A stretch of 64,000 nt of DNA. Source: Pristiophorus japonicus. Lineage: Eukaryota. The stretch covers positions 85,684,001-85,748,000 of the forward strand of contig NC_091997.1 of NCBI RefSeq assembly GCF_044704955.1. Direction: 5' to 3'. Below the pieces are notes generated by a model. That model searched no databases, was not told where the DNA came from, and worked only from the letters and a program-made list of their open reading frames with translations. Every line of letters begins with the position of its first letter. Positions within the stretch are counted from its first letter, which is position 1. Of the stretch, positions 1 through 64,000 are shown one piece after another. The position numbers and the translations under genes are program-made.

Positions 1-141
1 AAAACATCACTGTGCCCTTATGAAGTTATCTTTTTTTTTTAAACTCTCTCAGAACAATATTTTGGCATATGTGACCATAATGATCAATTTCGTCCAAATA
101 TTTTACTGAATGATTGGTAGTTTTAGGCAAGGAATTGGATT

Positions 142-3100
142 AGAAACATAGAAACATAGAAAATAGGTGCAGGAGCAGGCCATTCAGCCCTTCTAGCCTG
201 CACCGCCATTCAATGAGTTCATGGCTGAACATGAAACTTCAGTACCCCCTTCCTGCTTTCTCGCCATAACCCTTGATCCCCCGAGTAGTAAGGACTTCAT
301 CTAACTCCCTTTTGAATATATTAAGTGAATTGGCCTCAACTACTTTCTGTGGTAGAGAATTCCACAGGTTCACCACTCTCTGGGTGAAGAAGTTTCTCCT
401 CATCTCGGTCCTAAATGGCTTACCCCTTATCCTCAGACTGTGACCCCTGGTTCTGGACTTCCCCAACATTGGGAACATTCTTCCTGCATCTAACCTGTCT
501 AAACCCGTCAGAATTTTAAACGTTTCCATGAGGTCCCCTCTCATTCTTCTGAACTCCAGTGAATACAAGCCCAGTTGATCCAGTCTTTCTTGATAGGTCA
601 GTCCCGCCATCCCGGGAATCAGTCTGGTGAATCTTCGCTGCACTCCCTCAATAGCAAGAATGTCCTTCCTCAGGTTAAGAGACCAAAACTGTACACAATA
701 CTCCAGGTGTGGCCTCACCAAGGCCCTGTACAACTGTAGCAACACCTCCCTGCCCCTGTATTCAAATCCCCTCGCTATGAAAGGCCAACATTCCATTTGC
801 TTTCTTAACCGCCTGCTGTACCTGCATGCCAACCTTCAATGACTGATGTACCATGACACCCAGGTCTCGTTGCACCTTCCCTTTTCCGAATCTGTCACCA
901 TTCAGATAATAGTCTGTCTCTCTGTTTTTACCACCAAAGTGGATAACCTCACATTTATCCACATTATACTTCATCTGCCATGCATTTGCCCACTCACCTA
1001 ACCTATCCAAGTCACTCTGCAGCCTAATAGCATCCTCCTCGCAGCTCACACTGCCACCCAACTTAGTGTCATCCGCAAATTTGGAGATACTGCATTTAAT
1101 CCCCTCGTCTAAATCATTAATGTACAATGTAAACAGCTGGGGCCCCAGCACAGAACCTTGCGGCACCCCACTAGTCACTGCCTGCCATTCTGAAAAGTAC
1201 CCGTTTACTCCTACTCTTTGCTTCCTGTCTGACAACCAGTTCTCAATCCACGTCAGCACACTACCCCCAATCCCATGTGTTTTAACTTTGCACATTAATC
1301 TCTTGTGTGGGACCTTGTTGAAAGCCTTCTGAAAGTCCAAATATACCACATCAACTGGTTCTCCTTTGTCCACTTTACTGGAAACATCCTCAAAAAATTC
1401 CAGAAGATTTGTCAAGCATGATTTCCCTTTCACAAATCCATGCTGACTTGGACCTATCATGTCACCATTTTCCAGATGCACTGCTATGACATCCTTAATA
1501 ATTGATTCCATCATTTTACCCACAACTGAGGTCAGGCTGACCGGTCTATAATTCCCTGTTTTCTCTCTCCCTCCTTTTTTAAAAAGTGGGGTTACATTGG
1601 CTACCCTCCACTCCATAGGAACTGATCCAGAGTCAATGGAATGTTGGAAAATGACTGTCAATGCATCCGCTATTTCCAAGGCCACCTCCTTAAGTACTCT
1701 GGGATGCAGTCCATCAGGCCCTGGGGATTTATCGGCCTTCAATTCCATCAATTTCCCCAACACAATTTCCCGACTAATAAAGATTTCCCTCAGTTCCCCC
1801 TCCTTACTAGACCCTCTGACCCCTTTTATATCCGGAAGGTTGTTTGTATCCTCCTTAGTGAATACCGAACCAAAGTACTTGTTCAATTGGTCTGCCATTT
1901 CTTTGTTCCCCGTTATGACTTCCCCTGATTCTGACTGCAGGGGACCTACGTTTGTCTTTACTAACCTTTTTCTCTTTACATACCTATAGAAACTTTTGCA
2001 ATCCGCCTTAATGTTCCCTGCAAGCTTCTTCTCGTACTCCATTTTCCCTGCCCTAATCAAACCCTTTGTCCTCCTCTGCTGAGTTCTAAATTTCTCCCAG
2101 TCTCCGGGTTCGCTGCTATTTCTGACCAATTTGTATGCCACTTCCTTGGCTTTAATACTATCCCTGATTTCCCTAGATAGCCACGGTTGAGCCACCTTCC
2201 CTTTTTTATTTTTACGCCAGACAGGAATGTACAATTGTTGTAATTCATCCATGCGGTCTCTAAATGTCTGCTATTGCCCATCCACAGTCAACCCCCTAAG
2301 TATCATTCGCCAATCTATCCTAGCCAATTCACGCCTCATACCTTCAAAGTTACCCTTCTTTAATTTCTGGACCATGGTCTCTGAATTAACTGTTTCATTC
2401 TCCATCCTAATGCAGAATTCCACCATATTATGGTCACTCTTCCCCAAGGGGCCTCGCACAATGAGATTGCTAATTAATCCTCTCTCATTACACAACACCC
2501 AGTCTAAGATGGCCTCCCCCCTAGTTGGTTCCTCAACATATTGGTCTAGAAAACCATCCTTTATGCACTCCAGGAAATCCTCCTCCACCGTATTGCTTCC
2601 AGTTTGGCTAGCCCAATTTATGTGCATATTAAAGTCACCCATTATAATTGCTACACCTTTATTGCATGCTCCCCTAATTTCCTGTTTGATGCCCTCCCCA
2701 ACATCCCTATTACTGTTTGGAGGTCTGTACACAACTCCTACTAACGTTTTTTGCCCTTTGGTGTTCTGCAGCTCTACCCATATAGATTCCACATCATCCA
2801 AGCTAATGTCTTTCCTAACTATTGCATTAATCTCCTCTTTAACCAGCAATGCTACCCCACCTCCTTTTCCTTTTATTCTATCCTTCCTGAATGTTGAATA
2901 ACCCTGAATGTTGAGTTCCCAGCCCTGATCATCCTGGAGCCAGGTCTCCGTAATCCCAATCACATCATATTTGTTAACATCTATTTGCACAATTAATTCA
3001 TCCACCTTATTGCGGATACTCCTTGCATTAAGACACAAAGCCTTCAGGCTTGTTTTTTTAACACCCTTTGTCCTTTTAGAATTTTGCTGTACAGTGGCCC

Positions 3101-4137
3101 TTTTTGTTCTTTGCCTTGGGTTTTTCTGCCCTCCACTTTTCCTCATCTCCTTTCTGTCTTTTGCTTTTGCCTCCTTTTTGTTTCCCTCTGTCTCCCTGCA
3201 TTGGTTCCCATCCCCCTGCCATATTAGTTTAAATCCTCCCCAACAGCACTAGCAAACACTCCCCCTAGGACATTGGCTCCGGTCCTGCCCAGGTGCAGAC
3301 CGTCCGGTTTGTACTGGTCCCACCTCCCCCAGAACCGGTCCCAATGTCCCAGGAATTTGAATCCCTCCCTGCTGCACCACTGCTCAAGCCACGTATTCAT
3401 CTGTGCTATCCTGCGATTCCTACTCTGACTATCACGTGGCACTGGTAGCAATCCCGAGATTACTACTTTTGAGGTCCTACTTTTTAATTTAGCTCCTAGC
3501 TCCTTAAATTCATTTCGTAGGACCTCATCCCTTTTTTTAACCTATGTCATTGGTACCAATGTGCACCACGACAACTGGCTGTTCTCCCTCCCATTTCAGA
3601 ATGTCCTGCACCCGCTCCGAGACATCCTTGACCCTTGCACCAGGGAGGCAACATACCATCCTGGAGTCTCGGTCGCGGCCGCAGAAACGCCTATCTATTC
3701 CCCTCACCATTGAATCCCCTATCACTATTGCTGTCCCGCTCTTTTTCTTGCCCTCCTGTGCAGCAGAGCCAGCCACAGTGCCATGAACTTGGCTGCTGCT
3801 GCCCTCCCCTGATGAGTCATTCCCCTCAACAGTACTCAAAACGGTGTATCTGTTTTGCAGGGGGATGACCGCAGGGGACCCCTGCACTACCTTCCTTGCA
3901 CTACTCTTCCTGCTGGTCTTCCATTCCTTATCTGGCTGTGGACCCTTTCCCTGAGGTAAGACCAACTCACTACACGTGATACTCACGTCATTCTCAGCAT
4001 CGTGGATGCTCCAGAGTGAATCCACCCTCAGCTCCAATTCCGTAACACGGACCGTCAGGAGCTTGAGGTGGACACACTTCCCACACACGTAGTCGTCAGG
4101 GACACCGGAAGTGTCCCTGAGTTCCCACATGGTACAG
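142..4137 (-). mobile_element. Young, near full-length CR1 LINE, 5'-truncated in ORF1 and disrupted
   Basis: ORF1 with GDSL/SGNH esterase motif (IVIGDSMVRG; 3537..4130 and 3224..3451, frameshifted); APE endonuclease (GITETW, MGDFN, SDHN; 2271..3146); RT ([22 protein letters not shown]; 762..2252); (TTCTATGT)n tail near 142-161. Empty site aattggatt|gaggctg at 41521-41536. Confidence 0.97.
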
Positions 4138-4293
4138 GAGGCTGAACACTCTTTGCAGAGAGGACAGCTTACATAGCAGACTCAGAGAGATAAAGAGAGA
4201 TATGGAGACAGTAACAGAGACACAGAGAGACAGAGAGAGACAGAGAGAGACAGACAGAGAGCAACACAAAGAGAGAAAGAGAAAGAGAGACAG

Positions 4294-4829
4294 TGTTTTG
4301 GATCGATAATAATAGATCCAGGTTCGGGATCTGGGTGAATGTTAAATAATAGACAAGACAAATGAAGTAAAGAATAAAATACCGTTTACTGAGGGAAAAT
4401 AAATATTAATTAAAAAGTTTACGAAGAAAAGAGAAGTATGATAAGATGCAACAACGTTCATGGCCTTCGGCCTGTCGGGAACTCTGCAGCGAAGGCTGGT
4501 CAGGAGCCTTGGGGGTCCCGGCACCGCTCGCGAATCGCGGTCCAAGGTGAAGTTCGAAGAGCTAAGGGACAGTGCCGCTCCTTTATACTATTAAACAAAA
4601 CATGGGTGCATGTGGCTTATGGCCAACTCCTAATCTGTAATGCCCCGGCTGCTTGTCCACAAAGCATGAGATCTCGAGGCGCCGACAGTCTCATAATAAG
4701 CTGGTGTGCATCTCAAGATCGCTTCCCTCTCTCTCTCTCTATAGCAACAACAATCCACGAAGCATGGAGCAGAAACACACTGTAAATGACTAAATATCAT
4801 AATTAACTTTATGTGATTAACCCTATACA
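4294..4829 (-). mobile_element. Possible solo LTR embedded in GA microsatellite (paralog about 41685-42221)
   Basis: About 536 bp of complex sequence bounded by TG...CA inside simple repeat, with a minus-strand TATAAAG at 4581-4587. TSD is unconvincing. Confidence 0.35.
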
Positions 4830-5830
4830 ATAGAGATGGAGATAGACAGTGAGACGGGGATCGAATAACAGACAGAGAGCGAGAAACAGAGACAGAGAGA
4901 GANNNNNNNNNNNNNNNNNNNNNNNNNNNNNNNNNNNNNNNNNNNNNNNNNNNNNNNNNNNNNNNNNNNNNNNNNNNNNNNNNNNNNNNNNNNNNNNNNN
5001 NNNNNNNNNNNNNNNNNNNNNNNNNNNNNNNNNNNNNNNNNNNNNNNNNNNNNNNNNNNNNNNNNNNNNNNNNNNNNNNNNNNNNNNNNNGAGAGANNNN
5101 NNNNNNNNNNNNNNNNNNNNNNNNNNNNNNNNNNNNNNNNNNNNNNNNNNNNNNNNNNNNNNNNNNNNNNNNNNNNNNNNNNNNNNNNNNNNNNNNNNNN
5201 NNNNNNNNNNNNNNNNNNNNNNNNNNNNNNNNNNNNNNNNNNNNNNNNNNNNNNNNNNNNNNNNNNNNNNNNNNNNNNNNNNNNNNNNNNNNNNNNNNNN
5301 NNNNNNNNNNNNNNNNNNNNNNNNNNNNNNNNNNNNNNNNNNNNNNNNNNNNNNNNNNNNNNNNNNNNNNNNNNNNNNNNNNNNNNNNNNNNNNNNNNCA
5401 TAGAGAGAGACAGGGAGAGACGGTGATAGGCAGAGAGAGAGACAGAAAGAGAGAGACGGAGACAGATAGAAACAGCGAGAAAGAGAGAGAGAGACAGGCA
5501 GAGAGAGACAGAGACACAGAGAGACTCAGAGCGAGAGAGAGAAGGAGACAGGTAGAGAGAGACAGAGAGAGAGACAGGGAGAGAGACCGTGCGAGAGAGA
5601 GACAGATGGAGAGAAAAAGAAAGAAACAGAGTGAAAGAGAATTGGTGAGACAATCCGAGAGTCAGAGAGTGACAGACAGAGAGTGAGAGACAGAGAGTGA
5701 CAGACAGAGTGACAGACAGAGAGTGACAGTCAGAGAGTGACAGTCAGAGAGTGACAGACAGAGAGTGACAGACAGAGTGACAGACAGAGAGTGACAGTCA
5801 GAGAGTGACAGTCAGAGAGTGACAGACAGA
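4830..5830. repeat. GA/GACA microsatellite with N runs (4903-5090, 5097-5398)
   Basis: Direct inspection; GAGTGACAGACA units at the 3' side. Confidence 0.95.
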
Positions 5831-5988
5831 ATCAGGGAAAATGAATGAGGGAATTTCAGGCTGGGTTAGACTGAAATCCAGGCCAGTGGGGAGAAAGTGA
5901 CTGAATGTAGTTTCCACTTACAGCTGTTTAATATTGTTTGAATCATATGTTACTCATTTTTCACACATTTAATTTTCTGTTTTCCCAG

Positions 5989-6023
5989 TGATGACGGCAA
6001 AACTGAAATCCAGGCAGTAAAAT
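5989..6023 (+). CDS. Ig-superfamily receptor copy A, 35-nt cytoplasmic exon (DDGKTEIQAVK)
   Basis: Pyrimidine tract and cccag acceptor, T|gtaagt donor; identical to 43519-43553. Confidence 0.8.
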
Positions 6024-6112
6024 GTAAGTCGTGGCAATCTTTCAGTATCTTTCATTATCTGTCCCCACATGGAAGTGAAACCCATCAAACGCGATCTCCT
6101 CTTAATTTCTAG

Positions 6113-6378
6113 GCAGTGACCGCACGGACCATATACCGCAGGTTGAAACCTCTTTAGCCATTGAACTCAAACCAGACGGCCAATCGCAGCCCAAAGAGGA
6201 CAGTAAGGAGGATCCCGTTGCTCTGTCTAATGAGCAGACTTATTCTTTGATAGGTTGCCCGGGGACAGGGAGCCCAGGAGACACGGAGACAAGGTCTCGG
6301 CTGGAGGAAGATGATCCACAACCTGGCCCGTTAGAGATGGAAGAAAATCCTATTTATGCTAAAATAGAGGAAGCCTGA
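6113..6378 (+). CDS. Receptor copy A, terminal coding exon (QTYSLI ... ENPIYAKIEEA*)
   Basis: ttctag acceptor, open frame in the phase set by the preceding exon, TGA at 6376-6378. Differs from copy B by two replacements (I/V, R/W). Confidence 0.8.
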
Positions 6379-6715
6379 ATGTGATTGAGTAATGGGAGAA
6401 AGGCAACGGATAACTTGGTTAAACTCATTGTGGTACTAGATTTTAAAATATATATTTTACACTGGGTATTGAACACTTTCCCACTGCAGACCCCCAGGGT
6501 GGGGGAGAATTCGACATTGTTGCACTGGATTTCTGGATGGATCATGGGTGCAAAAGAGGTCCAATTTAGGAGGCCAACCCACCATGCCCGAGTAGTGTCG
6601 GAAACATGTTTGATGCCATATTGGTTTGGGCCTGTAGAGGAGTCCCTGATGTAGGCGTTAGGCTCCTTTGAATATGCTAATAAGGGGCCTACCACTTATT
6701 CCAGGATCCAAACCG

Positions 6716-6880
6716 GCCATTATCACATTGCTGTTTGTGGGACCTTGCTGTGTGCAAATTAGCTGCCACTTTTCCTAAATTACAACAGTGACTAAACTTC
6801 AAAAAATACTTAATTCGCTGTAAAGTGCTTTGTGATCTCCAGAGGTCATGAAAGGCACTCGATAAATGCAAGTCTTTCAA
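6716..6880 (+). mobile_element. 3' fragment of a Deu-domain SINE in the putative 3' UTR (paralog about 44230-44394)
   Basis: ATCACATTGCTGTTTGTGGGACCTTGCTGTGTGCAAATT...ATAAATGCAAGTCTTTC; homologous to 9065-9235. Confidence 0.75.
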
Positions 6881-7401
6881 TTCATTCATTAATTTTGAGG
6901 GAAGGGAAACCACGCAGAATACAGGTGGACAACCGACGCTCGTTGAACACAAGTGCGTTTTCACAGATTGTAACATTGAAGCTGCTTGAAGCGCAGGATT
7001 GTGTGTGGAGATATCTTCTCCCAATGTTTCACAAATGATATAAAGCCGCTGGTGGCAGCTCCTTGCCTTTCTCGGTTTGTTCTGAGTTTTTGTGGCGACC
7101 GACACAGAACACGGAGACAGACTCAATGTGAGTTTCCACTCTCACCGACACCGGACGAGGGCGATGGGAACCCACGGTTGAAGAATATAACTGTAACACA
7201 TTCGACGTGAAATTGGTCCTCGCCAGTTTCGACTTTGATGGAAATGAAATTCGGGCTCGGTGTGAAACGTGCGCTCGATTCGCGATGAGCTTCACACTGC
7301 TGGCGAAGAGCAACTTCATCCCCTTGGACTCTGCTTAGATAGAACAACGCATCGCTGGTGTGTAATACGCAAAATGGAACTTGTGTGATTGGAAGTCATT
7401 C

Positions 7402-7407
7402 AATAAA
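7402..7407 (+). terminator. Candidate poly(A) signal of copy A
   Basis: AATAAA about 1 kb after the stop, conserved in unit 2 (44916-44921). Confidence 0.5.
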
Positions 7408-7523
7408 CACTGTTTAAAAATTATAACTAAATGACGAGCTGTGTCATCTGTCCAGCAGGAATTTTATGGCAAACTAATTGAATGAATGAACTGATCTCAG
7501 TGAAGACACTGCATTTAGACTCA

Positions 7524-7770
7524 AGGGGAAGTGGGAGGAGGTAGGGGGTGTGGGGAGAGTGGGAGTGAGGAGGGTTTGAGGGGATTAGGAGGGAGGAGTG
7601 AGTGGGCAGTGGGGAGTGGGAGGGAAGGGGGAGTGGGAGGGAGAGTGGGGAGTGAAGAGGGTGTGAGGGAAGGGGCAGTGGAGAATGATAGGCTAGGGGG
7701 AATGGGAGGGTGGAGTGGGGGGAGTGGGAGTGAGGAGGGTGTGGGGGGAGTGGGTGGGAGGGGGAGTGGA
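7524..7770 (+). repeat. G-rich low-complexity tract (paralog about 45038-45284)
   Basis: Many GGG runs in GGGAGT-like units. Confidence 0.85.
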
Positions 7771-8897
7771 AGCAAATTTATGAGGACGCTGAGGGAAGTT
7801 CATGATTGTGTAAGAGAAAGTTTGGTATAAATTGTCAGCCCCCAGCAGATCGCTAAAGAGTATTTTTAAAAGCATAAAACATTTCAATGTTGAAATGTTG
7901 AACAATACATGTCTATCAGTAAGATAAAAGGACTTTCACGCGAGAGTCACCAATCCCACACTCCTTGAGGGCAGCCATGCTCAAACGGGTCAGGGGTTAG
8001 CTCTGTGACCCTCTGCTCCATTGTGTCTCCTTGAAGCAGAGCTCACTCTGACGGCAGGTTGGGGGGGAGGGGGTGGGAGGGGACAGAGTCAGTGAATTAA
8101 CCCTCATAACCCTGGCATTTGCCTCATTGTCCAGCCCTTGGCTTCAGCACGATCTCTGAAACAATGGGTGCCATTTGCAATATGAGCACCACACGCAAGG
8201 ACTGGTGTGTAGCAAATCCAAACGAACTCAGTACGGAAATGGAAGGAAGCGTGTGATGATTGGAAATTTTAATTGATGGGAGCAAGTCTAAAAGGCTCAG
8301 CTATTTACAGCTTGTTAGTAGAAGCGGGTGTGAGCAGAAATGCCAACCGCACTGTCGCATAAATCAAACGATGAACTCTTAAAAATCATGAGGTTTGCTA
8401 TACAAATCATGAGTTGCTATTTTTTTCCCTGACCCCTTGCTTACCTTTGATCCTGGACAGGAAGCGCAGTCCGCGACCTTTGCTCCCAGACAGGAAGCGC
8501 ATTCGGCCGTCACTAACCGATTACTGACATAAGAAATAGGAGCAGGAGTGGGTGGATTGATGGCCCCGCTGTCGGGTCACTCACGGGCCAGTCTCGCTCT
8601 CCTTATCACCGTTACTCCTCCCGCAGCAAAATTTTTACTTCAGGCACCAGGAGGTGATTTCTGTTCCCACTGCAAATCCGAATAGTTGGCTGAAGAAGAT
8701 TAAAAACAATCTCCCACCCATTGGATACCTGAAGTCCACCCAACTCAAATTCACGAGCGAGCATCAAAAGGGCCTCTAGAACTCCCACCGGGATTGGTTG
8801 GGAACCATATTTCAAATCTGCAGGGCTATGGGAACAAATTGGATAGCTCTTTCAACCCACGGGCACAGGCACGATGGGCTGAATGGACTCTTTCACT

Positions 8898-9240
8898 GTC
8901 TGAGGTGCCGTCTTTCGGATGAGACGTGAAACTGAGGTCCCGTCTGCCCTCTCAGGTGGACGCGAAAGATCCCACTGCACTATTTCAAAGAAGAGCAGGG
9001 GAGTTCTCCCGATGTCCTAGCCAACACTTATTTCAATCAAAATAACTAAAGACAGAGGATCTGGTCATTATCACATTGCTGTTTGTCAGACCTTGCTGCA
9101 TGCAATTTGGCTGTCGTGTTCCCTACATTACAACAGTGACTACACTTAGAAATGGTACTTCGTTGGCTGCAGAGCGGTTTGAGATGCCCTGAGGTCAGGC
9201 AAGGCGAGCTATAAATACAAGTCTGTCTGTCTTTCTTTCT
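8898..9240 (+). mobile_element. Deu-domain SINE, SacSINE1/AmnSINE-like (paralog about 46403-46736)
   Basis: GAGGTGCCGTCTTTCGGATGAGACG...AAAGATCCC core recognised from memory, with the same 3' tail as the other copies in the window. Confidence 0.75.
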
Positions 9241-9530
9241 AGCTTTTTTCTTTTCTGTCTTCATCCTACTCCGTAGACCATGTACAAGTTGCTCTATCTT
9301 AGAAATCCCCTATTTCAATCTCTCAACCATTGGTGGCCGTGCCTTCAACTGCCAAGGCACTAAGCTCTGGAGTTCTCTCCTGTGGCCGGGATTACACCAC
9401 AGGAAAACTTTCTGTCTATTATTGCTCACTGACCCCCAAAGTAACCAAGGAACACACTTTGTTCCTGACCAATTACATTCTGTTTCAAAACTGAAAATGC
9501 TGGAAATCTCAGCGGGTCAGAGAGAAACAG

Positions 9531-9567
9531 AGTTGACGTTTCGGGTCTGTGACCCTTCGTCAGAACT
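9531..9567 (-). ncRNA. Minimal hammerhead ribozyme motif (Penelope-type)
   Basis: Minus strand reads AGTT CTGACGA A GGGTC ACA GACCC GAAA C GTC AACT: catalytic core, 5-bp stem II, palindromic ACGT stem III, GUC triplet, 4-bp stem I. Confidence 0.75.
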
Positions 9568-9812
9568 GGAAAAGTTCGAGATGTAACAGATTCTTAAGGA
9601 AGTGCAGGTGGAGGGGAGGAAACAACAAAAGGGAAGGTCTGTGATAGGGTGGAAGGCAGGAGAGATTAAGAGAGAAAAGGGACGATGGTCAAAAATGAGA
9701 TGGTAATGGAACAAGTTAAGAAACAAAAGATGAGTCTAGATCGGGTGTGATTGGTGGAATCATCACCAGCTGCCATGGGAAAGAGAAAAAAAGTGGAGGA
9801 TTTAAAAAAAGG

Positions 9813-11622
9813 TAACTATTTGTACTGCACTTTTTTTGACAGACATGCGACAAGCCCCGCCCTCTGTCAAGCTCTGCCCTCTGCCCCGCCCCCGAATCAT
9901 TCCCTCCACGTGGTGCAAAGAAGCAGGACCTGAGGCCCGAGATTCCGCTGAGGTCCCGACTCTCCCTCCCCCGACTCTCCCTTCCCCGTCCCCCCCGACT
10001 CTCTTCTCCCACGCTCTGACGGCTTAGAACAGTGGCCGTGGGACCGAGAGCAGTGGCCGTGGGACCGAGAGTGGTGGCAGTGAGCAGAAAAGCAGCGGGC
10101 GCGAGATAGACTGGGGAAGAGAGAGAGGCTGGGGGGCAAGGAAGATTGGGAGGGAGAGGCTGGGGGGAGAGCGCGCGAGAGGCTGGGGGGAGAGAGAGAC
10201 ATGAGCGAGAGAGAGAGAGGCTGGGGGAGAGAGAGAGAGGCTAGGGGAGAAAGAGAAGCTGGGGAAGAGAGGCTGGGAGAGAGAGAGTCTGGGGAGCGAG
10301 AGAGTCTGCAGAGAGAGAGAGAGGCTGGAGGGAGGGAGAGAGAGAGAGAGAGAGAGGCTGCAGTGAGAGAGAGGCTGGGGGGAGAGAGCGAGAGAGACTG
10401 GGGGAGAGAGCGAGAGGGGCTGGGGGGGAGGAGTGAGAGAGGCTGGGGAAGAGAGAGAGAGAGAGACACTGGGGGGGAGAGAGAGATGCTGGTGGAGAGA
10501 GAGAGGCTTGGGTGAGAGAGGCTGGGCGCGTGAGAGATCGAGGAGCTGGGGGAGAGTGAAAGAGGCTGGAGGAGAGAGAGAGACGCTTGGGAGAGAGAGA
10601 GAGGCTGGGGGGGAGAGAGAGAGAGAGCGGCTGGGGGGAGAGAGAGAGGCTAGGGGAGAGAGAGAGGCTGGGGGAGAGAGAGAGAGAGAGAAGCTGGGGG
10701 AGAGAGATCCTGGGGAGAGAGAGAGAGTCTGCAGAGAGAGATAGAGAGAGAGGCTAGGTGAGAGAGACTGAGGCTGGGGGAGAGAGAGAGAGGCTGGGGG
10801 AGAGAGAGAGAGACAGAGGCTGGGGGAAAGAGAGTCTGGGGAGAGAGAGAGAGAGTCTGCAGAGAGAGAGAGAGGCTGGAGGGAGAGAGAGAGAGAGAGG
10901 CTGCGGTGAGAGAGAGGCTGGGGGGAGAGAGCGAGGGGCTGGGGGGGAGAGCGAGAGAGGCTGGGGGGAGATAGCGAGAGAGGCTGGGGGAGAGAGCGAG
11001 AGAGGCTGGGGGGAGAGAGAGAGAGGCTGCGGTGAGAGAGAGGCTGGGGGGAGAGAGCGAGAGGGGCTGGGGGGAGAGAGCGAGAGAGGCTGGGGGGAGA
11101 GAGCGAGAGAGGCTGGGGGGAGAGAGAGAGGGGGGCTGGGGAAGAGAGAGAGAGACGCTGGGGGGGAGAGAGAGATGTTGGGGGAGAGAAAGAGAGAGAT
11201 GGGGGAGAGAGAGGCTGGGTAAGAGAGATAGAGGGGCTGGGAGAGAGTGTGAGAGGCTGGAGGAGAGAGAGAGAGGTTTGGGAGAGAGAGAGAGGCTGGG
11301 GGAGAGTGAGAGAGGCTTGGGAGAGAGAGAGAGGCTGCGGGGGAGAGAAAGAGTCTGGGGGAGAGAGATAGAGGGGCTGGGGGAGAGTGAGAGAGGCTGG
11401 AGGAGAGAGAGAGAGAGAGGCTTTGGAGAGAGAGAGAGGCTGGGGGAGAGTGAGAGAGGCTTGGGGTAGAGAGAGCGAGAGAGAGGCTGGGGGGGAGAGA
11501 GAGAGAGGCTGGGGGGAGAGAGTGAGAGAGAGGCTGGGAGGAGAGAGAGAGAGAGGCTGGGGGGTGGGGGAGAGAGAGCGAGTTATTGGCTGGAGGGGGA
11601 GAGAGAGAGAGCGAGAGACTAG

Positions 11623-11654
<32 letters not shown>

Positions 11655-12471
11655 CGAGGAGGAGAGAGAGGCTGGGTGGAGAGAGAGAGGCTGGGTGGAC
11701 AGAGAGAGGCTGGGAGCGAGAGAGAGAGAGAGGCTGGGGGTAGGAGAGAGAGAGAGCGAGACTGGCGGGGGGGAGAGAGAGAGGCAAGGGGGGAGAGAGA
11801 GAGAGAGAGAGGCAGGGGGGAGAGAGAGAGAGAGACTAGGAGGGAGAGAGAGGCTGGTGGGGGGGACTGAGAGGCTGCGGGGGGGACAGAGAGAGAGAGG
11901 CTGAGGGCAGAGAGAGAGAGGCAGGGGGGATAGAGAGAGCGAGAGAGAGGCTGGGGGTGGGGAGAGACATGGGTGGGGGGGAGAGACATGGGTGGGGGTG
12001 GGGTGGATGGGAGTGATGGGAGGGAACTCAGGCAAGACAGATCACATTCTTGCAACCACCTACAAGGGACATCGTTGCCGTGGATGATATCCAGAAGTCA
12101 CAATTCATTTCATACCCAATAAACCTGTTAATTCTTACACAATGCCCCATGTATGGGGGGGGGGTGGCGAGGTGGGGGAAGGATGCACTTGGACTGGGAT
12201 AAGGCACTTGGGCTGGAGGGGGGATGTACTTGAACTGGGGTAAGACACTTTGGCTGGCATTTGCTGTCTTCTGGGGAGCTCTGTCCTCTGTTGCTTCAGG
12301 AAGTCAAAATGGATTGAGTTAGAATTTGCAAAGTCAGTGAGAGCTTGGGATGGGCCGTTCCAGTTACACATTCCTGTGAAACTTCAGGGTGTGGCTTAAT
12401 CTCCAAGGAGACCAATCATAGACAAAGAGTGGAGTATGGTGGCCATTTTTGCAGTACAAATAAGCACGTCC
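9813..12471 (+). mobile_element. Non-autonomous element with 13-bp subterminal inverted repeats and an internal purine-rich satellite
   Basis: TATTTGTACTGCA (9817-9829) and TGCAGTACAAATA (12450-12462); flanking direct repeat TTAAAAAAAGG (9802-9812, 12472-12482); second inverted copy at 34134-35116. Confidence 0.7.
10085..12030 (+). repeat. About 1.9-kb (GA)n-GGCTGGGG satellite
   Basis: Direct inspection; source of the spurious S/L/P and R/E/G ORFs. Confidence 0.95.
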
Positions 12472-13264
12472 TTAAAAAAAGGGAATAAAATATGAGCAGA
12501 GTTTGAGTCCAGAAGGCTGTAAAGTGCCAAAACGAAAGATGAGGTGCTGTTCCTCGAGCTTGCGTTGAGCTTCATTGGAACAGTGTAGGAGGCCGAGGGC
12601 GGAGAGGTCAGAGTGGGAGTGGAGAGAAGAATTAAAGTGACAGGTGACTGGAAGCTCAGAGTCACACTTACGGACTGAACGGAGATGTTCTGCAAAGCGG
12701 TCACCCAATCTACGCTTGGTCTCTCCAATGTAGAGGAGACCACATCATGAGTAGCGAACACAGTATACTAAATTGCAAGCAGTACAGGTAAATCGCTGTT
12801 TCACCTGGAAGGAGTATTTAGGGCCCTGGACTGTGGGAAGGGAGGAGGTAAAAGGGCAGGTGTTGCATCTCCTGCGCTTGTAGGGGAAGATGTTGTGGGA
12901 ATGGGCAGCGTGCTGGGGGTGATTGAGGAGTGGACCAGTATGTCCCGGAGGGAGCAGTCCCTTCGGAATGCTGAGAGGGGAGGGGAGGGGAAGATGTGAT
13001 TGGTGGTGGGATCACGCTGGAGGTGGTCGAGGATGATCCATTAAACATGGAGGCTCGTGGGGTGAAAGGTGAGGACAAGGGGAACCCTGTCATGGTTCTG
13101 AGAGGGAGGGGAAGGGGTGAGGGCAGAAGAGCGAGAAATAGAACGGACACGGTTGAGAGCCATGGTAACCACAGTGGAGGGGAATCTTCTGTTGAGGAAA
13201 AAGGAAGACATGTCAGAGGCACTAGTGTCAAAGGTGACGTCTTCAGAACAGATGTGACGGAAAG

Positions 13265-16200
13265 TAATACGTCCTTACTATACAGTATAAATGCACACAT
13301 AGAAATAGAAACATAGAAAATAGGTGCAGGAGTAGGCCATTCGGCTCTTCTAGCCTGCACCGCCATTCAATGAGTTCATGGCTGAACATGCAACTTCAGT
13401 ACCCCATTCCTGCTTTCTCACCATACCCCTTGATCCCCCTAGTAGTAAGGACTTCATCTAACTCCTTTTTGAATATATTTAGTGAATTGGCCTCAACAAC
13501 CTTCTGTGGTAGAGAATTCCACAGGTTCACCACTCTCTGGGTGAAGAAGTTTCTCCTCATTTCGGTCCTAAATGGCTTACCCCTTATCCTCAGACTGTGA
13601 CCCCTGTTCTGGACTTCCCCAACATTGGGAACATTCTTCCTGCATCGAACCTGTCTAAACCCATCAGAATTTTAAACGTTTCTATGAGGTCCCCTCTCAT
13701 TCTTCTGAACTCCAGTGAATACAAGCCCAGTTGATCCAGTCTTTCTTGATAGGTCAGTCCCGCCATCCCGGGAATCAGTCTGGTGAACCTTCGCTGCATT
13801 CCCTCAAAAGCAAGAATGTCCTTCCTCAAGTTAGGAGACCAAAACTGTACACAATACTCCAGGTGTGGCCTCACCAAGGCCCTGTACAACTGTAGCAACA
13901 CCTCCCTGCCCCTGTACTCAAGTCCCCTCGCTATGAAGGCCAACATGCCATTTGCTTTCTTAACCGCCTGCTGTACCTGCATGCCAACCTTCAATGACTG
14001 ATGTATCATGACACCCAGGTCTCATTGCACCTCCCCTTTTCCTAATCTGTCACCATTCAGATAATAGTCTGTCTCTCTGTTTTTACCACCAAAGTGAATA
14101 ACCTCACATTTATCCACATTATACTTCATCTGCCATGCATTTGCCCACTCACCTAACCTATCCAAGTCGCTCTGCAGCCTCATAGCATCCTCTTCACAGC
14201 TCACATTGCCACCCAACTTAGTGTCATCAGCAAATTTGGAGATACTACATTTAATCCCCTCGTCCAAATCATTAATGTACAATGTAAACAGCTGGGGCCC
14301 CAGCACAGAACCTTGCGGTACCCCACTAGTCACCGCCTGCCATTCTGAAAAGTACCCATTTACTCCTACTCTTTGCTTCCTGTCTGACAACCAGTTCTCA
14401 ATCCATGTCAGCACACTACCCCCAATCCCATGTGCTTTAACTTTGCACATTAATCTCTTGTGTGGGACCTTGTCGAAAGCCTTCTGAAAGTCCAAATATA
14501 CCACATCAACTGGTTCTCCCTTGTCCACTCTACTGGAAACATCCTCAAAAAATTCCAGAAGATTTGTCAAGCATGATTTCCCTTTCACAAATCCATGCTG
14601 ACTTGGACCTATCATGTCACCTCTTTCCAAATGCGCTGCTATGACATCCTTAATAATTGATTCCATCATTTTACCCACTACCGATGTCAGGCTGACCGGT
14701 CTATAATTCCCTGTTTTCTCTCTCCCTCCTTTTTTAAAAAGTGGGGTTACATTGGCTACCCTCCACTCGATAGGAACTGATCCAGAGTCAATGAAATGTT
14801 GGAAAATGATTGTCAATGCATCCGCTATTTCCAAGGCCACCTCCTTAAATACTCCTGGGGATTTATCGGCCTTCAATCCCATCAATTTCCCCAACACAAT
14901 TTCCCGACTAATAAGGATTTCCCTCAGTTCCTCCCCCTTACGAGACCTTCTGACCCGTTTTATATCCGGAAGGTTGTTAGTGTCCTCCTCAGTGAATACT
15001 GAACCAAAGTACTTGTTCAATTGGTCCGCCATTTCTTTGTTCCCCGTTATGACTTCCCCTGATTCTGACTGCAGGGGACCTACGTTTGTCTTAACTAACC
15101 TTTTTCTCTTTACATATCGACAGAAACTTTTGCAATCCGTCTTAATGTTCCCTACAAGCTTCTTCTCGTACTCAATTTTCCCTGCCCTAATCAAACCCTT
15201 TGTCCTCCTCTGCTGAGTTCTAAATTTCTCCCAGTCTCCGGGTTCGCTGCTATTTCTGGCCAATTTGTATGCCACTTCCTTGGCTTTAATACTATCCCTG
15301 ATTTCCCTTGATAGCCACGGTTGAGCCACCTTCCCTTTTTTATTTTTATGCCAGACAGGGATGTACAATTGTTGTAGTTCATCCATTGGGTCTCTAAATG
15401 TCTGCCATTGCCCATCCACAGTCAACCCCCTAAGTATCATTCGCCAATCTATCCTAGCCAATTCACGCCTCATACCTTCAAAGTTACCCTTCTTTAAGTT
15501 CTGGACCATGGTCTCTGAATTAACTGTTTCATTCTCCATCCTAATGCAGAATTCCACCATATTATGGTCACTCTTCATCAAGGGGCCTCGCACAACAAGA
15601 TTGCTAATTAATCCTCTCTCATTACACAACACCCAGTCTAAGATGGCCTCCCCCCTAGTTGGTTCCTCGACATATTGGTCTAGAAAACCACACGAGGCCC
15701 ATGCTTGAGAGAAAGTCACTCTGTGACCAGTAACCTTTATTCACGAGCACTCAAGTGATGAAGGTGGGTGGAGCTTCCCCTTTTATACCTGAAAGTCCAG
15801 GCTAGGAGTGTCTCTCACAAGTTCACCACCTAGTGGTCATTGTTCTCACAGTGTACAACTAAGGTCAGTTTATACATGGGTTACAATGATGGTTGAATAC
15901 ATAACATCACCTCCCCCCCGAAAGTCTTATTGGGATCACAGGTTGAGTCTCTCTGGTGGTTTACGCTCCCTTGTAGAGTGCCTGAGTTGGGGCTCCGGTT
16001 GTTGGGCGCTGGCCTGAGTGTCTGCTGTTTGCGGTGCCTCAGGCCTGTCCGGACTGCCCACAGTGACTGGGCTCTCCTCCACTTGGTTCCGGTGTTCGGT
16101 CACCTGTAGTGGAGTGAACTCGACATCGTGTTCTTCCTCTGCTACTTCTATGGGGTTGCTGAACCTCCTTTTTGTTTGAGTTGAGGACAAAGACAGGGTC

Positions 16201-19200
16201 ATGGACATCGATATCTAGCGCCCTCGCATTCCTGTCATGGTAGTCACATTGTGACTGACGCCTGCTCTCGACAATTTCTTTCATGGTGGGGTGTATAAGG
16301 GATAACCTGGTTTTGAGCGTCCTTTTCATTAGCAGCTCTGCGGGTGGAACCCCTGTGAGCGAGTGTGGTCGGGGTCTGTAGGCAAACAGGAGGCATGATA
16401 AGCGGCTTTGTAGGGAACTCCCTTGGATTCTGAGCATCCCCTGTTTGATTATCTGCACTGCTCATTACGCCTGCCCATTAGAGGCCGACTTGAACGGTGC
16501 CGTTCTGACATGGTTAATTCCATTGCCTGCCATGAAGTCCTGGAATTCAGTACTTGTGAAGCACGGGCCATTGTCACTGACCAAGACATCTGGTAGACCA
16601 TCGGTAGCGAACATTGCCCATAGACTTTCTACCGTGGCAGAGGATGTGCTTGAATTTAAAATGTCACACTTGATCGATTTGGAGTAGGCGTCTACTACAA
16701 CCAAAAACATTTTTCCCATGAAAAGAAATGCATAGTCCACATGGATGCGTGACCATGGCTTGGCGGGCCAGGACAAGGGGCTAAGGGGGGCTTCCCTGGG
16801 CGCATTGCCCAGCTGGGCACACGTATTGCACCTGCGAACACAAAGTTCCAGGTCTGCATCTATCCCTGGCCACCAAACGTGTGACCTTCATCAATTGCCT
16901 TCATCATGACAATGCCCGGGTGCTCATTGTGGAGTTCTCTGATGAACACATCTCTGCCCATCTGGGGCATGACGACAAGGCTTCCCCATAGTAGGCAATC
17001 GGCCTGAATCGAGAGTTCATCCCTGCGCCTGTGAAATGGTTTAAACTCCTCAGGGCATGCCCCGTACGTGGCTGCCCAGTTCCCATTCAGGACACATTTC
17101 TTGACGAAAGACAGTAGCGGGTCTCTATTTGTCCAGACCTTAATCTGACGGGCTGTCACTGGTGAGCCTTCACTTTCGAAAGCTTCAACAGCCATGATCA
17201 TCTCAGCAGCATGATCGGTAGCCCCCTCAGTAGTGGCTAGTGGGAGCCCGCTGAGTGCATCGGCACAGTTTTCAGTGCCCGTTCTGTGCCGAATTGTATA
17301 GTCATAGGTGGCTAACGTGAGTGCCCACATCTGTATGCGGGCCGATGCGTTTGCATTTATGGCCTTGTTGTCGGCCAAAAGGGACCTTAGGGGTTTGTGA
17401 TCAGTCTCCAGCTCAAATTTCCTGCCAAACAGGTACTGGTGCATTTTCTTTACTGTGTATACACATGCATGTGCCTCCTTTTCTACCATCCCGTAGCCCC
17501 TTTCTGCCTGGGACAGACTCCTGGAGGCATAAGCTACCGGCTGTAACTGACCCTTGGCATTAACATGCTGCAACACACACCCGACCCCGTTGGACGACGC
17601 ATCGCACGTTAAAACAAGTTTCTTACATGAGTCATATAGCGTTAACAGATTGTTGGAGCATAACAAATTGCGTGCTCTATCAAAAGCCCTTTCCTGGCTG
17701 TCCCCCCAGATCCATTCGCGACCTTTGCGTACGAGCACGTGTATTGGCTCTAACAGCGTGCTCAATTTGGGAATAAAGTTACCAAAATAGTTCAGGAGCC
17801 CCAGAAACGAACGCAGCTCCGTCTTGTTACGGGGTCTGGGTGCTCTCTGGATTGCTTCTGTCTTGGACGCAGTAGGTCTGATCCCATCTGCTGCTACTCT
17901 CATCCCCAGGAATTCTACCTCTGGAGCTAGGAAGACGCACTTCGCCTTTTTCAGTCGTAGCCCTACCCGGTCCAGTCAGCGTAGCACCTCCTCCAGGTTG
18001 CGGAGGTGTTCTTCAGTATCGCGACCCGTGATGAGGATGTCGTCTTGAAAAACCACGGTCCCTGGAATCGACTTGAGGAGCCTTTCCATATTTCGTTGAT
18101 AGATCGCGGCGGCCAAACAAATCCCGAATGGTCATCTGCTGTACTCAAACAATCCCTTGTGTGTCGTGATGGTGGTCAGCTTCTTCGACTCACTCGCCAG
18201 CTCCTGGGTCATGTAAGCTGAGGTCAGGTCCAATTTTGAAAAAAGTTTGCCACTGGGTAGCGTCGCAAAGAGGTCCTCCGCTCTCGGTAGCGGGTACTGG
18301 TCTTGGAGTGACACCCGATTGATGGTGGCCTTGTAATCACCACATATCCTGATCGACCCATCCGCCTTGAGCACCGGCATAATCGGGCTCGCCCAGTCAC
18401 TGAATTCGACTGGTGAGATGATGCCTTCCCTCAGCAGGCGGTCCAATTCACCTTCTATCTTTTCCCGCATCACGTACAGCACCGCTCTGGCCTTGTGGTG
18501 TACTGGCCTGGCATCCGGGTTTATGTGAATCACTAACTTGATCCCCATGAAAGTGCCAATGCCGGGTTGAAATAATGAGTCAAATTTGTCCAGGACCTGT
18601 GAGAATGATACTCACTCCACAGAAGAAATTGCATTGACATCCCCCATTTCCAGTTAATGACAGCAAGCTAACTCCTCCCCAGTAGTGCGGGACTGTCCCT
18701 CGGGACAATCCAGAATGGCAACCTGTTCTCCGAATCTTTGTGGGTCACAACTACCGTGGCACTGCCTAGCACCGGAATTATCTCCTTTGTGTATGTCTGT
18801 AGCTGTGTGTCAATCGGCGATAATTTTGGCCTCCTAGCCTTGGACGCCCACAACTTTTCGAACTGTTTGATACTCATCAGGGACTGGCTGGCCCCTGTGT
18901 CTAGCTCCATTGATACTGGGATGCCATTGAGGAGCACTTTCATCATTATCGTGGAGTCCTGGTATATGAACTGTATATGTGCGCCACATGAACTCGCTGA
19001 GCTTCAGCTTCCAGCGATTTCCCCCAGTGTTCATTTGGCCTCGTAGGGCTTGCATCGGGCCCGTCCTCCTCGTACATCAATCTGGCTGCAGGCTTCCTGC
19101 ACATACGGGCCAAGTGACCGCTGACGTTGCAATTTCTGGCTGGGTGTGTGCCTCCACACCTCCAACATGAGCCGTTGTTGAAAACAAAAGGTCCATTACC

Positions 19201-20275
19201 AGTCCATCGTCTCTGACTGTGTCTGTAACTGTACTTAAGCACACCATTAACAGGTGTTGATGACCCCATTACTGGCCGCATTGTCCCTTGTGATGGCGTG
19301 AATCGCCGTTCAGCTAGCCATTGTCTCTGATGAATTCCCCCTCTGGGTTCGACTACATGTTGGGGCATGTCCGATTGCCCTTGTCTGCCTGGAGAACTGT
19401 GTGCTGCTTTAACAATGTTGACTCCCTGTCCATTTGCTGCATTTGAGCCCAGATTTTTGTCAAACATCATTCTGGTTTCTTCCTCCCCTGAGATAAAAGT
19501 CTGGGCCATCAAGGCCGCTGTTTCCAGGGTGAGGTCTTTGGTTTCAATCAGTTTCCTGAAAACCCCAGCGTGCCCGATGCACTCAATAAAAAAGTCTCGC
19601 AGCATCTCCGCTCTGCATGTATCAGGGAACTTACATCGGCTCGCCAGTCGCCGGAGATCTGCCACAAAGTCTGGAACGCTTTGCCCTTCTCACCGCCGGT
19701 GCATGTAAAACCGGTGTCTCGCCATGTGCATGCTGCTCGCCAGTTGAAGGTGTTCCCCGATTAACTTACTGAGCTCTTCAAACGTCTTGTCCGCCGGCTT
19801 CTCTGGCGCTAGAAGGTCCTTCATCAGGCAATACGTCCTGGATCCACAAACCGTCAGGAGTTGAGCACTGCGTTTGTCGGCCGATTCCTGTCCCAACCAT
19901 TCCTTAGTGACGAAACTTTGCTGTAGTCTCTCAATAAAATCGTCCCAATCATCCTCAACACAGTACCTCTCGTCTGTGCTGCTAGTGGCCATGCTCACGT
20001 GGTTTAAATCCCAGTTTCCTGTCGCCAATGATACGTCCTTACTATACAGTATAAATGCAGACGAGGCCCATGCTTGAGAGAAGGTCACTCTGTGACCAGT
20101 AACCTTTATTCACTAGCACTCAAGTGATGAAGGTGGGTGGAGCATCCCCTTTTATACCTGAAAGTCCAGGTTAGGAGTGTCTCTCACAAGTTCACCACCT
20201 AGTGGTCATTGTTCTCACAGTGTACAACTTAGGTCAGTTTATACATGGATTACAATGATGGTTGAATATATGACA
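13265..20275 (-). mobile_element. Gypsy LTR retrotransposon 1, unit 1 copy (degenerate gag-PR-RT-RH-IN)
   Basis: 247-bp LTRs (20029-20275; 13265-15906 split by CR1), PBS TGGCGACA, PPT GGGGGGGAGGTGA, TSD GAAAG/GAAAC; motifs CWRCGG, LDTGA, FQDD, LTCDAS, ETDHKPL, SDNG. Confidence 0.95.
13299..15688 (-). mobile_element. 5'-truncated young CR1 inserted in the Gypsy 3' LTR
   Basis: RT ORFs 14022..15719 and 13590..14009; TSD CACAC (13294-13298, 15689-15693); LTR is intact in unit 2 (47766-48012). Confidence 0.96.
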
Positions 20276-20919
20276 GAAACGAAGAAACTGGGAGAATGGA
20301 ATGGAGCCTTTACAGGATGTGGGGTGGGAGGAGGTGTAGTCCAGGTAGCTGTGGGTGTCAGTGGGCTTATTGTGAATGTTTGTCAATAGCCTATCTCCAG
20401 AAATGGAGACAGAGAAGTCAAGGAGGGTAAGGGAAGAGATGGACCATGTGAAGGTGAAGAAAGGGTAAAAATTGGATGCAAAGTAAATGACATTTTCTAG
20501 TTCAGGGAGAGAACAAGAAACAGCACCGGTACAGTCATCAATGTACCGGAAACAATGGTGAGGGAGGGGACCCGAGTACCCACAAAAAGGAGTATTTTGT
20601 TTCCATGGAAACTAGAGTTTCACTTATCTTACAGAACAAATGCTTCATGTATGGTGAGAGGCTGAGTGTAATTTTAGGCTAACTCGCCGGGGGCGGGGGA
20701 GCGGGGCGGGGGGGGTGGGGGGGCTCCTATGGTGTAATGCCATATTTACACCCTGCCCAAGATTACTCTCCACAGATTTCAATGGAGGGTAAAATTGGGT
20801 GAGTTGTAAAACCATTGTAGCGCTCAATCCCATCACTTTCCCGGTGGGTGGGTTAATGGAAAGCCTCCTTCTATGTTTCACTATTTTTCCTGCACTGGGT
20901 GTTGATCTAAGTGGGCAGT

Positions 20920-23380
20920 GGAATATGAAAAGGTTCACTAGGTTGATTCCGGAGATGAGGGGGTTGACTTATGAAGATAGGTTGAGTAGGTTGGGCCAAT
21001 ACTCACTGGAGTTCAGAAGAATGAGAGTTGATCTTACATAGAAACATAGAAAATAGGTGCAGGAGTAAGCCATCCGGCTCTTCTAGCCTGCACCGCCATT
21101 CAATGAGTTCATGGCTGAACATGCAACTTCAGTACCCCCTTCCTGCTTTCTCGCCATACCCCTTGATCCCCCTAGTAGTAAGGATTTCATCTAACTCCCT
21201 TTTGAATATATTTAGTGAATTGGCCTCAACAGCTTTCTGTGGTAGACAATTCCACAGGTTCACCACTCTCTGGGTGAAGAAGTTTCTCCTCATCTCGGTC
21301 CTAAATGGCTTACCCCTTATCCTTAGACTGTGACCCCTGGTTCTGGACTTCCCCAACATTGGGAACATTCTTCCTGCATCTAACTTGTTTAAACCCGTCA
21401 GAATTTTAAACGTTTCTATGAGGTCCCCTCTCATTCTTCTGAACTCCAGTGAATACAAGCCCAGTTGATCCACTCTTTCTTGATAGGTCAGTCCCACCAT
21501 CCCGGGAATCAGTCTGGTGAATCTTTCCTGCACTCCCTCAATAGCAGAATGTCCTTCCTCAAGTTAGGAGACCAAAACTGTACACAATACTCCAGGTGTG
21601 GCCTCACCAAGGTCCTGTACAACTGTAGCAGCACCTCCCTGCCCCTGTACTCAAATTCCCTCACTATGAAGGCCAACATGCCATTTGCTTTCTTAACCGC
21701 CTGCTGTACCTGCATGCCAACCTTCAATGACTTATGTACCATGACACCCAGGTCTCGTTGCACCTCCCCTTTTCCTAATCTGTCACCATTCAGATAATAG
21801 TCTGTCTCTCTGTTTTTACCACCAAAGTGGATAACCTCACGTTTATCCACATTATACTTCATCTGCCATGCATTTGCCCACTCACCTAATCTATCCAAGT
21901 CACTCTGCAGCCTCATAGCATCCTCCTCGCAGCTCACACTGCCACCCAACTTAGTGTCATCAGCAAATTTGGAGATACTACATTTAATCCCCTCGTCTAA
22001 ATCATTAATGTACAATGTAAACAGCTGGGGCCCCAACACAGAACCTTGCGGTACCCCACTAGTCACTGCCTGCCATTCTGAAAAGTACCCATTTACTCCT
22101 ACTCTTTGCTTCCTGTCTGACAACCAGTTCTCAATCCATGTCAGCACACTACCCCTAATCCCATGTGCTTTAACTTTGCACATTAATCTCTTGTGTGGGA
22201 CCTTGTCGAAAGCCTTCTGAAAGTCCAAATATACCACATCAACTGGTTCTCCCTTGTCCACTTTACTGGAAACATCCTCAAAAAATTCAAGAAGATTTGT
22301 CAAGCATGATTTCCCTTTCACAAATCCATGCTGACTTGGACCTATCATGTCACCTCTTTCCAAATGCGCTGCTATGACATCCTTAATAATTGATTCCATC
22401 ATTTTACCCACTACTGAGGTCAGGCTGACCGGTCTATAATTCGCTGTTTTCTCTCTCCCTCCTTTTTTAAAAAGTGGGGTTGCATTGGCTACCCTCCACT
22501 CAATAGGAACTGATCCAGAGTCAATGGAATGTTGGAAAATGATTGTCAATGCATCCGCTATTTCCAAGGCCACCTCATTAAGTACTCTGGGATGCAGTCC
22601 ATCAGGCCCTGGGGATTTATCGGCCTTCAATCCCATCAATTTCCCCAACACAATTTCCCGACTAATAAAGATTTCCCTCAGTTCCTCCTCCTTACCAGAC
22701 CCTCTGACCCCTTTTATATCCGCAAGGTTGTTTGTGTCCTCCTTAGTGAATACCGAACCAAAGTAATTGTTCAATTGGTCTGCCATTTCTTTGTTCCCCG
22801 TTATGACTACCCCTGATTCTGACTGCAGGGGACCTACGTTTGTCTTTACTAACCTTTTTCTCTTTAGATATCTATAGAAACTTTTGCAATCCGCCTTAAT
22901 GTTCCCTGCAAGCTTCTTCTCGTACTCCATTTTCCCTGCCCTAATCAAACCCTTTGTCCTCCTCTGCTGAGTTCTAAATTTCTCCCAGTCCCCAGGTTCG
23001 CTGCTATTTCTTATTGAAACTTATAAGATAATGAGGGGGCTCGACAAGGTGGATGCAGAGAGGATATTTCCACTCATAGGGGAAACTAAAACTAGGGAAC
23101 ATAGTCTTAGAATAAGCGGCCGCCCATTTAAAACTGAGATGAGGGTTGTAAATCTAAGTAACTCTCTGCCCCAGACAGCTGTGGAGGCTAGGTCATTGAA
23201 TATATTTAAGGTGCAGATAGACAGATTTTTGAGCGATAAGGGAGTAAAGGGTTTTGGGGAACGGGCAGGGAAGTGGAGCTGAGTCCATGATCAGATCAGC
23301 CATGATCTTATTAAATGGCGGAGCAGGCTCGAGGGGCCAAATGGCCGACTCCTGCTTCTATTTCTTATGTTCTTATGACA
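20920..23380 (+). mobile_element. Older CR1 3' fragment split by a younger CR1 (intact paralog about 53170-53645)
   Basis: RFTRLIPEMRG...LEFRRMR continues after 23009 as IETYKIMRGLDKVD. Confidence 0.85.
21037..23008 (-). mobile_element. 5'-truncated young CR1
   Basis: RT ORF 21509..22948; TSD TCTTA (21032-21036, 23009-23013); empty site near 53278-53290. Confidence 0.96.
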
Positions 23381-23559
23381 CGACTGCCAAGTGTGTACTC
23401 ACTATCACTGTGCTGCACAGTGGCATGCTCATAGAGTACACATTGTATTTCAGAGCCTCTCACTTCCCCAGTCCCTTCTGTGACTGGAGAGTTGAACGAA
23501 CAGCCCAACCACTGTCCCCAGGCTCATTAATACAACATCAGTGCACACATATCATCTGA

Positions 23560-24002
23560 GTCATCCATAAGTCTACTGCCCATTTCCTAACTTGCACCAT
23601 GTCCCGTTCACCCATCAACCTGACCTACATTGGCTCCCGGTTAAGCAAAGCCTCGATTAAAAAATTCTCATCCTTGTTTTCAAATCCCTCAATGGCCTCG
23701 CCCCCTCCCTATCTCTGTAATCTCCTCCAGCCCCACAACCCCCAAAATATCTGCGGTCCTCTAATTCTAGCCTCTTGAGCATTCCCGACTTCAATCGCTC
23801 AGCTGCCAAGACCCAAAACTCTGGAATTCTCTCCATCAACCTCTCCGCCTCTCTAGCTCTCTTTCCTGCTTCAAGATGCTCCTCAAAACCTATCTCTTTC
23901 ACCAAGCTTTTGGTCATCTGCCCTAATTTCTCCTTATGTGGCCTGGTGTCAAATGTTGTTTGTAACACTCCTGTGAAGCGCCTTCTGACGTTTTTCTACA
24001 TG
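23560..24002 (+). mobile_element. Degraded L2/CR1-group LINE 3' end, host of Gypsy 2 (paralog about 53830-54270)
   Basis: LHWLPV-type remnant (ctacattggctcccggttaag...attctcatccttgttttcaaatccct); the tail continues after 28240. Confidence 0.55.
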
Positions 24003-24007
24003 AAAGG

Positions 24008-27000
24008 TGTTGTGTATCTGTAAAGCATGCACTCCCATGTTCCACCATCCCAGCATCCCTTGGGAACACTCTATATAAGCCGGCCCCTAAGGCTTGTTCC
24101 TCACTCTGGAGTGTCTGATTAAAGACTGAGGTCACTGTTACTTTAACCTCCCAGTGTGCAGCCTCATAATAGGAACATAATAACTGGTGACGAGAATACA
24201 AATCCAACGCAAAGATGCAACAAACTGTGGGCATTCTGGAGAAGTTCTCGGAGGGTGAGGACTGGGAAGCCTATGTCGAACGGCTAGACCAGTACTTTGT
24301 AGCCAACGAGCTGGACGGAGAAGGAAGCGCTGCAAAAAGGAGAGCGGTCCTCCTCATGGTCTGCGGGGCACCGACCTACAGCCTCATGAGGAATCTTCTG
24401 GCTCTGGTGAAACCCACAGATAAGTCGTATGAGGAGTTGTATACACTGGTTCGGGAGCATCTTAACTCGAGCGAGAGTGTGCTGATGGCGAGGTATCGGT
24501 TCTACACGTGCCAGCGATCTGAAGGTCAGGAAGTGGCGAGCTACGTCGCCAAGCTAAGGCAACTTGCAGGACAATGTGAGTTTGATGGCTACCTGGAGCA
24601 AATGCTCAGAGACCTTTTTGTACTGGGCATTGGCCACGAGACCATCCTATGAAAACTTTTGACTTAGAGACACCGACCCTCAGTAAGGCCATTGCGATAG
24701 CACAGGCGTTTATGTCCACCAGTGATAACACCAAACAAATCTCTCAGTACGCAAGTGCTAGCAATGTTCATAAATTAACTGCAACTGTGTTTGCGAGCAG
24801 AAATGTACAGGCCAGAACCCACGAGTCTGCAGCTGCCAGCAGGCCTCAGGTGACCCAGATGACTCAGAGTCCCCAACAAAGGATGAATGCAAGGCAATTC
24901 ACACCTTGTTGGCGTTGTGGTGGCTTCCATTCAGCCTATTCATGCCACTTCAAAGGGTATGTTTGCAAGAGCTATGGAACAATGGGGCACCTCCAATGAG
25001 CTTGCAAGCTCTGCAAAACCTGCTAACCACCATGTGGCAGAGGAAGATCAGTCCATGGTGGGTCAAAGCAATTTCGAGCCTCAGAGAGAGGAGGCAGGTG
25101 CTGAAGTACACGGGGTGCACACATTTTCAACAAAATGTCCACCTATAATGCTAAACGTAAAATTGAATGCCTTACCTGTAGCCATGGAACTGGACACTGG
25201 CGCTAGCCAATCTATCATGAGCAAAAAGATGTTTGAGAGACTGTGGTGCAACAAAGCATTCAGACCAGCCCTGAGCCCCATCTACATGAAACTGAGAACG
25301 TACACCAAAGAGCTTATCACTGTCCTGGGCAGCGCCATGGTCAAGTTCACCTACGAGGGCACGGTGTACGCACTGCCACTCTGGATTGTCCCGGGCGATG
25401 GCCCCACACTGCTTGGAAGGAGCTAGCTGGGCAAAATCCGCTGGAACTGGAATGATATCCGAGCGCTATCACATGTCAATGAGGCCTCATGTACCCAGGT
25501 TCTTAACAAATTTCCTTCCTTTTTTCAGCCAGGCATTGGAAACTTTTCCGGGGCGAAGGTGCGGATCCATTTGGTCCCAGAGGCAGGACCCATTCACCAC
25601 AAGGTGCGAGCAGTACCTCACATGATGAGGGAGAGAGTGGAAATCGAGCTGGACAGGCTGCAACGCGAGGGCATCATCTCCCCAGTGGAATTCAGCGAGT
25701 GGGCCAGCCCGATTGTTCCAGTACTCAAAAGTGATGGCACGGTCAGGATTTGTGGCGATTATAAAGTAACTATTAATCGTTTCTCGCTACAGGACCAATA
25801 CCCGCTACCTAAGGAAGACGACTTATTTGCGACACTGGCAGGAGGCAAGACGTTCACCAAGCTCAACCTGACTTCAGCCTACATGACGCAGGAGCTGGAG
25901 GAGTCTTCGAAGGGCCTCATCTGCATCAACACTCACAAGGGACTGTTCATCGACAACAGATGCCCGTTTGGAATTTGGTTGGCTGCAGTGATTTTCCAGA
26001 GAAACATGGAGAGCCGACCCAAGTTGGTACCATAGACGGTGGTCTTTCAGGACGACATATTGGTCACGGGTTGGGACACCGCCAAGCACCTACAAAACCT
26101 GGAGGAGGTCCTCCAACGACTGGATCGCATAGTGCTGCGGCTGAAGAGGTCGAAATGCGTCTTCATGGCAACAGAAGTGGAATTTTTGGGGAGAAAGATC
26201 ATGGCGGACGGCATTCTGCCCACAGATGCCAAGACAGAGGCTATCAGGAACGCGCACAGGCCACAGAACGTCATGGAGCTGCGGTCGTTCCTGGGACTCC
26301 TCAACTATTTTGGTAACTTCATACCGGGGTTAAGCACTCTTTTAGAGCCCCTACATGTGTTATTGCGCAAAGGTGAGAACTGGGTATGGGGAAAAAACCA
26401 AGTAATTGCTTTTGAGAAAGCCAGAAACATTTTATGCTCCAACAAGCTGCTTGTATTGTATAACCCGTGTCAAAGACTTGTGCTAGCATGTGACGCGTCG
26501 TCGTACGGAGTTGGGTGTGTATTACAACAAGCTAACGTTGCGGGGAAGTTGCAACCTGTCGCCTATGCTTCCAGGAGCTTGTCTAAGGCCGAGAGGGCCT
26601 ACAGCATGATTGAGAAAGAGGCATTAGCGTGTGCGTTCGGAGTAAAGAAAATGCTTCAGTACCTGTTTGGCCTCAAATTTGAGCTGGAAACCGATCACAA
26701 GCCCCTCATATCCCTGTTCGCTGAAAACAAGGGGATAAATACTAATGCCTCAGCCCGCATACAAATATGGGCCCTCGTGCTATCAGCGTATAACTATACC
26801 ATCTGCCACAGGCCAGGCAGCGAGAACTGTGCGGATGCTCTCAGTCGGCTACCATTGCCCACCACGGGGGTGGAAATGGCGCAGCCTGCAAACTTGTTGA
26901 TGGTGGCGCAGCCCGCAGGTTTGTTGATGGTCATGGAAGCGTTTGATAAATGATAAATCACCTGTCACAGCCCGCCAGATTAGGACTTGGACCAGCCAAT

Positions 27001-28235
27001 ATTCTCTCCTGTCCCTAGTAAAAAACTGTGTACTGCATGGGAGCTGGGCCAGCATCCCCGTTGAAATGCAAGAGCCAATCAAGCCATTCCAGTGGCGAAA
27101 GGACGAGCTGTCCATTCAGGCAGACTGGCTGTTGTGGGGTAACCGCGTAGTGCTACCAAAAAAGGGCAGGGAGACGTTCATCTCAGATCTCCACAGCACA
27201 CATCTGGGTATAGTAATGATGAAAGCGATAGCCAGATCCCACATGTGGTGGCCCGGTATCGACTCTGACTTAGAGTCCTGTGTACGGCAATGCAGCGTGT
27301 GTGCTCAGTTGAGCAACGCACCCAGAGAGGCACCACTAAGTTTGTGGTCCTGGCCCTCCAGACCATGGTCGAGGATCCATGTCAACTATGCGGGCCCGTT
27401 TCTCAGTAAAATGTTCCTGGTGGTGGTGGATGCTTTTTCAAAATGGATTGAATGTGAAATAATGTCGAGAAGCACCGCCACCGCCACCATTGAAAGCCTG
27501 AGGGCCATGTTTGCCACCCACGGCCTGCCTGACATATTGGTCAGTAACAACGGGCCATGTTTCACCAGTGCCAAATTTAAAGAATTCATGAACCGCAATG
27601 GGATCAAACATGTCACCCTGTTTAAACCAGCCTGCAGTGGGCAGGCAGTGCGGGCAGTACAAACCATCAAACAGAGCCTTAAACGAGTCACAGAAGACTC
27701 ACTCCAAACCCGCCTGTCCCGAGCAGTGCTCAGCTACTGCACGAGACCCCACTCGTTCACAGGGGTGCCCCCGATTGAGCTACTCATGAAAAGGACACTT
27801 AAAACCAGACTCTCGCTGGTTCAGCTCAACCTGCATGATCAGGTAGAGAGCAGACGGCAGCAACAAATATTAAACGATGGTCGCGCCACTGTGTCACGGG
27901 AAATTGATCTGAATGACCCTCTGTATGAGCGAAACTATGGACATGGTCCCAAGTGGATCGCGGGCACGGTGATAGCTAAAGAAGGGACTAGGGTGTTTGT
28001 AGTCAAACTAGACAATGGACAAATTTTCAGAAAGCACCTGGACCAAACGAGGCTGCGGTTCACAGGCTGCCCTGAACAACCCACAGCAGACACCACCTTT
28101 TTCGAGCCCACAACACACACCCACTGTCTATAAGCCGGCCCCGAAGGCCTGTTCCTCACTCTGGAGTGTCTGATTAAAGACTGAGGTCACTTTAACCTCC
28201 CTGTGTGAAGCCTCATCTGTGTTAGGAACACAATA
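24008..28235 (+). mobile_element. Gypsy LTR retrotransposon 2, unit 1 copy (gag-pol with stops; PPT and U3 of 3' LTR deleted)
   Basis: 5' LTR about 24008-24182, PBS TGGTGACGAG, TSD AAAGG (24003-24007, 28236-28240); gag 24215.., LDTGA, FQDD, RNase H and integrase ORFs 26039..26953 and 26943..28133. Confidence 0.95.
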
Positions 28236-28243
28236 AAAGGTGT

Positions 28244-28388
28244 TATATAAATACAAGTCGTTTTTAGTGTGGTTGAGTTGTTAAAAGAGGAAGAAGATTT
28301 CCTCTTTCATCACTTCTCTGTTTCTCTCACTGACCAGAATGTGATGGTGAAAGAGGCACCCAGCTTCTGAACGAGCTAGGAATGTGAA
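28244..28388 (+). promoter_or_regulatory. Putative proximal promoter of copy B (RUNX, PU.1/ETS and IRF-ETS-like motifs)
   Basis: TATATAAA 28244-28251, TGTGGTT 28268-28274, AAAAGAGGAAG 28283-28293, minus-strand GAAAGAGGAA 28299-28308; conserved before copy C. Confidence 0.5.
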
Positions 28389-28443
28389 ATGGCGCTTGGT
28401 GCTCTGTTTGTGGGTCTTTTCCTTCTGTTCCAACATGTTGTAG
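28389..28443 (+). CDS. Receptor copy B exon 1, signal peptide (MALGALFVGLFLLFQHVVG)
   Basis: AAATGG Kozak context, hydrophobic core, G|gtaagg phase-1 donor matching exon 2. Confidence 0.8.
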
Positions 28444-29586
28444 GTAAGGATCCATACTTTCAACTAATCCTCAACATGTTTATCTGGAAATATCAGTTTC
28501 TATCTGTACCTGAACGCGGAAATATAAGGATTGAAGGATATCGATTGCCATCAGTGCTGCTTTCACGCGGATGTTTAATGTACTCATATGACAGTTGTTG
28601 CTGAGGCATTTTAACACGGTTTAATCATGGGTGGTCAGTTTAAAATTGGCACTAAGAGAGTGAGGAGACAGATTAGGAGAACATTTTTTACACAGAGGTT
28701 TGTTTTGCCACAGGCAGTGGTTGACGCAGAGACATTTTCATCTTTTGAAGGAAAACTGGAAAACATTTGAAGCAGAGGAAGATTTGGGGCTGTGGAGAGA
28801 GCGAGGCAATGGGTTTGCTCTGGCAAAGAGCCAGCACTGGCACGATGGGCCCAATTGCCTCCTTCTGTGCTGCAAACGTCTTTGGTTCAACTCCTGTCTT
28901 AAAACAGTGCAGGGATGAAATACAAGAACACTGCTGATCCTATCCCAATTTCCCTTACTGCAGAACCATATCTCACTCTAAGAATGAAATAGTGGAAGAT
29001 TTAGAAGAGTTAGAAGGATTTGCTGATGGGCTTTAATGGAGAGAGGGGGTGGGAAGTCCGTGCAGAGCATAAATGCGGCATGGAGCAGTTGGGCCGAATG
29101 GCCTGTTTCTGTGCCGAACATTCCATGTAATTCTGTGTAAGATTTTGTGCTCAGACTCGATCATTGGGAGCTCTGAAGTAACAATTATATTTGATGACTC
29201 AGCCGAGCCTCACACCATTAAAGGGTGGAGACCACACTGGGCGGGGCCCACGACACCACTCGGACCAGGGCTCGAAATCAACACCACTGGCAAAATGGAG
29301 CAGCTCAGAGCTTTCTGTACATTACAGACCGTCCATTCCGCGATTGTTCTGTAAGGAAAGGGGAACCGACACTGTGATTGGAGGGGGTGGGAGGGTTCCC
29401 AATCGAGACTGTCTATCCAGACTGTGTAAGGGGTGGGGGATGGTGACTCTATCCAGACTGTGTAATGGAGCATTTCTAACCTGACTCTGTGAAATTTTAG
29501 GAGTGGGGTGGGTAGAAACAGATTCCGTGTAATATGAGCAGTCTGCAGGCAGACTCTGTTCCTGAAATGATAATTGACGTCTCCCC

Positions 29587-30839
29587 GATCGGTCCAAATC
29601 AGCATGGATTTATGAAAGGGAAATCATGCTTGACAAATCTTCTAGAATTTTTTGAGGATGTAACTAGTAGAGTGGACAAGGGAGAACCAGTGGATGTGGT
29701 GTATTTGGACTTTCAAAAGGCTTTTGACAAGGTCCCACACAAGAGATTAGTGTGCAAAATTAAGGCACATGGGATTGGGGTAATGTATTAACGTGGTAGA
29801 GAACTGGTTGGCAGCCAGGATCAAAGAGTGGGAATAAACGGGTACTTTTCAGAATGGCAGGCAATGACTAGTGAGGTACCGCAAGGTTCAGTGCTGGGAC
29901 CCCAGCTATTTACAATATATATTAATGATTTGGACGAAGGAATTGAATGTAATATCTCCAAGTTTGCAGATGACACAGTGTGAGCTGCGAGGAGGATGCT
30001 AAGAGGCTGCAGGGTGACTTGGACAGGTTAGGTGAGTGGGCAAATGCATGGCAGATGCAGTATACCGTGGATAAGTGTGAGGTTATGCACTTTGGTGGCA
30101 AAAACAGGAAGGCAGATTATTATCTAAATGGTGACAGATTAGTAAAAGGGGAGGTGCAACGAGACCTGAGTGTCATGGTACATCAGTCAATGAAAGTAGG
30201 CATGCAGGTTCAGCAGACAGTAAAGAAAGCAAATGGCATGTTGGCCTTCATAGCGAGAGGATTTGAGTATAGGAGCAGGGAGGTCTTGCTGCAGTTGTAC
30301 AGGGCCTTAGTGAGACCACACCTTGAGTATTATGTGCAGTTTTGGTCTCCTAATCTGAGGAAGGACATTCTTGCTATTGAGGGAGTGCAGCGAAGGTTCA
30401 CCAGACTGATTCCCGGGATAGCAGGACTGGCATATGAAGAAAGACTGGATCGACTAGGCTTATATTCACTGGAATTTAGAAGAATGAGAGGGGATCTCAT
30501 GGAAGCATATAAAATTCTGACGGGATTGGACAGGTTAAATGCAGGAAGAATGTTCCCGATGTTGGGGAAGTCCAGAACCAGGGGTCACAGTCTAAGGATT
30601 AGGGGTAAGCCATCTAGGACTGAGATGAGGAGAATCTTTTTCACCCAGAGAATTGTGAATGTATGGAATTCTCTACCACAGAAAGTTGTTGAGTCCAGTT
30701 CGTTGGTTATATTCAAAAGGGAGTTAGATGTGGCCATTGCGGCTAAAGGGATCAGGACGTATAGAGAGAAGGCAGGAGTGGGGTACTGAGGTTGAATGAC
30801 CTACTCCTGCACTTATTTTCTATGTTTCTGTATTTCTAT
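29587..30839 (+). mobile_element. 5'-truncated CR1 in intron 1 of copy B
   Basis: RT remnants 29534..29791 and 29980..30789, TTCTATGT tail; absent at about 57600-57620 in unit 2. Confidence 0.93.
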
Positions 30840-31209
30840 CCTCAGTCTAAACATGGCTGATGTCTGAGTTACAACCGAGTCTGACGGAGATGTGGTTTGG
30901 TGTTTGTTCGAGCTCTGGTGCAATAATGATCTATAGTATAGACACATCTGGGTCAGTGAGTGGAGAGTTTCTAGGTGCAGTCTGTCAGGGCCATTACAGG
31001 GGGGGATTGCGTGTATCAGATGCTCAAGTTGTAAACACAAATCCCTATCAGCCGCTCCATGATACCCAACCAATCAGAGCTCTGCTAACTTCTCCATCGC
31101 AGCTTATCATCTTAACCAGCAGGAAATGAGCTTCTGAACACAATGCAAGCAGAAATTATCGTTCTGACAATCTAGATGTGCTGATCAGAAATCTGTTCAT
31201 TACAAGAAA

Positions 31210-31525
31210 AAAAGAAAGTCTTGCATTTCTATAGCACCTTCTACAACCTCACAATGTCCCAAAGCTATTTAAAGCCAATGAAGTACTTCTGAAGTGCAAT
31301 CTCTGTTGATATGTAGAAAATGCGACAGCCCATTTTCACACAGCTAGGTCCCACAAACAGTAAAGTCTCATGTAAAAAAAACACACCTCTGACAGTATAG
31401 CACTCCCTCAGCACTGCACTGGGTGGTCGGCCTAGATTTTGTGCTCAAGTCTCTGGAGTGGGACTTGAACCCACAACCTTCTGACATCAGAAGCGACAGT
31501 GCTACCCACTGAACCACAGTTGACA
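31210..31525 (-). mobile_element. tRNA-derived SINE (internally deleted Deu-type)
   Basis: Minus-strand B-box-like GGTTCAAGTCCC near 31460-31471; 3' tail shared with the other SINE copies. Confidence 0.7.
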
Positions 31526-31869
31526 TCATGACAACAAGAACTGGAACTCATAGAGAGCGCTTAAAGTGGGGCAGGGCCTTGTGGTGTTTTGCAAATGTGG
31601 AAGTGCGGGGAAGGACGTGAGCTCGAGGTAGGAGAAGAGTGAGTGGAAGTGGCAAAAGGCTCGGTTGGAGAGGTAAGTTTTAAAGAACCTTTTGCAGATG
31701 CCAAAGATGTGCCAAGGTGGAGGGTGAGGGGTTAAGGGAGAGAATAGCAGAGTGTGGGGCATAAAGGCTGAGGGCTGAGCAAGTGGTGAAGGTTAAGGTT
31801 TCTTAAATCAATGCAGTGGGCCACAGAGGAGGCCAAAGTCAGATGAGGCCATGGAAGGATTGGTATTTA

Positions 31870-33410
31870 TTTTTTTAAACCTTGGATGTGGTCGTCACTG
31901 GAAATGTCAGCATTTAGTCTCTAGTTTTCCTTGAGAAGGTGGTAGTGACCCTTCCTCTTGAACCGTTAAGTCCGTGTGGTGAACACTTTCCACAATGCTG
32001 GTAGCGAGGGAGTTTCAGGATTTTCATCCAGCGACGATGAAGGAACAGCATTATACTTACAAGTCAGGATGGTGTGTCACTTGGAGAACTTGTAGGTGAT
32101 CATGCTCCCAAGCGTCTGCTGCCCTCGTTCTTCTATGTGGTAGAAGTCGTGGGTTTAGGAGGTGCTGTCGAAGAAGTCTTGGCAAGTTACTGCAGAGCAT
32201 CTTGTAGATGGTACACACTGCAGCCATGTTGCGCCGGTGGTGGAGGGAGTGAATGCTGAAGGTGGTGGATGGGGTGCCAAAATGTGATCCTGTTTATCCT
32301 GGATGGTGTGGAGTTTCTTGAGTGTTGTCGCAGCTGCACTCACCCAGGCAAGTGGAGAGTGTTGTAGGGCGCTTTCAAGGCAAAGGCACCTGCTGAATAT
32401 ATGTATGTATGTGTAAAATTGTAGCCAGATATAAAATGGCTGCCCGGGATTCCGCAAAGCCCGAGGGGAATTCAGCTAACCAGTTTGACTAACTTTCTGG
32501 GTAGCTGATGACACTGCATTTCCTTGTACAGGAACACTGGAAAGGGAGAGCTCAGCAGATGTCCCGAATCAACAAACCTCAGACAAGATGTCCTAGCAGA
32601 ATATTGAACAAAGGGATTCCTGTAACTGTGTTAAGATAAGGAGGTTAGGCACAGAACCCAAGGACAATAAAGATAAGGAGGTCTGAAGAATATCACGAGG
32701 GCATGAGTAAGTTCCAGCTAAACATGAGATGATCATGCAGGCCCCTGGTGTCTGGGGGACCAATTCTATTGGCCCAGAGGAATCGATTTGTAATCTATAA
32801 TCCTTATGATTGGATTGTGTCCAGCCGACATAGGCTGCGTAATTGTAATGAACTGGTATAAAACATATAAATACTGATGAATTTCTTTGTTCAGCAGTGA
32901 GTAGTGCCTGGAGTAACCCAGAGGTTTTCTCCCCGCCGACGTAATAAAAACCGTTTTGATGATGGAACCGACTCAGAGTGACGAGTGATTCTTCCAGGAT
33001 TTCATTCGCGCTAACAGAGAGTATTCCATCACACTCCTGACTTGTGCCTTGTAGGTGATGGAGAGAGTTTGGGGAGTCAGGAGGTGAGACACTCACCGCA
33101 GAATACCCAGCCTCTGACCACAGTATTTATGTAGCTGGTCCAGTTTTATTTTTGACCGATGATGACCCCTGACCATCCCTCCCTCAGATGTTGATGGTGG
33201 AGGATTTGATGATGTAATGCCGTTGAATGTCAGGAAATGGTTAGACCCTTTCTTGTTGGAGATTGTCATTGCCTGGGACTTGTTGTGAATGGAGCTGAAC
33301 ACTGTGCAATCATCAGCGAACATTCACACTTCTGACCTTATGATGGAGGGAGGGTCATTGATGAAGCAGTTGAAGATGGTTGGGCCCAGGACATTGCCTT
33401 GAGGAAGCGT
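31870..33410 (-). mobile_element. Degraded LINE 3' fragment, same family as 36990-39990, split by a solo LTR
   Basis: MFADDCTVF RT motif (33093..33323); reverse-complement similarity to 39110-39990. Confidence 0.8.
32360..33016 (+). mobile_element. Solo LTR, 657 bp
   Basis: TGTT...AACA termini, perfect TSD GAGAG (32355-32359, 33017-33021), TATAAAA 32857-32863, AATAAA 32943-32948; host LINE rejoins across it. Confidence 0.85.
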
Positions 33411-33419
33411 CCTAGGAGG

Positions 33420-34120
33420 GTAAAGAGCAGTTTTTAACTCAATGCCTTAGGGGGAGGTCAGTGAGGACAGGAGGGGTTGGTGAGTAGGATGCCATACGGG
33501 ACAGGATGAAACCGATGAAGAAAGGATTGTAGATATCCATGTTCATGGAGATGAAATTGTGGAGGAGAGTTCTAGTGGCACTGAGAATGAGATAGGAATG
33601 GAAGCAGCAATCTTTGGGAGGTGAGTCATGACATCTGGTGGAGGGCTAGATGTGGGTTTGAGGTACAGCTCAGGGTCAAATAGGTATAGTGGAGCTGAAG
33701 GGAATGGCTTTGCTTTTTCTGGGGAAAGGCCTGGTCTGTCTCGAACCTGATGCCAGCTAAGAAATCGGACAGTACAGCACTGAGGACATTGATGGAGAGG
33801 TGAAGTGAGGTATCGACTTGGCTACGTATGGAAGCTGACTCCTTGATAATGTTCCTGAGAAATAGCATGTATATGTGGAATATAGGAGAGGACCAAGGAT
33901 GGAGCCTTGGGTGGACATGGGGCGACCATTGCACACGGGAGGAGAACAATTCCTGAGGATGTGAGAAAGATAGGAGTGGATGTATTTAACAGCAGTGCCA
34001 CAAAGGTGGGCCATTGGAGAACCATTGGAGAAGGTTCACTGTGTCAAGGGCCTTTAAGCTGTTGAGGAAGATAAGGAAGGATAATACACTATGGTTGTAA
34101 ACACACAGGATATTGTTGTT
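33420..34120 (-). mobile_element. Highly degraded L2-like RT fragment
   Basis: QGSILGPLL (33757..34014) and LKALDTVN (33986..34249) remnants of RT motifs. Confidence 0.55.
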
Positions 34121-34133
34121 AATTTTGATAAGG

Positions 34134-35116
34134 ATGCGCTTATTTGTACTGCAAAAATGGCCAACATGTTCCACCTTTTGTTTCTGATTGGTCCCCTTGG
34201 AGAATAAGCCACACCCTGAAGTTTCACAGGAATGTGTAACTGGAACCACCTATCCCAAGGTCTCACTGACTTTGCAAATTGTAACTCGATCCACTTTGAC
34301 TTCCTGAAGTGACAGAGGTCAGAGCTCCAAAGAAGATAGCAAGGGCCAACCAAAGTACCTTGCCCCAGTCCAAGTACATCCCTCCCCCAGCCGAAGGGTC
34401 TTACCCTAGTCCAAGTGCATGCCTCCCCCAGCCGAAGTGCCTTACCCTAGTCCAAGTGCATGCCTCCCCCAGCCAAAGTGCCTTGTCCCAGCGCAAGTAC
34501 ATCCACTCCCTTCCGCCCTATCCTCCCACACCATAGATGGGGCAGGGATTGTGTACGGATTGGTAACAGGTTTATTGGCTGTGAAGTGAATAGTGACAGT
34601 GTGGTGACTTCTGGATATCATTCACTCCAACGATGTCCCTTGTAGGGGGTTGGAAGAACATGATCTGTCTTCCTTCCAATCATGTCTCTCCCCACAACTG
34701 CTCTCTCTCCCCACAGTCTCTCTCTCTCTCTACCCCCAATCTCTCTCTCTCTCTCTCTTCCCTCAATTTCTCTCTCCTCCCAGTCTCGCTCACTTTCCCG
34801 CTCCCCCCAGCCCCTCTCACCACCACCGCCCCAGTCTCTTTCTCCCCCTCCCCCCAGTCTCACTCTGCCTCTCGCTATCGCCCCCCGCCAGCTGCTCTCG
34901 GGCCCACGCTGGTCGGAGGGAGGGTGGGCGGGTTCGGTGCCTCAGGTCCTGCGTCACGGCACCACATGGATGGAATGATTTAGGCGGGGAGGGGGCAGAG
35001 CTTGACAGGGGCGGGGCTTGTCACCTGTCAGTCAAAAAAGTGCAGTATAGTCATGGGGGGCGGGGCTTGACAGACGCCTGTCTGTCAAAAAAAGTACAGT
35101 ACAAATAGTTACATCG
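34134..35116 (-). mobile_element. Second, shorter copy of the subterminal-inverted-repeat element
   Basis: Reverse-complement homology to both arms of 9813-12471; flanking direct repeat TTTTGATAAGG (34123-34133, 35117-35127). Confidence 0.7.
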
Positions 35117-35389
35117 TTTTGATAAGGCTGGTCTTGCTGATCAGTGTCATTCAAACCATACACATTGTCAACAAGCGTTAATGAAACAATTTGGAAGCTG
35201 TAAATTGACATCAAGTGGATACGCTAATTTACAGACTGTGGCAAAGAATTCTATGAAAGGAACAATAAACTGGCCTATTACCAAGCCATTGTGCAGAGCA
35301 TAATTTCCTATGAGAGGCTTTGTTTCACGTTGACTGTTTAATGAGCTTTCCTGTCTCTATCTCTATCCCATTCTGCCCTTTCCCCGCAG

Positions 35390-35782
35390 GATCCACTTAT
35401 CTCTTCTTCCTAAGACCAGGAGATGTCACCACTCTGCAATGCAACGTGCCCACCGGTGCTGGGAATAAAGTAACCTTGTGCAACTCCAGTGATCCCGGGT
35501 CAGAAATGGGTAAAATAAAATGTAAGAACGAAAAGCCATGTTATGAAAATATCGGTCCTCAGGGGAAAAAAGGACACAGTGAGCCAGAGTGTACAAAATG
35601 CAAATTAAATGACCATGAAACGGAGTCTCTGACATTCGCTGTGAAGACGATTAACTCGATGGTGTTTACCTGCATGGCTCAAGATTCCACAGAAGGAGGG
35701 GCATTGGAGTGTCCGTCCTGGCTCACACTGTCACAGCCGGGATGTGAAAACCACGACTTGTTCTTTGTGATAACCCAGGATG
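35390..35782 (+). CDS. Receptor copy B exon 2, atypical Cys-rich Ig-like domain D1
   Basis: Strong pyrimidine tract and cgcag acceptor, G|gtaggt donor, 393 nt, phase 1-1; PGDVTTLQC and VFTC resemble Ig B and F strands, 77 codons apart. Confidence 0.85.
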
Positions 35783-36166
35783 GTAGGTGCACTGGGGCAA
35801 TATCGCGGGAGGGATCGGGGCAGGTATTGGGGGAGGGATTGTTGTGGGAACATTAGGGGTAATTTAAGGTAAGGTATTAGGCGAGATATTAGAGGAGATA
35901 TTAGAGAGACGTTGGGGAGATATTAGAAGAGGTTTTCGGGCAGATAGCTGTCATTGCCTTCATTAAGATGAAATTACCTTGTGTGTAGATAAAGAGTAAT
36001 AGTGAGAAGTAGCTGGCACGGGTTTCAAACTGTCCAGGAGGTAAGAGACATGGTAGGTGGGGGAATGCGGTGGATGCAGTGTACATGGACATTAGGAAAT
36101 CCTTCGACTAAGTATCACATTGGAGATTATTATATTAACAAATATTCTTTTCAATGTTGTTTATAG

Positions 36167-36643
36167 ATTCAACTGATATATTTTTGATTAAAGAAAATTT
36201 GTCGCTGACAGTGTCAGAGGGAGAGAATGTGACTTTACCCTGCCAGTTTGAGAATATAAAACCACTCCCCTTCACTCTGTTTTGGTTCAGATCTGGAAAC
36301 GTCAACAAGTGTCTGCACTCTGTTCACACTGAGGATCATGCTGCACATTCTAACACACGTTGCTGTGTGGATAGAGAGTCATCACAAAGAATCTCTACCC
36401 AAAGCTCACACAATCCTTTGGTTAGCCGCCAGTCTCACAACCTTACTATTCACTCAGCGGGCCTGGTGGACACTGGGAGGTATCTCTGTGCTGTACACAG
36501 TCAGGATTCAGGGAAACCTGTCTGGAAGATTGCAGCAAACATCTCCCTTGTGACAGAGCCCAGTGCAGAAACTTCAGACACTCCCACCTCAACATCTGGA
36601 ATATCCTCAGAGAGCAGCAGCATAACTTGTACAAATACTCAAA
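36167..36643 (+). CDS. Receptor copy B exon 3, V-set Ig domain D2 plus S/T stalk
   Basis: EGENVTLPC, LFWFR, LTIHSAGLVDTGRYLC; ttatag acceptor, A|gtaagt donor, 477 nt, phase 1-1. Confidence 0.93.
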
Positions 36644-36847
36644 GTAAGTGATGCAATCTAAAACATAATGTGAACCATTTAATATCAATAATTCAAGGTG
36701 TGAGATTCCAGGTCCATTGTCCAGTTTGTACCCTTTAGAAGTTACTTTGATTTCCTTCCTTTGCCATTGCACTATTCTAGATTGTAACCAGAAAAGTATG
36801 TTCCTCAGCCCAGGTAACCAGTGTAATGAGCAGCAGGAAATCTTCAG

Positions 36848-36913
36848 ACACTCCCACCTCAACATCTGGAATATCCTCAGTGACCGGAAGCATTACTCCT
36901 ACAAATATACAAA
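36848..36913 (+). CDS. Possible optional 66-nt stalk exon (TPTSTSGISSVTGSITPTNIQ)
   Basis: Duplicate of the 3' end of exon 3 including the gtaagt donor; in frame from a weak ttcag acceptor. Confidence 0.35.
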
Positions 36914-36989
36914 GTAAGTGATACAATCTAGAGCATGATGTGAACCATTTTATATCAATAATTCAATATAAATAATATAAGTAATTCTT

Positions 36990-38070
36990 TCACACAATGT
37001 CCCAGACTCCTCCATCACCTTCCCAGGGTATGTCCGGTCCCACCGGCAGGACAGACCCACCAGAGGTGGCGGCACAGTGGTATACAGTTGGGAGATAGTG
37101 GTCCTGGGAGTCATAGAAACATAGAAACATAGAAAATAGGTGCAGGAGTAGGCCATTCGGCCCTTCAAGCCTGCACCGCCATTCAATGAGTTCATGGCTG
37201 AACATGAAACTTCAGTACCCCATTCCTGCTTTCTCGCCATACCCCTTGATCCCCCGAGTAGTAAGGACTACATCTAACTCCTTTTTGAATATATTTAGTG
37301 AATTGGCCTCAACAACTTTCTGTGGTAGAGAATTCCACGGGTTCACCACTCTCTGGGTGAAGAAGTTTCTCCTCATCTCGGTCCTAAATGGCTTACCCCT
37401 TATCCTTAGACTGTGACCCTTGGTTCTGGACTTCCCCAACATTGGGAACATTCTTCCTGCATCTAACCTGTCTAAACCCATCAGAATTTTAAACGTTTCT
37501 ATGAGATCCCCTCTCATTCTTCTGAACTCCTCAACATTGACTCCCTAACATCGTAAAGTCTCATGGCATCAGGTCAAACATGGGCAAGGAAACCTCCTGC
37601 TGATTACCACCAACCGCCCTCCCTCAGTTGATAAATCAGTACTCCTCCATGTTGAACAGCACTTGGAAGAAGCACTGAGTGGTTCGGTAGCACCACTACT
37701 GACCGACCTAGCCTCGTCCTGAAGGACATCCTTGCCAGACTGGGCCTATGGCAGATGGTGAAAGAACCAACATGAGGGAAAAACATACATGACCACATCC
37801 TCACCAATCTACCTGTCACAGATGCATCTGTCCATGACAGTATTGGAAAGAGTGACCACTGCACAGTCCTTGTGGAGACAAAGTCCCATCTTCACACTAA
37901 GGACACCCCTGCATCATGTTGTGTGGGTCTACCACTGTACTAAATGGGATCTCAGTGTCAGTATTCTATGGACAAATACGTAAGCTGCTCCAAGATTAAT
38001 GTGCTCATCTAAACTGCGATCTCTGAAAACCAGGGAGGTCCTGAGGGAGGGAGGGAAGGGGTCAGTAGGA

Positions 38071-38107
<37 letters not shown>

Positions 38108-39990
38108 AGGCCTGTGCAGCAGAGCCTAGTCTCCAATCATCTTGGGTCCCCTTGCCATTGGACCAAGACCCAGCTCTGTCAAGTCTGTGTGGTGGCTGGT
38201 GTGCAACGGCCACCCCATATTAAAAGGATTTATGGTGCATAGGCATCTTCCACCCTTTAAAATGAAGTTCGAGATCTGGCCCGCATTAGTCTCATCAGTC
38301 ACCTTAGAACTCATTTTAGTGTGGAAGCAAGTCATGCTCAACTCCGGGGCACTGCCTAAGAAGAGAGAAGAAGAAATGGGATAGATTCAGAAAAGACCTT
38401 GCAGATAAAACTGGGCATTCATGAGGGCCATCATCAGCAGCAGAATTGTATTCCACAACAATCTGTGACCTCATGTCCCGGCATATCCCTCACTCTACCA
38501 TTACAATTAAGCCAGGGGACCAACCCTGGTTCAATGAAGCGTGTAAAAGAGCATGCCAGGAGCAGCACCAAGCACACCTAAAAATGAGGTGCCAACCTGC
38601 TGTAGCTACACTACATGCATGCTAAACAGCACATGCAGCATGCTATAGGCAGAGTGAAGCGATTCCACAACCAACGGATCAGATCAAAGCTCTGCAGTCC
38701 TGCCACATGCAGTCATGAATGGTGGTGGACAATTAAACAACTAAGGGGAAGAGGCTCCATGAACATCCCCATCCTCCATGATGGCAAAGCCAGCACGTGA
38801 GTGCAAAAGACAAGCAGAAGTGTTTGCAACCATCTTCAGCCAGAAGTGGTGTGCGGATGATTCATCTCGGCCTCCTCCGGAGGTCCCCAATATCACAGAA
38901 AACAGTCTTCAGCCAATTTGATTCACTCCATGTCATATCAAGAAATAGCTGACGCACTGGATACGGCAAAGTCTATGGGCCCCGACAGTATCCCGACTGC
39001 AGTGCTGAAGACTTTTGTCCCACAACTTACCCTGCCTCTATCCAAGCTGTTCCATTAAAGCTACATCACTGGCGTCTACCCAACAAAGTGGAGAATTGCC
39101 CAGGTATGTATGTTCATGATTGCAGTCTTCTGTTCCATTTGCAACCCCTCAGATAATAAAGCAGTCCATGTCTGTATGCAGCAAGACCTGGACAACATTC
39201 AGACTTTGACTGATAAGTGGCAAGTAACATTTGCGCAACACAAGTGCCAGGGAATGACCATCTCCAACAAGAGAGAGTCTAACCACCTTCACTTGATATT
39301 CAACGGCATTACCTTCACTGAATCCCCACCATCAACTTCCTAGGGGTCAGCATTGACCAGAAACTTAACTGGACCAGTCACATAATTGCTGTGGCTAGAA
39401 GAGCAGGTCAGAGGCTGGGTATTCTGCGGCGAGTGTCTCACCTCCTGACTCCCCAAAGTCTTTCCACCATCTACAAGGCACAAGTCAGGAGTGTGATGGA
39501 ATGATGAGTTGAGCTCCAACAATTTGATGCTCGACACCATCAGGATTAAGGAGCCTGCTTGATTTGCATTCCAACCACATGTTAAACGTTCACTCCCTCC
39601 ACAACCAGCGTACCGTGGCTGCAGTGTGTACCATCCACGATGCACTGCAGCAACTCACCAAGGCTTCTTCGGCAGCACCTCCCAAACCCGTGACCTCCAC
39701 CATGTAGAAGATCAAGGGCAGTAGAATGGATTGTGACTTGGAGAGGAACATCCTCATCTCCAAGTTCCCCTCAGTCACACACCATCCTGACTTGTAAATA
39801 TATCACTGATCTTTTATCGTCGCTGGTCAAAATCTTGGAACTCCCTCTCTAACAGCACTGTGGGAGTACCTTCATCACGTGGACTGCAGCGGTTCAAGAA
39901 GGTGGCTCACCACCACCTTCTCACGGGCAATAAGAGATGGGCAATAAATTTTGGCCTTGTCAATGATGCCCACATCCCATGACTGAATAC
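36990..39990 (+). mobile_element. Degraded LINE (endonuclease-RT remnants) with nested insertions and (TG)n at 38072-38105
   Basis: QQDLDNIQ...WQVTFAQHKCQ (39110..39343); SDH-like AGTGACCAC at 37851. Confidence 0.75.
37113..37529 (-). mobile_element. Short 3' fragment of the young CR1 family
   Basis: ORF 37212..37517 matches the CR1 ORF2 C-terminus; same tail as 142-4137. Confidence 0.95.
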
Positions 39991-40197
39991 AACAGAAATT
40001 AAGCGAGAGATTCAAGAGCAATTGTCCACTTTGTACCCATTAGACGTTGGTTCGATTTTCTTCCTTCGCAATTGCACTTTTCCAGATTGTAACAGAAAAG
40101 TATCTTCCTCGGCCCAGGTAACCAGTGTGATCAGCTGTACATATAAGACGGCATTGCACAAACTGAACTTAATGTTGCTTCTCCTATGCATTTCCAG

Positions 40198-40317
40198 ACC
40201 CTGCCATCACTGTGAACGTAGCCATAGTGTGTCTGATTGTACTCATTTGCATTGTTGGGATAGTTTGCATTATTGGGGTAGTTTGCCGAAGGAAACGACA
40301 ATCTGTCAAAGGTAAAG
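40198..40317 (+). CDS. Receptor copy B transmembrane exon
   Basis: tttccag acceptor; phase-1 frame gives PAITVNVAIVCLIVLICIVGIVCIIGVVC-RRKRQSVKGK; donor aag|gtaagc (alternative in-phase donor after 40311). Confidence 0.9.
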
Positions 40318-40427
40318 GTAAGCAAGAGCGTTAAAATGTTTGATCTAAATCTATAAAATTGTAAGAGCAGATTCCTTACATAGATTCTTACATTTATCTT
40401 TCCCATCTTACGGCATGTGTTGTGAAG

Positions 40428-40449
40428 GATCCTCAGCACCAGGACCCAG
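40428..40449 (+). CDS. Receptor copy B 22-nt micro-exon (GSSAPGP)
   Basis: gaag acceptor, cag|gtaggg donor; supplies the phase 1 to 2 shift needed to read the next exon without a stop. Confidence 0.65.
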
Positions 40450-40546
40450 GTAGGGATGGGATTTGATCAGTATTTCGGCAGACTTTCTGTATAATTTTGC
40501 TCATTTAATGGAACATTTACAGGTTACTTTTCTTTGCTAACTGTAG

Positions 40547-40581
40547 GGCCGGTGATGTGCAGCTGACACAAGTGGCTGAAT
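40547..40581 (+). CDS. Receptor copy B 35-nt exon (RAGDVQLTQVAE)
   Basis: ctgtag acceptor, T|gtaagt donor; only the phase 2-1 frame is open. Confidence 0.7.
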
Positions 40582-40675
40582 GTAAGTGACTAGAATTGCT
40601 GGCCAGCTCTTCCGATCCTGGCCCTTTGAGAGTTGAAACTAAAAGCACACATGGTGTTCCCGCCCTTCTGTCCAG

Positions 40676-40862
40676 GTTTCCCGTACTCTGTGGTTCCCAG
40701 GAAGGATCAGAGCGATGACAACGAGCCTGTTGCGTACTCGGTGACAAGAGTTCCAACGCCGTCGAGCCAGCCAAGGCCTGGTGAAGGAATGGAGAGCACT
40801 GGCCCAAACATTGACTCTACAGAGCATGTGTACTGTTTGATCGAGGAGTCAATGGTCAAAGG
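40676..40862 (+). CDS. Receptor copy B cytoplasmic exon with FPYSVV, VAYSVT, HVYCLI
   Basis: tgtccag acceptor, GG|gtaagc donor, 187 nt, phase 1-2; lies within ORF 40633..40866. Confidence 0.85.
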
Positions 40863-42224
40863 GTAAGCAGAGTGACAGCTGTCACCCCTCGGCTACGGTC
40901 AACACTGACCACAACTTTGTTTCAGGATGGAGGGTTAGAAGATCGTTAATGTAATGAAGGTGAGGGGAGCCCATGCTGGCAAATGGGTTACTTTTCCACT
41001 TTGGCCACACAGTATCACTTGGAGCACTCCAGATTAGGCACAGCGTAAAACTCCCTCTGGACTGTCCCAACAATGTTCCTCAACTCCAAGGTCAGGAGAG
41101 AGGTCAGACATCTTCACTTCTCACACCTCATGTCCTGTTTGAGTGGAAGGGCCAATTTAGAGGTAGTTTTGTACTGTGGCTCACATGAGCTGCAAACTGG
41201 ATCGAGATGACCAAATTAATTTCATCAAGGACCATGAGAGAAAATGTGAGAGAAAGAAAGAGACAGAGAAAGACAGAGACAGAGACAGACAGTGATAGGT
41301 TCAGACAGAGACTGCGACAGAGACAGACAGACAGTGATAGATTCAGATAGAGACTGACCTGATATTGGAATAAAGGAGCACTATCAGAAAAGCATCACAG
41401 TGCCCTTATGAAGTTATCTTTTTTTTTTAAACTCTCTCAGGACAATATTTTGGCATATGTGACCATAGTGATCAATTTCGTCCAAATATTTTACTGAATG
41501 ATTGGCAGTTTTAGGCAAGGAATTGGATTGAGGCTGAACACTCTTTGCAGAGAGGACAGCTTACATAGCAGACTCAGAGAGATAAAGAGAGATATGGAGA
41601 CAGTAACAGAGACACAGAGAGACAGAGAGAGACAGAGAGAGACAGACAGAGAGCAACACAAAGAGAGAAAGAGAAAGAGAGACAGTGTTTTGGATCGATA
41701 ATAATAGACCCAGGTTCGGGATCTGGGTGAATGTTAAATAATAGATAAGACAAATGAAGTAAAGAATTAAATACTGTTTACTGAGGGAAAAGAAATATTA
41801 ATAAAAAAGTTTACGAAGAAAAGAGAAGTATGATAAGATGCAACAACGCTGACGGCCTTCGGCCTGTCGGGAACTCTGCAACGACGGCTGGTCTGGAGCC
41901 TTGGGGGTCCCGGCACCGCTCGCGAATCGCGGTCCAAGGTGAAGTTCGAAGAGCTAAGGGACAGTGCCGCTCCTTTATACTATTAAACAAAACATGGGTG
42001 CATGTGGCTTATGGCCAACTCCTAATCTGTAACACCCCAGCTGCTTGTCCACAAAGCATGAGATCTCGAGGCGCCGACAGTCTCATAATAAGCTGGTGTG
42101 CATCTCAAGATCGCTTCCCTCTCTCTCTCTCTATAGCAACAACAATCCACGAAGCATGGAGCAGAAACACACTGTAAATGACTAAATATCATAATTAACT
42201 TTATGTGATTAACCCTCTACAATC

Positions 42225-43360
42225 GAGACGGAGATAGACAGTGAGACGGGGATCGAATAACAGACAGAGAGCGAGAAACAGAGACAGAGAGAGANNNNNN
42301 NNNNNNNNNNNNNNNNNNNNNNNNNNNNNNNNNNNNNNNNNNNNNNNNNNNNNNNNNNNNNNNNNNNNNNNNNNNNNNNNNNNNNNNNNNNNNNNNNNNN
42401 NNNNNNNNNNNNNNNNNNNNNNNNNNNNNNNNNNNNNNNNNNNNNNNNNNNNNNNNNNNNNNNNNNNNNNNNNNNNNNNNNNNNNNNNNNNNNNNNNNNN
42501 NNNNNNNNNNNNNNNNNNNNNNNNNNNNNNNNNNNNNNNNNNNNNNGACAGAGACAGGCAGAGAGACAGCGAGAGAGAGAGAGAGAGAGAGAGAGTCAGC
42601 GAGACAGGAAGAGAGAGACAGAGACAGGCAGCGAGNNNNNNNNNNNNNNNNNNNNNNNNNNNNNNNNNNNNNNNNNNNNNNNNNNNNNNNNNNNNNNNNN
42701 NNNNNNNNNNNNNNNNNNNNNNNNNNNNNNNNNNNNNNNNNNNNNNNNNNNNNNNNNNNNNNNNNNNNNNNNNNNNNNNNNNNNNNNNNNNNNNNNNNNN
42801 NNNNNNNNNNNNNNNNNNNNNNNNNNNNNNNNNNNNNNNNNNNNNNNNNGCATAGAGAGAGACAGGGAGAGACGGTGATAGGCAGAGAGAGAGAGACAGA
42901 AAGAGAGAGACGGAGACAGATAGAAACAGCGAGAAAGAGAGAGAGACAGGCAAAGAGAGACAGAGACACAGAGAGACTCAGAGCGAGAGAGAGAAAGAGG
43001 CAGGCAGAGCGAGACAGAGAGAGAGACAGGGAGAGAGACCGAGAGAGAGAGATAGATGGAGAGAAAGAGAAAGAAACAGAGAGAAAGAGAATCGGTGAGA
43101 CAATCCGAGAGTCAGAGAGTGACAGACAGAGTAACAGACAGAGAGTGACAGACAGAGAATGACAGACAGAGTGACAGACAGAGAGTGACAGACAGAGAGT
43201 GACAGACAGAGTGACAGACAGAGAGTGACAGACAGAGAGTGACAGTCAGAGAGTGACAGACAGAGAGTGACAGACAGAGAGTGACAGACAGAGTGACAGT
43301 CAGAGAGTGACAGTCAGAGAGTGACAGACAGAGAGTGACAGACAGAGAGTGACAGACAGA
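42225..43360. repeat. GA/GACA microsatellite with N runs (42295-42546, 42636-42849)
   Basis: Paralog of 4830-5830. Confidence 0.95.
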
Positions 43361-43518
43361 ATCAGGGAAAATGAATGAGGGAATTTCAGGCTGGGTTAGA
43401 CTGAAATCCAGGCCAGTGGGGAGAAAGTGACTGAATGTAGTTTCCACTTACAGCTGTTTAATATTGTTTGAATCATATGTTACTCATTTTTCACACATTT
43501 AATTTTCTGTTTTCCCAG

Positions 43519-43553
43519 TGATGACGGCAAAACTGAAATCCAGGCAGTAAAAT
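43519..43553 (+). CDS. Receptor copy B 35-nt exon (GDDGKTEIQAVK)
   Basis: Long pyrimidine tract and cccag acceptor, T|gtaagt donor, phase 2-1. Confidence 0.8.
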
Positions 43554-43626
43554 GTAAGTCGTGGCAATCTTTCAGTATCTTTCATTATCTGTCCCCACAT
43601 GGAAGTGAAACCCTCTTAATTTCTAG

Positions 43627-43892
43627 GCAGTGACCGCACGGACCATGTACCGCAGGTTGAAACCTCTTTAGCCATTGAACTCAAACCAGACGGCCAATCG
43701 CAGCCCAAAGAGGACAGTAAGGAGGATCCCGTTGCTCTGTCTAATGAGCAGACTTATTCTTTGATAGGTTGCCCGGGGACAGGGAGCCCAGGAGACACGG
43801 AGACAAGGTCTTGGCTGGAGGAAGATGATCCACAACCTGGCCCGTTAGAGATGGAAGAAAATCCTATTTATGCTAAAATAGAGGAAGCCTGA
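43627..43892 (+). CDS. Receptor copy B terminal coding exon (QTYSLI, ENPIYAKIEEA*)
   Basis: ttctag acceptor; 266 nt open to TGA at 43890-43892. The nine exons sum to 1590 nt (529 aa plus stop). Confidence 0.82.
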
Positions 43893-44915
43893 ATGTGATT
43901 GAGTAATGGGAGAAAGGCAACGGATAACTTGGTTAAACTCATTGTGGTACTAGATTTTAAAATATATATTTTACACTGGGTATTGAACACTTTCCCACTG
44001 CAGACCCCCAGGGTGGGGGAGAATTCGACATTGTTGCACTGGATTTCTGGATGGATCATGGGTGCAAAAGAGGTCCAATTTAGGAGGCCAACCCACCATG
44101 CCCGAGTAGTGTCGGAAACATGTTTGATGCCATATTGGTTTGGGCCTGTAGAGGAGTCCCTGATGTAGGCGTTAGGCTCCTTTGAATATGCTAATAAGGG
44201 GCCTACCACTTGTTCCAGGATCCAAACCGGCCATTATCACATTGCTGTTTGTGGGACCTTGCTGTGTGCAAATTAGCTGCCACTTTTCCTAAATTACAAC
44301 AGTGACTAAACTTCAAAAAATACTGAATTCGCTGTAAAGTGCTTTGCGATCTCCAGAGGTCATGAAAGGCGCTTGATAAATGCAAGTCTTTCAATTCATT
44401 CATTAATTTTGAGGGAAGGGAAACCACGCAGAATACAGGTGTACAACCGACGCTCGTTGAACACAAGTGCGTTTTCACAGATTGTAACATTGAAGCTGCT
44501 TGAAGCGCAGGATTGTGTGAGGAGATATCTTCTCCCAATGTTTCACAAATGATATAAAGCCGCTGGTGGCAGCTCCTTGCCTTTCCCGGTTTGTTCTGAG
44601 TTTTTGTGGCGACCGACACAGAACATGGAGACAGACTCAATGTGAGTTTCCACTCTCACCGACACCGGACGAGGGCGATGGGAACCCACGGTTGAAGAAT
44701 ATAACTGTAACACATTCGACGTGAAATTGGTCCTCGTCAGTTTCGACTTTGATGGAAATGAAATTCGGGCTCGGTGTGAAACGTGCGCTCGATTCGCGAT
44801 GAGCTTCACACTGCTGGCGAAGAGCAACTTCACCCCCTTGGACTCTGCTTAGATAGAACAACGCATCGCTGGTGTGTAATACGCAAAATGGAACTTGTGT
44901 GATTGGAAGTCATTC

Positions 44916-44921
44916 AATAAA
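44916..44921 (+). terminator. Candidate poly(A) signal of copy B
   Basis: AATAAA followed by a G-rich tract. Confidence 0.5.
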
Positions 44922-47029
44922 CACTGTTTAAAAATTATAACTAAATGACGAGCTGTGTCATCTGTCCAGCAGGAATTTTATGGCTAACTAATTGAATGAA
45001 TGAACTGATCTCAGTGAGGACACTGCATTTAGACTCAAGGGGAAGTGGGAGAAGGGAGGGGGAGTGGGGAGAGTGGGAGTGAGGAGGGTTTGAGGGGATT
45101 GGGAGGGATGTGTGAGTGGGCAGTGGGGAGTGGGAGGGAAGGGGGAGTGGGAGGGAGAGTGGGGAGTGAAGAGGGTGTGAGGGAAGGGGCAATGGAGAGT
45201 GGTAGGCTAGGGGGAGTGGGAGGGTGGAGTGGGGGGAGTGGGAGTGAGGAGGGTGTGGGGGGAGTGGGTTGGAGGGGGAGTGGAAGCAAATTTATGAGGA
45301 CGCTGAGAGAAGTTCATGATTGTGTAAGAGAAAGTTTGGTATAAATTGTCAGCCCCCAGCAGATCACTAAAGAGTATTTTTAAAAGCATAAAACATTTCA
45401 ATGTTGAACAATACATGTCTATCAGTAAGACAAAACGACTTTCACGCGAGAGTCACCAATCCCACACTCCTTGAGGGCAGCCATGCTCAAACGGGTCAGG
45501 GGTTAACTCTGTGACCCTCTGCTCCATTGTGTCTCCTTGAAGCAGAGCTCACTCTGACGGCAGGTTGGGGGGAGGGGGTGGGAGGGGACAGAGTCAGTGA
45601 ATTAACCCTCATAACCCTGGCATTTGCCTCATTGTCCAGCCCTTGGCTTCAGCACGATCTCTGAAACAATGGGTGCCATTTGCAATATGAGCACCACACG
45701 CAAGGACTGGTGTGTAGCAAATCCAAACGAACTCAGTACGGAAATGGAAGGAAGCGTGTGATGATTGGAAATTTTAATTGATGGGAGCAAGTCTAAAAGG
45801 CTCAGCTATTTACAGCTTGTTAGTAGAAGCGGGTGTGAGCAGAAATGCCAACCGCACTGTCGCATAAATCAAACGATGAACTCTTAAAAATCATGAGGTT
45901 TGCTCTACAAATCATGAGTTGCTATTTTTTTCCCTGACCCCTTGCTTACCTTTGATCCTGGACAGGAAGCGCAGTCCGCGACCTTTGCTCCCAGACAGGA
46001 AGCGCATTCGGCCGTCACTAACCGATTACTGACATAAGAAATAGGAGCAGGAGTGGGTGGATTGATGGCCCCGCTGTCGGGTCACTCACGGGCCAGTCTC
46101 GCTCTCCTTATCACCGTTACTCCTCCCGCAGCAAAATTTTTACTTCAGGCACCAGGAGGTGATTTCTGTTCCCACTGCAAATCCGAATAGTTGGCTGAAG
46201 AAGATTAAAAACAATCTCCCACCCATTGGATACCTGAAGTCCACCCAACTCAAATTCATGAGCGAGCATCAAAAGGGCCTCTAGAACTCCCACCGGGATT
46301 GGTTGGGAACCATATTTCAAATCTGCAGGGCTATGGGAACAAATTGGATAGCTCTTTCAACCCACGGGCACAAGCACGATGGGCTGAATGGACTCTTTCA
46401 CTGTCTGAGGTGCCGTCTTTCGGATGAGACGTGAAACTGAGGCCCTCTCAGGTGGACGCGAAAGATCCCACTGCACTATTTCAAAGAAGAGCAGGGGAGT
46501 TCTCCCGATGTCCTAGCCAACACTTATTTCAATCAAAATAACTAAAGACAGAGGATCTGGTCATTATCACATTGCTGTTTGTCAGACCTTGCTGCATGCA
46601 AATTGGCTTTCGTGTTCCGTACATTACAACAGTGACTACACTTAGAAAAGGTACTTCGTTGGCTGCAGAGCGGTTTGAGATGCCCTGAGGTCGGGCAAGG
46701 CGAGCTATAAATACAAGTCTGTCTGTCTTTCTTTCTAGCTTTTTTCTTTTCTGTCTTCATCCTACTTCGTAGACCATGTACAAGTTGCTCTATCTTAGAA
46801 ATCCCCTATTTCAATCTCTCAACCATTGGTGGCCGTGCCTTCAACTGCCAAGGCACTAAGCTCTGGAGTTCTCTCCTGTGGTCGGGATTACACCACAGGA
46901 AAACTTTCTGTCTATTATTGCTCGCTGACCCCCAAAGTAACCAAGGAACACACTTTGTTCCTGACCAATTACATTCTGTTTCAAAACTGAAAATGCTGGA
47001 AATCTCAGCGGGTCAGAGAGAAACAGAGT

Positions 47030-47270
47030 GCAGTGGGACCGAGAGTGGTGGCCGTGGGACCGAGAGCTGTGGCCATGGGACCGAGAGAGGTGGCCGTGGG
47101 ACCGAGAGCGGTGGCCATGGGACCGAGAGAGGTGGCCATGGGACCGAGAGTGGTGGCCGTGGGACCGAGAGAGGTGGCCGTGGGACCGAGAGCGGTGGCC
47201 ATGGGACCGAGAGAGGTGGCCGTGGGACCGAGAGTGGTGGCAGTGGGACCGAGAGTGGTGGCCGTGGGAC
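47030..47270 (+). repeat. 21-bp minisatellite, about 11.5 copies (GGGACCGAGAGnGGTGGCCrT)
   Basis: GGGAC recurs every 21 bp from 47035 to 47266. Confidence 0.95.
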
Positions 47271-47765
47271 TAAATTGCAAGCAGTACAGGTAAATCGCTG
47301 TTTCACCTGGAAGGATTATTTGGGGCCTGGACTATGGGAAGGGAGGAGGTAAAAGGGCAGGTGTTGCATCTCCTGCGCTTGCAGGGGAAGATGTTGTGGG
47401 AATGGGCGGGATGCTGGGGGTGATTGAGGAGTGGACCAGTATGTCCTGGAGGGAGCAGTCCCTTCGGAATGCTGAGAGGGGAGGGGAGGGGAAGATGTGA
47501 TTGGTGGTGGGATCACGCTGGAGGTGGTGGAGGATGATCCATTAAACATGGAGGCTCGTGGGGTGAAAGGTGAGGACAAGGGGAAACCTGTCATGGTTCT
47601 GAGAGGGAGGGGAAGGGGTGAGGGCAGAAGAGCGAGAAATAGAACGGACACGGTTGAGAGCCATGGTAACCACAGTGGAGGGGAATCTTCTGTTGAGGAA
47701 AAAGGAAGACATGTCAGAGGCACTAGTGTCAAAGGTGGCGTCTTCAGAACAGATGTGACGGAAAG

Positions 47766-50700
47766 TAATACGACCTTTCTATACAGTTTAAATGCACACG
47801 AGGCCCATGCTTGAGAGAAGGTCACTCTGTGACCAGTAACCTTTATTCACGAGCACTCAAGTGATGAAGGTGGGTGGAGCTTCCCCTTTTATACCTGAAA
47901 GTCCAAGTGAGGAGTGTCTCTCACAAGTTCACCACCTAGTGGTCATTGCTCTCACAGTGTACAACTAAGGTCAGTTTATACATGGGTTACAATGATGGTT
48001 GAATACATAACATCACCTCCCCCCCGAAAGTCTTATTGGGATCACAGGTTGAGTCTCTCTGGTGGTTTACGCTCCCTTGTAGAGCCCCTGAGTTGGGGCT
48101 CTGGTTGTTGGGCGCTGGCCTGAGTGTCAGCTGTTTGCGGTGCCTCAGGCCTGTCCGGACTGCCCACAGTGACTGGGCTCTCCTCCACTTGGTTCCGGTG
48201 TTCGGTCACCTGTGGTGGAGTGAACTCGACATCGTGTTCTTCCTCTGCTTCTTCGATGGGGTTGCTGAACCTCCTTTTTGTTTGATCTACATGTTTGCGG
48301 CAGATTTATCCATTGGTAAGTTTAACTATCAGAATCCTATTCCCCTCTTTGGCAATCACAGTGCCTGTGAGCCATTTGGGCCCTGCAGCGTAGTTGAGGA
48401 CAAAGACAGGGTCATTGACATCGATACCTCGCACCCTCGCATTCCTGTCATGGTAGTCACATTGTGACTGACGCCTGCTCTCGACAATTTCTTTCATGGT
48501 GGGATGTATAAGAGATAACCTGGTTTTGAGCGTCCTTTTCATTAGCAGCTCTGCGGGTGGAACCCCTGTGGTCGGGATCTGTAGGCAAACAGGAGGCGTG
48601 ATAAGCGGCTTTGTAGGGAACCCCCTTGGATTCTGAGCATTCCCTGTTTGATTATCTGCACTGCTCATTACGCCTGCCCATTAGAGGCCGGCTTGAACGG
48701 TGCCGTTCTGACATGGTTAATTCCATTGCCTGCCATGAAGTCCTGGAATTCAGTGCTTGTGGTCATGGTCACTGACCAAGACATCCGGTAGACCATGGGC
48801 GGCGAACATTGCCCGTAGACTTTCTACCGTGGCAGAGGATGTGCTTGAATTTAAAATGTCACACTCGATCCATTTGGAGTAGGCGCCTACTACAACCAAA
48901 AACATTTTTCCGATGAAAGGAACTGCATAGTCCACATGGATGTGTGACCATGGCTTGGTGGCCCAGGACCAGGGGCTAAGGACGGCTTCCCAGGCCCCTT
49001 TCCCAGCTGGGCACACATATTGTACCTGCGAACACAAAGTTCCAGGTCTGCATCTATCCCTGGCCACCAAACGTGTGACCTGGCAATTGCCTTCATCATG
49101 ACAATGCCCGGGTGCTCGTTGTGGAGTTCTCTGATGAACATCTCTCTGCCCATCTGGGGCATGACTACTCGGTTTCCCCACAGTAGACAATCGGCCTGAA
49201 TCGAGAGTTCATCCCTGCACCTGTGAAATGGTTTAAATTCCTCAGGGCATGCCCCGTACGTGGCTGCCCAGTCCCCATTCAGGACACATTTCTTGACTAA
49301 AGACAGTAGCGGGTCTCTATTTGTCCAGACCTTAATCTGACGGGCTGTCACAGGTGAGCCTTCGCTTTCGAAAGCTTCAACAGCCATGATCATCTCAGCA
49401 GCCTGCTCGGTAGCCCCCTCAGTGGTGGCTAGTGGGAGCCCGCTGAGTGCATCGGTGCAGTTTTCAGTGCCCGGTCTGTGCCGAATTGTATAGTCATAGG
49501 CGGCTAACGTGAGTGCCCACCTCTGTATGCGGGCCGATGCGTTTGCATTTATGGCCTTGTTGTCGGCCAAAAGGGACCTTAGGGGTTTGTGATCTGTCTC
49601 CAGCTCAAATTCCCTGCCAAACAAGTACTGGTGCATTTTCTTTACTGTGTATACACATGCAAGCGCCTCCTTTTCTACCATCCCGTAGCCCCTTTCTGCC
49701 TGGGACAGACTTCTGGAGGCATAAGCTACTGGCTGTAACTGACCCTTGGCATTAACATGCTGCAACACACACCCGACACCATAGGACGACGCATCGCATG
49801 TTAAAATAAGTTTCTTACATGAGTAATATAGCGTTAACAGATTGTTGGAGCATAACAAATTGCGTGCTCTATCAAAAGCCCTTTCCTGGCGGTCCCCCCA
49901 GACCCATTCGCGACCTTTGCGTACGAGCACGTGTATTGGCTCTAACAGCGTGCTCAATTTGGGAAGAAAGTTACCAAAATAGTTCAGGAGCCCCAGGAAC
50001 GAACGCAGCTCCGTCTTGTTACGGGATCTGGGTGCTCTCTGGATCGCTTCCGTCTTGGACGCAGTAGGTCTGATCCCGTCTGATGCTACCCTCATCCCCA
50101 GGAATTCTACCTCTGGAGCTAGGAAGACGCACTTCGCCTTTTTCAGTCGCAGCCCTACCCGGTCCAGTCAGCGTAGCACCTCCTCCAGGTTGCGGAGGTG
50201 TTCTTCAGTATCGCGACCCATGATGAGGATGTCGTCTTGAAAAACCACGGTCCCTGGAATCGACTTGAGGAGGCTTTCCATATTTCGTTGAAAGATCGCG
50301 GCGGCCGAACAAATCCCGAACGGACATCTGTTATACTTAAACAACCCCTTGTGTGTCGTGATGGTGGTCAGCTTCTTCGACTTACTCGCCAGCTCCTGGG
50401 TCATGTAAGCTGAGGTCAGGTCCAATTTTGAAAAAAGTTTGCCACCAGATAGCGTCGCAAAGAGGTCTTCCGCTCTCAGTAGCGGCTACTGGTCTTGGAT
50501 TGACACCCGATTGATGGTGGCCTTGTAATCACCACATATCCTGACCGACCCATCCGCCTTGAGCACTAGCACAATCGGGCTCGCCCAGTCACTGAATTCG
50601 ACTGGCGAGATGATGCCTTCCCTCAGCAGGCGGTCCAATTCGCCTTCTATCTTTTCCCGCATCAAGTACGGCACCGCTCTGGCCTTGTGGTGTACTGGCC

Positions 50701-52500
50701 TGGCGTCCGGGTTTATATGAATCACTACCTTGGTCCCCATGAAAGTGCCAATGCCGGGTTGAAATAATGAGTCAAATTTGTCCAGGACCTGTGAGCATGA
50801 TACTCACTCCACAGAAGAAATTGCATTGACATCCCCCATTTCCAGTTATTGACAGCAAGCTAACTCCTCCCAAGTAGTGCGGGACCGTCCATCGGGACAA
50901 TCCAGAGTGGCAACCTGTTCTCCAAATCTTTGTGGGTCACAACTACCGTGGCACTGCCTAGCACCGGAATGATCTCCTTTGTGTATGTCCGTAGCTGTGC
51001 GTCAATCGGCGATAATTTTGGCCTCCTAGCCTTGGACGCCCACAACTTTTTGAACTGTTTGATACTCATCAGGGACTAGCTGGCCCCCGTGTCTAGCTCC
51101 ATTGATACTGCGATGCCATTGAGGAGCACTTTCATCATTATCGGTGGCATCCTGGTGTATGAACTGTATTTGTGCTCCACATGAACTCGCTGAACTTCAG
51201 CTTCCAGCGATTTCCCCCAGTGTTCATTTGGCCTCGTAGGGCTTACATCGGGCCCATCCTTCTCGTACATCACCCTGGCTGCAGGCTTCCTGCACATACG
51301 GGCCAAGTGACCGCTGACGTTGCAATTTCTGCAGGTATATTGCTGATACCTGCAAACTCAAGCTGGGTGTGTGCCTCCACACCTCCAACATGAGCCGTTG
51401 TTAGAAACAAAAGGTCCATTACCAGTCCATCGTCTCTGACTGTGTCTGTAACTGTCCTTAAGCACACCATTAACAGATGTTGATGGCCCCATTACTGGCC
51501 TCATTGTCCCTTGTGATGGCGTGAATCGCCGTTCAGCTAGCCATTGTCTCTGATAAATTCTGATAAACAGGTTTCGACTACATGTTGGGGCATGTCTGAT
51601 TGCCCTTGTCTGCCTGGAGAACTGTGTGCTGCGTTAACAATGTTAACTCCCTGTCCATTTGCTGCATTTGAGCCCAGATTTTTGTCAAACATCATTCTGG
51701 TCTCTTCCTCCCCTGAGATAAAAGTCTGGGCCATCAAGGCCGCCGTTTCCAGGGTCAAGTCTTTGGTTTCAATCAGTTTCCTGAAAACCCCAGCGTGCCC
51801 GATGCACTCAATAAAAAAGTCTCGCAGCATCTCCGCTCTGCATGTATCAGGGAACTTACATCGGCTCGCCAGTCGCCGGAGATCTGCCACAAAGTCTGGA
51901 ACGCTTTGCCCTTCTCGCCGCCGGTGCGTGTAAAACCGGTGTCTCGCCATGTGCATGCTGCTCGCCAGTTGAAGGTGTTCCCCGATTAACTTACTGAGCT
52001 CTTCAAACGTTTTGTCCGCCGGCTTCTCTGGCGCTAGAAGATCCTTCATCAGGCAATACGTCCTGGATCCACAAACCGTCAGGAGTTGAGCCCTGCGTTT
52101 GTCGGCCGACTCCTGTCCCAACCATTCCTTAGTGACGAAACTTTGCTGTAGTCTCTCAATAAAATCGTCCCAATCATCACCAACACATTACCTCTTGTCT
52201 GTGCTGCTAGTGGCCATGCTCACGTGGTTTAAATCCCAGTTTCCCGTCGCCAATGATACGTCCTTACTATACAGTATAAATGCAGACGAGGCCCATGCTT
52301 GAGAGAAGGTCACTCTGTGACCAGTAACCTTTATTCACTAGCACTCAAGTGATGAAGGTGGGCGGAGCATCCCCTTTTATACCTGAAAGTCCAGGTTAGG
52401 AGTGTCTCCCACAAGTTCACCACCTAGTGGTCATTGTTCTCACAGTGTACAACTTAGGTCAGTTTATACATGGATTACAATGATGGTTGAATATGTGACA
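47766..52500 (-). mobile_element. Gypsy LTR retrotransposon 1, unit 2 copy
   Basis: LTRs 47766-48012 and 52254-52500, same TSD and Penelope host as unit 1; pol remnants 48890..50095. Confidence 0.95.
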
Positions 52501-54276
52501 GAAACGAAGAAACTGGGAGAATGGAATGGAGCCTTTACAGGATGTGGGGTGGGAGGAGGTGTAGTCCAGGTAGCTGTGGGAGTCAGTGGGCTTATTGTGA
52601 ATGTTTGTCAATAGCCTATCTCCAGAAATGGAGACAGAGAAGTCAAGGAGGGTAAGGGAAGAGTCGGAGATGGACCATGTGAAGGTGAAGGATGGGTAAA
52701 AATTGGATGCAAAGTAAATGACATTTTCTAGTTCAGGGAGAGAACAAGAAACAGCACCGGTACAGTCATCAATGTACCGGAAACAATGGTGAGGGAGGGG
52801 ACCCGAGTACCCACAAAAAGGAGTATTTTGTTTGCATGGTTTCAGAAACTAGAGCTTTCACTTATCTTACAGAACAAATGCTTCATGTGTGGTGAGAGGC
52901 TGAGTGTAATTTTAGGCTAACTCGCCGGGGGCGGGGGAGCAGGGGGGGCTGGGGGGGCTCCTATGGTGTAATGCCATATTTACACCCTGCCCAAGATTAC
53001 TCTCCACAGATTTCAATGGAGGGTAAAATTGGGTGAGTTGTAAAACCATTGTAGCGCTCGATCCCATCACTTTCCCGGTGGGTGGGTTAATGGAAAGCCT
53101 CCTTCTATGTTTCAGAAAGTGTTTCACTATTTTTCCTGCACTGGGTGTTGATCTAAGTGGCCAGTGGAAAATGAAAAGGTTCACTAGGTTGATTCCGGAG
53201 ATGAGGGGGTTCACTTATGAAGATAGGTTGAGCAGGTTGGACCTATACTCACTGGAGTTCAGAAGAATGAGAGGTGATCTTATTGAAACTTATAAGATAA
53301 TGAGGGGGCTCGACAAGGTGGATGCAGAGAGGATATTTCCACTCATAGGGGAAACTAAAACTAGGGAACATAGTCTTAGAATAAGCGGCCACCCATTTAA
53401 AACTGAGATGAGGGTTGTAAATCTAAGTAATTCTCTGCTCCAGACAGCTGTGGAGGCTAGGTCATTGAATATATTTAAGGCGCAGATAGACAGATTTTTG
53501 AGCGATAAGGGAGTAAAGGGTTTTGGGGAACGGGCAGGGAAGTGGAGCTGAGTCCATGATCAGATCAGCCATGATCTTATTAAATGGCGGAGCAGGCTCG
53601 AGGGGCCAAATGGCCGACTCCTGCTTCTATTTCTTATGTTCTTATGACACGACTGCCAAGTGTGTACTCACTATCACTGTGCTGCACAGAGGCATGCTCA
53701 TAGAGTACACATTGTATTTCAGAGCCTCTCACTTCCCCAGTCCCTTCTGTGACTGGAGAGTTGAACGAACAGCCCAACCACTGTCCCCAGGCTCATTAAT
53801 ACAACATCAGTGCACACATATCATCTGAGTCATCCATAAGTCTACTGCCCATTTCCTAACTTGCACCACGTCCCGTTCACCCATCAACCTGACCTACATT
53901 GGCTCCCGGTTAAGCAAAGCCTCGATTAAAAAATTCTCATCCTTGTTTTCAAATCCCTCAATGGCCTCGCCCCCTCCCTATCTCTGTAATCTCCTCCAGC
54001 CCCACAACCCCCAAAATATCTGCGGTCCTCTAATTCTAGCCTCTTGAGCATTCCCGACTTCAATCGCTCAGCTGCCAAGACCCAAAACTCTGGAATTCTC
54101 TCCATCAACCTCTCCGCCTCTCTAGCTCTCTTTCCTGCTTCAAGATGCTCCTCAAAACCTATCTCTTTCACCAAGCTTTTGGTCATCTGCCCTAATTTCT
54201 CCTTATGTGGCCTGGTGTCAAATGTTGTTTGTAACACTCCTGTGAAGCGCCTTCTGACGTTTTTCTACATGAAAGG

Positions 54277-56358
54277 TGTTGTGTATCTGTAAAGCATGCA
54301 CTCCCATGTTCCACCATCCCAGCATCCCTTGGGAACACTCTATATAAGCCGGCCCCTAAGGCTTGTTCCTCACTCTGGAGTGTCTGATTAAAGACTGAGG
54401 TCACTGTTACTTTAACCTCCCAGTGTGCAGCCTCATAATAGGAACATAATAACTGGTGACGAGAATACGAATCCAACGCAAAGATGCAACAAACTGTGGG
54501 CATCCTGGAGAAGTTCTCGGAGGGTGAGGACTGGGAAGCCTATGTCGAATGGCTAGACCAGTACTTTGTAGCCAACGAGCTGGACGGAGAAGGAAGCGCT
54601 GCAAAAAGGAGAGCGGTCCTCCTCATGGTCTGCGGGGCACCGACCTACAGCCTCATGAGGAATCTTCTGGCTCTGGTGAAACCCACAGATAAGTCGTATG
54701 AGGAGCTGTGTACACTGGTTTGGGAGCATCTTAACCTGAGCGAGAGCGTGCTGATGGCGAGGTATCGGTTCTATACGTGCCAGTGATCTGAAGGTCAGGA
54801 AGTGGCGAGCTACGTCGCCAAGCTAAGGCGACTTGCAGGACAATGTGAGTTTGATGGCTACCTGGAGCAAATGCTCAGAGACCTTTTTGTACTGGGCATT
54901 GGCCACGAGACCATCCTATGAAAACTTTTGACTTAGAGACACCGACCCTCAGTAAGGCCATTGCGATAGCACAGATGTTTATGTCCACCAGTGATAACAC
55001 CAAACAAATCTCTCAGCACACAAGTGCTAGCAATGTTCATAAATTAACTGCAACTGTGTTTGCGAGCAGAAATGTACAGGGCAGAACCCACGAATCTGCA
55101 ACTGCCAGCAGGCCTCAGGTGACCCAGATGACTCAGAGTCCCCAAAAAAGGATGAATGCAAGGCAATTCACACCTTGTTGGCGTTGTGGAGGCTTCCATT
55201 CAGCCTATTCATGCCACTTCAAAGGGTATGTTTGCAAGAGCTATGGAACAATGGGGCACCTCCAATGAGCTTGCAAGCTCTGCAAAACCTGCTAACCACC
55301 ACGTGGCAGAGGAAGATCAGTCCATGGTGGGTCAAAGCAATTTCGAGCCTCAGAGAGAGGAGGTAGATGCTGAAGTACATGGGGTGCACACATTTTCAAC
55401 AAAATGTCCACCTATAATGCTAAACGTAAAATTGAATGCCTTACCCGTAGCCATAGAACTGGACAGTGGTGCTAGCCAATCTATCGTGAGCAAAAAGATG
55501 TTTGAGAGACTGTGGCGCAACAAAGCATTCAGACCAGCCCTGAGCCCCATCCACATGAAACTGAGAACGTACACCAAAGAGCTTATCACTGTCCTGGGCA
55601 GCGCCATGGTCAAGGTCACCTACGAGGGCACGGTGCACGAACTGCCACTCTGGATTGTCCCGGGCGATGGCCCCACACTGCTTGGAAGGAGCTAGCTGGG
55701 CAAAATCCGCTGGAACTGGAATGATATCCGAGCGCTATCACATGTCAATGAGGCCTCATGTACCCAGGTTCTTAACAAATTTCCTTCCCTTTTTCAGCCA
55801 GGCATTGGAAACTTTTCCGGGGCGAAGGTGCGGATCGATTTGGTCCCAGAGGCAGGACCCATTCACCACAAGGCGCGAGCGGTACCTCACATGATGAGAG
55901 AGAGAGTGGAAATCGAGCTGGACAGGCTGCAACGCGAGGGCATCATCTCCCCAGTGGAATTCAGCGAGTGGGCCAGCCCGATTGTTCCAGTACTCAAAAG
56001 TGATGGCACGGTCAGGATTTGCGCCAGCCCAGCGAGGGCACAGCCAACACACCAGAACAGACATTTGTACCAAGGCGGTCCACCAAGGAAAGAAAGGCTC
56101 CCAACCGCCTCACCTAGTAAATAGTTTTCACTTTGACTTTGGGTGGGGAGTGATGTTGTGTATCTGTAAAACATGCACTCCCATGTTCCACCACCACGGA
56201 GCTCATCCCCTGAAGTCCCAAGGGATCCCAGCATCCCTTGGGAGCACTGTCTATAAGCCGGCCCCGAAGGCCTGTTCCTCACTCTGGAGTGTCTGATTAA
56301 AGACTGAGATCACTTTAACCTCCCTGTGTGCAGCCTCATCTGTGTTAGGAACACAATA
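54277..56358 (+). mobile_element. Gypsy LTR retrotransposon 2, unit 2 copy (most of RT, RH and IN deleted; full 3' LTR 56154-56358)
   Basis: TSD AAAGG (54272-54276, 56359-56363); deletion junction near 56022; PPT GGGTGGGGAGTGA retained. Confidence 0.95.
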
Positions 56359-56366
56359 AAAGGTGT

Positions 56367-56511
56367 TATATAAATACAAGTCGTTTTTACTGTGGTTGAG
56401 TTGTTAAAAGAGGAAGAGGATTTCCTCTTTCATCACTTCTCTGTTTCTCTCACTGACCAGAATGTGATGGTGAAAGAGGCACCCAGCTTCTGAACCAGCT
56501 AGGAATGTGAA
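56367..56511 (+). promoter_or_regulatory. Putative proximal promoter of copy C
   Basis: TGTGGTT 56391-56397, AAAAGAGGAAG 56406-56416, TTCCTCTTTC 56422-56431. Confidence 0.5.
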
Positions 56512-56566
56512 ATGGCGCTTGGTGCTCTGTTTGTGGGTCTTTTCCTTCTGTTCCAACATGTTGTAG
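56512..56566 (+). CDS. Receptor copy C exon 1, signal peptide
   Basis: Identical to 28389-28443, G|gtaagg donor. Confidence 0.8.
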
Positions 56567-58617
56567 GTAAGGATCCATACTTTCAACTAATCTTCAACAT
56601 GTTTATCTGGAAATATCAGTTTCTATCTGTACCTGAACGCAGAAATATAAGGATTGAAGGATATCGATTGCCATCAGTGCTGCTTTCACGCGGATGTTTA
56701 ATGTACTCATATGACAGTTGTTGCTGGGTCATTTTAACACGGTTTAATCATGGGTGGTCAGTTTAAAATTGGCACTAAGAGAGTGAGGAGACAGATTAGG
56801 AGAACATTTTTTACACAGAGGTTTGTTTTGCCACAGGGAGTGGTTGACGCAGAGACATTTTCATCTTTTGAAGGAAAACTGGAAAACATTTGAAGCAGAG
56901 GAAGATTTGGGGCTGTGGGGAGAGCGAGGCAATGGGTTTGCTCTGGCAAAGAGCCAGCACTGGCACGATGGGCCCAATTGCCTCCTTCTGTGCTGCAAAC
57001 GTCTTTGGTTCAACTCCTGTCTTAAAACAGTGCAGGGATGAAATACAAGAACAGTGCTGATCCTATCCCAATTTCCCTTACAACAGAATCATATCTCACT
57101 CTAGGAATGAAATAGTGGAAGATTTAGAAGAGTTAGAAGGATTTGCTGATGGGCTTTAATGGAGAGAGGGGGTGGGAAGTCCGTGCAGAGCATAAATGCG
57201 GCATGGAGCAGTTGGGCCGAATGGCCTGTTTCTGTGCCGAACATTCCATGTAATTCTGTGTAAGATTTTATGCTCAGACTCGATCATTGGGAACTCGAAA
57301 GTAACAATTATATTTGATGACTCAGCCGAGCCTCACACCATTAAAGGGTGGAGACCACACTAGGCGGGGCCCACGACACCACTCGGACCAGGGCTCGAAA
57401 TCAGCACCACTGGCAAAATGGAGCAGCTCAGGGCTTTCTGTACATTACAGACCGTCCATTCCGCGATTGTTCTGTAAGGAAATGGAAACCGACACTGTGT
57501 AAAGGGGGATTTGTAACCATACTCTGCAATTTGTTTCTAAACAGACTCTGTGTAATATGGGCGGTCTGCCGACAGATTCTGTTCCTCAAATGATAAGTGA
57601 CGTCTGCCCCTAACCTCAGTCCAAACACGGCTGAGTTACAACCGAGTCTGACTGGGAGATGTGGTTTGGTGTTTATTCGAGCTCTGGCGTAATAGTGATC
57701 TATAGTACAGACACACCTGGGTCAGTGGGGCCAAGTTTCAGTTGAGTTGCTCCTGTTTTTTTGGAGCAACTAGTTTAGAATGGAATATCTTAGAAATTTG
57801 AATTCTCGGCATTTAGTTTGTTCCAGTTCTAGTCAGTTAGAACAGTTTCACTTTGGAACAGAATTTTTTTTTCAAAAGGGGGCGTGTCCGGCCATTACGC
57901 CTGTTTTTAAAGTTTAGGCAGTGAAAACTTACTCCAAACTAACTTAGAATGGAGTAATTGAAGATTTTTGTACGTTCGAAAAAACCTTGTCTACACTTTA
58001 GAAAATCAGGCGTAGGTTACAAATTCGGCGTAGGGAACGAGGGCGGGGGGGGAGACGGGGGGGGAAGGGAAGTCATTAAATTCTACAATCAATCCTTCAG
58101 CCATGAACTCATTGAATGGCAGTGCAGGCTAGAAGGGCCGAATGGCCTACTCCTGCACCTATTTCCTATGTTTCTATGTTAGTTATACTTATACAAATAT
58201 TATACCAATAAATCCAACCTGAATAAAAATTTATAAGCAAAGAAAAGATTAAATAATCCATGTTCCGACCTGTGTGAAACAGCAGCAACCTTCAGGCAGG
58301 CCTTTCATGTTGGAGACAGGCAGGGGTGGTGTCAGTGTCTCGACGGCAGCCCCCACAGCAGCAACAAGCAGCCTTCGAGCTGAGCTGTGGTGCTTCAGGC
58401 AGGCCTACATTCCATTAGTGGCTGGCCGGCAGCCGAAGAATCAACACGCACGCAGCTTTCGAAGGGGGTTGAGGCCATTCGGCCACACGATAGGGGCGGC
58501 GTCAGTGGCTCGACGGCAGCCGAAGATACAGCAGCAGCTTTCGAGCTGTGAGGGGACTGAGGCCATTTGGCCAGGGAGAGGCAGCCACATAGACAGTTTT
58601 ATACTTAAATTTGCAGA

Positions 58618-59817
58618 ATGGGTGCTGCATTGTCAACACCACGTATTATGCAATGGTTTGCCATCAATTCACTGCATAGGAGAGAATTGATTAGAGCTCA
58701 CTGCACCAGGAACATCGTAACCCGTAGGTTGCTGGGCAGGAGATCTTACCCACGTCAACAATATCGAGCCAGGCGCTCGTACCTGGACATGAGCGAGGCT
58801 GATTGTGTGAAAAGGCTGCGTTCACTGAGATCTGTGATATGGTGAGAGCAGATTTGCAGCCCAAAAGCAGACTGCCAACTGCCCTGTCTGTTGCAGTGAA
58901 GGTAACAGCTGCACTTTCTTTCTATGCCTCGGGATCGTTTCAGGCTACAACTGGAGATGTGTGTGCCATCTCTCAACGTGCAATACATGCCTGCATTTAC
59001 CAGGTCACGGCTGCACTGTATGCGCGGAGGAATGACCATCAATTTCCCAATGACCGCACAAGCGATCCATGAGAGGGCTGTGGGCTTCTTCAGGATTGCT
59101 GGCTTCCCAAAGGTACAGGGCTGCATTGATTGTACCCACATAGCCTTGCGAGCACCTGTGGAGGATTCTGAGCAGTACCGAAATAGGAAAGGTTTCCACT
59201 CTATCAATGTGCAGCTCGTGTGTGACGACAAGCAGCGCATCATGTCAGTCGATGCGAGATACCCTGGCAGCACCCACGATGCGTTCATCCTACGCGACAG
59301 CGTTCTATCTGACATGTTTGAGCAGCAGCCAGAAGGGCAGAGCTGGCTACTGGGAGACAAAGGGTACGGCCTGACCATCTGGCTCATGACACCCCTACGC
59401 ATGATACGGACAGAAGCTGACCGTCAATACAACATGGCGCACATTGCGACACGCATCATCATTGAGAGATCCATTGGCATATTGAAACAGCGTTTCGGAT
59501 GCCTGGACCATTCCGGAGGACAGTTGCTATACTCTCCTCAGATTGTCGGTCACTTCACTGTTGTGTGCTGCATGCTTCATAACTTAGCCATCATGAGGCA
59601 GCAGGAGCTGGTAATGGAACCAGAAGACCCACGTGAGGGTCCAGTACCTGATGATAGTATTATGGAAGAGCAGGATGAGGATGATGACGACGATCAGGAA
59701 AGCATGCAAGTGCCTGATGCCGGAGCACGAGGTCGGAGGAGGGCTGTCCATCGTGCTCCTTTAACGATTGCTCGAGCCTTGTGCCAGCAGCTCATCCGTG
59801 AACGCTTCAACTACTGA
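58618..59817 (+). pseudogene. Harbinger (HARBI1-like) DDE transposase, frameshifted
   Basis: GCIDCTHI, NRKGFHSINVQLVCD, YPGSTHDAFI, LLGDKGY, IERSIGILKQRF, CCMLHN; N-terminus split over 58618..58845 and 58803..59072. Confidence 0.92.
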
Positions 59818-60299
59818 TGCCTGAGGGTTCTGTGACCACTTTTGCACATGGACATGTTTATTCTTTGCAGTTGTTCCGACGTTGTGTTGTGTTAATGGAA
59901 CATTTAATGGAAGTTTTAATGAAAAAATATTTTATTGAAAAGTTAACGTCACTGTAATAAAATATTTGTTGTATCAAACTATACTTTTTAATATGACTCT
60001 TGAAGATCACTTAAAAACTTTATGGTCACTTATAAACTTGTAAAGTTACAAAAGTTACAAAACAATCGCAATGTGAAAAATCTTACTCTTAAGATCACTT
60101 AAACTTCAAGATCACTTTTTAGATGCAAAATTAAATAAGTTACAGAATGTGAGAGCATTTACACTAAAAGATCACTTGAAAACCCTGAGATCACTTATAA
60201 ATTGTAAAATTACAAAACTTACAAAACAATTTCAATTTGAAAAACGCTACTACAGCTACATCAAGAACAAGAACAAAAGCAGCAAAGAAAGGCTGCATC

Positions 60300-61800
60300 C
60301 ATGTCTCATCCATATCTCAGTGAATGTTCACTTCCTCATAGGGGTGTCATTTGATTGGCCGGGCTGTGTGCCCTTATTGCAGCAGCTACCTCAACCAGGC
60401 CCTCCCTGACGGCCTGTGCCGTCATTTGCATGCCCCCCCGACGGCCTGTACTGTTGATTGCACTCTCTCGGACATTCCCTCCCTAAGTTCCCGTGCCATT
60501 ACTGCTTTTTCTCCTGTCAGGACCGACAACTCTTCACCCACTGCACTGACGCCACCGATGAGTGATCGGGTAAGCTCATTGGTCTCCATACCCAACGCCA
60601 CAACCTGAGCCGCATCTGTTGCATGCTGCATCTCAGGAGAGCGTGTCTCCAATCTCCTTCTCCTCTGCCTGGGTCTGCCTCGTGGCACCACTACACTGGG
60701 AGGCGCGGGCACGGACAGTGGGACGCTCTGTGTTGCAAGCGGCACCACTACACAGGGAGGCGCGGGCTGGGACTGTGGGACGCTCTGTGTTCCAGACGGC
60801 AGAACTAGAGGGAGAGACTCGGGTTGAAATGCTGGGATGCTCTGTGTTGCAGACGGCAGAACTAGAGGGAGAGGCTCGGGTTGGAATGCTGGAATGCTCT
60901 GTGTTGCAGACGGCAGAACTAGAGGGAGAGGCTCGGGCTGGAACGGTAGGACGCTCTGTGTTGCAGACGGCAGTACTAGAGAGAGAGGCTCGGGCTGGGA
61001 TGGTGGGGCGCTCGGTGTTCCAGACAACAGCACTCGAGTGCGAGCCATGGGCTGGGATGTTGGACGAATGAGTATAAACTGCTCCATGATATCAGCAGCA
61101 GCACTGGGACCCGCAGCGTCGGAATCAAAACCATAGTAGATGGAGCCAGAACCTATGCGAGAGGGAGGAGCAGGCTCGGACGGTAGTGCACTGACTGTAG
61201 AAAGCTGCATTATACCAGCAGCACCACTGGGACCCGCAACATCGGAAGCAAAACCATGGAAGGTGGAACCAAGACCTATGCTAGGGGTTGAAACTCTGAT
61301 GCCCCTTGATGGGGGCTCAAACATTAAATTGGAAGCTCTCCCCTGCAGACATTTCAGTCATCGCTGCCATCATCCAGTCTGGTTCATCCACATCTGGTTG
61401 ATCTGTATCTTCAGGATCCTCAGGGTTGGCAGCAGCAGCACCACCTTCATCATCATCATCATCATCAACATCATCATCATCATCATGTTCTGCAAAATAC
61501 ATCAGAACAGTCAAATGTTTAACAGCAAGGGAGGGGGCCGGATGGATGGCATGAGTACTCTCACACATAGCAGGTTAGGCAGCAGGTTGATTTAAAGGGC
61601 CACGATGCATTTTCAGGACTTACCCTCTTCCTCGTGTGCAGGCCCAGCTTGTGCTGTACTGATTGCTTTTCTCCATGTACCACTCATCATAGCAGCTACC
61701 CTCTGTTCCAAGGGTGTCAGTGGATGCAGATTGGGCATGCCTCCTCCTGTCCGAGTTGCCTCCCTTTTGTTGTGGGCCAATTTCTTCTGCAAAGAGTAAA
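60300..61800 (-). pseudogene. 3' part of the Harbinger accessory gene (Myb/SANT-type by position)
   Basis: Convergent ORFs 60422..61324 and 61317..61568 with acidic run, Pro/Ser repeats and coiled-coil-like end; the Myb domain itself is not seen. Confidence 0.6.
60690..61030 (-). repeat. 60-bp coding tandem repeat (about 5-6 copies)
   Basis: GCTCTGTGTTGCAGACGGCAGAACTAGAG recurs at about 60-bp spacing; encodes [19 protein letters not shown]-like units. Confidence 0.9.
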
Positions 61801-61861
61801 ATCTAACTTTTTACAGAGTGTGTCAGTCTGCAAGGTGGGACATACAGATCGCCAGGTTACA

Positions 61862-62651
61862 TTGTCTCCGTATCCACTCTATCAAAATCTCTCATCGTTT
61901 TAAAGACCTCTGTTAGGTCACCCCTCAGCCCTCTTTTTTCATGATAAAAGAGACCTAGCCTTTTCATCCTTTCCTCATGTGTATACCCTCGCATTTCTGA
62001 TATCATCCTTGTAAATCTTCTCTGAACCCTCTCCAGTGCTTCCATATCCTTTTTATAATATGGCGACCAGAACTGTACGCAGAACAGGTGCAGCGCCTAA
62101 GACCCGAAACTCTCGGGACCGAGGCCATTCCGGATTCTGGGTTTTTCTGGACTTTCAATTTGCTTTCTGACATCACGAATCCGGAAACACCCACGCCCAG
62201 GTTTGAGTATTTCCGGATTTCGGAACATCTGAAAGGGGGGCGGGGGGGGTGCGGCGGGGATGGATTCCCACCAAGAAGCTGTTCGGGCCGCCTGGCCCCA
62301 CTGCCAAGGATGTTGTCGGGCGGGGCTCTGCCGGAAGGTTGTTGTCGGGTGGTCCCCGCCGAGGATGATATCGTCAGATGAGCCCCGCCGAGGAGATCAT
62401 CATCGGGTAGGTTGGCGAGGAGACCCCGAGGTAAGGGCAGCGACGTTGAGGTGAGCGGGGCTGGGTGAGCTGTAGCGAGGCCCAAGGTTGGGCAGCAACG
62501 GGGCCCCGAGGTGGGCAGGGTCATCGAGTCCAAATTTCCGGAACATTTTACGGATTCTGGACAACCCTACCACCAATCGTCCTGGAGTCTGGATTCCGGA
62601 ACATTCCGGATTCTGGACTCCGGATTCTCAATGCTGCACCTGTACTCTAAG
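61862..62651 (-). mobile_element. Old CR1 fragment, host of a MITE
   Basis: ORF 61857..62045 ALERVQRRFTRMI...RGDLTEVFK. Confidence 0.8.
62085..62642. mobile_element. Tc1/mariner-type MITE
   Basis: TIRs CAGGTGCAGC / GCTGCACCTG, TA on the right and AA on the left; host reads cgcag-TA-ctctaag when it is removed; repeated TCCGGA motifs in both arms. Confidence 0.75.
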
Positions 62652-63443
62652 GCCCTGGAATTGGTGGAAGCTAAGTTCTGCCCAAAGGACCGCTGAGATC
62701 CTGACGGTACTTTGGCCGGAAGTTTCATGGAAAAATCTTGGAAAGACCGCCCGGCGGCAAAAATGGGACTTACGCCCTGAATCTGGGCGGCAGCGGGAGG
62801 TAGTTCCCATTCTCGGCGGCAAATGCAATCCTCAGCTAAGTACGAGGGCGGAACTGATAAAATTAAACATTTTCACAAAATTAAAAAAACACTAGAAATC
62901 CTTCAGCGGACCCCATCCACCCGAATCCCTGCAAAAGAAATAAAGAAAAGAACTGCACTTACCTTTTATTGCAGGTCTTCATACTTACCGTTGAGGTTAG
63001 ACCTGCCTTCACGCGGCGGGCTTGTCCCCTGCTGGAGCGGAGGACCGCCCGGACCAAACTGTCAGCATTTACAATCATTCTCTCTGAAACTGACCCGAAC
63101 TTCAGGATGTCGCGCATCTAAACGCGGAAATCCTGACGTTGCGGTCAGTCATTCAACACTCTGACACAGGCGACGCTGTGGATCCCCTACCACCGACCCC
63201 ACCCCGTATTGCCGGCAATCAGTGAAATCAGTGCAGCTTTCCCACGCTAATTTTGCTGTTAAACACTCCATGAAATGTTAAGCCTTGTTAGATTAAGTGT
63301 AACTGGGGTTTTGACCAACAGTGTATTGACTGCAAAAAAAAAATCACGATTCCTTAATTTCCTGTGAGAGGCTTTGTTTCACGTTGACTGTTTAATGAGC
63401 TTTCCTGTCTCTATCTCTATCCCATTCTGCCCTTTCCCCGCAG

Positions 63444-63845
63444 GATCCACTTATCTCTTCTTCCGAGGACCAGGAGATGTCACCACTCTGCAATGCAACG
63501 TGCCCACCGGTGCTGGGAATAATGTAACCTTGTGCAGCTCCAGTGATGCCGGGTCAGGAATGGGTGAAATAAAATGTCAGCACCCAAAGAACGAGAAGCC
63601 ATGTGATGAAAATATCGGTCCTCAGGGAAGAAAAGGATACAGTGAGCCAGAGTGTACAAAATGCAAATTACATGACGACCAAACAGAGTCTCTGACATTC
63701 GCTGTGAAGACGATTAACTCGATGGTGTTTACCTTCATGGCTCAGGATTCCACAGAAGGAGGGGCATTGGAGTGTCCGTCCTGGCTCACACTGTCACAGT
63801 CGGGATGTGAAAACCACGACTTGTTCTTTGTGATAACCCAGGATG
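63444..63845 (+). CDS. Receptor copy C exon 2, Cys-rich Ig-like D1 variant
   Basis: Same splice sites as copy B, 402 nt open frame, 15 replacements and a QHP insertion. Confidence 0.85.
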
Positions 63846-64000
63846 GTAGGTGCACTGGGGCAATATCGCGGGAGGGAACGGGGCAGAATCGGGGGAGGGA
63901 TCGAGGAAGATATTCGGGAAGTATCGGGGGAGTGATCGGCAAGGTATTGCGAGAACATATAATGTAAGGTATTAGGTGAGACATTAGGGGAGATTTTTGG

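Follow-up and report, generated by a model that had tools for sequence, protein, structure and literature searches.

A tandem array of immunoglobulin-superfamily receptor genes with tyrosine-rich tails in the sawshark Pristiophorus japonicus, from an unnamed family spanning jawed vertebrates

SIRP, PILR, CD300, NITR and DICP are paired families of Ig-like receptors, encoded by clustered, fast-changing genes in which long tails with tyrosine motifs are set against short tails accompanied by a charged transmembrane residue, and their ectodomains are more alike within species than between species. The known activating receptors couple to DAP12, FcR-gamma or CD3-zeta via Lys/Arg. CD200R combines a V with a C2 domain and has a tail without an ITIM, the NPxY of which binds Dok adaptors. 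In NITRs the V domain is the one away from the membrane and bears a J-like motif; the I domain that comes after it has six conserved cysteines (bioRxiv 10.1101/2021.06.11.448072). DICPs comprise D1 and D2 domain types with four conserved cysteines each, in D1-D2 and D1a-D2a-D1b-D2b architectures encoded by clustered genes, and their forms are inhibitory, secreted or, with a charged transmembrane residue, activating; in the activating forms that residue is Arg, and the DICPs of gar and bowfin form multigene clusters (bioRxiv 10.1101/2021.06.11.448072).

A comparable arrangement was found in the window, the 64,000-nt stretch of Pristiophorus japonicus DNA analysed here, which holds the 3' end of one receptor gene (copy A), a complete second gene (copy B) and exons 1 and 2 of a third (copy C; Table 1). 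The best explanation, which we consider probable, is a tandem array of type I receptor genes in which copy B is complete and flanked by two partial copies, with signalling of the paired type. The sawshark receptor resembles the paired families in its gene clustering, fast change and two tail types, and differs from them in its domain plan, where a V-set D2 comes after a derived Ig-like D1 rich in cysteine, in bearing no canonical ITIM, ITSM or ITAM, and in carrying a transmembrane Asp instead of Lys/Arg. No sequence relation to these families was found beyond generic V-set similarity. The original prediction could assign the receptor to none of CD300/TREM, SIRP, CD200R and NITR, and the homologues agree with this: all those retrieved are unnamed, except for a few evidently automatic or mistaken names.

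Table 1. Positions of the receptor gene copies, the exons of copy B and the assembly gaps in the window
Feature	Coordinates	Strand	Content
Copy A, upstream paralogue	5990..6375	+	exons 8 and 9 only; remainder before the window
Exon 1, copy B	28389..28443	+	start codon and signal peptide MALGALFVGLFLLFQHVV; donor GT next
Exon 2, copy B	35390..35782	+	D1, 130-aa Ig-like, nine cysteines, Cys-rich insertion; AG/GT borders
Exon 3, copy B	36167..36643	+	D2 V-set and first Ser/Thr stalk unit
Exon 3b, copy B	36809..36913	+	second Ser/Thr stalk unit, 35 aa, 105 nt
Exon 4, copy B	40198..40317	+	stalk end, uncharged Cys-rich transmembrane helix, stop-transfer CRRKRQS
Exon 5, copy B	40428..40449	+	tail, 22 nt
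Exon 6, copy B	40547..40581	+	tail, 35 nt
Exon 7, copy B	40676..40862	+	tail with motifs CFPYSVV, VAYSVT, EHVYCLI
Two assembly gaps	42295-42546, 42636-42849		in intron 7 (40863-43518), by GA/CAGA-type microsatellite
Exon 8, copy B	43519..43553	+	tail, 35 nt; AG/GT borders
Exon 9, copy B	43627..43892	+	tail end with QTYSLI, C-terminal EENPIYAKI (NPxY), stop codon
Copy C, downstream paralogue	56512..63844	+	exon 1 56512-56565, exon 2/D1 63446-63844; exon 3 beyond the window end

Copy B had been predicted as nine GT-AG exons at 28389-43892 with compatible phases and a stop-free frame of 529 aa, and each of these points was reproduced. The internal borders all have AG before and GT after, the entry phases are 0,1,1,1,1,2,1,2,1, and the joined exons amount to 1590 nt with the sole stop at the end. 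Junction evidence was taken from Logan contigs of four public runs from three organisms. Spliced contigs carried the joints 40317/40428, 40449/40547 and 40581/40676 exactly and used the exon 2 donor at 35782. The first two joints, both GT..AG, were found in contigs of runs X7 and X5, the first of them in an X7 contig, and the third in contigs of all four runs. Contig depth in run X7 was 299-390 in exon 3 versus 6-25 in intron 2. Because the library type of the runs is unrecorded, the spliced contigs may not be RNA. The agreement of the exon model with the public isoforms and the contigs is far beyond coincidence, and copy B is a real, probably transcribed gene, spliced as modelled.

The retrieved isoforms added a tenth exon to the nine, namely the stalk exon 3b. 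It lies in frame (phase 1 to 1, stop-free) between the acceptor ...gttcctcag and the donor gtaagtga, and duplicates the 3' portion of exon 3. All retrieved isoforms of the copy B gene (P0144, P0148, P0154) use it, P0141 has a near-identical unit, and depth in run X7 was about 376 across 36776-36972, which spans it. The direct junction of exon 3 to exon 4 (36643/40198) assumed in the original prediction was absent from all retrieved models, including the public P. japonicus predictions, and from the listed joints. The full form of copy B is thus the ten-exon form with exon 3b, of 564 aa.

The gene had been described as hidden, but identical RefSeq/UniRef predictions from P. japonicus already exist, so that the gene itself is known as an unnamed database prediction. 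These entries (P0141, P0142, P0144, P0148, P0149, P0151, P0154 and P0157; UniRef UPI00398...) are labelled 'uncharacterized protein isoform X1-X5' and are automatic predictions, with no name, function or family. P0148 corresponds to exons 1-2-3b-4-5-6-7-8-9 of copy B with every residue matching, and P0144 to exons 1-2-3-3b-5-6-7-8 over 436 aa. Identity was 100% for exon 1 with the N-termini of P0144, P0148 and P0142 (the leader also occurs in Mustelus P0003), for exon 2 with P0144, P0148 and P0154, for exon 3 with P0144 and P0141, for exon 7 with seven public P. japonicus proteins, and for exon 9 with P0148 and P0141. Exon 4 is identical in P0148 and P0141 and skipped in P0144, exon 8 is identical in P0148 and P0154, and in P0144 and P0154 exon 9 is entered at an internal acceptor near 43767.

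The original prediction of tandem amplification in at least three copies was borne out by copies A, B and C and by at least five distinct paralogues among the P. japonicus database proteins. In a tblastn comparison with copy B, copy A was 100% identical in exon 8 (5990-6022) and 97.7% identical at the amino acid level in exon 9, the latter being 100% identical to public protein P0142. Copy C has an exon 1 that is 100% identical to that of copy B and a D1 with 86.5% amino acid identity, a 3-aa insertion and a Phe at the position of the F-strand Cys; public protein P0157 contains this D1 at 100% identity. The copies sit within duplicated blocks of 94-98% identity, 4138-9533 matching 41530-47029 at 96-98%. 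Such high identity, together with the assembly gaps that interrupt intron 7 in two copies, could point to an assembly artefact from collapsed or duplicated haplotypes, or to a decaying pseudogene. The gaps of copy A lie at the homologous site (4903-5398), adjoin the same (AGAGAGACAGACAG)n repeat as in copy B, and have flanks collinear with those of copy B; since both copy B gaps are inside intron 7, neither the exons nor the reading frame are affected by them, and continuity across the gap is presumed. Several observations speak against these origins. Transposon insertions of 2-3 kb, a wholly unrelated intron 1 and a 9-nt indel in D1 distinguish the copies. The contigs of one single run include at least two D1 variants, and five distinct paralogue proteins are recorded. 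Ten exons are open in frame, and the tail is conserved with other sharks. Either origin is extremely improbable.

The translation ran in the predicted order: a hydrophobic leader, the Cys-rich D1, the V-set D2, a Ser/Thr stalk, an uncharged transmembrane segment, CRRKRQ, and a 192-aa tail with five tyrosines. The plan is that of a type I Ig-superfamily receptor with a Tyr-rich tail. D2 belongs to the V-set of the immunoglobulin superfamily: it scored 32.9 bits against Pfam V-set (PF07686; gathering cut-off 26, E 7.9e-8), it has the B-strand Cys, the core Trp and the D-x-G-x-Y-x-C F strand of such domains, its residues C25, W39, D101, Y105 and C107 are invariant across 41 sequences, and it has two extra conserved cysteines. 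The structure model of D2 (pLDDT 84) has a V-type fold, with matches at about E 1e-6 to the V domains of TCR, PILR-alpha, Nav-beta4, nectin, CD96 and PD-1. D1 gave no Pfam or PDB sequence match. Its AlphaFold2 model (pLDDT 75, eight strands) gave VIA fold matches with Z 8.3 to a Dscam Ig domain and Z 7-8 to VNAR and TCR V, and a best Foldseek E of 1.8e-3, which is in the background range for Foldseek; the top fold matches were all Ig domains. D1 thus appears from its model to be a derived Ig-like sandwich outside any sequence family. The B- and F-strand cysteines are both present in D1 of copy B, and the latter is Phe in P0142 and P0151, as in copy C. The alignments revealed four conserved cysteines in each of D1 and D2. 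The stalk has one or two Ser/Thr units, the choice being made by splicing, and these units are of the O-glycosylation type.

None of the five tail tyrosines (FPYSVV, VAYSVT, HVYCLI, QTYSLI, PIYAKI) fits the ITIM pattern [SIVL]xYxx[IVL] or the ITSM pattern TxYxx[VI], and the copy B tail has no ITAM; for this reason, inhibitory function is only predicted. In tetrapod homologues the tail has TVYEVV or TVYALL at its end, and these do fit the canonical ITIM/ITSM patterns. Four of the five copy B motifs are YxxPhi and one is NPxY. The exon 7 motifs are conserved across sharks, the first of them as C-x-P-Y-A/S-V as far as echidna, and the C-terminal NPIY is conserved in sharks only. Csk-type preference is pY-[T/A/S]-x-[M/I/V], which the C-x-P-Y-S/A-V site resembles; this site is a putative docking site, and its conservation from shark to echidna suggests that the docking is specific. 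The shark NPIY likewise resembles the Dok-binding NPxY of CD200R.

The original prediction had proposed a search for paralogues with a charged transmembrane residue, and short-tail forms of this kind do occur in several sharks; the charge is Asp and not Lys/Arg, and their transmembrane exon is absent from the 64,000-nt window. These paralogues have no tail tyrosine and read LICIDG where the long forms read LICIVG (Asn in Mustelus). A basic (Lys/Arg) transmembrane residue for DAP12, FcR-gamma or CD3-zeta coupling was not present in the short forms, which speaks against the paired-type reading. Both transmembrane/tail types were found in Pristiophorus, Heptranchias, Scyliorhinus torazame, Heterodontus and Mustelus. 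The short-tail P0151 is 84-90% identical to copy B over D1-D2, so that near-identical ectodomains stand on long and short tails, as in paired receptors.

As a paired-type cell-surface signalling receptor, the protein would bind a variable ligand through D1 and D2. In the long-tail form encoded by copy B, the tail tyrosines would be phosphorylated and would recruit SH2 or PTB proteins, while the YxxPhi motifs could also serve as sorting signals. The net effect would most likely be one of inhibition or modulation, which the short-tail Asp forms would counter via a putative partner. It is from architecture and gene dynamics alone that we infer an immune role, and the leukocyte setting suggested in the original prediction is putative.

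The shark paralogue ectodomains clustered by species in the tree (100/100 support), being closer within a species than to their counterparts in other species, which was read as concerted or recent ectodomain evolution. Identity between copies A and B was 87% in D1 and 79% in D2, against 97% in the transmembrane exon, 100% in exon 7 and 98% in exon 9. For D1 of copies B and C, dN/dS was about 0.8 from 20 substitutions, a value at which relaxed and diversifying selection are indistinguishable. Another reading is that the protein acts in adhesion or endocytosis, as a mucin-like receptor, and not in immune signalling: the Ig domains would make cell-cell or matrix contact, the glycosylated stalk would act as a spacer, and AP-2/PTB internalisation and sorting would be directed by the YxxPhi and NPxY motifs. 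The tail composition, with its four YxxPhi and one NPxY among five tyrosines and no canonical ITIM, ITSM or ITAM, is consistent with this function, as are the variation of stalk length by splicing, the D2 fold matches to nectin-1, CD96, Nav-beta4 and the sialoadhesin V domain besides immune V domains, and the one or two loci retrieved for most bony vertebrate species. However, tandem expansion, a fast ectodomain on a near-identical tail, species clustering and long/short partners usually mark out paired immune receptors and not adhesion molecules, and the first tail Tyr motif is kept from shark to echidna. We regard the adhesion or endocytic function as unlikely, and paired-type signalling as the better explanation.

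The receptor belongs to an unnamed family that, from sequence comparison, spans jawed vertebrates. A phmmer search with D2 retrieved 27 proteins with E up to 1e-10, in which D2 lies at about 140-290, behind D1. Homologues with the D1-D2 plan and the C-x-P-Y-A/S-V tail motif were found in sturgeon, gar, teleosts, lungfish, frog, newt, turtles, crocodilians, lizards, birds and echidna, so that the original suggestion of a chondrichthyan family proved too narrow; no marsupial or placental member was among the homologues looked up. Outside sharks, the few species with more than one retrieved entry had mostly one or two loci (three in Sardina), a low copy number that would differ from classical multigene innate receptor families and speaks against the paired-type reading. 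Among the matches, P0016 is pIgR-like and without the family hallmarks, and P0041, the sole cyprinid match, is a C2-repeat protein.

A broader reading, which we put forward tentatively as possible, is that this family is as old as jawed vertebrates and was tandem-expanded in sharks into unusual paired receptors, the long tails using non-ITIM Tyr sites (C-x-P-Y-S/A-V, kept for >400 million years, and NPxY) and the short tails a transmembrane Asp. Under this reading, the Asp implies a candidate partner with a basic transmembrane residue. If true, it would represent a new innate immune receptor system of cartilaginous fish.

DICPs, compared by published description only, fit the sawshark family in several ways, including D1/D2 types, clustering and charged-transmembrane forms; each domain here has four conserved cysteines, and Heptranchias P0001 is D1-D2-D1-D2. 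Yet no homologue found bears a DICP name, none was retrieved from zebrafish or from a named DICP gene, and gar yielded a single locus (LOC107076895) against the multigene clusters of gar and bowfin DICPs. The activating DICPs have Arg where Asp is found here, and the present D1 is 130 aa long with a Cys-rich insertion. That the family consists of DICPs is very unlikely.

NITR does not fit an atypical D1 followed by a V-set D2, which has four conserved cysteines and no FGxG J motif. The SIRP/CD200R plan, a distal V followed by C1 or C2, is at odds with a membrane-proximal V-set and a D1 with no C-type match. CD200R is nevertheless similar in its two Ig-like domains and its tail with NPxY and no ITIM, and differs in being V plus C2, whereas here an atypical D1 precedes a V-set adjoining the membrane. 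Of the CD300/TREM/pIgR-type V domains, which are marked by a family-specific second disulfide, pIgR domains matched D2 no better than E 0.005, a poorer match than those to TCR V-alpha and SIRP. The family profile aligned with the whole V domain of VISTA (VSIR) at E about 2e-6, TCR V-alpha scoring equally, and D2 shares with VISTA/PD-1/PD-L1 a stretch rich in His and an additional Cys behind the C strand. Unlike the sawshark receptor, VISTA consists of one domain with another kind of tail, and the resemblance is a likeness without established orthology. One lizard homologue has been automatically named PD-L1.

The copy B gene (28389-43892), its splice model and the tandem copies were confirmed, with one exon missed in the original prediction. 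All nine predicted exons were found in place, with AG preceding and GT following the exon at each internal border and entry phases of 0,1,1,1,1,2,1,2,1. The joined 1590 nt contained no stop other than the terminal one and encode the expected 529-aa protein, and the order of its parts (leader, membrane-distal Cys-rich Ig-like domain D1, V-set domain D2, Ser/Thr stalk, uncharged transmembrane segment, and five-tyrosine tail) read as described. The missed exon, designated exon 3b, duplicates the 3' portion of exon 3 that encodes the stalk. It was present in all the retrieved copy B isoforms (the public predicted proteins P0144, P0148, and P0154), and the full form comprises 564 aa. The form with exon 3 joined directly to exon 4 (529 aa) is also in frame and resembles the single-stalk Heptranchias orthologue P0002 (533 aa); the junction itself was seen in none of the retrieved isoforms.

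Public proteins were retrieved by phmmer with D2 against 1.84 billion representatives and subsequent look-ups; the exons were searched singly, and P0144, P0148, and P0002 served as full-length stand-ins for the spliced protein. The exons matched public "uncharacterized protein" isoforms of Pristiophorus japonicus, the species of the window, at 100%, so the gene is real but not hidden as had been claimed, and copy B is no discovery, having been predicted in public databases already. P0148 equals the translation of exons 1-2-3b-4-5-6-7-8-9 residue for residue, and P0144 follows exons 1-2-3-3b-5-6-7-8 across 436 aa before an internal exon 9 acceptor. The locus provides a well-supported ten-exon model, with public isoform predictions missing D2 (P0148 and P0154) or the transmembrane exon (P0144). 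The latter isoform is a possible soluble form still bearing "cytoplasmic" sequence. An internal exon 9 acceptor near 43767 is used by some public isoforms.

Splicing was further examined by aligning Logan contigs of four runs, from three organisms, to the region 35200-41100. Contig joints with GT..AG borders fell exactly at 40317|40428, 40449|40547, and 40581|40676, the last being found in all four runs. None of the joints 36643|36809, 36913|40198, and 36643|40198 was among those listed for this region. In run X7, the donor at 35782 was joined to 29 letters encoding the D2 start of the paralogue P0142 (ANISSIEENS), and in run X5 to the orthologous SDEIFSTEEIS, indicating that a sister copy, and likewise another species, splices exon 2 to exon 3 at this junction. 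The X7 contig depth was 135-690 over exons 2 and 3, compared with 6-25 in intron 2. Splicing, together with the higher depth over exons, suggests that these runs are probably RNA. If the exon 3 donor were read through, the protein would stop two codons later, and X7 contigs do cross that donor.

Both the sequence and the model (pLDDT 84) of D2 are those of an ordinary V-set domain, with two additional conserved cysteines. The top structural matches of D2, all at around E 1e-6, were TCR V-alpha/gamma, PILR-alpha, Nav-beta4, nectin-1, CD96, and PD-1. For D1, no match was obtained in the PDB sequence search at E up to 10 or in the Pfam search, and the ESM Atlas returned weak, mixed leads only. 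The D1 model (pLDDT 75, eight strands) matched Ig domains only, at a background-level Z of 7-8.3 and a Foldseek E of 1.8e-3; judged from this model, D1 may well be a derived Ig-like domain that carries a Cys-rich insertion. The sawshark D1 lacks the core Trp, which is present in Heptranchias and bony vertebrates. The F-strand Cys of copy B (VFTCMA) is replaced by Phe (VFTFMA) in copy C and several paralogues, including P0142, P0151, and P0157, which suggests that the canonical D1 disulfide is dispensable or that other cysteines replace it.

The proposal of a chondrichthyan family proved too narrow, as homologues reach bony fish and tetrapods including echidna. The leader-D1-D2-transmembrane-tail plan was found in the sharks Heptranchias, Mustelus, Rhincodon, Carcharodon, Cetorhinus, Scyliorhinus, Heterodontus, Hemiscyllium, and Chiloscyllium; in sturgeon, gar, salmonids, clupeids, eels, and lungfish; and in a frog, a newt, turtles, crocodilians, lizards, kiwi, duck, and echidna. 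Four conserved cysteines are kept in each of D1 and D2 across the family, and the membrane-proximal tail motif C-x-P-Y-A/S-V is common to members from shark through echidna. Copy B belongs to an unnamed family spanning jawed vertebrates, from sharks to monotremes. No marsupial or placental member was seen among the 30 of 129 hits looked up, which is no proof of loss. Two multi-Ig matches, P0016 and P0041, were rejected as members, being pIgR-like and C2-repeat proteins, respectively. All homologues are named "uncharacterized" or "hypothetical" save a few whose names were evidently assigned automatically or in error (PD-L1, CHRNA7, LRRC40, "serine-rich adhesin", and "putative GPI-anchored protein pfl2"). 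No papers were found on six homologues searched by LOC identifiers, and a keyword search on shark paired Ig receptors returned nothing relevant.

The shark proteins are of two types. In long-tail proteins the common transmembrane sequence is ..LICIVGVICIIRRKRQ, and the Tyr motifs number five: C[LF]PYSV, VAY[AS]VT, EHVYCLI, [TA]YSLI, and NPIY[AS]. Short-tail proteins have the common sequence ..LVLYLVxLICIDGxxCIIRR, with Asp replacing Val, and tails of 18-39 residues without Tyr. Pristiophorus (P0151), Heptranchias, S. torazame, and Heterodontus have Asp forms; in Mustelus the residue is Asn. The paralogues with a charged transmembrane residue that the original prediction suggested looking for exist in several sharks, but the residue is Asp, and no short-form transmembrane exon was found in a search across the window. 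The conservation of both tail types across several sharks indicates that they are old. Copy B falls within the broad class of paired Ig-like receptors, as an uncharacterised member. In Heptranchias perlo, the 683-aa P0001, automatically named "serine-rich adhesin for platelets-like", has D1-D2-D1-D2 fused to a short-tail Asp transmembrane segment; this protein is a genuine member with four domains or else a run-on prediction over two tandem genes.

The view that copy B could not be assigned to CD300/TREM, SIRP, CD200R, or NITR was upheld. Its domain order is not that of a SIRP, CD200R, or NITR, and similarity to CD300/pIgR is weak. With the family profile against PDB, the alignment to VISTA covered its entire V domain, yet TCR V-alpha scored just as well; the two tied at about E 2e-6, and hence the profile search assigns no family. 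DICPs have D1/D2 domains with four cysteines each, D1-D2-D1-D2 variants, clustered genes, and a transmembrane Arg, and are multigene in gar (bioRxiv 10.1101/2021.06.11.448072). Compared by description only, the present family shares with them the D1/D2 idea, the four cysteines per domain, the D1-D2-D1-D2 variants, and the gene clustering, whereas it differs in having Asp instead of Arg and a single retrieved gar locus.

The established features of the locus are a spliced gene, a type I two-Ig-domain membrane protein, a tandem array, and conserved long- and short-tail partners. The protein is probably a signalling receptor of the paired type, with a variable ectodomain that would bind a changing ligand. 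None of the five copy B tail tyrosines fits an ITIM, ITSM, or ITAM; four lie in YxxPhi motifs and the last in NPxY. The Csk SH2 domain prefers pY-[T/A/S]-x-[M/I/V], for example the YSSV site of PAG, and the NPxY of CD200R binds Dok. This resemblance to Csk-type and Dok-type motifs is a lead that favours a model in which tail phosphotyrosine would recruit a negative regulator; endocytic sorting would be an alternative or additional role of the tail. Known activating receptors carry a transmembrane charge opposite to the Asp of the short forms.

To our knowledge, cartilaginous fish, in which innate immune receptors are poorly mapped, have few known families of germline-encoded paired receptors. 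The locus defines a hallmark-bearing family, unnamed and with no literature found on it, and offers testable features in the tail tyrosine site conserved family-wide and the Asp-bearing short-tail partners in sharks. It raises the questions of what binds the tail, what partners the Asp, and what ligand D1/D2 recognizes. If expression proves leukocyte-specific, the comparative view of paired receptors would gain a further family.

The claim of at least three tandem copies was borne out, as the window holds parts of the upstream paralogue copy A, all of copy B, and part of the downstream paralogue copy C. The repeat period is 37.5 kb from A to B and 28.1 kb from B to C, a difference accounted for by two LINE insertions, expansion of a 22-mer array, and approximately 2.1 kb of extra LTR-element sequence. 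Intron 1 of copies B and C has only the first 0.9 kb and the last 90 bp in common. At least five different D1 sequences occur among public P. japonicus proteins, and two D1 variants were present in contigs of one run. These copy differences and the two variants in one run argue against the array being an assembly artefact. The N runs at 42295-42546 and 42636-42849 both lie within intron 7 (40863-43518), touching no exon and crossing no frame. Copy A has gaps at the homologous position (4903-5398); the gaps of both copies adjoin the same GA/CAGA microsatellite, and their flanks are collinear, which makes continuity across the intron 7 gap plausible though unproven. A scaffold misjoin at this point would mean that exons 8-9 derive from a sister copy 98-100% identical.

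Copies A and B are 87% identical in D1 and 79% in D2, compared with 97-100% in the transmembrane and tail exons. Between B and C, D1 gave dN 0.051 and dS 0.062, and this dN/dS of 0.8, based on 15 non-synonymous changes against 5 synonymous ones, is not decisive for positive selection. Both values exceed the 2% divergence of neighbouring non-coding DNA, and a mosaic or gene-conversion history would fit equally well as selection. In the maximum-likelihood tree of ectodomains, paralogues clustered by species with 100/100 support. Since the tail types are old yet the ectodomains cluster by species, gene conversion or repeated recent duplication of ectodomain exons is suggested.

Features of copy B, its neighbouring copies and the intervening DNA
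Feature	Position	Strand	Description
Leader	copy B N-terminus		MALGALFVGLFLLFQHVV
D1	copy B		130 aa, nine cysteines
D2	copy B		Pfam V-set, 32.9 bits (gathering score 26)
Stalk	copy B		Ser/Thr
Transmembrane segment	copy B		uncharged, Cys-rich, ends CRRKRQ
Tail	copy B		192 aa, five tyrosines
Exon 3b	36809-36913		105 nt, phase 1 to 1; acceptor gttcctcag, donor gtaagtga
Copy A 3' end	exons 8-9, 5990-6375		exon 9 100% identical to P0142
Copy C 5' part	exon 1 at 56512; D1 at 63446-63844		D1 100% identical to P0157
LINE-type element copies	141-3146 (-), 13300-15690, 21036-23011, 29587-30798 (inverted), 37114-37530 (fragment, intron 3)		86-96% identical
LTR-retroelement pol remnants	16863-20088 (-), 48306-51933 (-), 24215-28133 (+)		RT, RNase H, integrase
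DDE_Tnp_4 (Harbinger/PIF-type) transposase ORF	58924-59814	+	297 aa, intact-looking; Pfam E 2.7e-36
G/A-rich 22-mer array	10365-11943		~73 units, A-B spacer
57-nt tandem repeat	60700-61066		6.5 units, copy C intron 1

The long ORFs between the copies were rejected as further array genes, being LINE, LTR-retroelement, and DDE transposase remnants. The LINE-type ORFs encode reverse transcriptase and an EEP endonuclease; two copies supply approximately 4.4 kb of the extra A-B spacer length, and contig depth was enormous over the intron 3 fragment, the sole LINE fragment inside the aligned region. At the place homologous to the 22-mer array, all that the B-C spacer holds is a 21-mer array of 11 units whose repeat unit differs (47033-47270). 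The 57-nt repeat falls within a 300-aa minus-strand ORF without a Pfam match. The transposase ORF sits in intron 1 of copy C and is missing from that of copy B. The plus-strand LTR element ends only about 250 bp before the start codon in exon 1 of copy B, and approximately 2.1 kb of it is missing upstream of copy C.

What the first reader, a model, noticed from the sequence alone, without database searches (positions are those of the whole stretch)
35390..35782. Membrane-distal domain is an atypical nine-cysteine Ig-like fold lacking the core Trp
Seen: PGDVTTLQC and VFTC are 77 codons apart in a phase 1-1 exon, like Ig B and F strands, but the expected C-strand Trp position reads VTLC (13 residues after the first Cys) and six more cysteines occur, including a CTKC and a C-x10-C loop (CPSWLTLSQPGC) after the F strand. 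Inference: a disulfide-stapled ligand-binding domain with a long constrained CDR3-like loop, loosely recalling the extra-disulfide strategy of shark VNAR but germline-encoded.
Basis: partly seen in the sequence, partly recalled or inferred. Interest (0 to 1): 0.8.

Follow-up and report, generated by a model that had tools for sequence, protein, structure and literature searches.

The report
Shark receptor's cysteine-rich Ig-like outer domain
This exon encodes the outermost, nine-cysteine domain of a cell-surface receptor family so far seen only in sharks; it is most likely a heavily modified antibody-type (Ig-like) domain, but its fold could not be predicted and remains unproven.

Summary
Window 35390-35782 (+) is a phase 1-1 exon with AG/GT borders. 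The exon is real: it equals residues 20-149 of public Pristiophorus japonicus "uncharacterized protein" isoforms. Transcript-like contigs splice it to the next exon, a V-set exon.

Relatives turned up only in 11 shark species.

The Ig reading is partly supported:
- The window's own domain matches no Pfam family and no PDB sequence.
- 6 of 13 family members give sub-threshold Ig hits.
- The family profile's only PDB hit is a titin I-set domain, E 0.048.
- One orthologue has Trp at the canonical place.

Against it, AlphaFold2 failed twice, with pLDDT 36 and 29, and a profile comparison with the gene's own V domain found nothing.

The "CDR3-like loop" is not supported. The C-x10-C stretch is the most conserved part of the domain. 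Variation sits in a charged insertion of about 45 residues.

An earlier follow-up of this scan on a neighbouring copy called this domain unclassifiable. My verdict is a new variant of a known kind, of moderate interest.

The parts
28389..28443 (+). Signal-peptide exon (MALGALFVGLFLLFQHVV plus the first base of a Gly codon), phase 1 donor
   Evidence: Sequence read. It matches residues 1-19 of the public proteins P0001 and P0007.
35390..35782 (+). D1 exon, the finding: 393 nt, phase 1-1, 130 full codons, nine Cys; the N-terminal domain of the mature protein
35428..35481 (+). Residues 13-30, TTLQC...VTLC: proposed B strand (C17), BC loop and C strand (L29, C30)
   Evidence: Alignment of the Heptranchias orthologue to antibody VL residues 12-38 and to LRIG1 (E 0.3-0.9, not significant). 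C17 is invariant in 13 of 13 sequences.
35482..35619 (+). Residues 31-76: charged, indel-rich insertion carrying C44, C50, C67 and C70 (8 K/R and 8 D/E in 46 residues)
   Evidence: Highest column entropy (1.64 bits) and 13 of 42 columns with gaps. 10 of the 15 amino-acid differences between the two window copies (residues 31-76; 13 of 15 in residues 1-76), plus a 3-codon indel, fall here.
35623..35709 (+). Residues 78-106, ESLTFAVKTINSMVFTCMAQDSTEGGALE: proposed E strand, F strand (C94) and FG turn; this is the Ig-like signature
   Evidence: All Pfam Ig hits and the titin, LRIG1, MuSK and CEACAM5 alignments cover this stretch. S79, V84, S89, F92 and T93 are invariant.
35710..35745 (+). Residues 107-118, CPSWLTLSQPGC (C-x10-C): the most conserved segment. 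It is either the G strand or a disulfide-closed loop
   Evidence: Entropy 0.66 bits and no gaps; C107 and C118 are present in 13 of 13 sequences. Titin and MuSK alignments put C107 on a Cys of their G-strand region.
35746..35781 (+). Residues 119-130, ENHDLFFVITQD: conserved hydrophobic tail or linker before D2
   Evidence: E119 and L123 are invariant and V126 is conserved in at least 90% of sequences.
36167..36643 (+). D2 exon: V-set Ig domain with five invariant Cys, followed by a Ser/Thr stalk; phase 1-1
   Evidence: Pfam V-set E 2.7e-8 and Ig_3 1.5e-8. PDB hits are SIRP, TCR alpha and PD-1. Joints 35781>36166 and 36643>36809.
36809..36913 (+). Second stalk exon (QVTSVMSSRKSSDTPTSTSGISSVTGSITPTNIQ), phase 1-1
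   Evidence: The GT..AG joint 36643>36809 is seen in run X2. The exon is present in P0001 and P0007.
63444..63845 (+). D1 exon of the next tandem copy: 86% amino-acid identity, three extra codons, and C94 replaced by Phe (TGC>TTC), giving 8 Cys
   Evidence: Identical to the D1 of public protein P0012.

Best explanation
The exon encodes the membrane-distal domain (D1) of a type I receptor family found so far only in sharks. The order of parts is signal peptide, D1, V-set D2, Ser/Thr stalk, membrane span and Tyr-rich tail.

D1 is most likely a strongly diverged Ig-like beta sandwich of the I-set kind. My proposed layout, in D1 residue numbers, is:
- C17 is the B-strand Cys and C94 is the F-strand Cys.
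- The canonical C-strand Trp is replaced by Leu29, with an extra Cys at residue 30.
- A charged, indel-prone insertion of about 45 residues replaces the usual C'-D region and carries four extra Cys.
- The F strand is followed by a short FG turn and an invariant C-x10-C element.
- A conserved hydrophobic tail leads into D2.

Co-loss of cysteines across orthologues suggests two pairs: C30 with C70, and C50 with C67. C44 moves about, so it may be free or linked to another domain.

The variable N-terminal half and the insertion are the likely recognition surface. The conserved C-terminal third is probably scaffold or the interface with D2.

Shown: the exon, its splicing, its conservation and the pattern of variation. 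Inferred: the fold, the disulfide map and ligand binding.
For: Real, spliced N-terminal domain:
- establish the exon and its public protein matches.
- One search gives exon-only contig coverage. Bin 35181-35361 has depth 0 in all 3 runs. A GT..AG joint links D1 to D2 in X2 and X3.

Ig-like signature:
- Ig_2 matches 6 of 13 members (best E 0.015), ig 4 of 13 (best 0.0038, 17.9 bits against a cut-off of 21.8), I-set 3 of 13 (best 0.0056) and Ig_VEGFR-1-like 1 of 13.
- In one search the hits lie mostly on residues about 60-106; two are wider (residues 11-115 and 41-110), and the widest (Heptranchias) matches Ig_2 profile positions 15-77 of 79.
- No non-Ig family scores below E 0.045.
- The profile of 13 D1 sequences against 177,635 PDB sequences gives one hit at E<=10: titin I-set 3puc_A, E 0.048, aligned over the E-F loop, F strand, FG turn and start of G.
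- Single-sequence PDB searches: Rhincodon 8 of 8 hits are Ig-domain proteins (best 0.013); Heptranchias 7 of 8, including five light chains that align its C17 to Cys23 and W29 to Trp35; Heterodontus 2 of 3.
- Language-model neighbours with a family are all or nearly all Ig clusters at scores 0.88-0.91: 9 of 10 and 10 of 10.
- The phase 1-1 exon is usual for Ig-domain exons (my own knowledge).

Cysteine pattern:
- 10 of 17 rows have 9 Cys.
- C17, C107 and C118 are invariant.
- Heptranchias loses C30 (to W) and C70 (to H) together.
- Hemiscyllium loses C50 (to Y) and C67 (to H) together.

Where variation sits:
- Column entropy is 1.64 bits in the insertion against 0.66 in C-x10-C.
- 13 of 15 replacements between the two window copies lie in residues 1-76 (Fisher p 0.024).
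- pN/pS is 1.16 in residues 1-76 and 0.29 in residues 77-130.
Against: - The window's own D1 has no Pfam family at E<=10 and no PDB sequence hit at E<=10.
- Every Ig hit in relatives is below Pfam's curated cut-off, and 7 of 13 members have none.
- The members are homologous, so their hits are not independent. Nearly all rest on one motif block, (D/N)-S-x-V-F-T-C-x-x-Q-(N/D)-S-x-G-G.
- AlphaFold2 gave no confident model, either alone (pLDDT 35.8) or with 17 sequences (29.0). That is unusual for an ordinary Ig domain.
- hhalign of the D1 profile against the family's own V-set D2 profile gave probability 0.2% in every setting.
- The B-to-F Cys spacing of 77 is longer than usual.
- The proposed F-strand Cys is Phe in 4 of the 17 rows. 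P0012, which is not one of those rows, has the same D1 as the second window copy.
- Mustelus P0021 loses C70 but keeps C30, so the pairing by co-loss is not clean.
- If C107 lies on an extended G strand it cannot bond C118, so the proposed layout and the C-x10-C loop reading conflict. This is unresolved.
- The top language-model neighbours (0.92-0.94) are unnamed mollusc clusters, not Ig.
Confidence: 0.6

Rival explanations
1. D1 is a new disulfide-rich fold with no Ig sandwich. On this view the Ig-like hits come from a short motif that resembles the F strand by chance or by convergence.
For: - The window copy has no significant match to any Pfam family or PDB sequence.
- All relatives' hits are sub-threshold.
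- AlphaFold2 failed twice.
- hhalign against the V-set D2 gave 0.2%.
- The best language-model neighbours are unnamed clusters.
- The supposed core Cys94 is dispensable in some paralogues.
Against: - Both halves align in the correct register to Ig domains. B strand, CDR1 and C strand align to light chains and LRIG1; E, F and G align to titin, LRIG1, MuSK and CEACAM5.
- Ig families are the only ones that recur, and the only ones below E 0.03.
- One orthologue has Trp 12 residues after the first Cys.
- No other cysteine-rich family (Ly6/uPAR, TNFR, sushi, SRCR and the like) appeared at E<=10.
Confidence: 0.25
2. One reading: an Ig-like domain in which C107-x10-C118 is a long disulfide-closed FG (CDR3-like) loop that binds ligand, with LFFVI as the G strand.
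For: - A C-x10-C spacing that never changes in 13 of 13 sequences fits a closed loop.
- An extended G strand could not bring the two Cys together (geometry, my inference).
- A Heterodontus alignment to a Fab heavy chain (8ecz_H) lays this stretch along its long CDR H3; a bovine Fab heavy chain (5ijv_H) is a second hit there. Both are weak, at E 0.16-0.19.
- LFFVI is strongly hydrophobic and conserved.
Against: - The segment is the least variable of the domain (0.66 bits), with P108, W110, T112, L113 and G117 conserved in at least 90% of sequences. Paralogues differ there at 1 of 12 residues. That is the opposite of a specificity loop.
- I-set alignments put its first half on the G strand.
Confidence: 0.2
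3. The exon is a non-functional or unused relic, either a pseudo-exon or skipped in mature transcripts.
For: The runs are not on record as RNA, and many of the contigs come from near-identical paralogues rather than this exact copy. One contig carries a 9-letter insertion after 35523.
Against: - The frame is intact, with proper splice sites.
- All eight P. japonicus isoforms returned contain D1. This is biased, because they were found with D1 as the query.
- Exon-only coverage and a GT..AG joint to D2 appear in 2 of 3 runs.
- The domain is conserved across 11 shark species.
- The exon is about 95% identical between the two copies (20 differences in 390 aligned bases), against 82-85% for the flanking intron.
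Confidence: 0.02

Closest known systems
I-set immunoglobulin domains (titin Ig domains, LRIG1 Ig, MuSK Ig1), Pfam PF07679 / PF13895 / PF00047
   Same: - The E-F-G signature L-T-F-x-V ... (D/N)-S-x-V-F-T-C-x-x-Q-(N/D)-S-x-G-G followed by ...C..(L/I)-T-L aligns to these domains.
- A Cys sits in a V-T-T-L-Q-C B-strand-like context.
- The exon is phase 1-1.
- Titin and MuSK also have a Cys at the place aligned to C107.
   Different: - No match reaches a curated threshold.
- This copy has no C-strand Trp.
- The B-F spacing is 77 residues, because of a Cys-bearing charged insertion of about 45 residues.
- It has nine Cys instead of two.
- A further conserved tail of 12-16 residues follows.
- AlphaFold2 does not recognise it.
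Shark IgNAR variable domain (VNAR)
   Same: Both are shark Ig-type domains stabilised by non-canonical cysteines. My knowledge of VNAR is recalled; it was not tested here.
   Different: - D1 is a germline exon spliced to the next domain, not a rearranged V.
- D1 gave no V-set Pfam match, whereas D2 does.
- Its extra cysteines are conserved framework or insertion residues, not variable CDR residues.
V-set receptor domains with extra disulfides or an interdomain disulfide (for example the Siglec/CD22 N-terminal domain, VISTA); features recalled, apart from Pfam Ig_CD22 appearing weakly for D2
   Same: It is the N-terminal domain of an immune-type receptor and has an odd number of Cys. D1 mostly has 9 or 7, and D2 has 5 invariant, which would allow one D1-D2 bridge.
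   Different: No sequence relationship was detected. The interdomain bridge is only a parity argument, and it fails for the 8-Cys paralogues.

Membership tests
Immunoglobulin superfamily domain (Pfam clan Ig, CL0011) | Significant profile match (Pfam gathering threshold) | tested here: not met
   The window D1 has 0 families at E<=10. The best relative scores 17.9 bits against 21.8 for PF00047. Ig_2 matches 6 of 13 members, all below 27 bits.
Immunoglobulin superfamily domain (Pfam clan Ig, CL0011) | B-strand Cys and F-strand Cys in the motifs x-L-x-C and (D/N)-x-x-x-(Y/F)-x-C | tested here: met
   TTLQC (C17) and NSMVFTC (C94). They align to Cys23 of light chains and to the YTC/YSC of titin and LRIG1. 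The spacing of 77 is unusually long. C94 is Phe in 4 of 17 rows.
Immunoglobulin superfamily domain (Pfam clan Ig, CL0011) | Core Trp on strand C, about 11-14 residues after the first Cys | tested here: not met
   The window reads K-V-T-L-C at residues 26-30. Only the two Heptranchias rows (P0002, P0003) of the 17 rows read W there, as VTWW.
Immunoglobulin superfamily domain (Pfam clan Ig, CL0011) | Two-sheet beta sandwich with Greek-key topology | tested here: inconclusive
AlphaFold2 gave pLDDT 35.8 (single sequence) and 29.0 (17 sequences).
Immunoglobulin superfamily domain (Pfam clan Ig, CL0011) | Domain encoded by one phase 1-1 exon | tested here: met
   This is not specific to Ig domains.
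V-set domain / VNAR-like variable domain | V-set profile match, and for VNAR assembly by rearrangement with variable CDR3 cysteines | tested here: not met
   D1 and its relatives gave no V-set hit. hhalign against the family's own V-set D2 gave probability 0.2%. The exon is joined to D2 by GT..AG splicing. The post-F Cys pair is invariant.
Other cysteine-rich extracellular modules (Ly6/uPAR, TNFR, sushi, SRCR, EGF, Kazal) | Profile match to the family | tested here: not met
   None appears at E<=10 for any of the 13 members. Pfam families newer than the local copy were not tested.

The most novel reading that the evidence does not exclude
D1 founds a new structural class of vertebrate receptor domain. 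One form of this is a non-Ig disulfide-rich fold. The other is an Ig sandwich rebuilt around a cross-core disulfide in place of the invariant Trp, with a cystine-stapled insertion as a germline recognition module and an obligatory disulfide bridge to D2. On either form it arose in the shark lineage and is maintained as a tandemly expanding receptor family.
Probability: 0.2. Interest if true: 0.65.

Novelty: new variant of a known kind. Interest (0 to 1): 0.4.

Why it matters
Sharks are the oldest living lineage with antibody-based immunity, and their lineage-specific receptor families are little studied. This family is tandemly duplicated and is expressed as several predicted isoforms, including forms whose only ectodomain is D1. 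Its outer domain is matched by no curated Pfam model in the copy searched here.

If D1 is an Ig domain that swapped its core Trp for extra disulfides and grew a cystine-stapled insertion, it widens the known tolerance of the Ig fold. It could also be a compact, very stable binding scaffold, as VNAR turned out to be.

If it is not Ig, it is a new vertebrate extracellular fold.

Either way a D1-D2 structure and a disulfide map would settle the question, and the ligand is entirely open.

Tried and rejected
Steps that led nowhere:
- Structure prediction. AlphaFold2 on D1 alone gave pLDDT 35.8. On alignment A2, with D1 first and 16 relatives, it gave pLDDT 29.0.
There was no match at E<=0.001 and no TM-score above 0.38. 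Many rows are antibody chains, but on a model of this quality that is not evidence. The VIA-align libraries were not tried, because no residue reaches pLDDT 50.
- hhalign of the D1 profile against the family's D2 V-set profile, in four settings. Probability was about 0.2% throughout. The best local alignment put D1's F-strand block on D2's B strand. I reject that register because the residues after the Cys (x-x-Q-N/D-S-x-G-G) fit the I-set F-G pattern found by Pfam and the PDB searches, not a B-C pattern.
- Direct searches with the window's own D1 against Pfam and the PDB: nothing.

Readings considered and dropped:
- Ly6/uPAR, TNFR, sushi, Kazal, SRCR, PSI and Frizzled-CRD. No profile hit, and by eye the cysteine spacings do not fit. 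The comparison by eye rests on recalled patterns.
- The CD28 family. The passages read in PMC11599192 mention no two-domain or cysteine-rich members.

Literature: four literal searches (listings only) showed no paper on this family. These searches are narrow, and supplements were not consulted.

Disulfide parity: D1 is mostly odd and D2 has 5 invariant Cys, which suggests an interdomain bridge. I keep this only as speculation, because the 8-Cys paralogues and the predicted D2-skipping isoforms do not fit it.

Not tested:
- Whether some transcripts skip D1. The signal exon lies 7 kb upstream, outside the 5,401 letters laid.
- Whether batoids or chimaeras have the family. None appeared, but I cannot verify that their proteomes are in those libraries.

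Full report
**What is there.** Window 35390-35782 (+) is bounded by an AG acceptor (35388-89) and a GT donor (35783-84). It is 393 nt long, and both ends are in phase 1. Its 130 full codons (35392-35781) read STYLFFLRPGDVTTLQC...VFTC...CPSWLTLSQPGCENHDLFFVITQD.

Cysteines lie at residues 17, 30, 44, 50, 67, 70, 94, 107 and 118. So every spacing in the finding is correct: 77 between the 'B' and 'F' Cys, 13 to VTLC, CTKC, and C-x10-C. The only Trp is W110.

A phase-1 signal-peptide exon lies at 28389-28443. D1 is therefore the N-terminal domain of the mature protein. The next exon, 36167-36643, is a clear V-set Ig domain (Pfam V-set 2.7e-8, Ig_3 1.5e-8) followed by a Ser/Thr stalk. A second stalk exon lies at 36809-36913.

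**It is a real gene part.**
- phmmer of D1 against 1.84 billion representative proteins found 5 proteins and nothing else at E<=0.001.
- The best of these, P0001, is 100% identical over residues 20-149. It is a public 'uncharacterized protein isoform X5' of Pristiophorus japonicus.
- Three word-index searches, scored on D1 only, raised the total to 21 proteins from 11 shark species: Pristiophorus, Heptranchias, Mustelus, Heterodontus, Cetorhinus, Carcharodon, Rhincodon, Stegostoma, two Chiloscyllium and Hemiscyllium. All are unnamed except one automatic 'serine-rich adhesin'-like label.
- By my own knowledge of shark taxonomy these species cover both shark superorders. No ray, chimaera or bony vertebrate appeared.
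- Public isoforms of this very gene include signal-D1-D2-stalks without a membrane span (P0007) and signal-D1-stalk2-TM-tail without D2 (P0001, P0006). An isoform of the next copy has D1 as its only ectodomain (P0012).

**Expression.** One search for runs found three runs of one study, of unrecorded kind. I laid their contigs on 35000-40400.
- Coverage is confined to exons. Bin 35181-35361 has depth 0 in all three runs, and 35905-36085 has depth 0 in two.
- There is a GT..AG joint 35781>36166 (equivalently 35782>36167) in X2 and X3, and a GT..AG joint 36643>36809 in X2.
- A contig of X3 starts its match at 35388 after 54 unmatched letters. That fits a splice from the signal exon.
- The material is therefore transcript-derived, and D1 is spliced to D2.
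- Caveat: several contigs carry the differences of near-identical paralogues, such as the 9-letter insertion after 35523. The family's D1 exon is shown to be expressed, but this exact copy is not proven to be. Contigs cannot show the absence of D1-skipping forms.

**Is it Ig-like?**

Direct tests on the window's own sequence are negative. There is no Pfam family at E<=10 and no PDB sequence at E<=10.

I built a D1-only alignment of 13 sequences (A3).
- Scanning each member against Pfam, Ig_2 matched 6 of 13 (best E 0.015), ig 4 of 13 (best 0.0038), I-set 3 of 13 (best 0.0056) and Ig_VEGFR-1-like 1 of 13.
- All of these are below the curated cut-offs, and 7 of 13 members have no Ig hit.
- The only other families were single hits at E 0.045-0.33.
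- The hits lie mostly on residues about 60-106; two are wider (residues 41-110 and, in Heptranchias, residues 11-115 against Ig_2 profile positions 15-77 of 79).

The A3 profile against all PDB sequences gave one hit at E<=10: the titin I-set domain 3puc_A, E 0.048. It aligns D1 87-111 to titin 69-93, which covers the E-F loop, F strand, FG turn and start of G.

Single-sequence PDB searches gave these results:
- Rhincodon: 8 hits, all Ig-domain proteins (titin 0.013, CEACAM5, MuSK, a nanobody, FGFR4, LRIG1, KIT, CEA).
- Heptranchias: 8 hits, 7 of them Ig (titin, LRIG1, five antibody light chains) and one trypanosome VSG, at E 0.27-0.94.
- Heterodontus: 3 hits, thioredoxin and two Fab heavy chains, at E 0.14-0.19.

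The light-chain alignment lays SRGPGDFTTLQCNVPAGAGNKVTWW on VL residues 12-38. That puts C17 on Cys23 and the first W on Trp35. So the N-terminal and C-terminal parts both align to Ig domains in the right order and register.

Language-model neighbours of two orthologues' D1 that carry a family are Ig clusters, 9 of 10 and 10 of 10, at scores 0.88-0.91. The top neighbours (0.92-0.94) are unnamed mollusc clusters, and the tool warns that such agreement is weak.

**Evidence against.**
- AlphaFold2 gave pLDDT 35.8 without an alignment and 29.0 with a 17-row alignment. An ordinary Ig domain usually does better (my experience, not a call).
- Foldseek with the poor model gave nothing at E<=0.001.
- hhalign of D1 against the family's own V-set D2 gave 0.2% probability in all settings.
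- The Ig hits are not independent of each other. They lean on one motif block.

I put the Ig-like reading at about 0.6 and a genuinely different fold at about 0.25.

**Cysteines across the family**.
- Of the 17 D1 rows, 10 have nine Cys, 3 have eight, 3 have seven and 1 has ten.
- C17, C107 and C118 never change.
- Heptranchias loses C30 (to W) and C70 (to H) together.
- Hemiscyllium loses C50 (to Y) and C67 (to H) together.
- C44 is shifted or replaced in Carcharodon and Stegostoma.
- C94 is Phe (TGC>TTC) in the second window copy and two other sawshark paralogues.
- Mustelus P0021 loses C70 alone.
- This suggests pairs C30-C70 and C50-C67 and a canonical C17-C94. It is inference from few sequences.
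- Cys-to-Trp is a one-base change, so the Heptranchias W is suggestive rather than proof.
- D2 has five invariant Cys. The odd counts in D1 and D2 would allow one interdomain bridge, but this is speculative.

**The 'CDR3-like loop'.** On A3, the C-x10-C segment has the lowest column entropy of all segments (0.66 bits, top-residue frequency 0.82, no gaps). The stretch 31-66 has the highest (1.64 bits, 13 of 42 columns with gaps).

Between the two copies in this window there are 15 amino-acid changes and a 3-codon indel.
- 13 of the changes lie in residues 1-76 and 2 in residues 77-130 (Fisher p 0.024).
- pN/pS is 1.16 in the first part and 0.29 in the second, on only 3 and 2 synonymous differences.
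- For the whole exon dN/dS is 0.82.

A specificity loop should vary, and this one does not. The I-set alignments place ALECPSWLTL on the G strand, with a Cys of titin and of MuSK at the place of C107. Yet an extended G strand could not bring C107 to C118. This cannot be decided here.

The likely recognition surface is the variable N-terminal half with its charged, cystine-bearing insertion.

**Comparison with what is known.** The closest known kind is the I-set or V-type Ig domain with extra disulfides. Membership of the Ig superfamily is not shown by any threshold-passing test. The Trp criterion is not met in this copy. The Cys pair, the F-strand motif and the exon phase criteria are met.

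VNAR is only an analogy. D1 is spliced, not rearranged, and its extra Cys are conserved.

Four literal paper searches (listings only) and passages of PMC11599192 showed no description of this family.

An earlier follow-up of this scan on a copy 18 kb beyond the window called the outer domain 'unclassifiable' and found the family only in sharks. My searches agree on the range and add the Ig-leaning evidence.

**Verdict.** This is a new variant of a known kind, inside an already predicted but uncharacterised shark gene family. Interest 0.4.

Noticed in passing
window 36167-36643: The V-set D2 has five cysteines that are invariant in all 15 family rows examined: LPC, NKC, the doublet RCC and YLC. 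That is three beyond the canonical pair. This gene's stalk adds another (ITC).
   Followed up: partly
window 28389-43892 (gene), proteins P0001, P0006, P0007, P0012: Public isoform predictions differ by whole ectodomain or membrane exons. There is a D2-skipping form with D1 as the only folded ectodomain, a form without the transmembrane exon, and for the next copy a signal-D1-TM form. The joints listed show only D1>D2 and D2>stalk2; 66 further joints were not shown.
   Followed up: partly
window 36809-36913 compared with 36560-36643: The second stalk exon looks like a duplicate of the 3' stalk part of the D2 exon: 71% identity over 28 residues by tblastn.
   Followed up: no
window 35089-35389 and 35783-35932 compared with the flanks of 63444-63845: Between the two tandem copies the D1 exon is about 95% identical in DNA, but the flanking intron is only 82-85% identical. 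Exon dS (0.06) is well below the intron divergence. This could reflect constraint, gene conversion of exons or alignment noise.
   Followed up: partly
window 36991-37533 and 38077-40067: Intronic repeats have extremely high contig word depth in the three transcript-like runs (up to about 1.5 million). They overlap a minus-strand ORF of a retroelement type (37212-37517, MRGDLIETFKIL...). Other retroelement ORFs lie at 26943-28133 (integrase-like) and 29980-30789.
   Followed up: no
window 4903-5398 and 42295-42849: Runs of N lie inside simple-repeat stretches.
   Followed up: no
protein P0002 (Heptranchias perlo, 683 aa): One public model contains the D1-D2-stalk unit twice in tandem. It is either a real four-domain receptor or a fusion of two neighbouring genes made by the gene predictor.
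   Followed up: no

What the first reader, a model, noticed from the sequence alone, without database searches (positions are those of the whole stretch)
63444..63845. Paralog divergence is concentrated in D1, including loss of the putative F-strand cysteine
Seen (manual count): copies B and C differ in exon 2 by about 20 substitutions (15 amino-acid changes, about 5 silent) plus an in-frame 9-bp insertion (QHP). Thirteen of the 15 changes lie in the first two thirds, many change charge, and TGC becomes TTC at 63734-63736 (VFTC to VFTF). Exon 1 is identical between B and C, and the terminal exon differs at only 2 of 266 nt between A and B. Inference: diversification of the ligand-binding surface or gene conversion from another paralog. 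A 3:1 ratio is near neutral expectation, so positive selection is not shown and copy C could be decaying.
Basis: partly seen in the sequence, partly recalled or inferred. Interest (0 to 1): 0.7.

Follow-up and report, generated by a model that had tools for sequence, protein, structure and literature searches.

The report
Two ectodomain types, shark paired receptor
This exon belongs to a ten-gene shark cell-surface receptor cluster in which two versions of the whole outer part sit on almost identical signalling tails; the version that lost a conserved cysteine is shared with a short-tailed, likely activating partner, a known pattern for paired immune receptors, and the strongest change is in the second domain, not the first.

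Summary
The counts are right: 20 substitutions (15 amino-acid, 5 silent), a 9-bp indel, TTC at 63734-63736. The headline is not. Against copy B, exon 2 (D1) differs by 5.1%, intron 2 by about 13%, the D2 exon by 8.3%, and membrane and tail exons by 1% or less. D1 dN/dS is 0.86, with no significant clustering. The 9 bp were lost in B, not gained in C. The window lies in a ten-gene sawshark array of an unnamed shark receptor family with long tyrosine-motif tails and one short-tailed gene. Phe replaces Cys in four long-tailed genes and the short-tailed gene; 17 of 17 aligned sequences from other sharks keep Cys. In six species short and long forms group by species: concerted evolution of paired receptors. 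The real hotspot is D2: 15 of 18 changes lie in CDR-like loops on a conserved frame. Phe-type transcripts are spliced. Copy C itself lost its last two exons, and its own expression is not shown. D1's Ig fold is likely but unproven (AlphaFold failed twice). The scan reported this family before on neighbouring copies.

The parts
63444..63845 (+). Copy C (array gene 7) exon 2, cysteine-rich D1, Phe type, 8 Cys
63734..63736 (+). TTC (Phe) at a position that is Cys in genes 1, 2, 4, 6, 8 and in all other sharks aligned
63578..63586 (+). 9 bp present in C and in B-type gene 4, deleted in genes 2, 6, 8 (short AAG repeat at the ends in gene 4)
56512..56566 (+). Copy C exon 1, predicted signal peptide, identical to B
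28389..28443 (+). Copy B (gene 6) exon 1
35390..35782 (+). Copy B exon 2, D1, Cys type, 9 Cys (TGC at 35671-35673)
35783..36166 (+). Copy B intron 2; about 13% different from C in its unique part, more than exon 2
36167..36643 (+). Copy B exon 3, V-set Ig domain D2 plus start of the Ser/Thr stalk
   Evidence: PF07686, 32.9 bits, cut-off 26
36325..36363 (+). D2 CDR2-like loop of B; 15 of 39 nt differ from copy C (whose loop lies just beyond the window end, at 64655-64693 on the same count)
36809..36913 (+). Copy B exon 4, stalk
40198..40311 (+). Copy B exon 5, uncharged predicted membrane segment; 1 of 114 nt differs from C
40428..40449 (+). Copy B 22-nt tail exon needed for the reading frame; the matching exon is spliced in RNA laid on copy C
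40547..40862 (+). Copy B tail exons 6 (40547-40581) and 7 (40676-40862), three tyrosine motifs
43519..43892 (+). Copy B exons 8 (43519-43553) and 9 (43627-43892), two more tyrosine motifs; absent from copy C
5989..6378 (+). Copy A (gene 5, Phe type) exons 8 and 9
141..2556 (-). Reverse-transcriptase repeat in intron 7 of copy A; with the copy at 13300-15690 it marks the ends of the part that is missing behind copy C
13300..15690 (-). Second copy of that repeat (95% alike), downstream of copy A

Best explanation
Copies B and C carry two older versions of the whole ectodomain block (exons 2-4) on nearly identical leader, membrane and tail exons, likely because gene conversion and unequal crossing-over keep reshuffling parts of a paired-receptor array. 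Shown: the ten-gene array, the divergence profile, Phe in genes 3, 5, 7, 9 and 10, the C ectodomain closer to short-tailed gene 10 than to B, loop-focused change in D2, spliced Phe-type and short-tail transcripts. Inferred: long-tailed genes inhibit through tyrosine motifs; gene 10 activates through an adaptor bound by its membrane Arg/Asp; C-type genes and gene 10 bind the same ligand while B binds another or an older one; selection acted on the D2 loops while D1 drifted under loose constraint and tolerated the lost cysteine, probably held by its other cysteines. Copy C is a tail-shortened member of this type.
For: Profile B vs C: 1.6% (upstream+E1), 2.0% (intron 1 start), 5.1% (E2), 12.7-16.7% (intron 2), 8.3% (D2), 0.9% (TM exon), 0.4% (intron 5 to E7). 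C vs gene 10: E2 2.2%, D2 3.1%, last 1000 nt of intron 1 0.8%, but TM exon 32%. DNA trees: B type on a long branch for E2 and E3, nearly collapsed for the TM-to-E7 region. Ectodomain protein tree of 23 rows: the short form groups with same-species long forms in 6 of 6 species that have both, ultrafast bootstrap 100 for each species clade. D2: 15 of 18 amino-acid changes in 31 of 120 loop positions (p=5e-7); frame pN 0.015 vs pS 0.063; loops pN 0.24 vs pS 0.09; 14 polarised D2 changes on the C side against 4 on the B side (p=0.03; 5 unpolarised left out). Genes 3, 5, 9 have open 557-aa frames. RNA-like run X5 shows the C-type exon 2-3 joint at the shifted acceptor and the Phe codon; X5 and X6 show gene 10's membrane exon joined to its short last exon.
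Against: pN>pS in the D2 loops is not significant (p=0.11), and silent change is also high in the CDR2-like loop (3 of 9.3 sites, p=0.014; two of the three lie in doubly hit codons), so one block replacement could mimic selection. 7 of 23 D2 changes hit columns invariant in 9 outgroups, as many as chance gives (expected 8.0), which also fits relaxed constraint. Loop borders were set by me from landmarks after I had seen the data. C and gene 10 still differ at 6 D1 and 9 D2 nonsynonymous sites, and their intron 2 ends differ by 16.7%. No ligand, adaptor or signalling was tested. Gene-10-specific D1 and D2 letters were not seen in the RNA contigs. The direction of exchange is unknown.
Confidence: 0.65

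Rival explanations
1. Diversifying selection acts specifically on D1 as the ligand-binding surface.
For: D1 is the more variable domain between species (18 of 130 columns invariant against 44 of 127 in D2). The youngest differences in exon 2 are all amino-acid changes: 3 of 3 for gene 4 vs 6 and 3 of 3 for gene 5 vs 7. 8 of 15 changes alter charge.
Against: dN/dS 0.86; exon 2 pN (15/303) is below intron 2 divergence (p=0.008); no clustering (scan p=0.06 and 0.76); 6 of 6 nonsynonymous is unremarkable when about 78% of sites are nonsynonymous.
Confidence: 0.1
2. The C lineage is decaying: the lost cysteine destabilises D1, constraint is relaxed, and copies multiplied by drift.
For: The Cys is kept in 17 of 17 outgroup sequences. 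D2 changes hit invariant columns at the chance rate. Copy C lost exons 8-9, gene 1 has a stop just after its membrane segment, and the C-type exon 3 acceptor moved by 6 nt. No gene-7-specific transcript was seen: the spliced C-type contig carries the gene 3/5/9 letter at L046:1249.
Against: The D2 frame is conserved (pN 0.010-0.015 against intron 2 0.127, p about 1e-5). No stop or frameshift in exons 1-9 of genes 3, 5, 9. Spliced transcripts exist. Gene 10, whose membrane type is kept across sharks, carries the same Phe.
Confidence: 0.17
3. D1 is not an Ig domain, so the lost cysteine is not an F-strand cysteine and may matter less (this changes the label, not the mosaic history).
For: No Pfam family for D1 at E<=1, no meaningful PDB sequence match, D1 vs D2 profile probability 0.07%, AlphaFold pLDDT 35.0 and 30.6.
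Against: ESM Atlas features put V-set clusters at 0.89-0.91 for two homologues (leads only, 153-171 of 256 features shared). The listed Foldseek rows for the poor model are Ig-fold proteins by their titles (best E=0.15; unreliable). Sevengill-shark D1 has Trp 12-13 residues after the first Cys; phase-1 exon of Ig-domain size.
Confidence: 0.15
4. The Phe or the near-identical copies are assembly errors.
For: Blocks of 26-41 kb are 99.1-99.9% alike; the exact copy number rests on one assembly.
Against: Phe appears in a DNA contig (X1, perhaps the assembly's own sample) and in contigs of samples S2 and S4. Units differ by distinct insertions and deletions.
Confidence: 0.03

Closest known systems
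Paired opposing receptors with merohomogenisation (KLRC, Ly49, PIR; PMC3210942, abstract and first part of Discussion read)
   Same: Ectodomains group by species while the two signalling ends stay distinct.
   Different: Unrelated sequence family; here two ectodomain types coexist among the long-tailed genes and only one matches the short-tailed gene.
CD300a/CD300c (PMC12447643, abstract and 12 passages read)
   Same: Long tyrosine-motif tail against short tail with an acidic membrane residue; Ser/Thr stalk; gene conversion of the ectodomain.
   Different: CD300 has one V domain and Glu; this has a cysteine-rich D1 plus V-type D2, with Asp in 5 of 7 and an outer Arg in 6 of 7 short forms. No CD300 chain appeared among the PDB matches.
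CEACAM32 escape from concerted evolution (PMC7042247, abstract only)
   Same: Leader and intron sequence homogenised while Ig-domain exons stay different, as for B against C.
   Different: Different family; no distinct tissue pattern is shown here.
Skate MDIR (three passages of PMC3031540; the MDIR paper itself was not read)
   Same: Cartilaginous-fish multigene activating/inhibitory Ig receptors.
   Different: MDIRs are described as CD300/TREM/pIgR-like; no skate or ray protein was among the 25 hits. MDIR sequences were not compared directly.
CD200R, CD96, PD-1 V domains (ESM Atlas cluster names)
   Same: Feature-level likeness to D1 (0.91); the tail ends in an NPxY-like motif as in CD200R (recalled).
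   Different: No alignment support; synteny not established.

Membership tests
Paired opposing IgSF receptors | Long-tailed and short-tailed genes side by side with near-identical ectodomains | tested here: met
   Genes 3/5/7/9 vs gene 10: 94-96% protein identity in D1 and D2; same pattern in 5 other species
Paired opposing IgSF receptors | ITIM-like tyrosine motifs in the long tail | tested here: met
   Five tyrosine motifs in 7 complete genes, several fitting the ITIM consensus quoted in PMC12447643; sequence only
Paired opposing IgSF receptors | Charged membrane residue in the short form | tested here: met
   Asp in 5 of 7, outer Arg in 6 of 7 short forms
Paired opposing IgSF receptors | Shared ligand and opposite signals | not testable with these tools
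   Needs cell assays
Merohomogenised pairs | Ectodomains cluster by species | tested here: met
   6 of 6 species with both forms
Merohomogenised pairs | Signalling parts cluster by type across species | tested here: inconclusive
   Seen by eye in the aligned membrane segments; no tree was built for them
Ig V-set domain (D1) | Profile match to PF07686 or clan | tested here: not met
   0 families at E<=1
Ig V-set domain (D1) | B-strand Cys, C-strand Trp, F-strand Cys | tested here: inconclusive
   Both Cys kept in outgroups; Trp at the expected place only in Heptranchias; C type has neither that Trp nor the second Cys; strand assignment unproven
Ig V-set domain (D1) | Beta-sandwich fold | tested here: inconclusive
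   pLDDT 35.0 and 30.6; weak Ig leads
Ig V-set domain (D2) | Profile match, Cys-Trp-Cys core, D-x-G-x-Y-x-C motif | tested here: met
   PF07686 above cut-off; core kept in B and C
CD300/MDIR | Sequence relationship and synteny | not tested
   No MDIR sequence at hand; neighbouring genes not identified
Pseudogene (copy C) | Stops, frameshifts or lost exons | tested here: inconclusive
   Exons 1-7 open for 457 aa, exons 8-9 deleted; own transcript not shown

The most novel reading that the evidence does not exclude
The Phe-type D1 is a working Ig-like domain with neither the core tryptophan nor the core disulfide, the new Phe filling the core. Together with rebuilt D2 loops that would face D1, it forms a new binding site at the D1-D2 hinge, which the activating gene tracks, while the B type has escaped homogenisation and keeps the old shark specificity.
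Probability: 0.22. Interest if true: 0.65.

Novelty: new member of a known kind. Interest (0 to 1): 0.4.

Why it matters
It extends concerted evolution of paired receptors to an unnamed family found across sharks, and gives a natural pair of D1 variants (Cys and Phe) and of D2 loop sets for asking how an Ig-like domain survives loss of a conserved cysteine and where the ligand binds. The mechanism itself is well known from mammals, so the surprise is moderate.

Tried and rejected
Pfam, PDB and D1-against-D2 profile searches did not place D1. The D1 profile found 5 shark proteins and 1 bacterial repeat protein (rejected as chance) among 1.84 billion representatives. No donor for the C-type D2 loop was found: 6 of 6 genome hits lie in the array, and the best other ungapped match in the fetched DNA was 26 of 39; both searches are insensitive. 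A V-set search scored 150 of 1720 candidates, none on C21, so synteny is open. No holder was on record as RNA; X5-X7 were read as RNA from their GT..AG joints. Contig depth was not used to rank genes or count copies. The database's alternative last exon for copy C lies 13 kb downstream in a repeat present in front of most units and was not tested against reads. In one search the 22-nt exon for gene 1 was mis-located; its stop at residue 341 lies before that exon, so the result stands. No codon site model was run: only six distinct ectodomains and no DNA from other sharks. Literature searches for the family found no description, in a library limited to open PMC papers and bioRxiv; one search gave nothing useful. 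No supplements were read.

Full report
Observation. Exon 63444-63845 is a phase-1 exon with AG/GT ends. Against its paralog at 35390-35782 it has 20 substitutions, 15 nonsynonymous and 5 synonymous, and a 9-bp indel. The codon at 63734-63736 is TTC against TGC in B. Exon 1 is identical and the last exon differs at 2 of 266 between A and B. Thirteen of 15 changes lie in the first two thirds, but p=0.08, and window scans find no significant cluster (p=0.06 for residues, 0.76 for bases). dN/dS is 0.86.

The locus. A genome search with exon 2 gave 11 hits: ten on C21 between 85.55 and 85.84 Mb and one fragment on C22. A search with D2 gave ten, all on C21. I number the genes 1-10; A is 5, B is 6, C is 7. 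Each has a leader exon, a cysteine-rich D1 exon, a V-set D2 exon, a Ser/Thr stalk and a membrane exon. Genes 2-6, 8 and 9 have open frames of 557-565 aa with five tyrosine motifs. Gene 10 has a different membrane exon with Arg and Asp and a short tail. Gene 1 stops just after its membrane segment. B's D1 is 100% identical to Pristiophorus japonicus records. All relatives found were uncharacterised or loosely named shark proteins: 25 hits at E<=1e-10 among 7990 candidates, none from a ray, chimaera or bony fish.

Where B and C differ. From 5' to 3': 5/305 upstream and exon 1, 18/900 at the start of intron 1, 1/89 at its end (most of intron 1 does not align), 20/393 exon 2, 17/134 and 18/108 in parts of intron 2, 32/387 D2, 1/114 membrane exon, 2/547 from intron 5 to exon 7; intron 3 6/164; stalk exon 9 of 93. 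The diverged block is exons 2-4, and D1 is its least diverged coding part.

Direction of change. The Cys is present in 17 of 17 non-sawshark D1 sequences in the alignment, in two more seen later, and in the C22 fragment, which joins the end of exon 2 to the start of exon 3 like a retrocopy. Phe is therefore derived. It is in genes 3, 5, 7, 9 and 10. The 9 bp are present in B-type gene 4 and matched by residues in most outgroups, so genes 2, 6 and 8 lost them.

Mosaic history. Copy C is closer to short-tailed gene 10 than to B in exon 2 (2.2% against 5.1%) and D2 (3.1% against 8.3%), and shares most of intron 1 with it. At the membrane exon this flips: 0.9% to B, 32% to gene 10. In a tree of 23 ectodomains the short form groups with same-species long forms in all six species that have both (the duplicated sevengill protein was cut to its first repeat). 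This is the pattern named merohomogenisation in PMC3210942 (abstract and first part of Discussion read) and reported for CD300a/c in PMC12447643 (abstract and passages read). B against C recalls CEACAM32, where leader and introns are converted but Ig exons are not (PMC7042247, abstract only). Which gene was donor is not resolved.

The real hotspot. In D2, aligned to T-cell receptor V-alpha, 15 of 18 amino-acid differences fall in the three CDR-like loops, 31 of 120 positions (p=5e-7). Frame pN is 0.015 and pS 0.063; loop pN is 0.24 and pS 0.09. One loop has 15 differences in 39 bases (0 of 10,000 permutations). Fourteen of 18 polarised D2 changes are on the C side (5 could not be polarised). 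Against this: pN>pS in the loops is not significant (p=0.11), silent change is also high in that loop, invariant columns are hit at the chance rate, and I drew the loop borders after seeing the data. No donor sequence was found. In a two-domain receptor these loops would face D1; hinge-binding by KIR, LILR and Fc receptors is recalled, not looked up.

Is C decaying? Exons 1-7 are open for 457 aa. Exons 8-9 are missing: about 13 kb were removed between two 95% alike reverse-transcriptase repeats, whose counterparts lie at window 141-2556 and 13300-15690. C keeps three of five tyrosine motifs, and read-through of exon 7 meets a stop at once. Runs X5-X7 show GT..AG joints, so I read them as RNA. 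X5 has the C-type exon 2-3 joint at an acceptor shifted by 6 nt, and both Phe and Cys codons; X6 has a contig identical to the gene 7/9 version of 5' D1. The spliced C-type contig in X5 carries the gene 3/5/9 letter, so copy C's own transcript is not shown. X5 and X6 join gene 10's membrane exon to its short last exon with no differences. Contigs drop rare variants and tissues are unknown.

Is D1 an Ig domain? Probably, but it is not shown. Pfam, PDB and profile comparisons are blank. AlphaFold failed twice. The Atlas gives V-set leads at 0.89-0.91, and the poor model's weak matches are Ig-fold proteins. Heptranchias has Trp where an Ig core Trp would be; sawshark has Leu. If the fold is Ig, the C type lacks both core marks and keeps eight cysteines. 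Cysteine pairing could not be settled: positions 30 and 70 are lost together in Heptranchias and 50 and 67 in Hemiscyllium, but single losses also occur. Natural Ig domains without this bond (CD2, CEACAM N domains) are recalled.

Verdict. Counts confirmed, headline not supported. The feature is one part of a two-type ectodomain mosaic in an unnamed shark paired-receptor family: a new member of a known kind. Searches found no description of the family in the open library. Two earlier notes of this scan on genes 8 and 10 reached the same family reading; they are not independent evidence. Added here are the divergence profile, the D2 loop hotspot, the sharing of Phe with the short-tailed gene, the RNA support and the deletion behind copy C.

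Noticed in passing
L043 (G000:C22:22063355-22063524, minus strand): Fragment joining the 3' half of exon 2 to the first codons of exon 3, like a retrocopy; it keeps the cysteine.
   Followed up: partly
L014 (gene 1 membrane exon, about C21:85552218-85552331): Stop codon right after the membrane segment although tail exons are present; D1 has ten cysteines. A database model (P0027) gives this ectodomain a B-type tail.
   Followed up: partly
L046:340-545, run X7 record 27: A contig with the Phe codon, a gene-1-type letter and a B-type exon 3 start: a recombinant allele or a chimeric contig.
   Followed up: no
L046:544-1828 joint, run X6: Exon 2 spliced past exon 3, giving a D1-only form; database isoforms P0003, P0004, P0007 and P0011 also lack D2.
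   Followed up: no
window 36167-36643: B-type genes have a cysteine in the stalk that C-type genes lack (6 against 5 Cys in exon 3); short forms have one or two beside the membrane.
   Followed up: no
window 40100-40130: Remnant of a stalk-exon start with the acceptor AG changed to GG, just before the membrane exon.
   Followed up: no
window 58906-59817 and 60422-61357: DDE_Tnp_4 transposase frame in intron 1 of copy C with an opposite-strand frame of no Pfam family beside it.
   Followed up: partly
window 16860-17975, 26036-28133, 48890-50167: LTR-retrotransposon-type pol pieces (RNase H, integrase) between the genes.
   Followed up: no
P0006 (Heptranchias perlo): Short-tailed form with the D1-D2 unit duplicated in tandem.
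   Followed up: no
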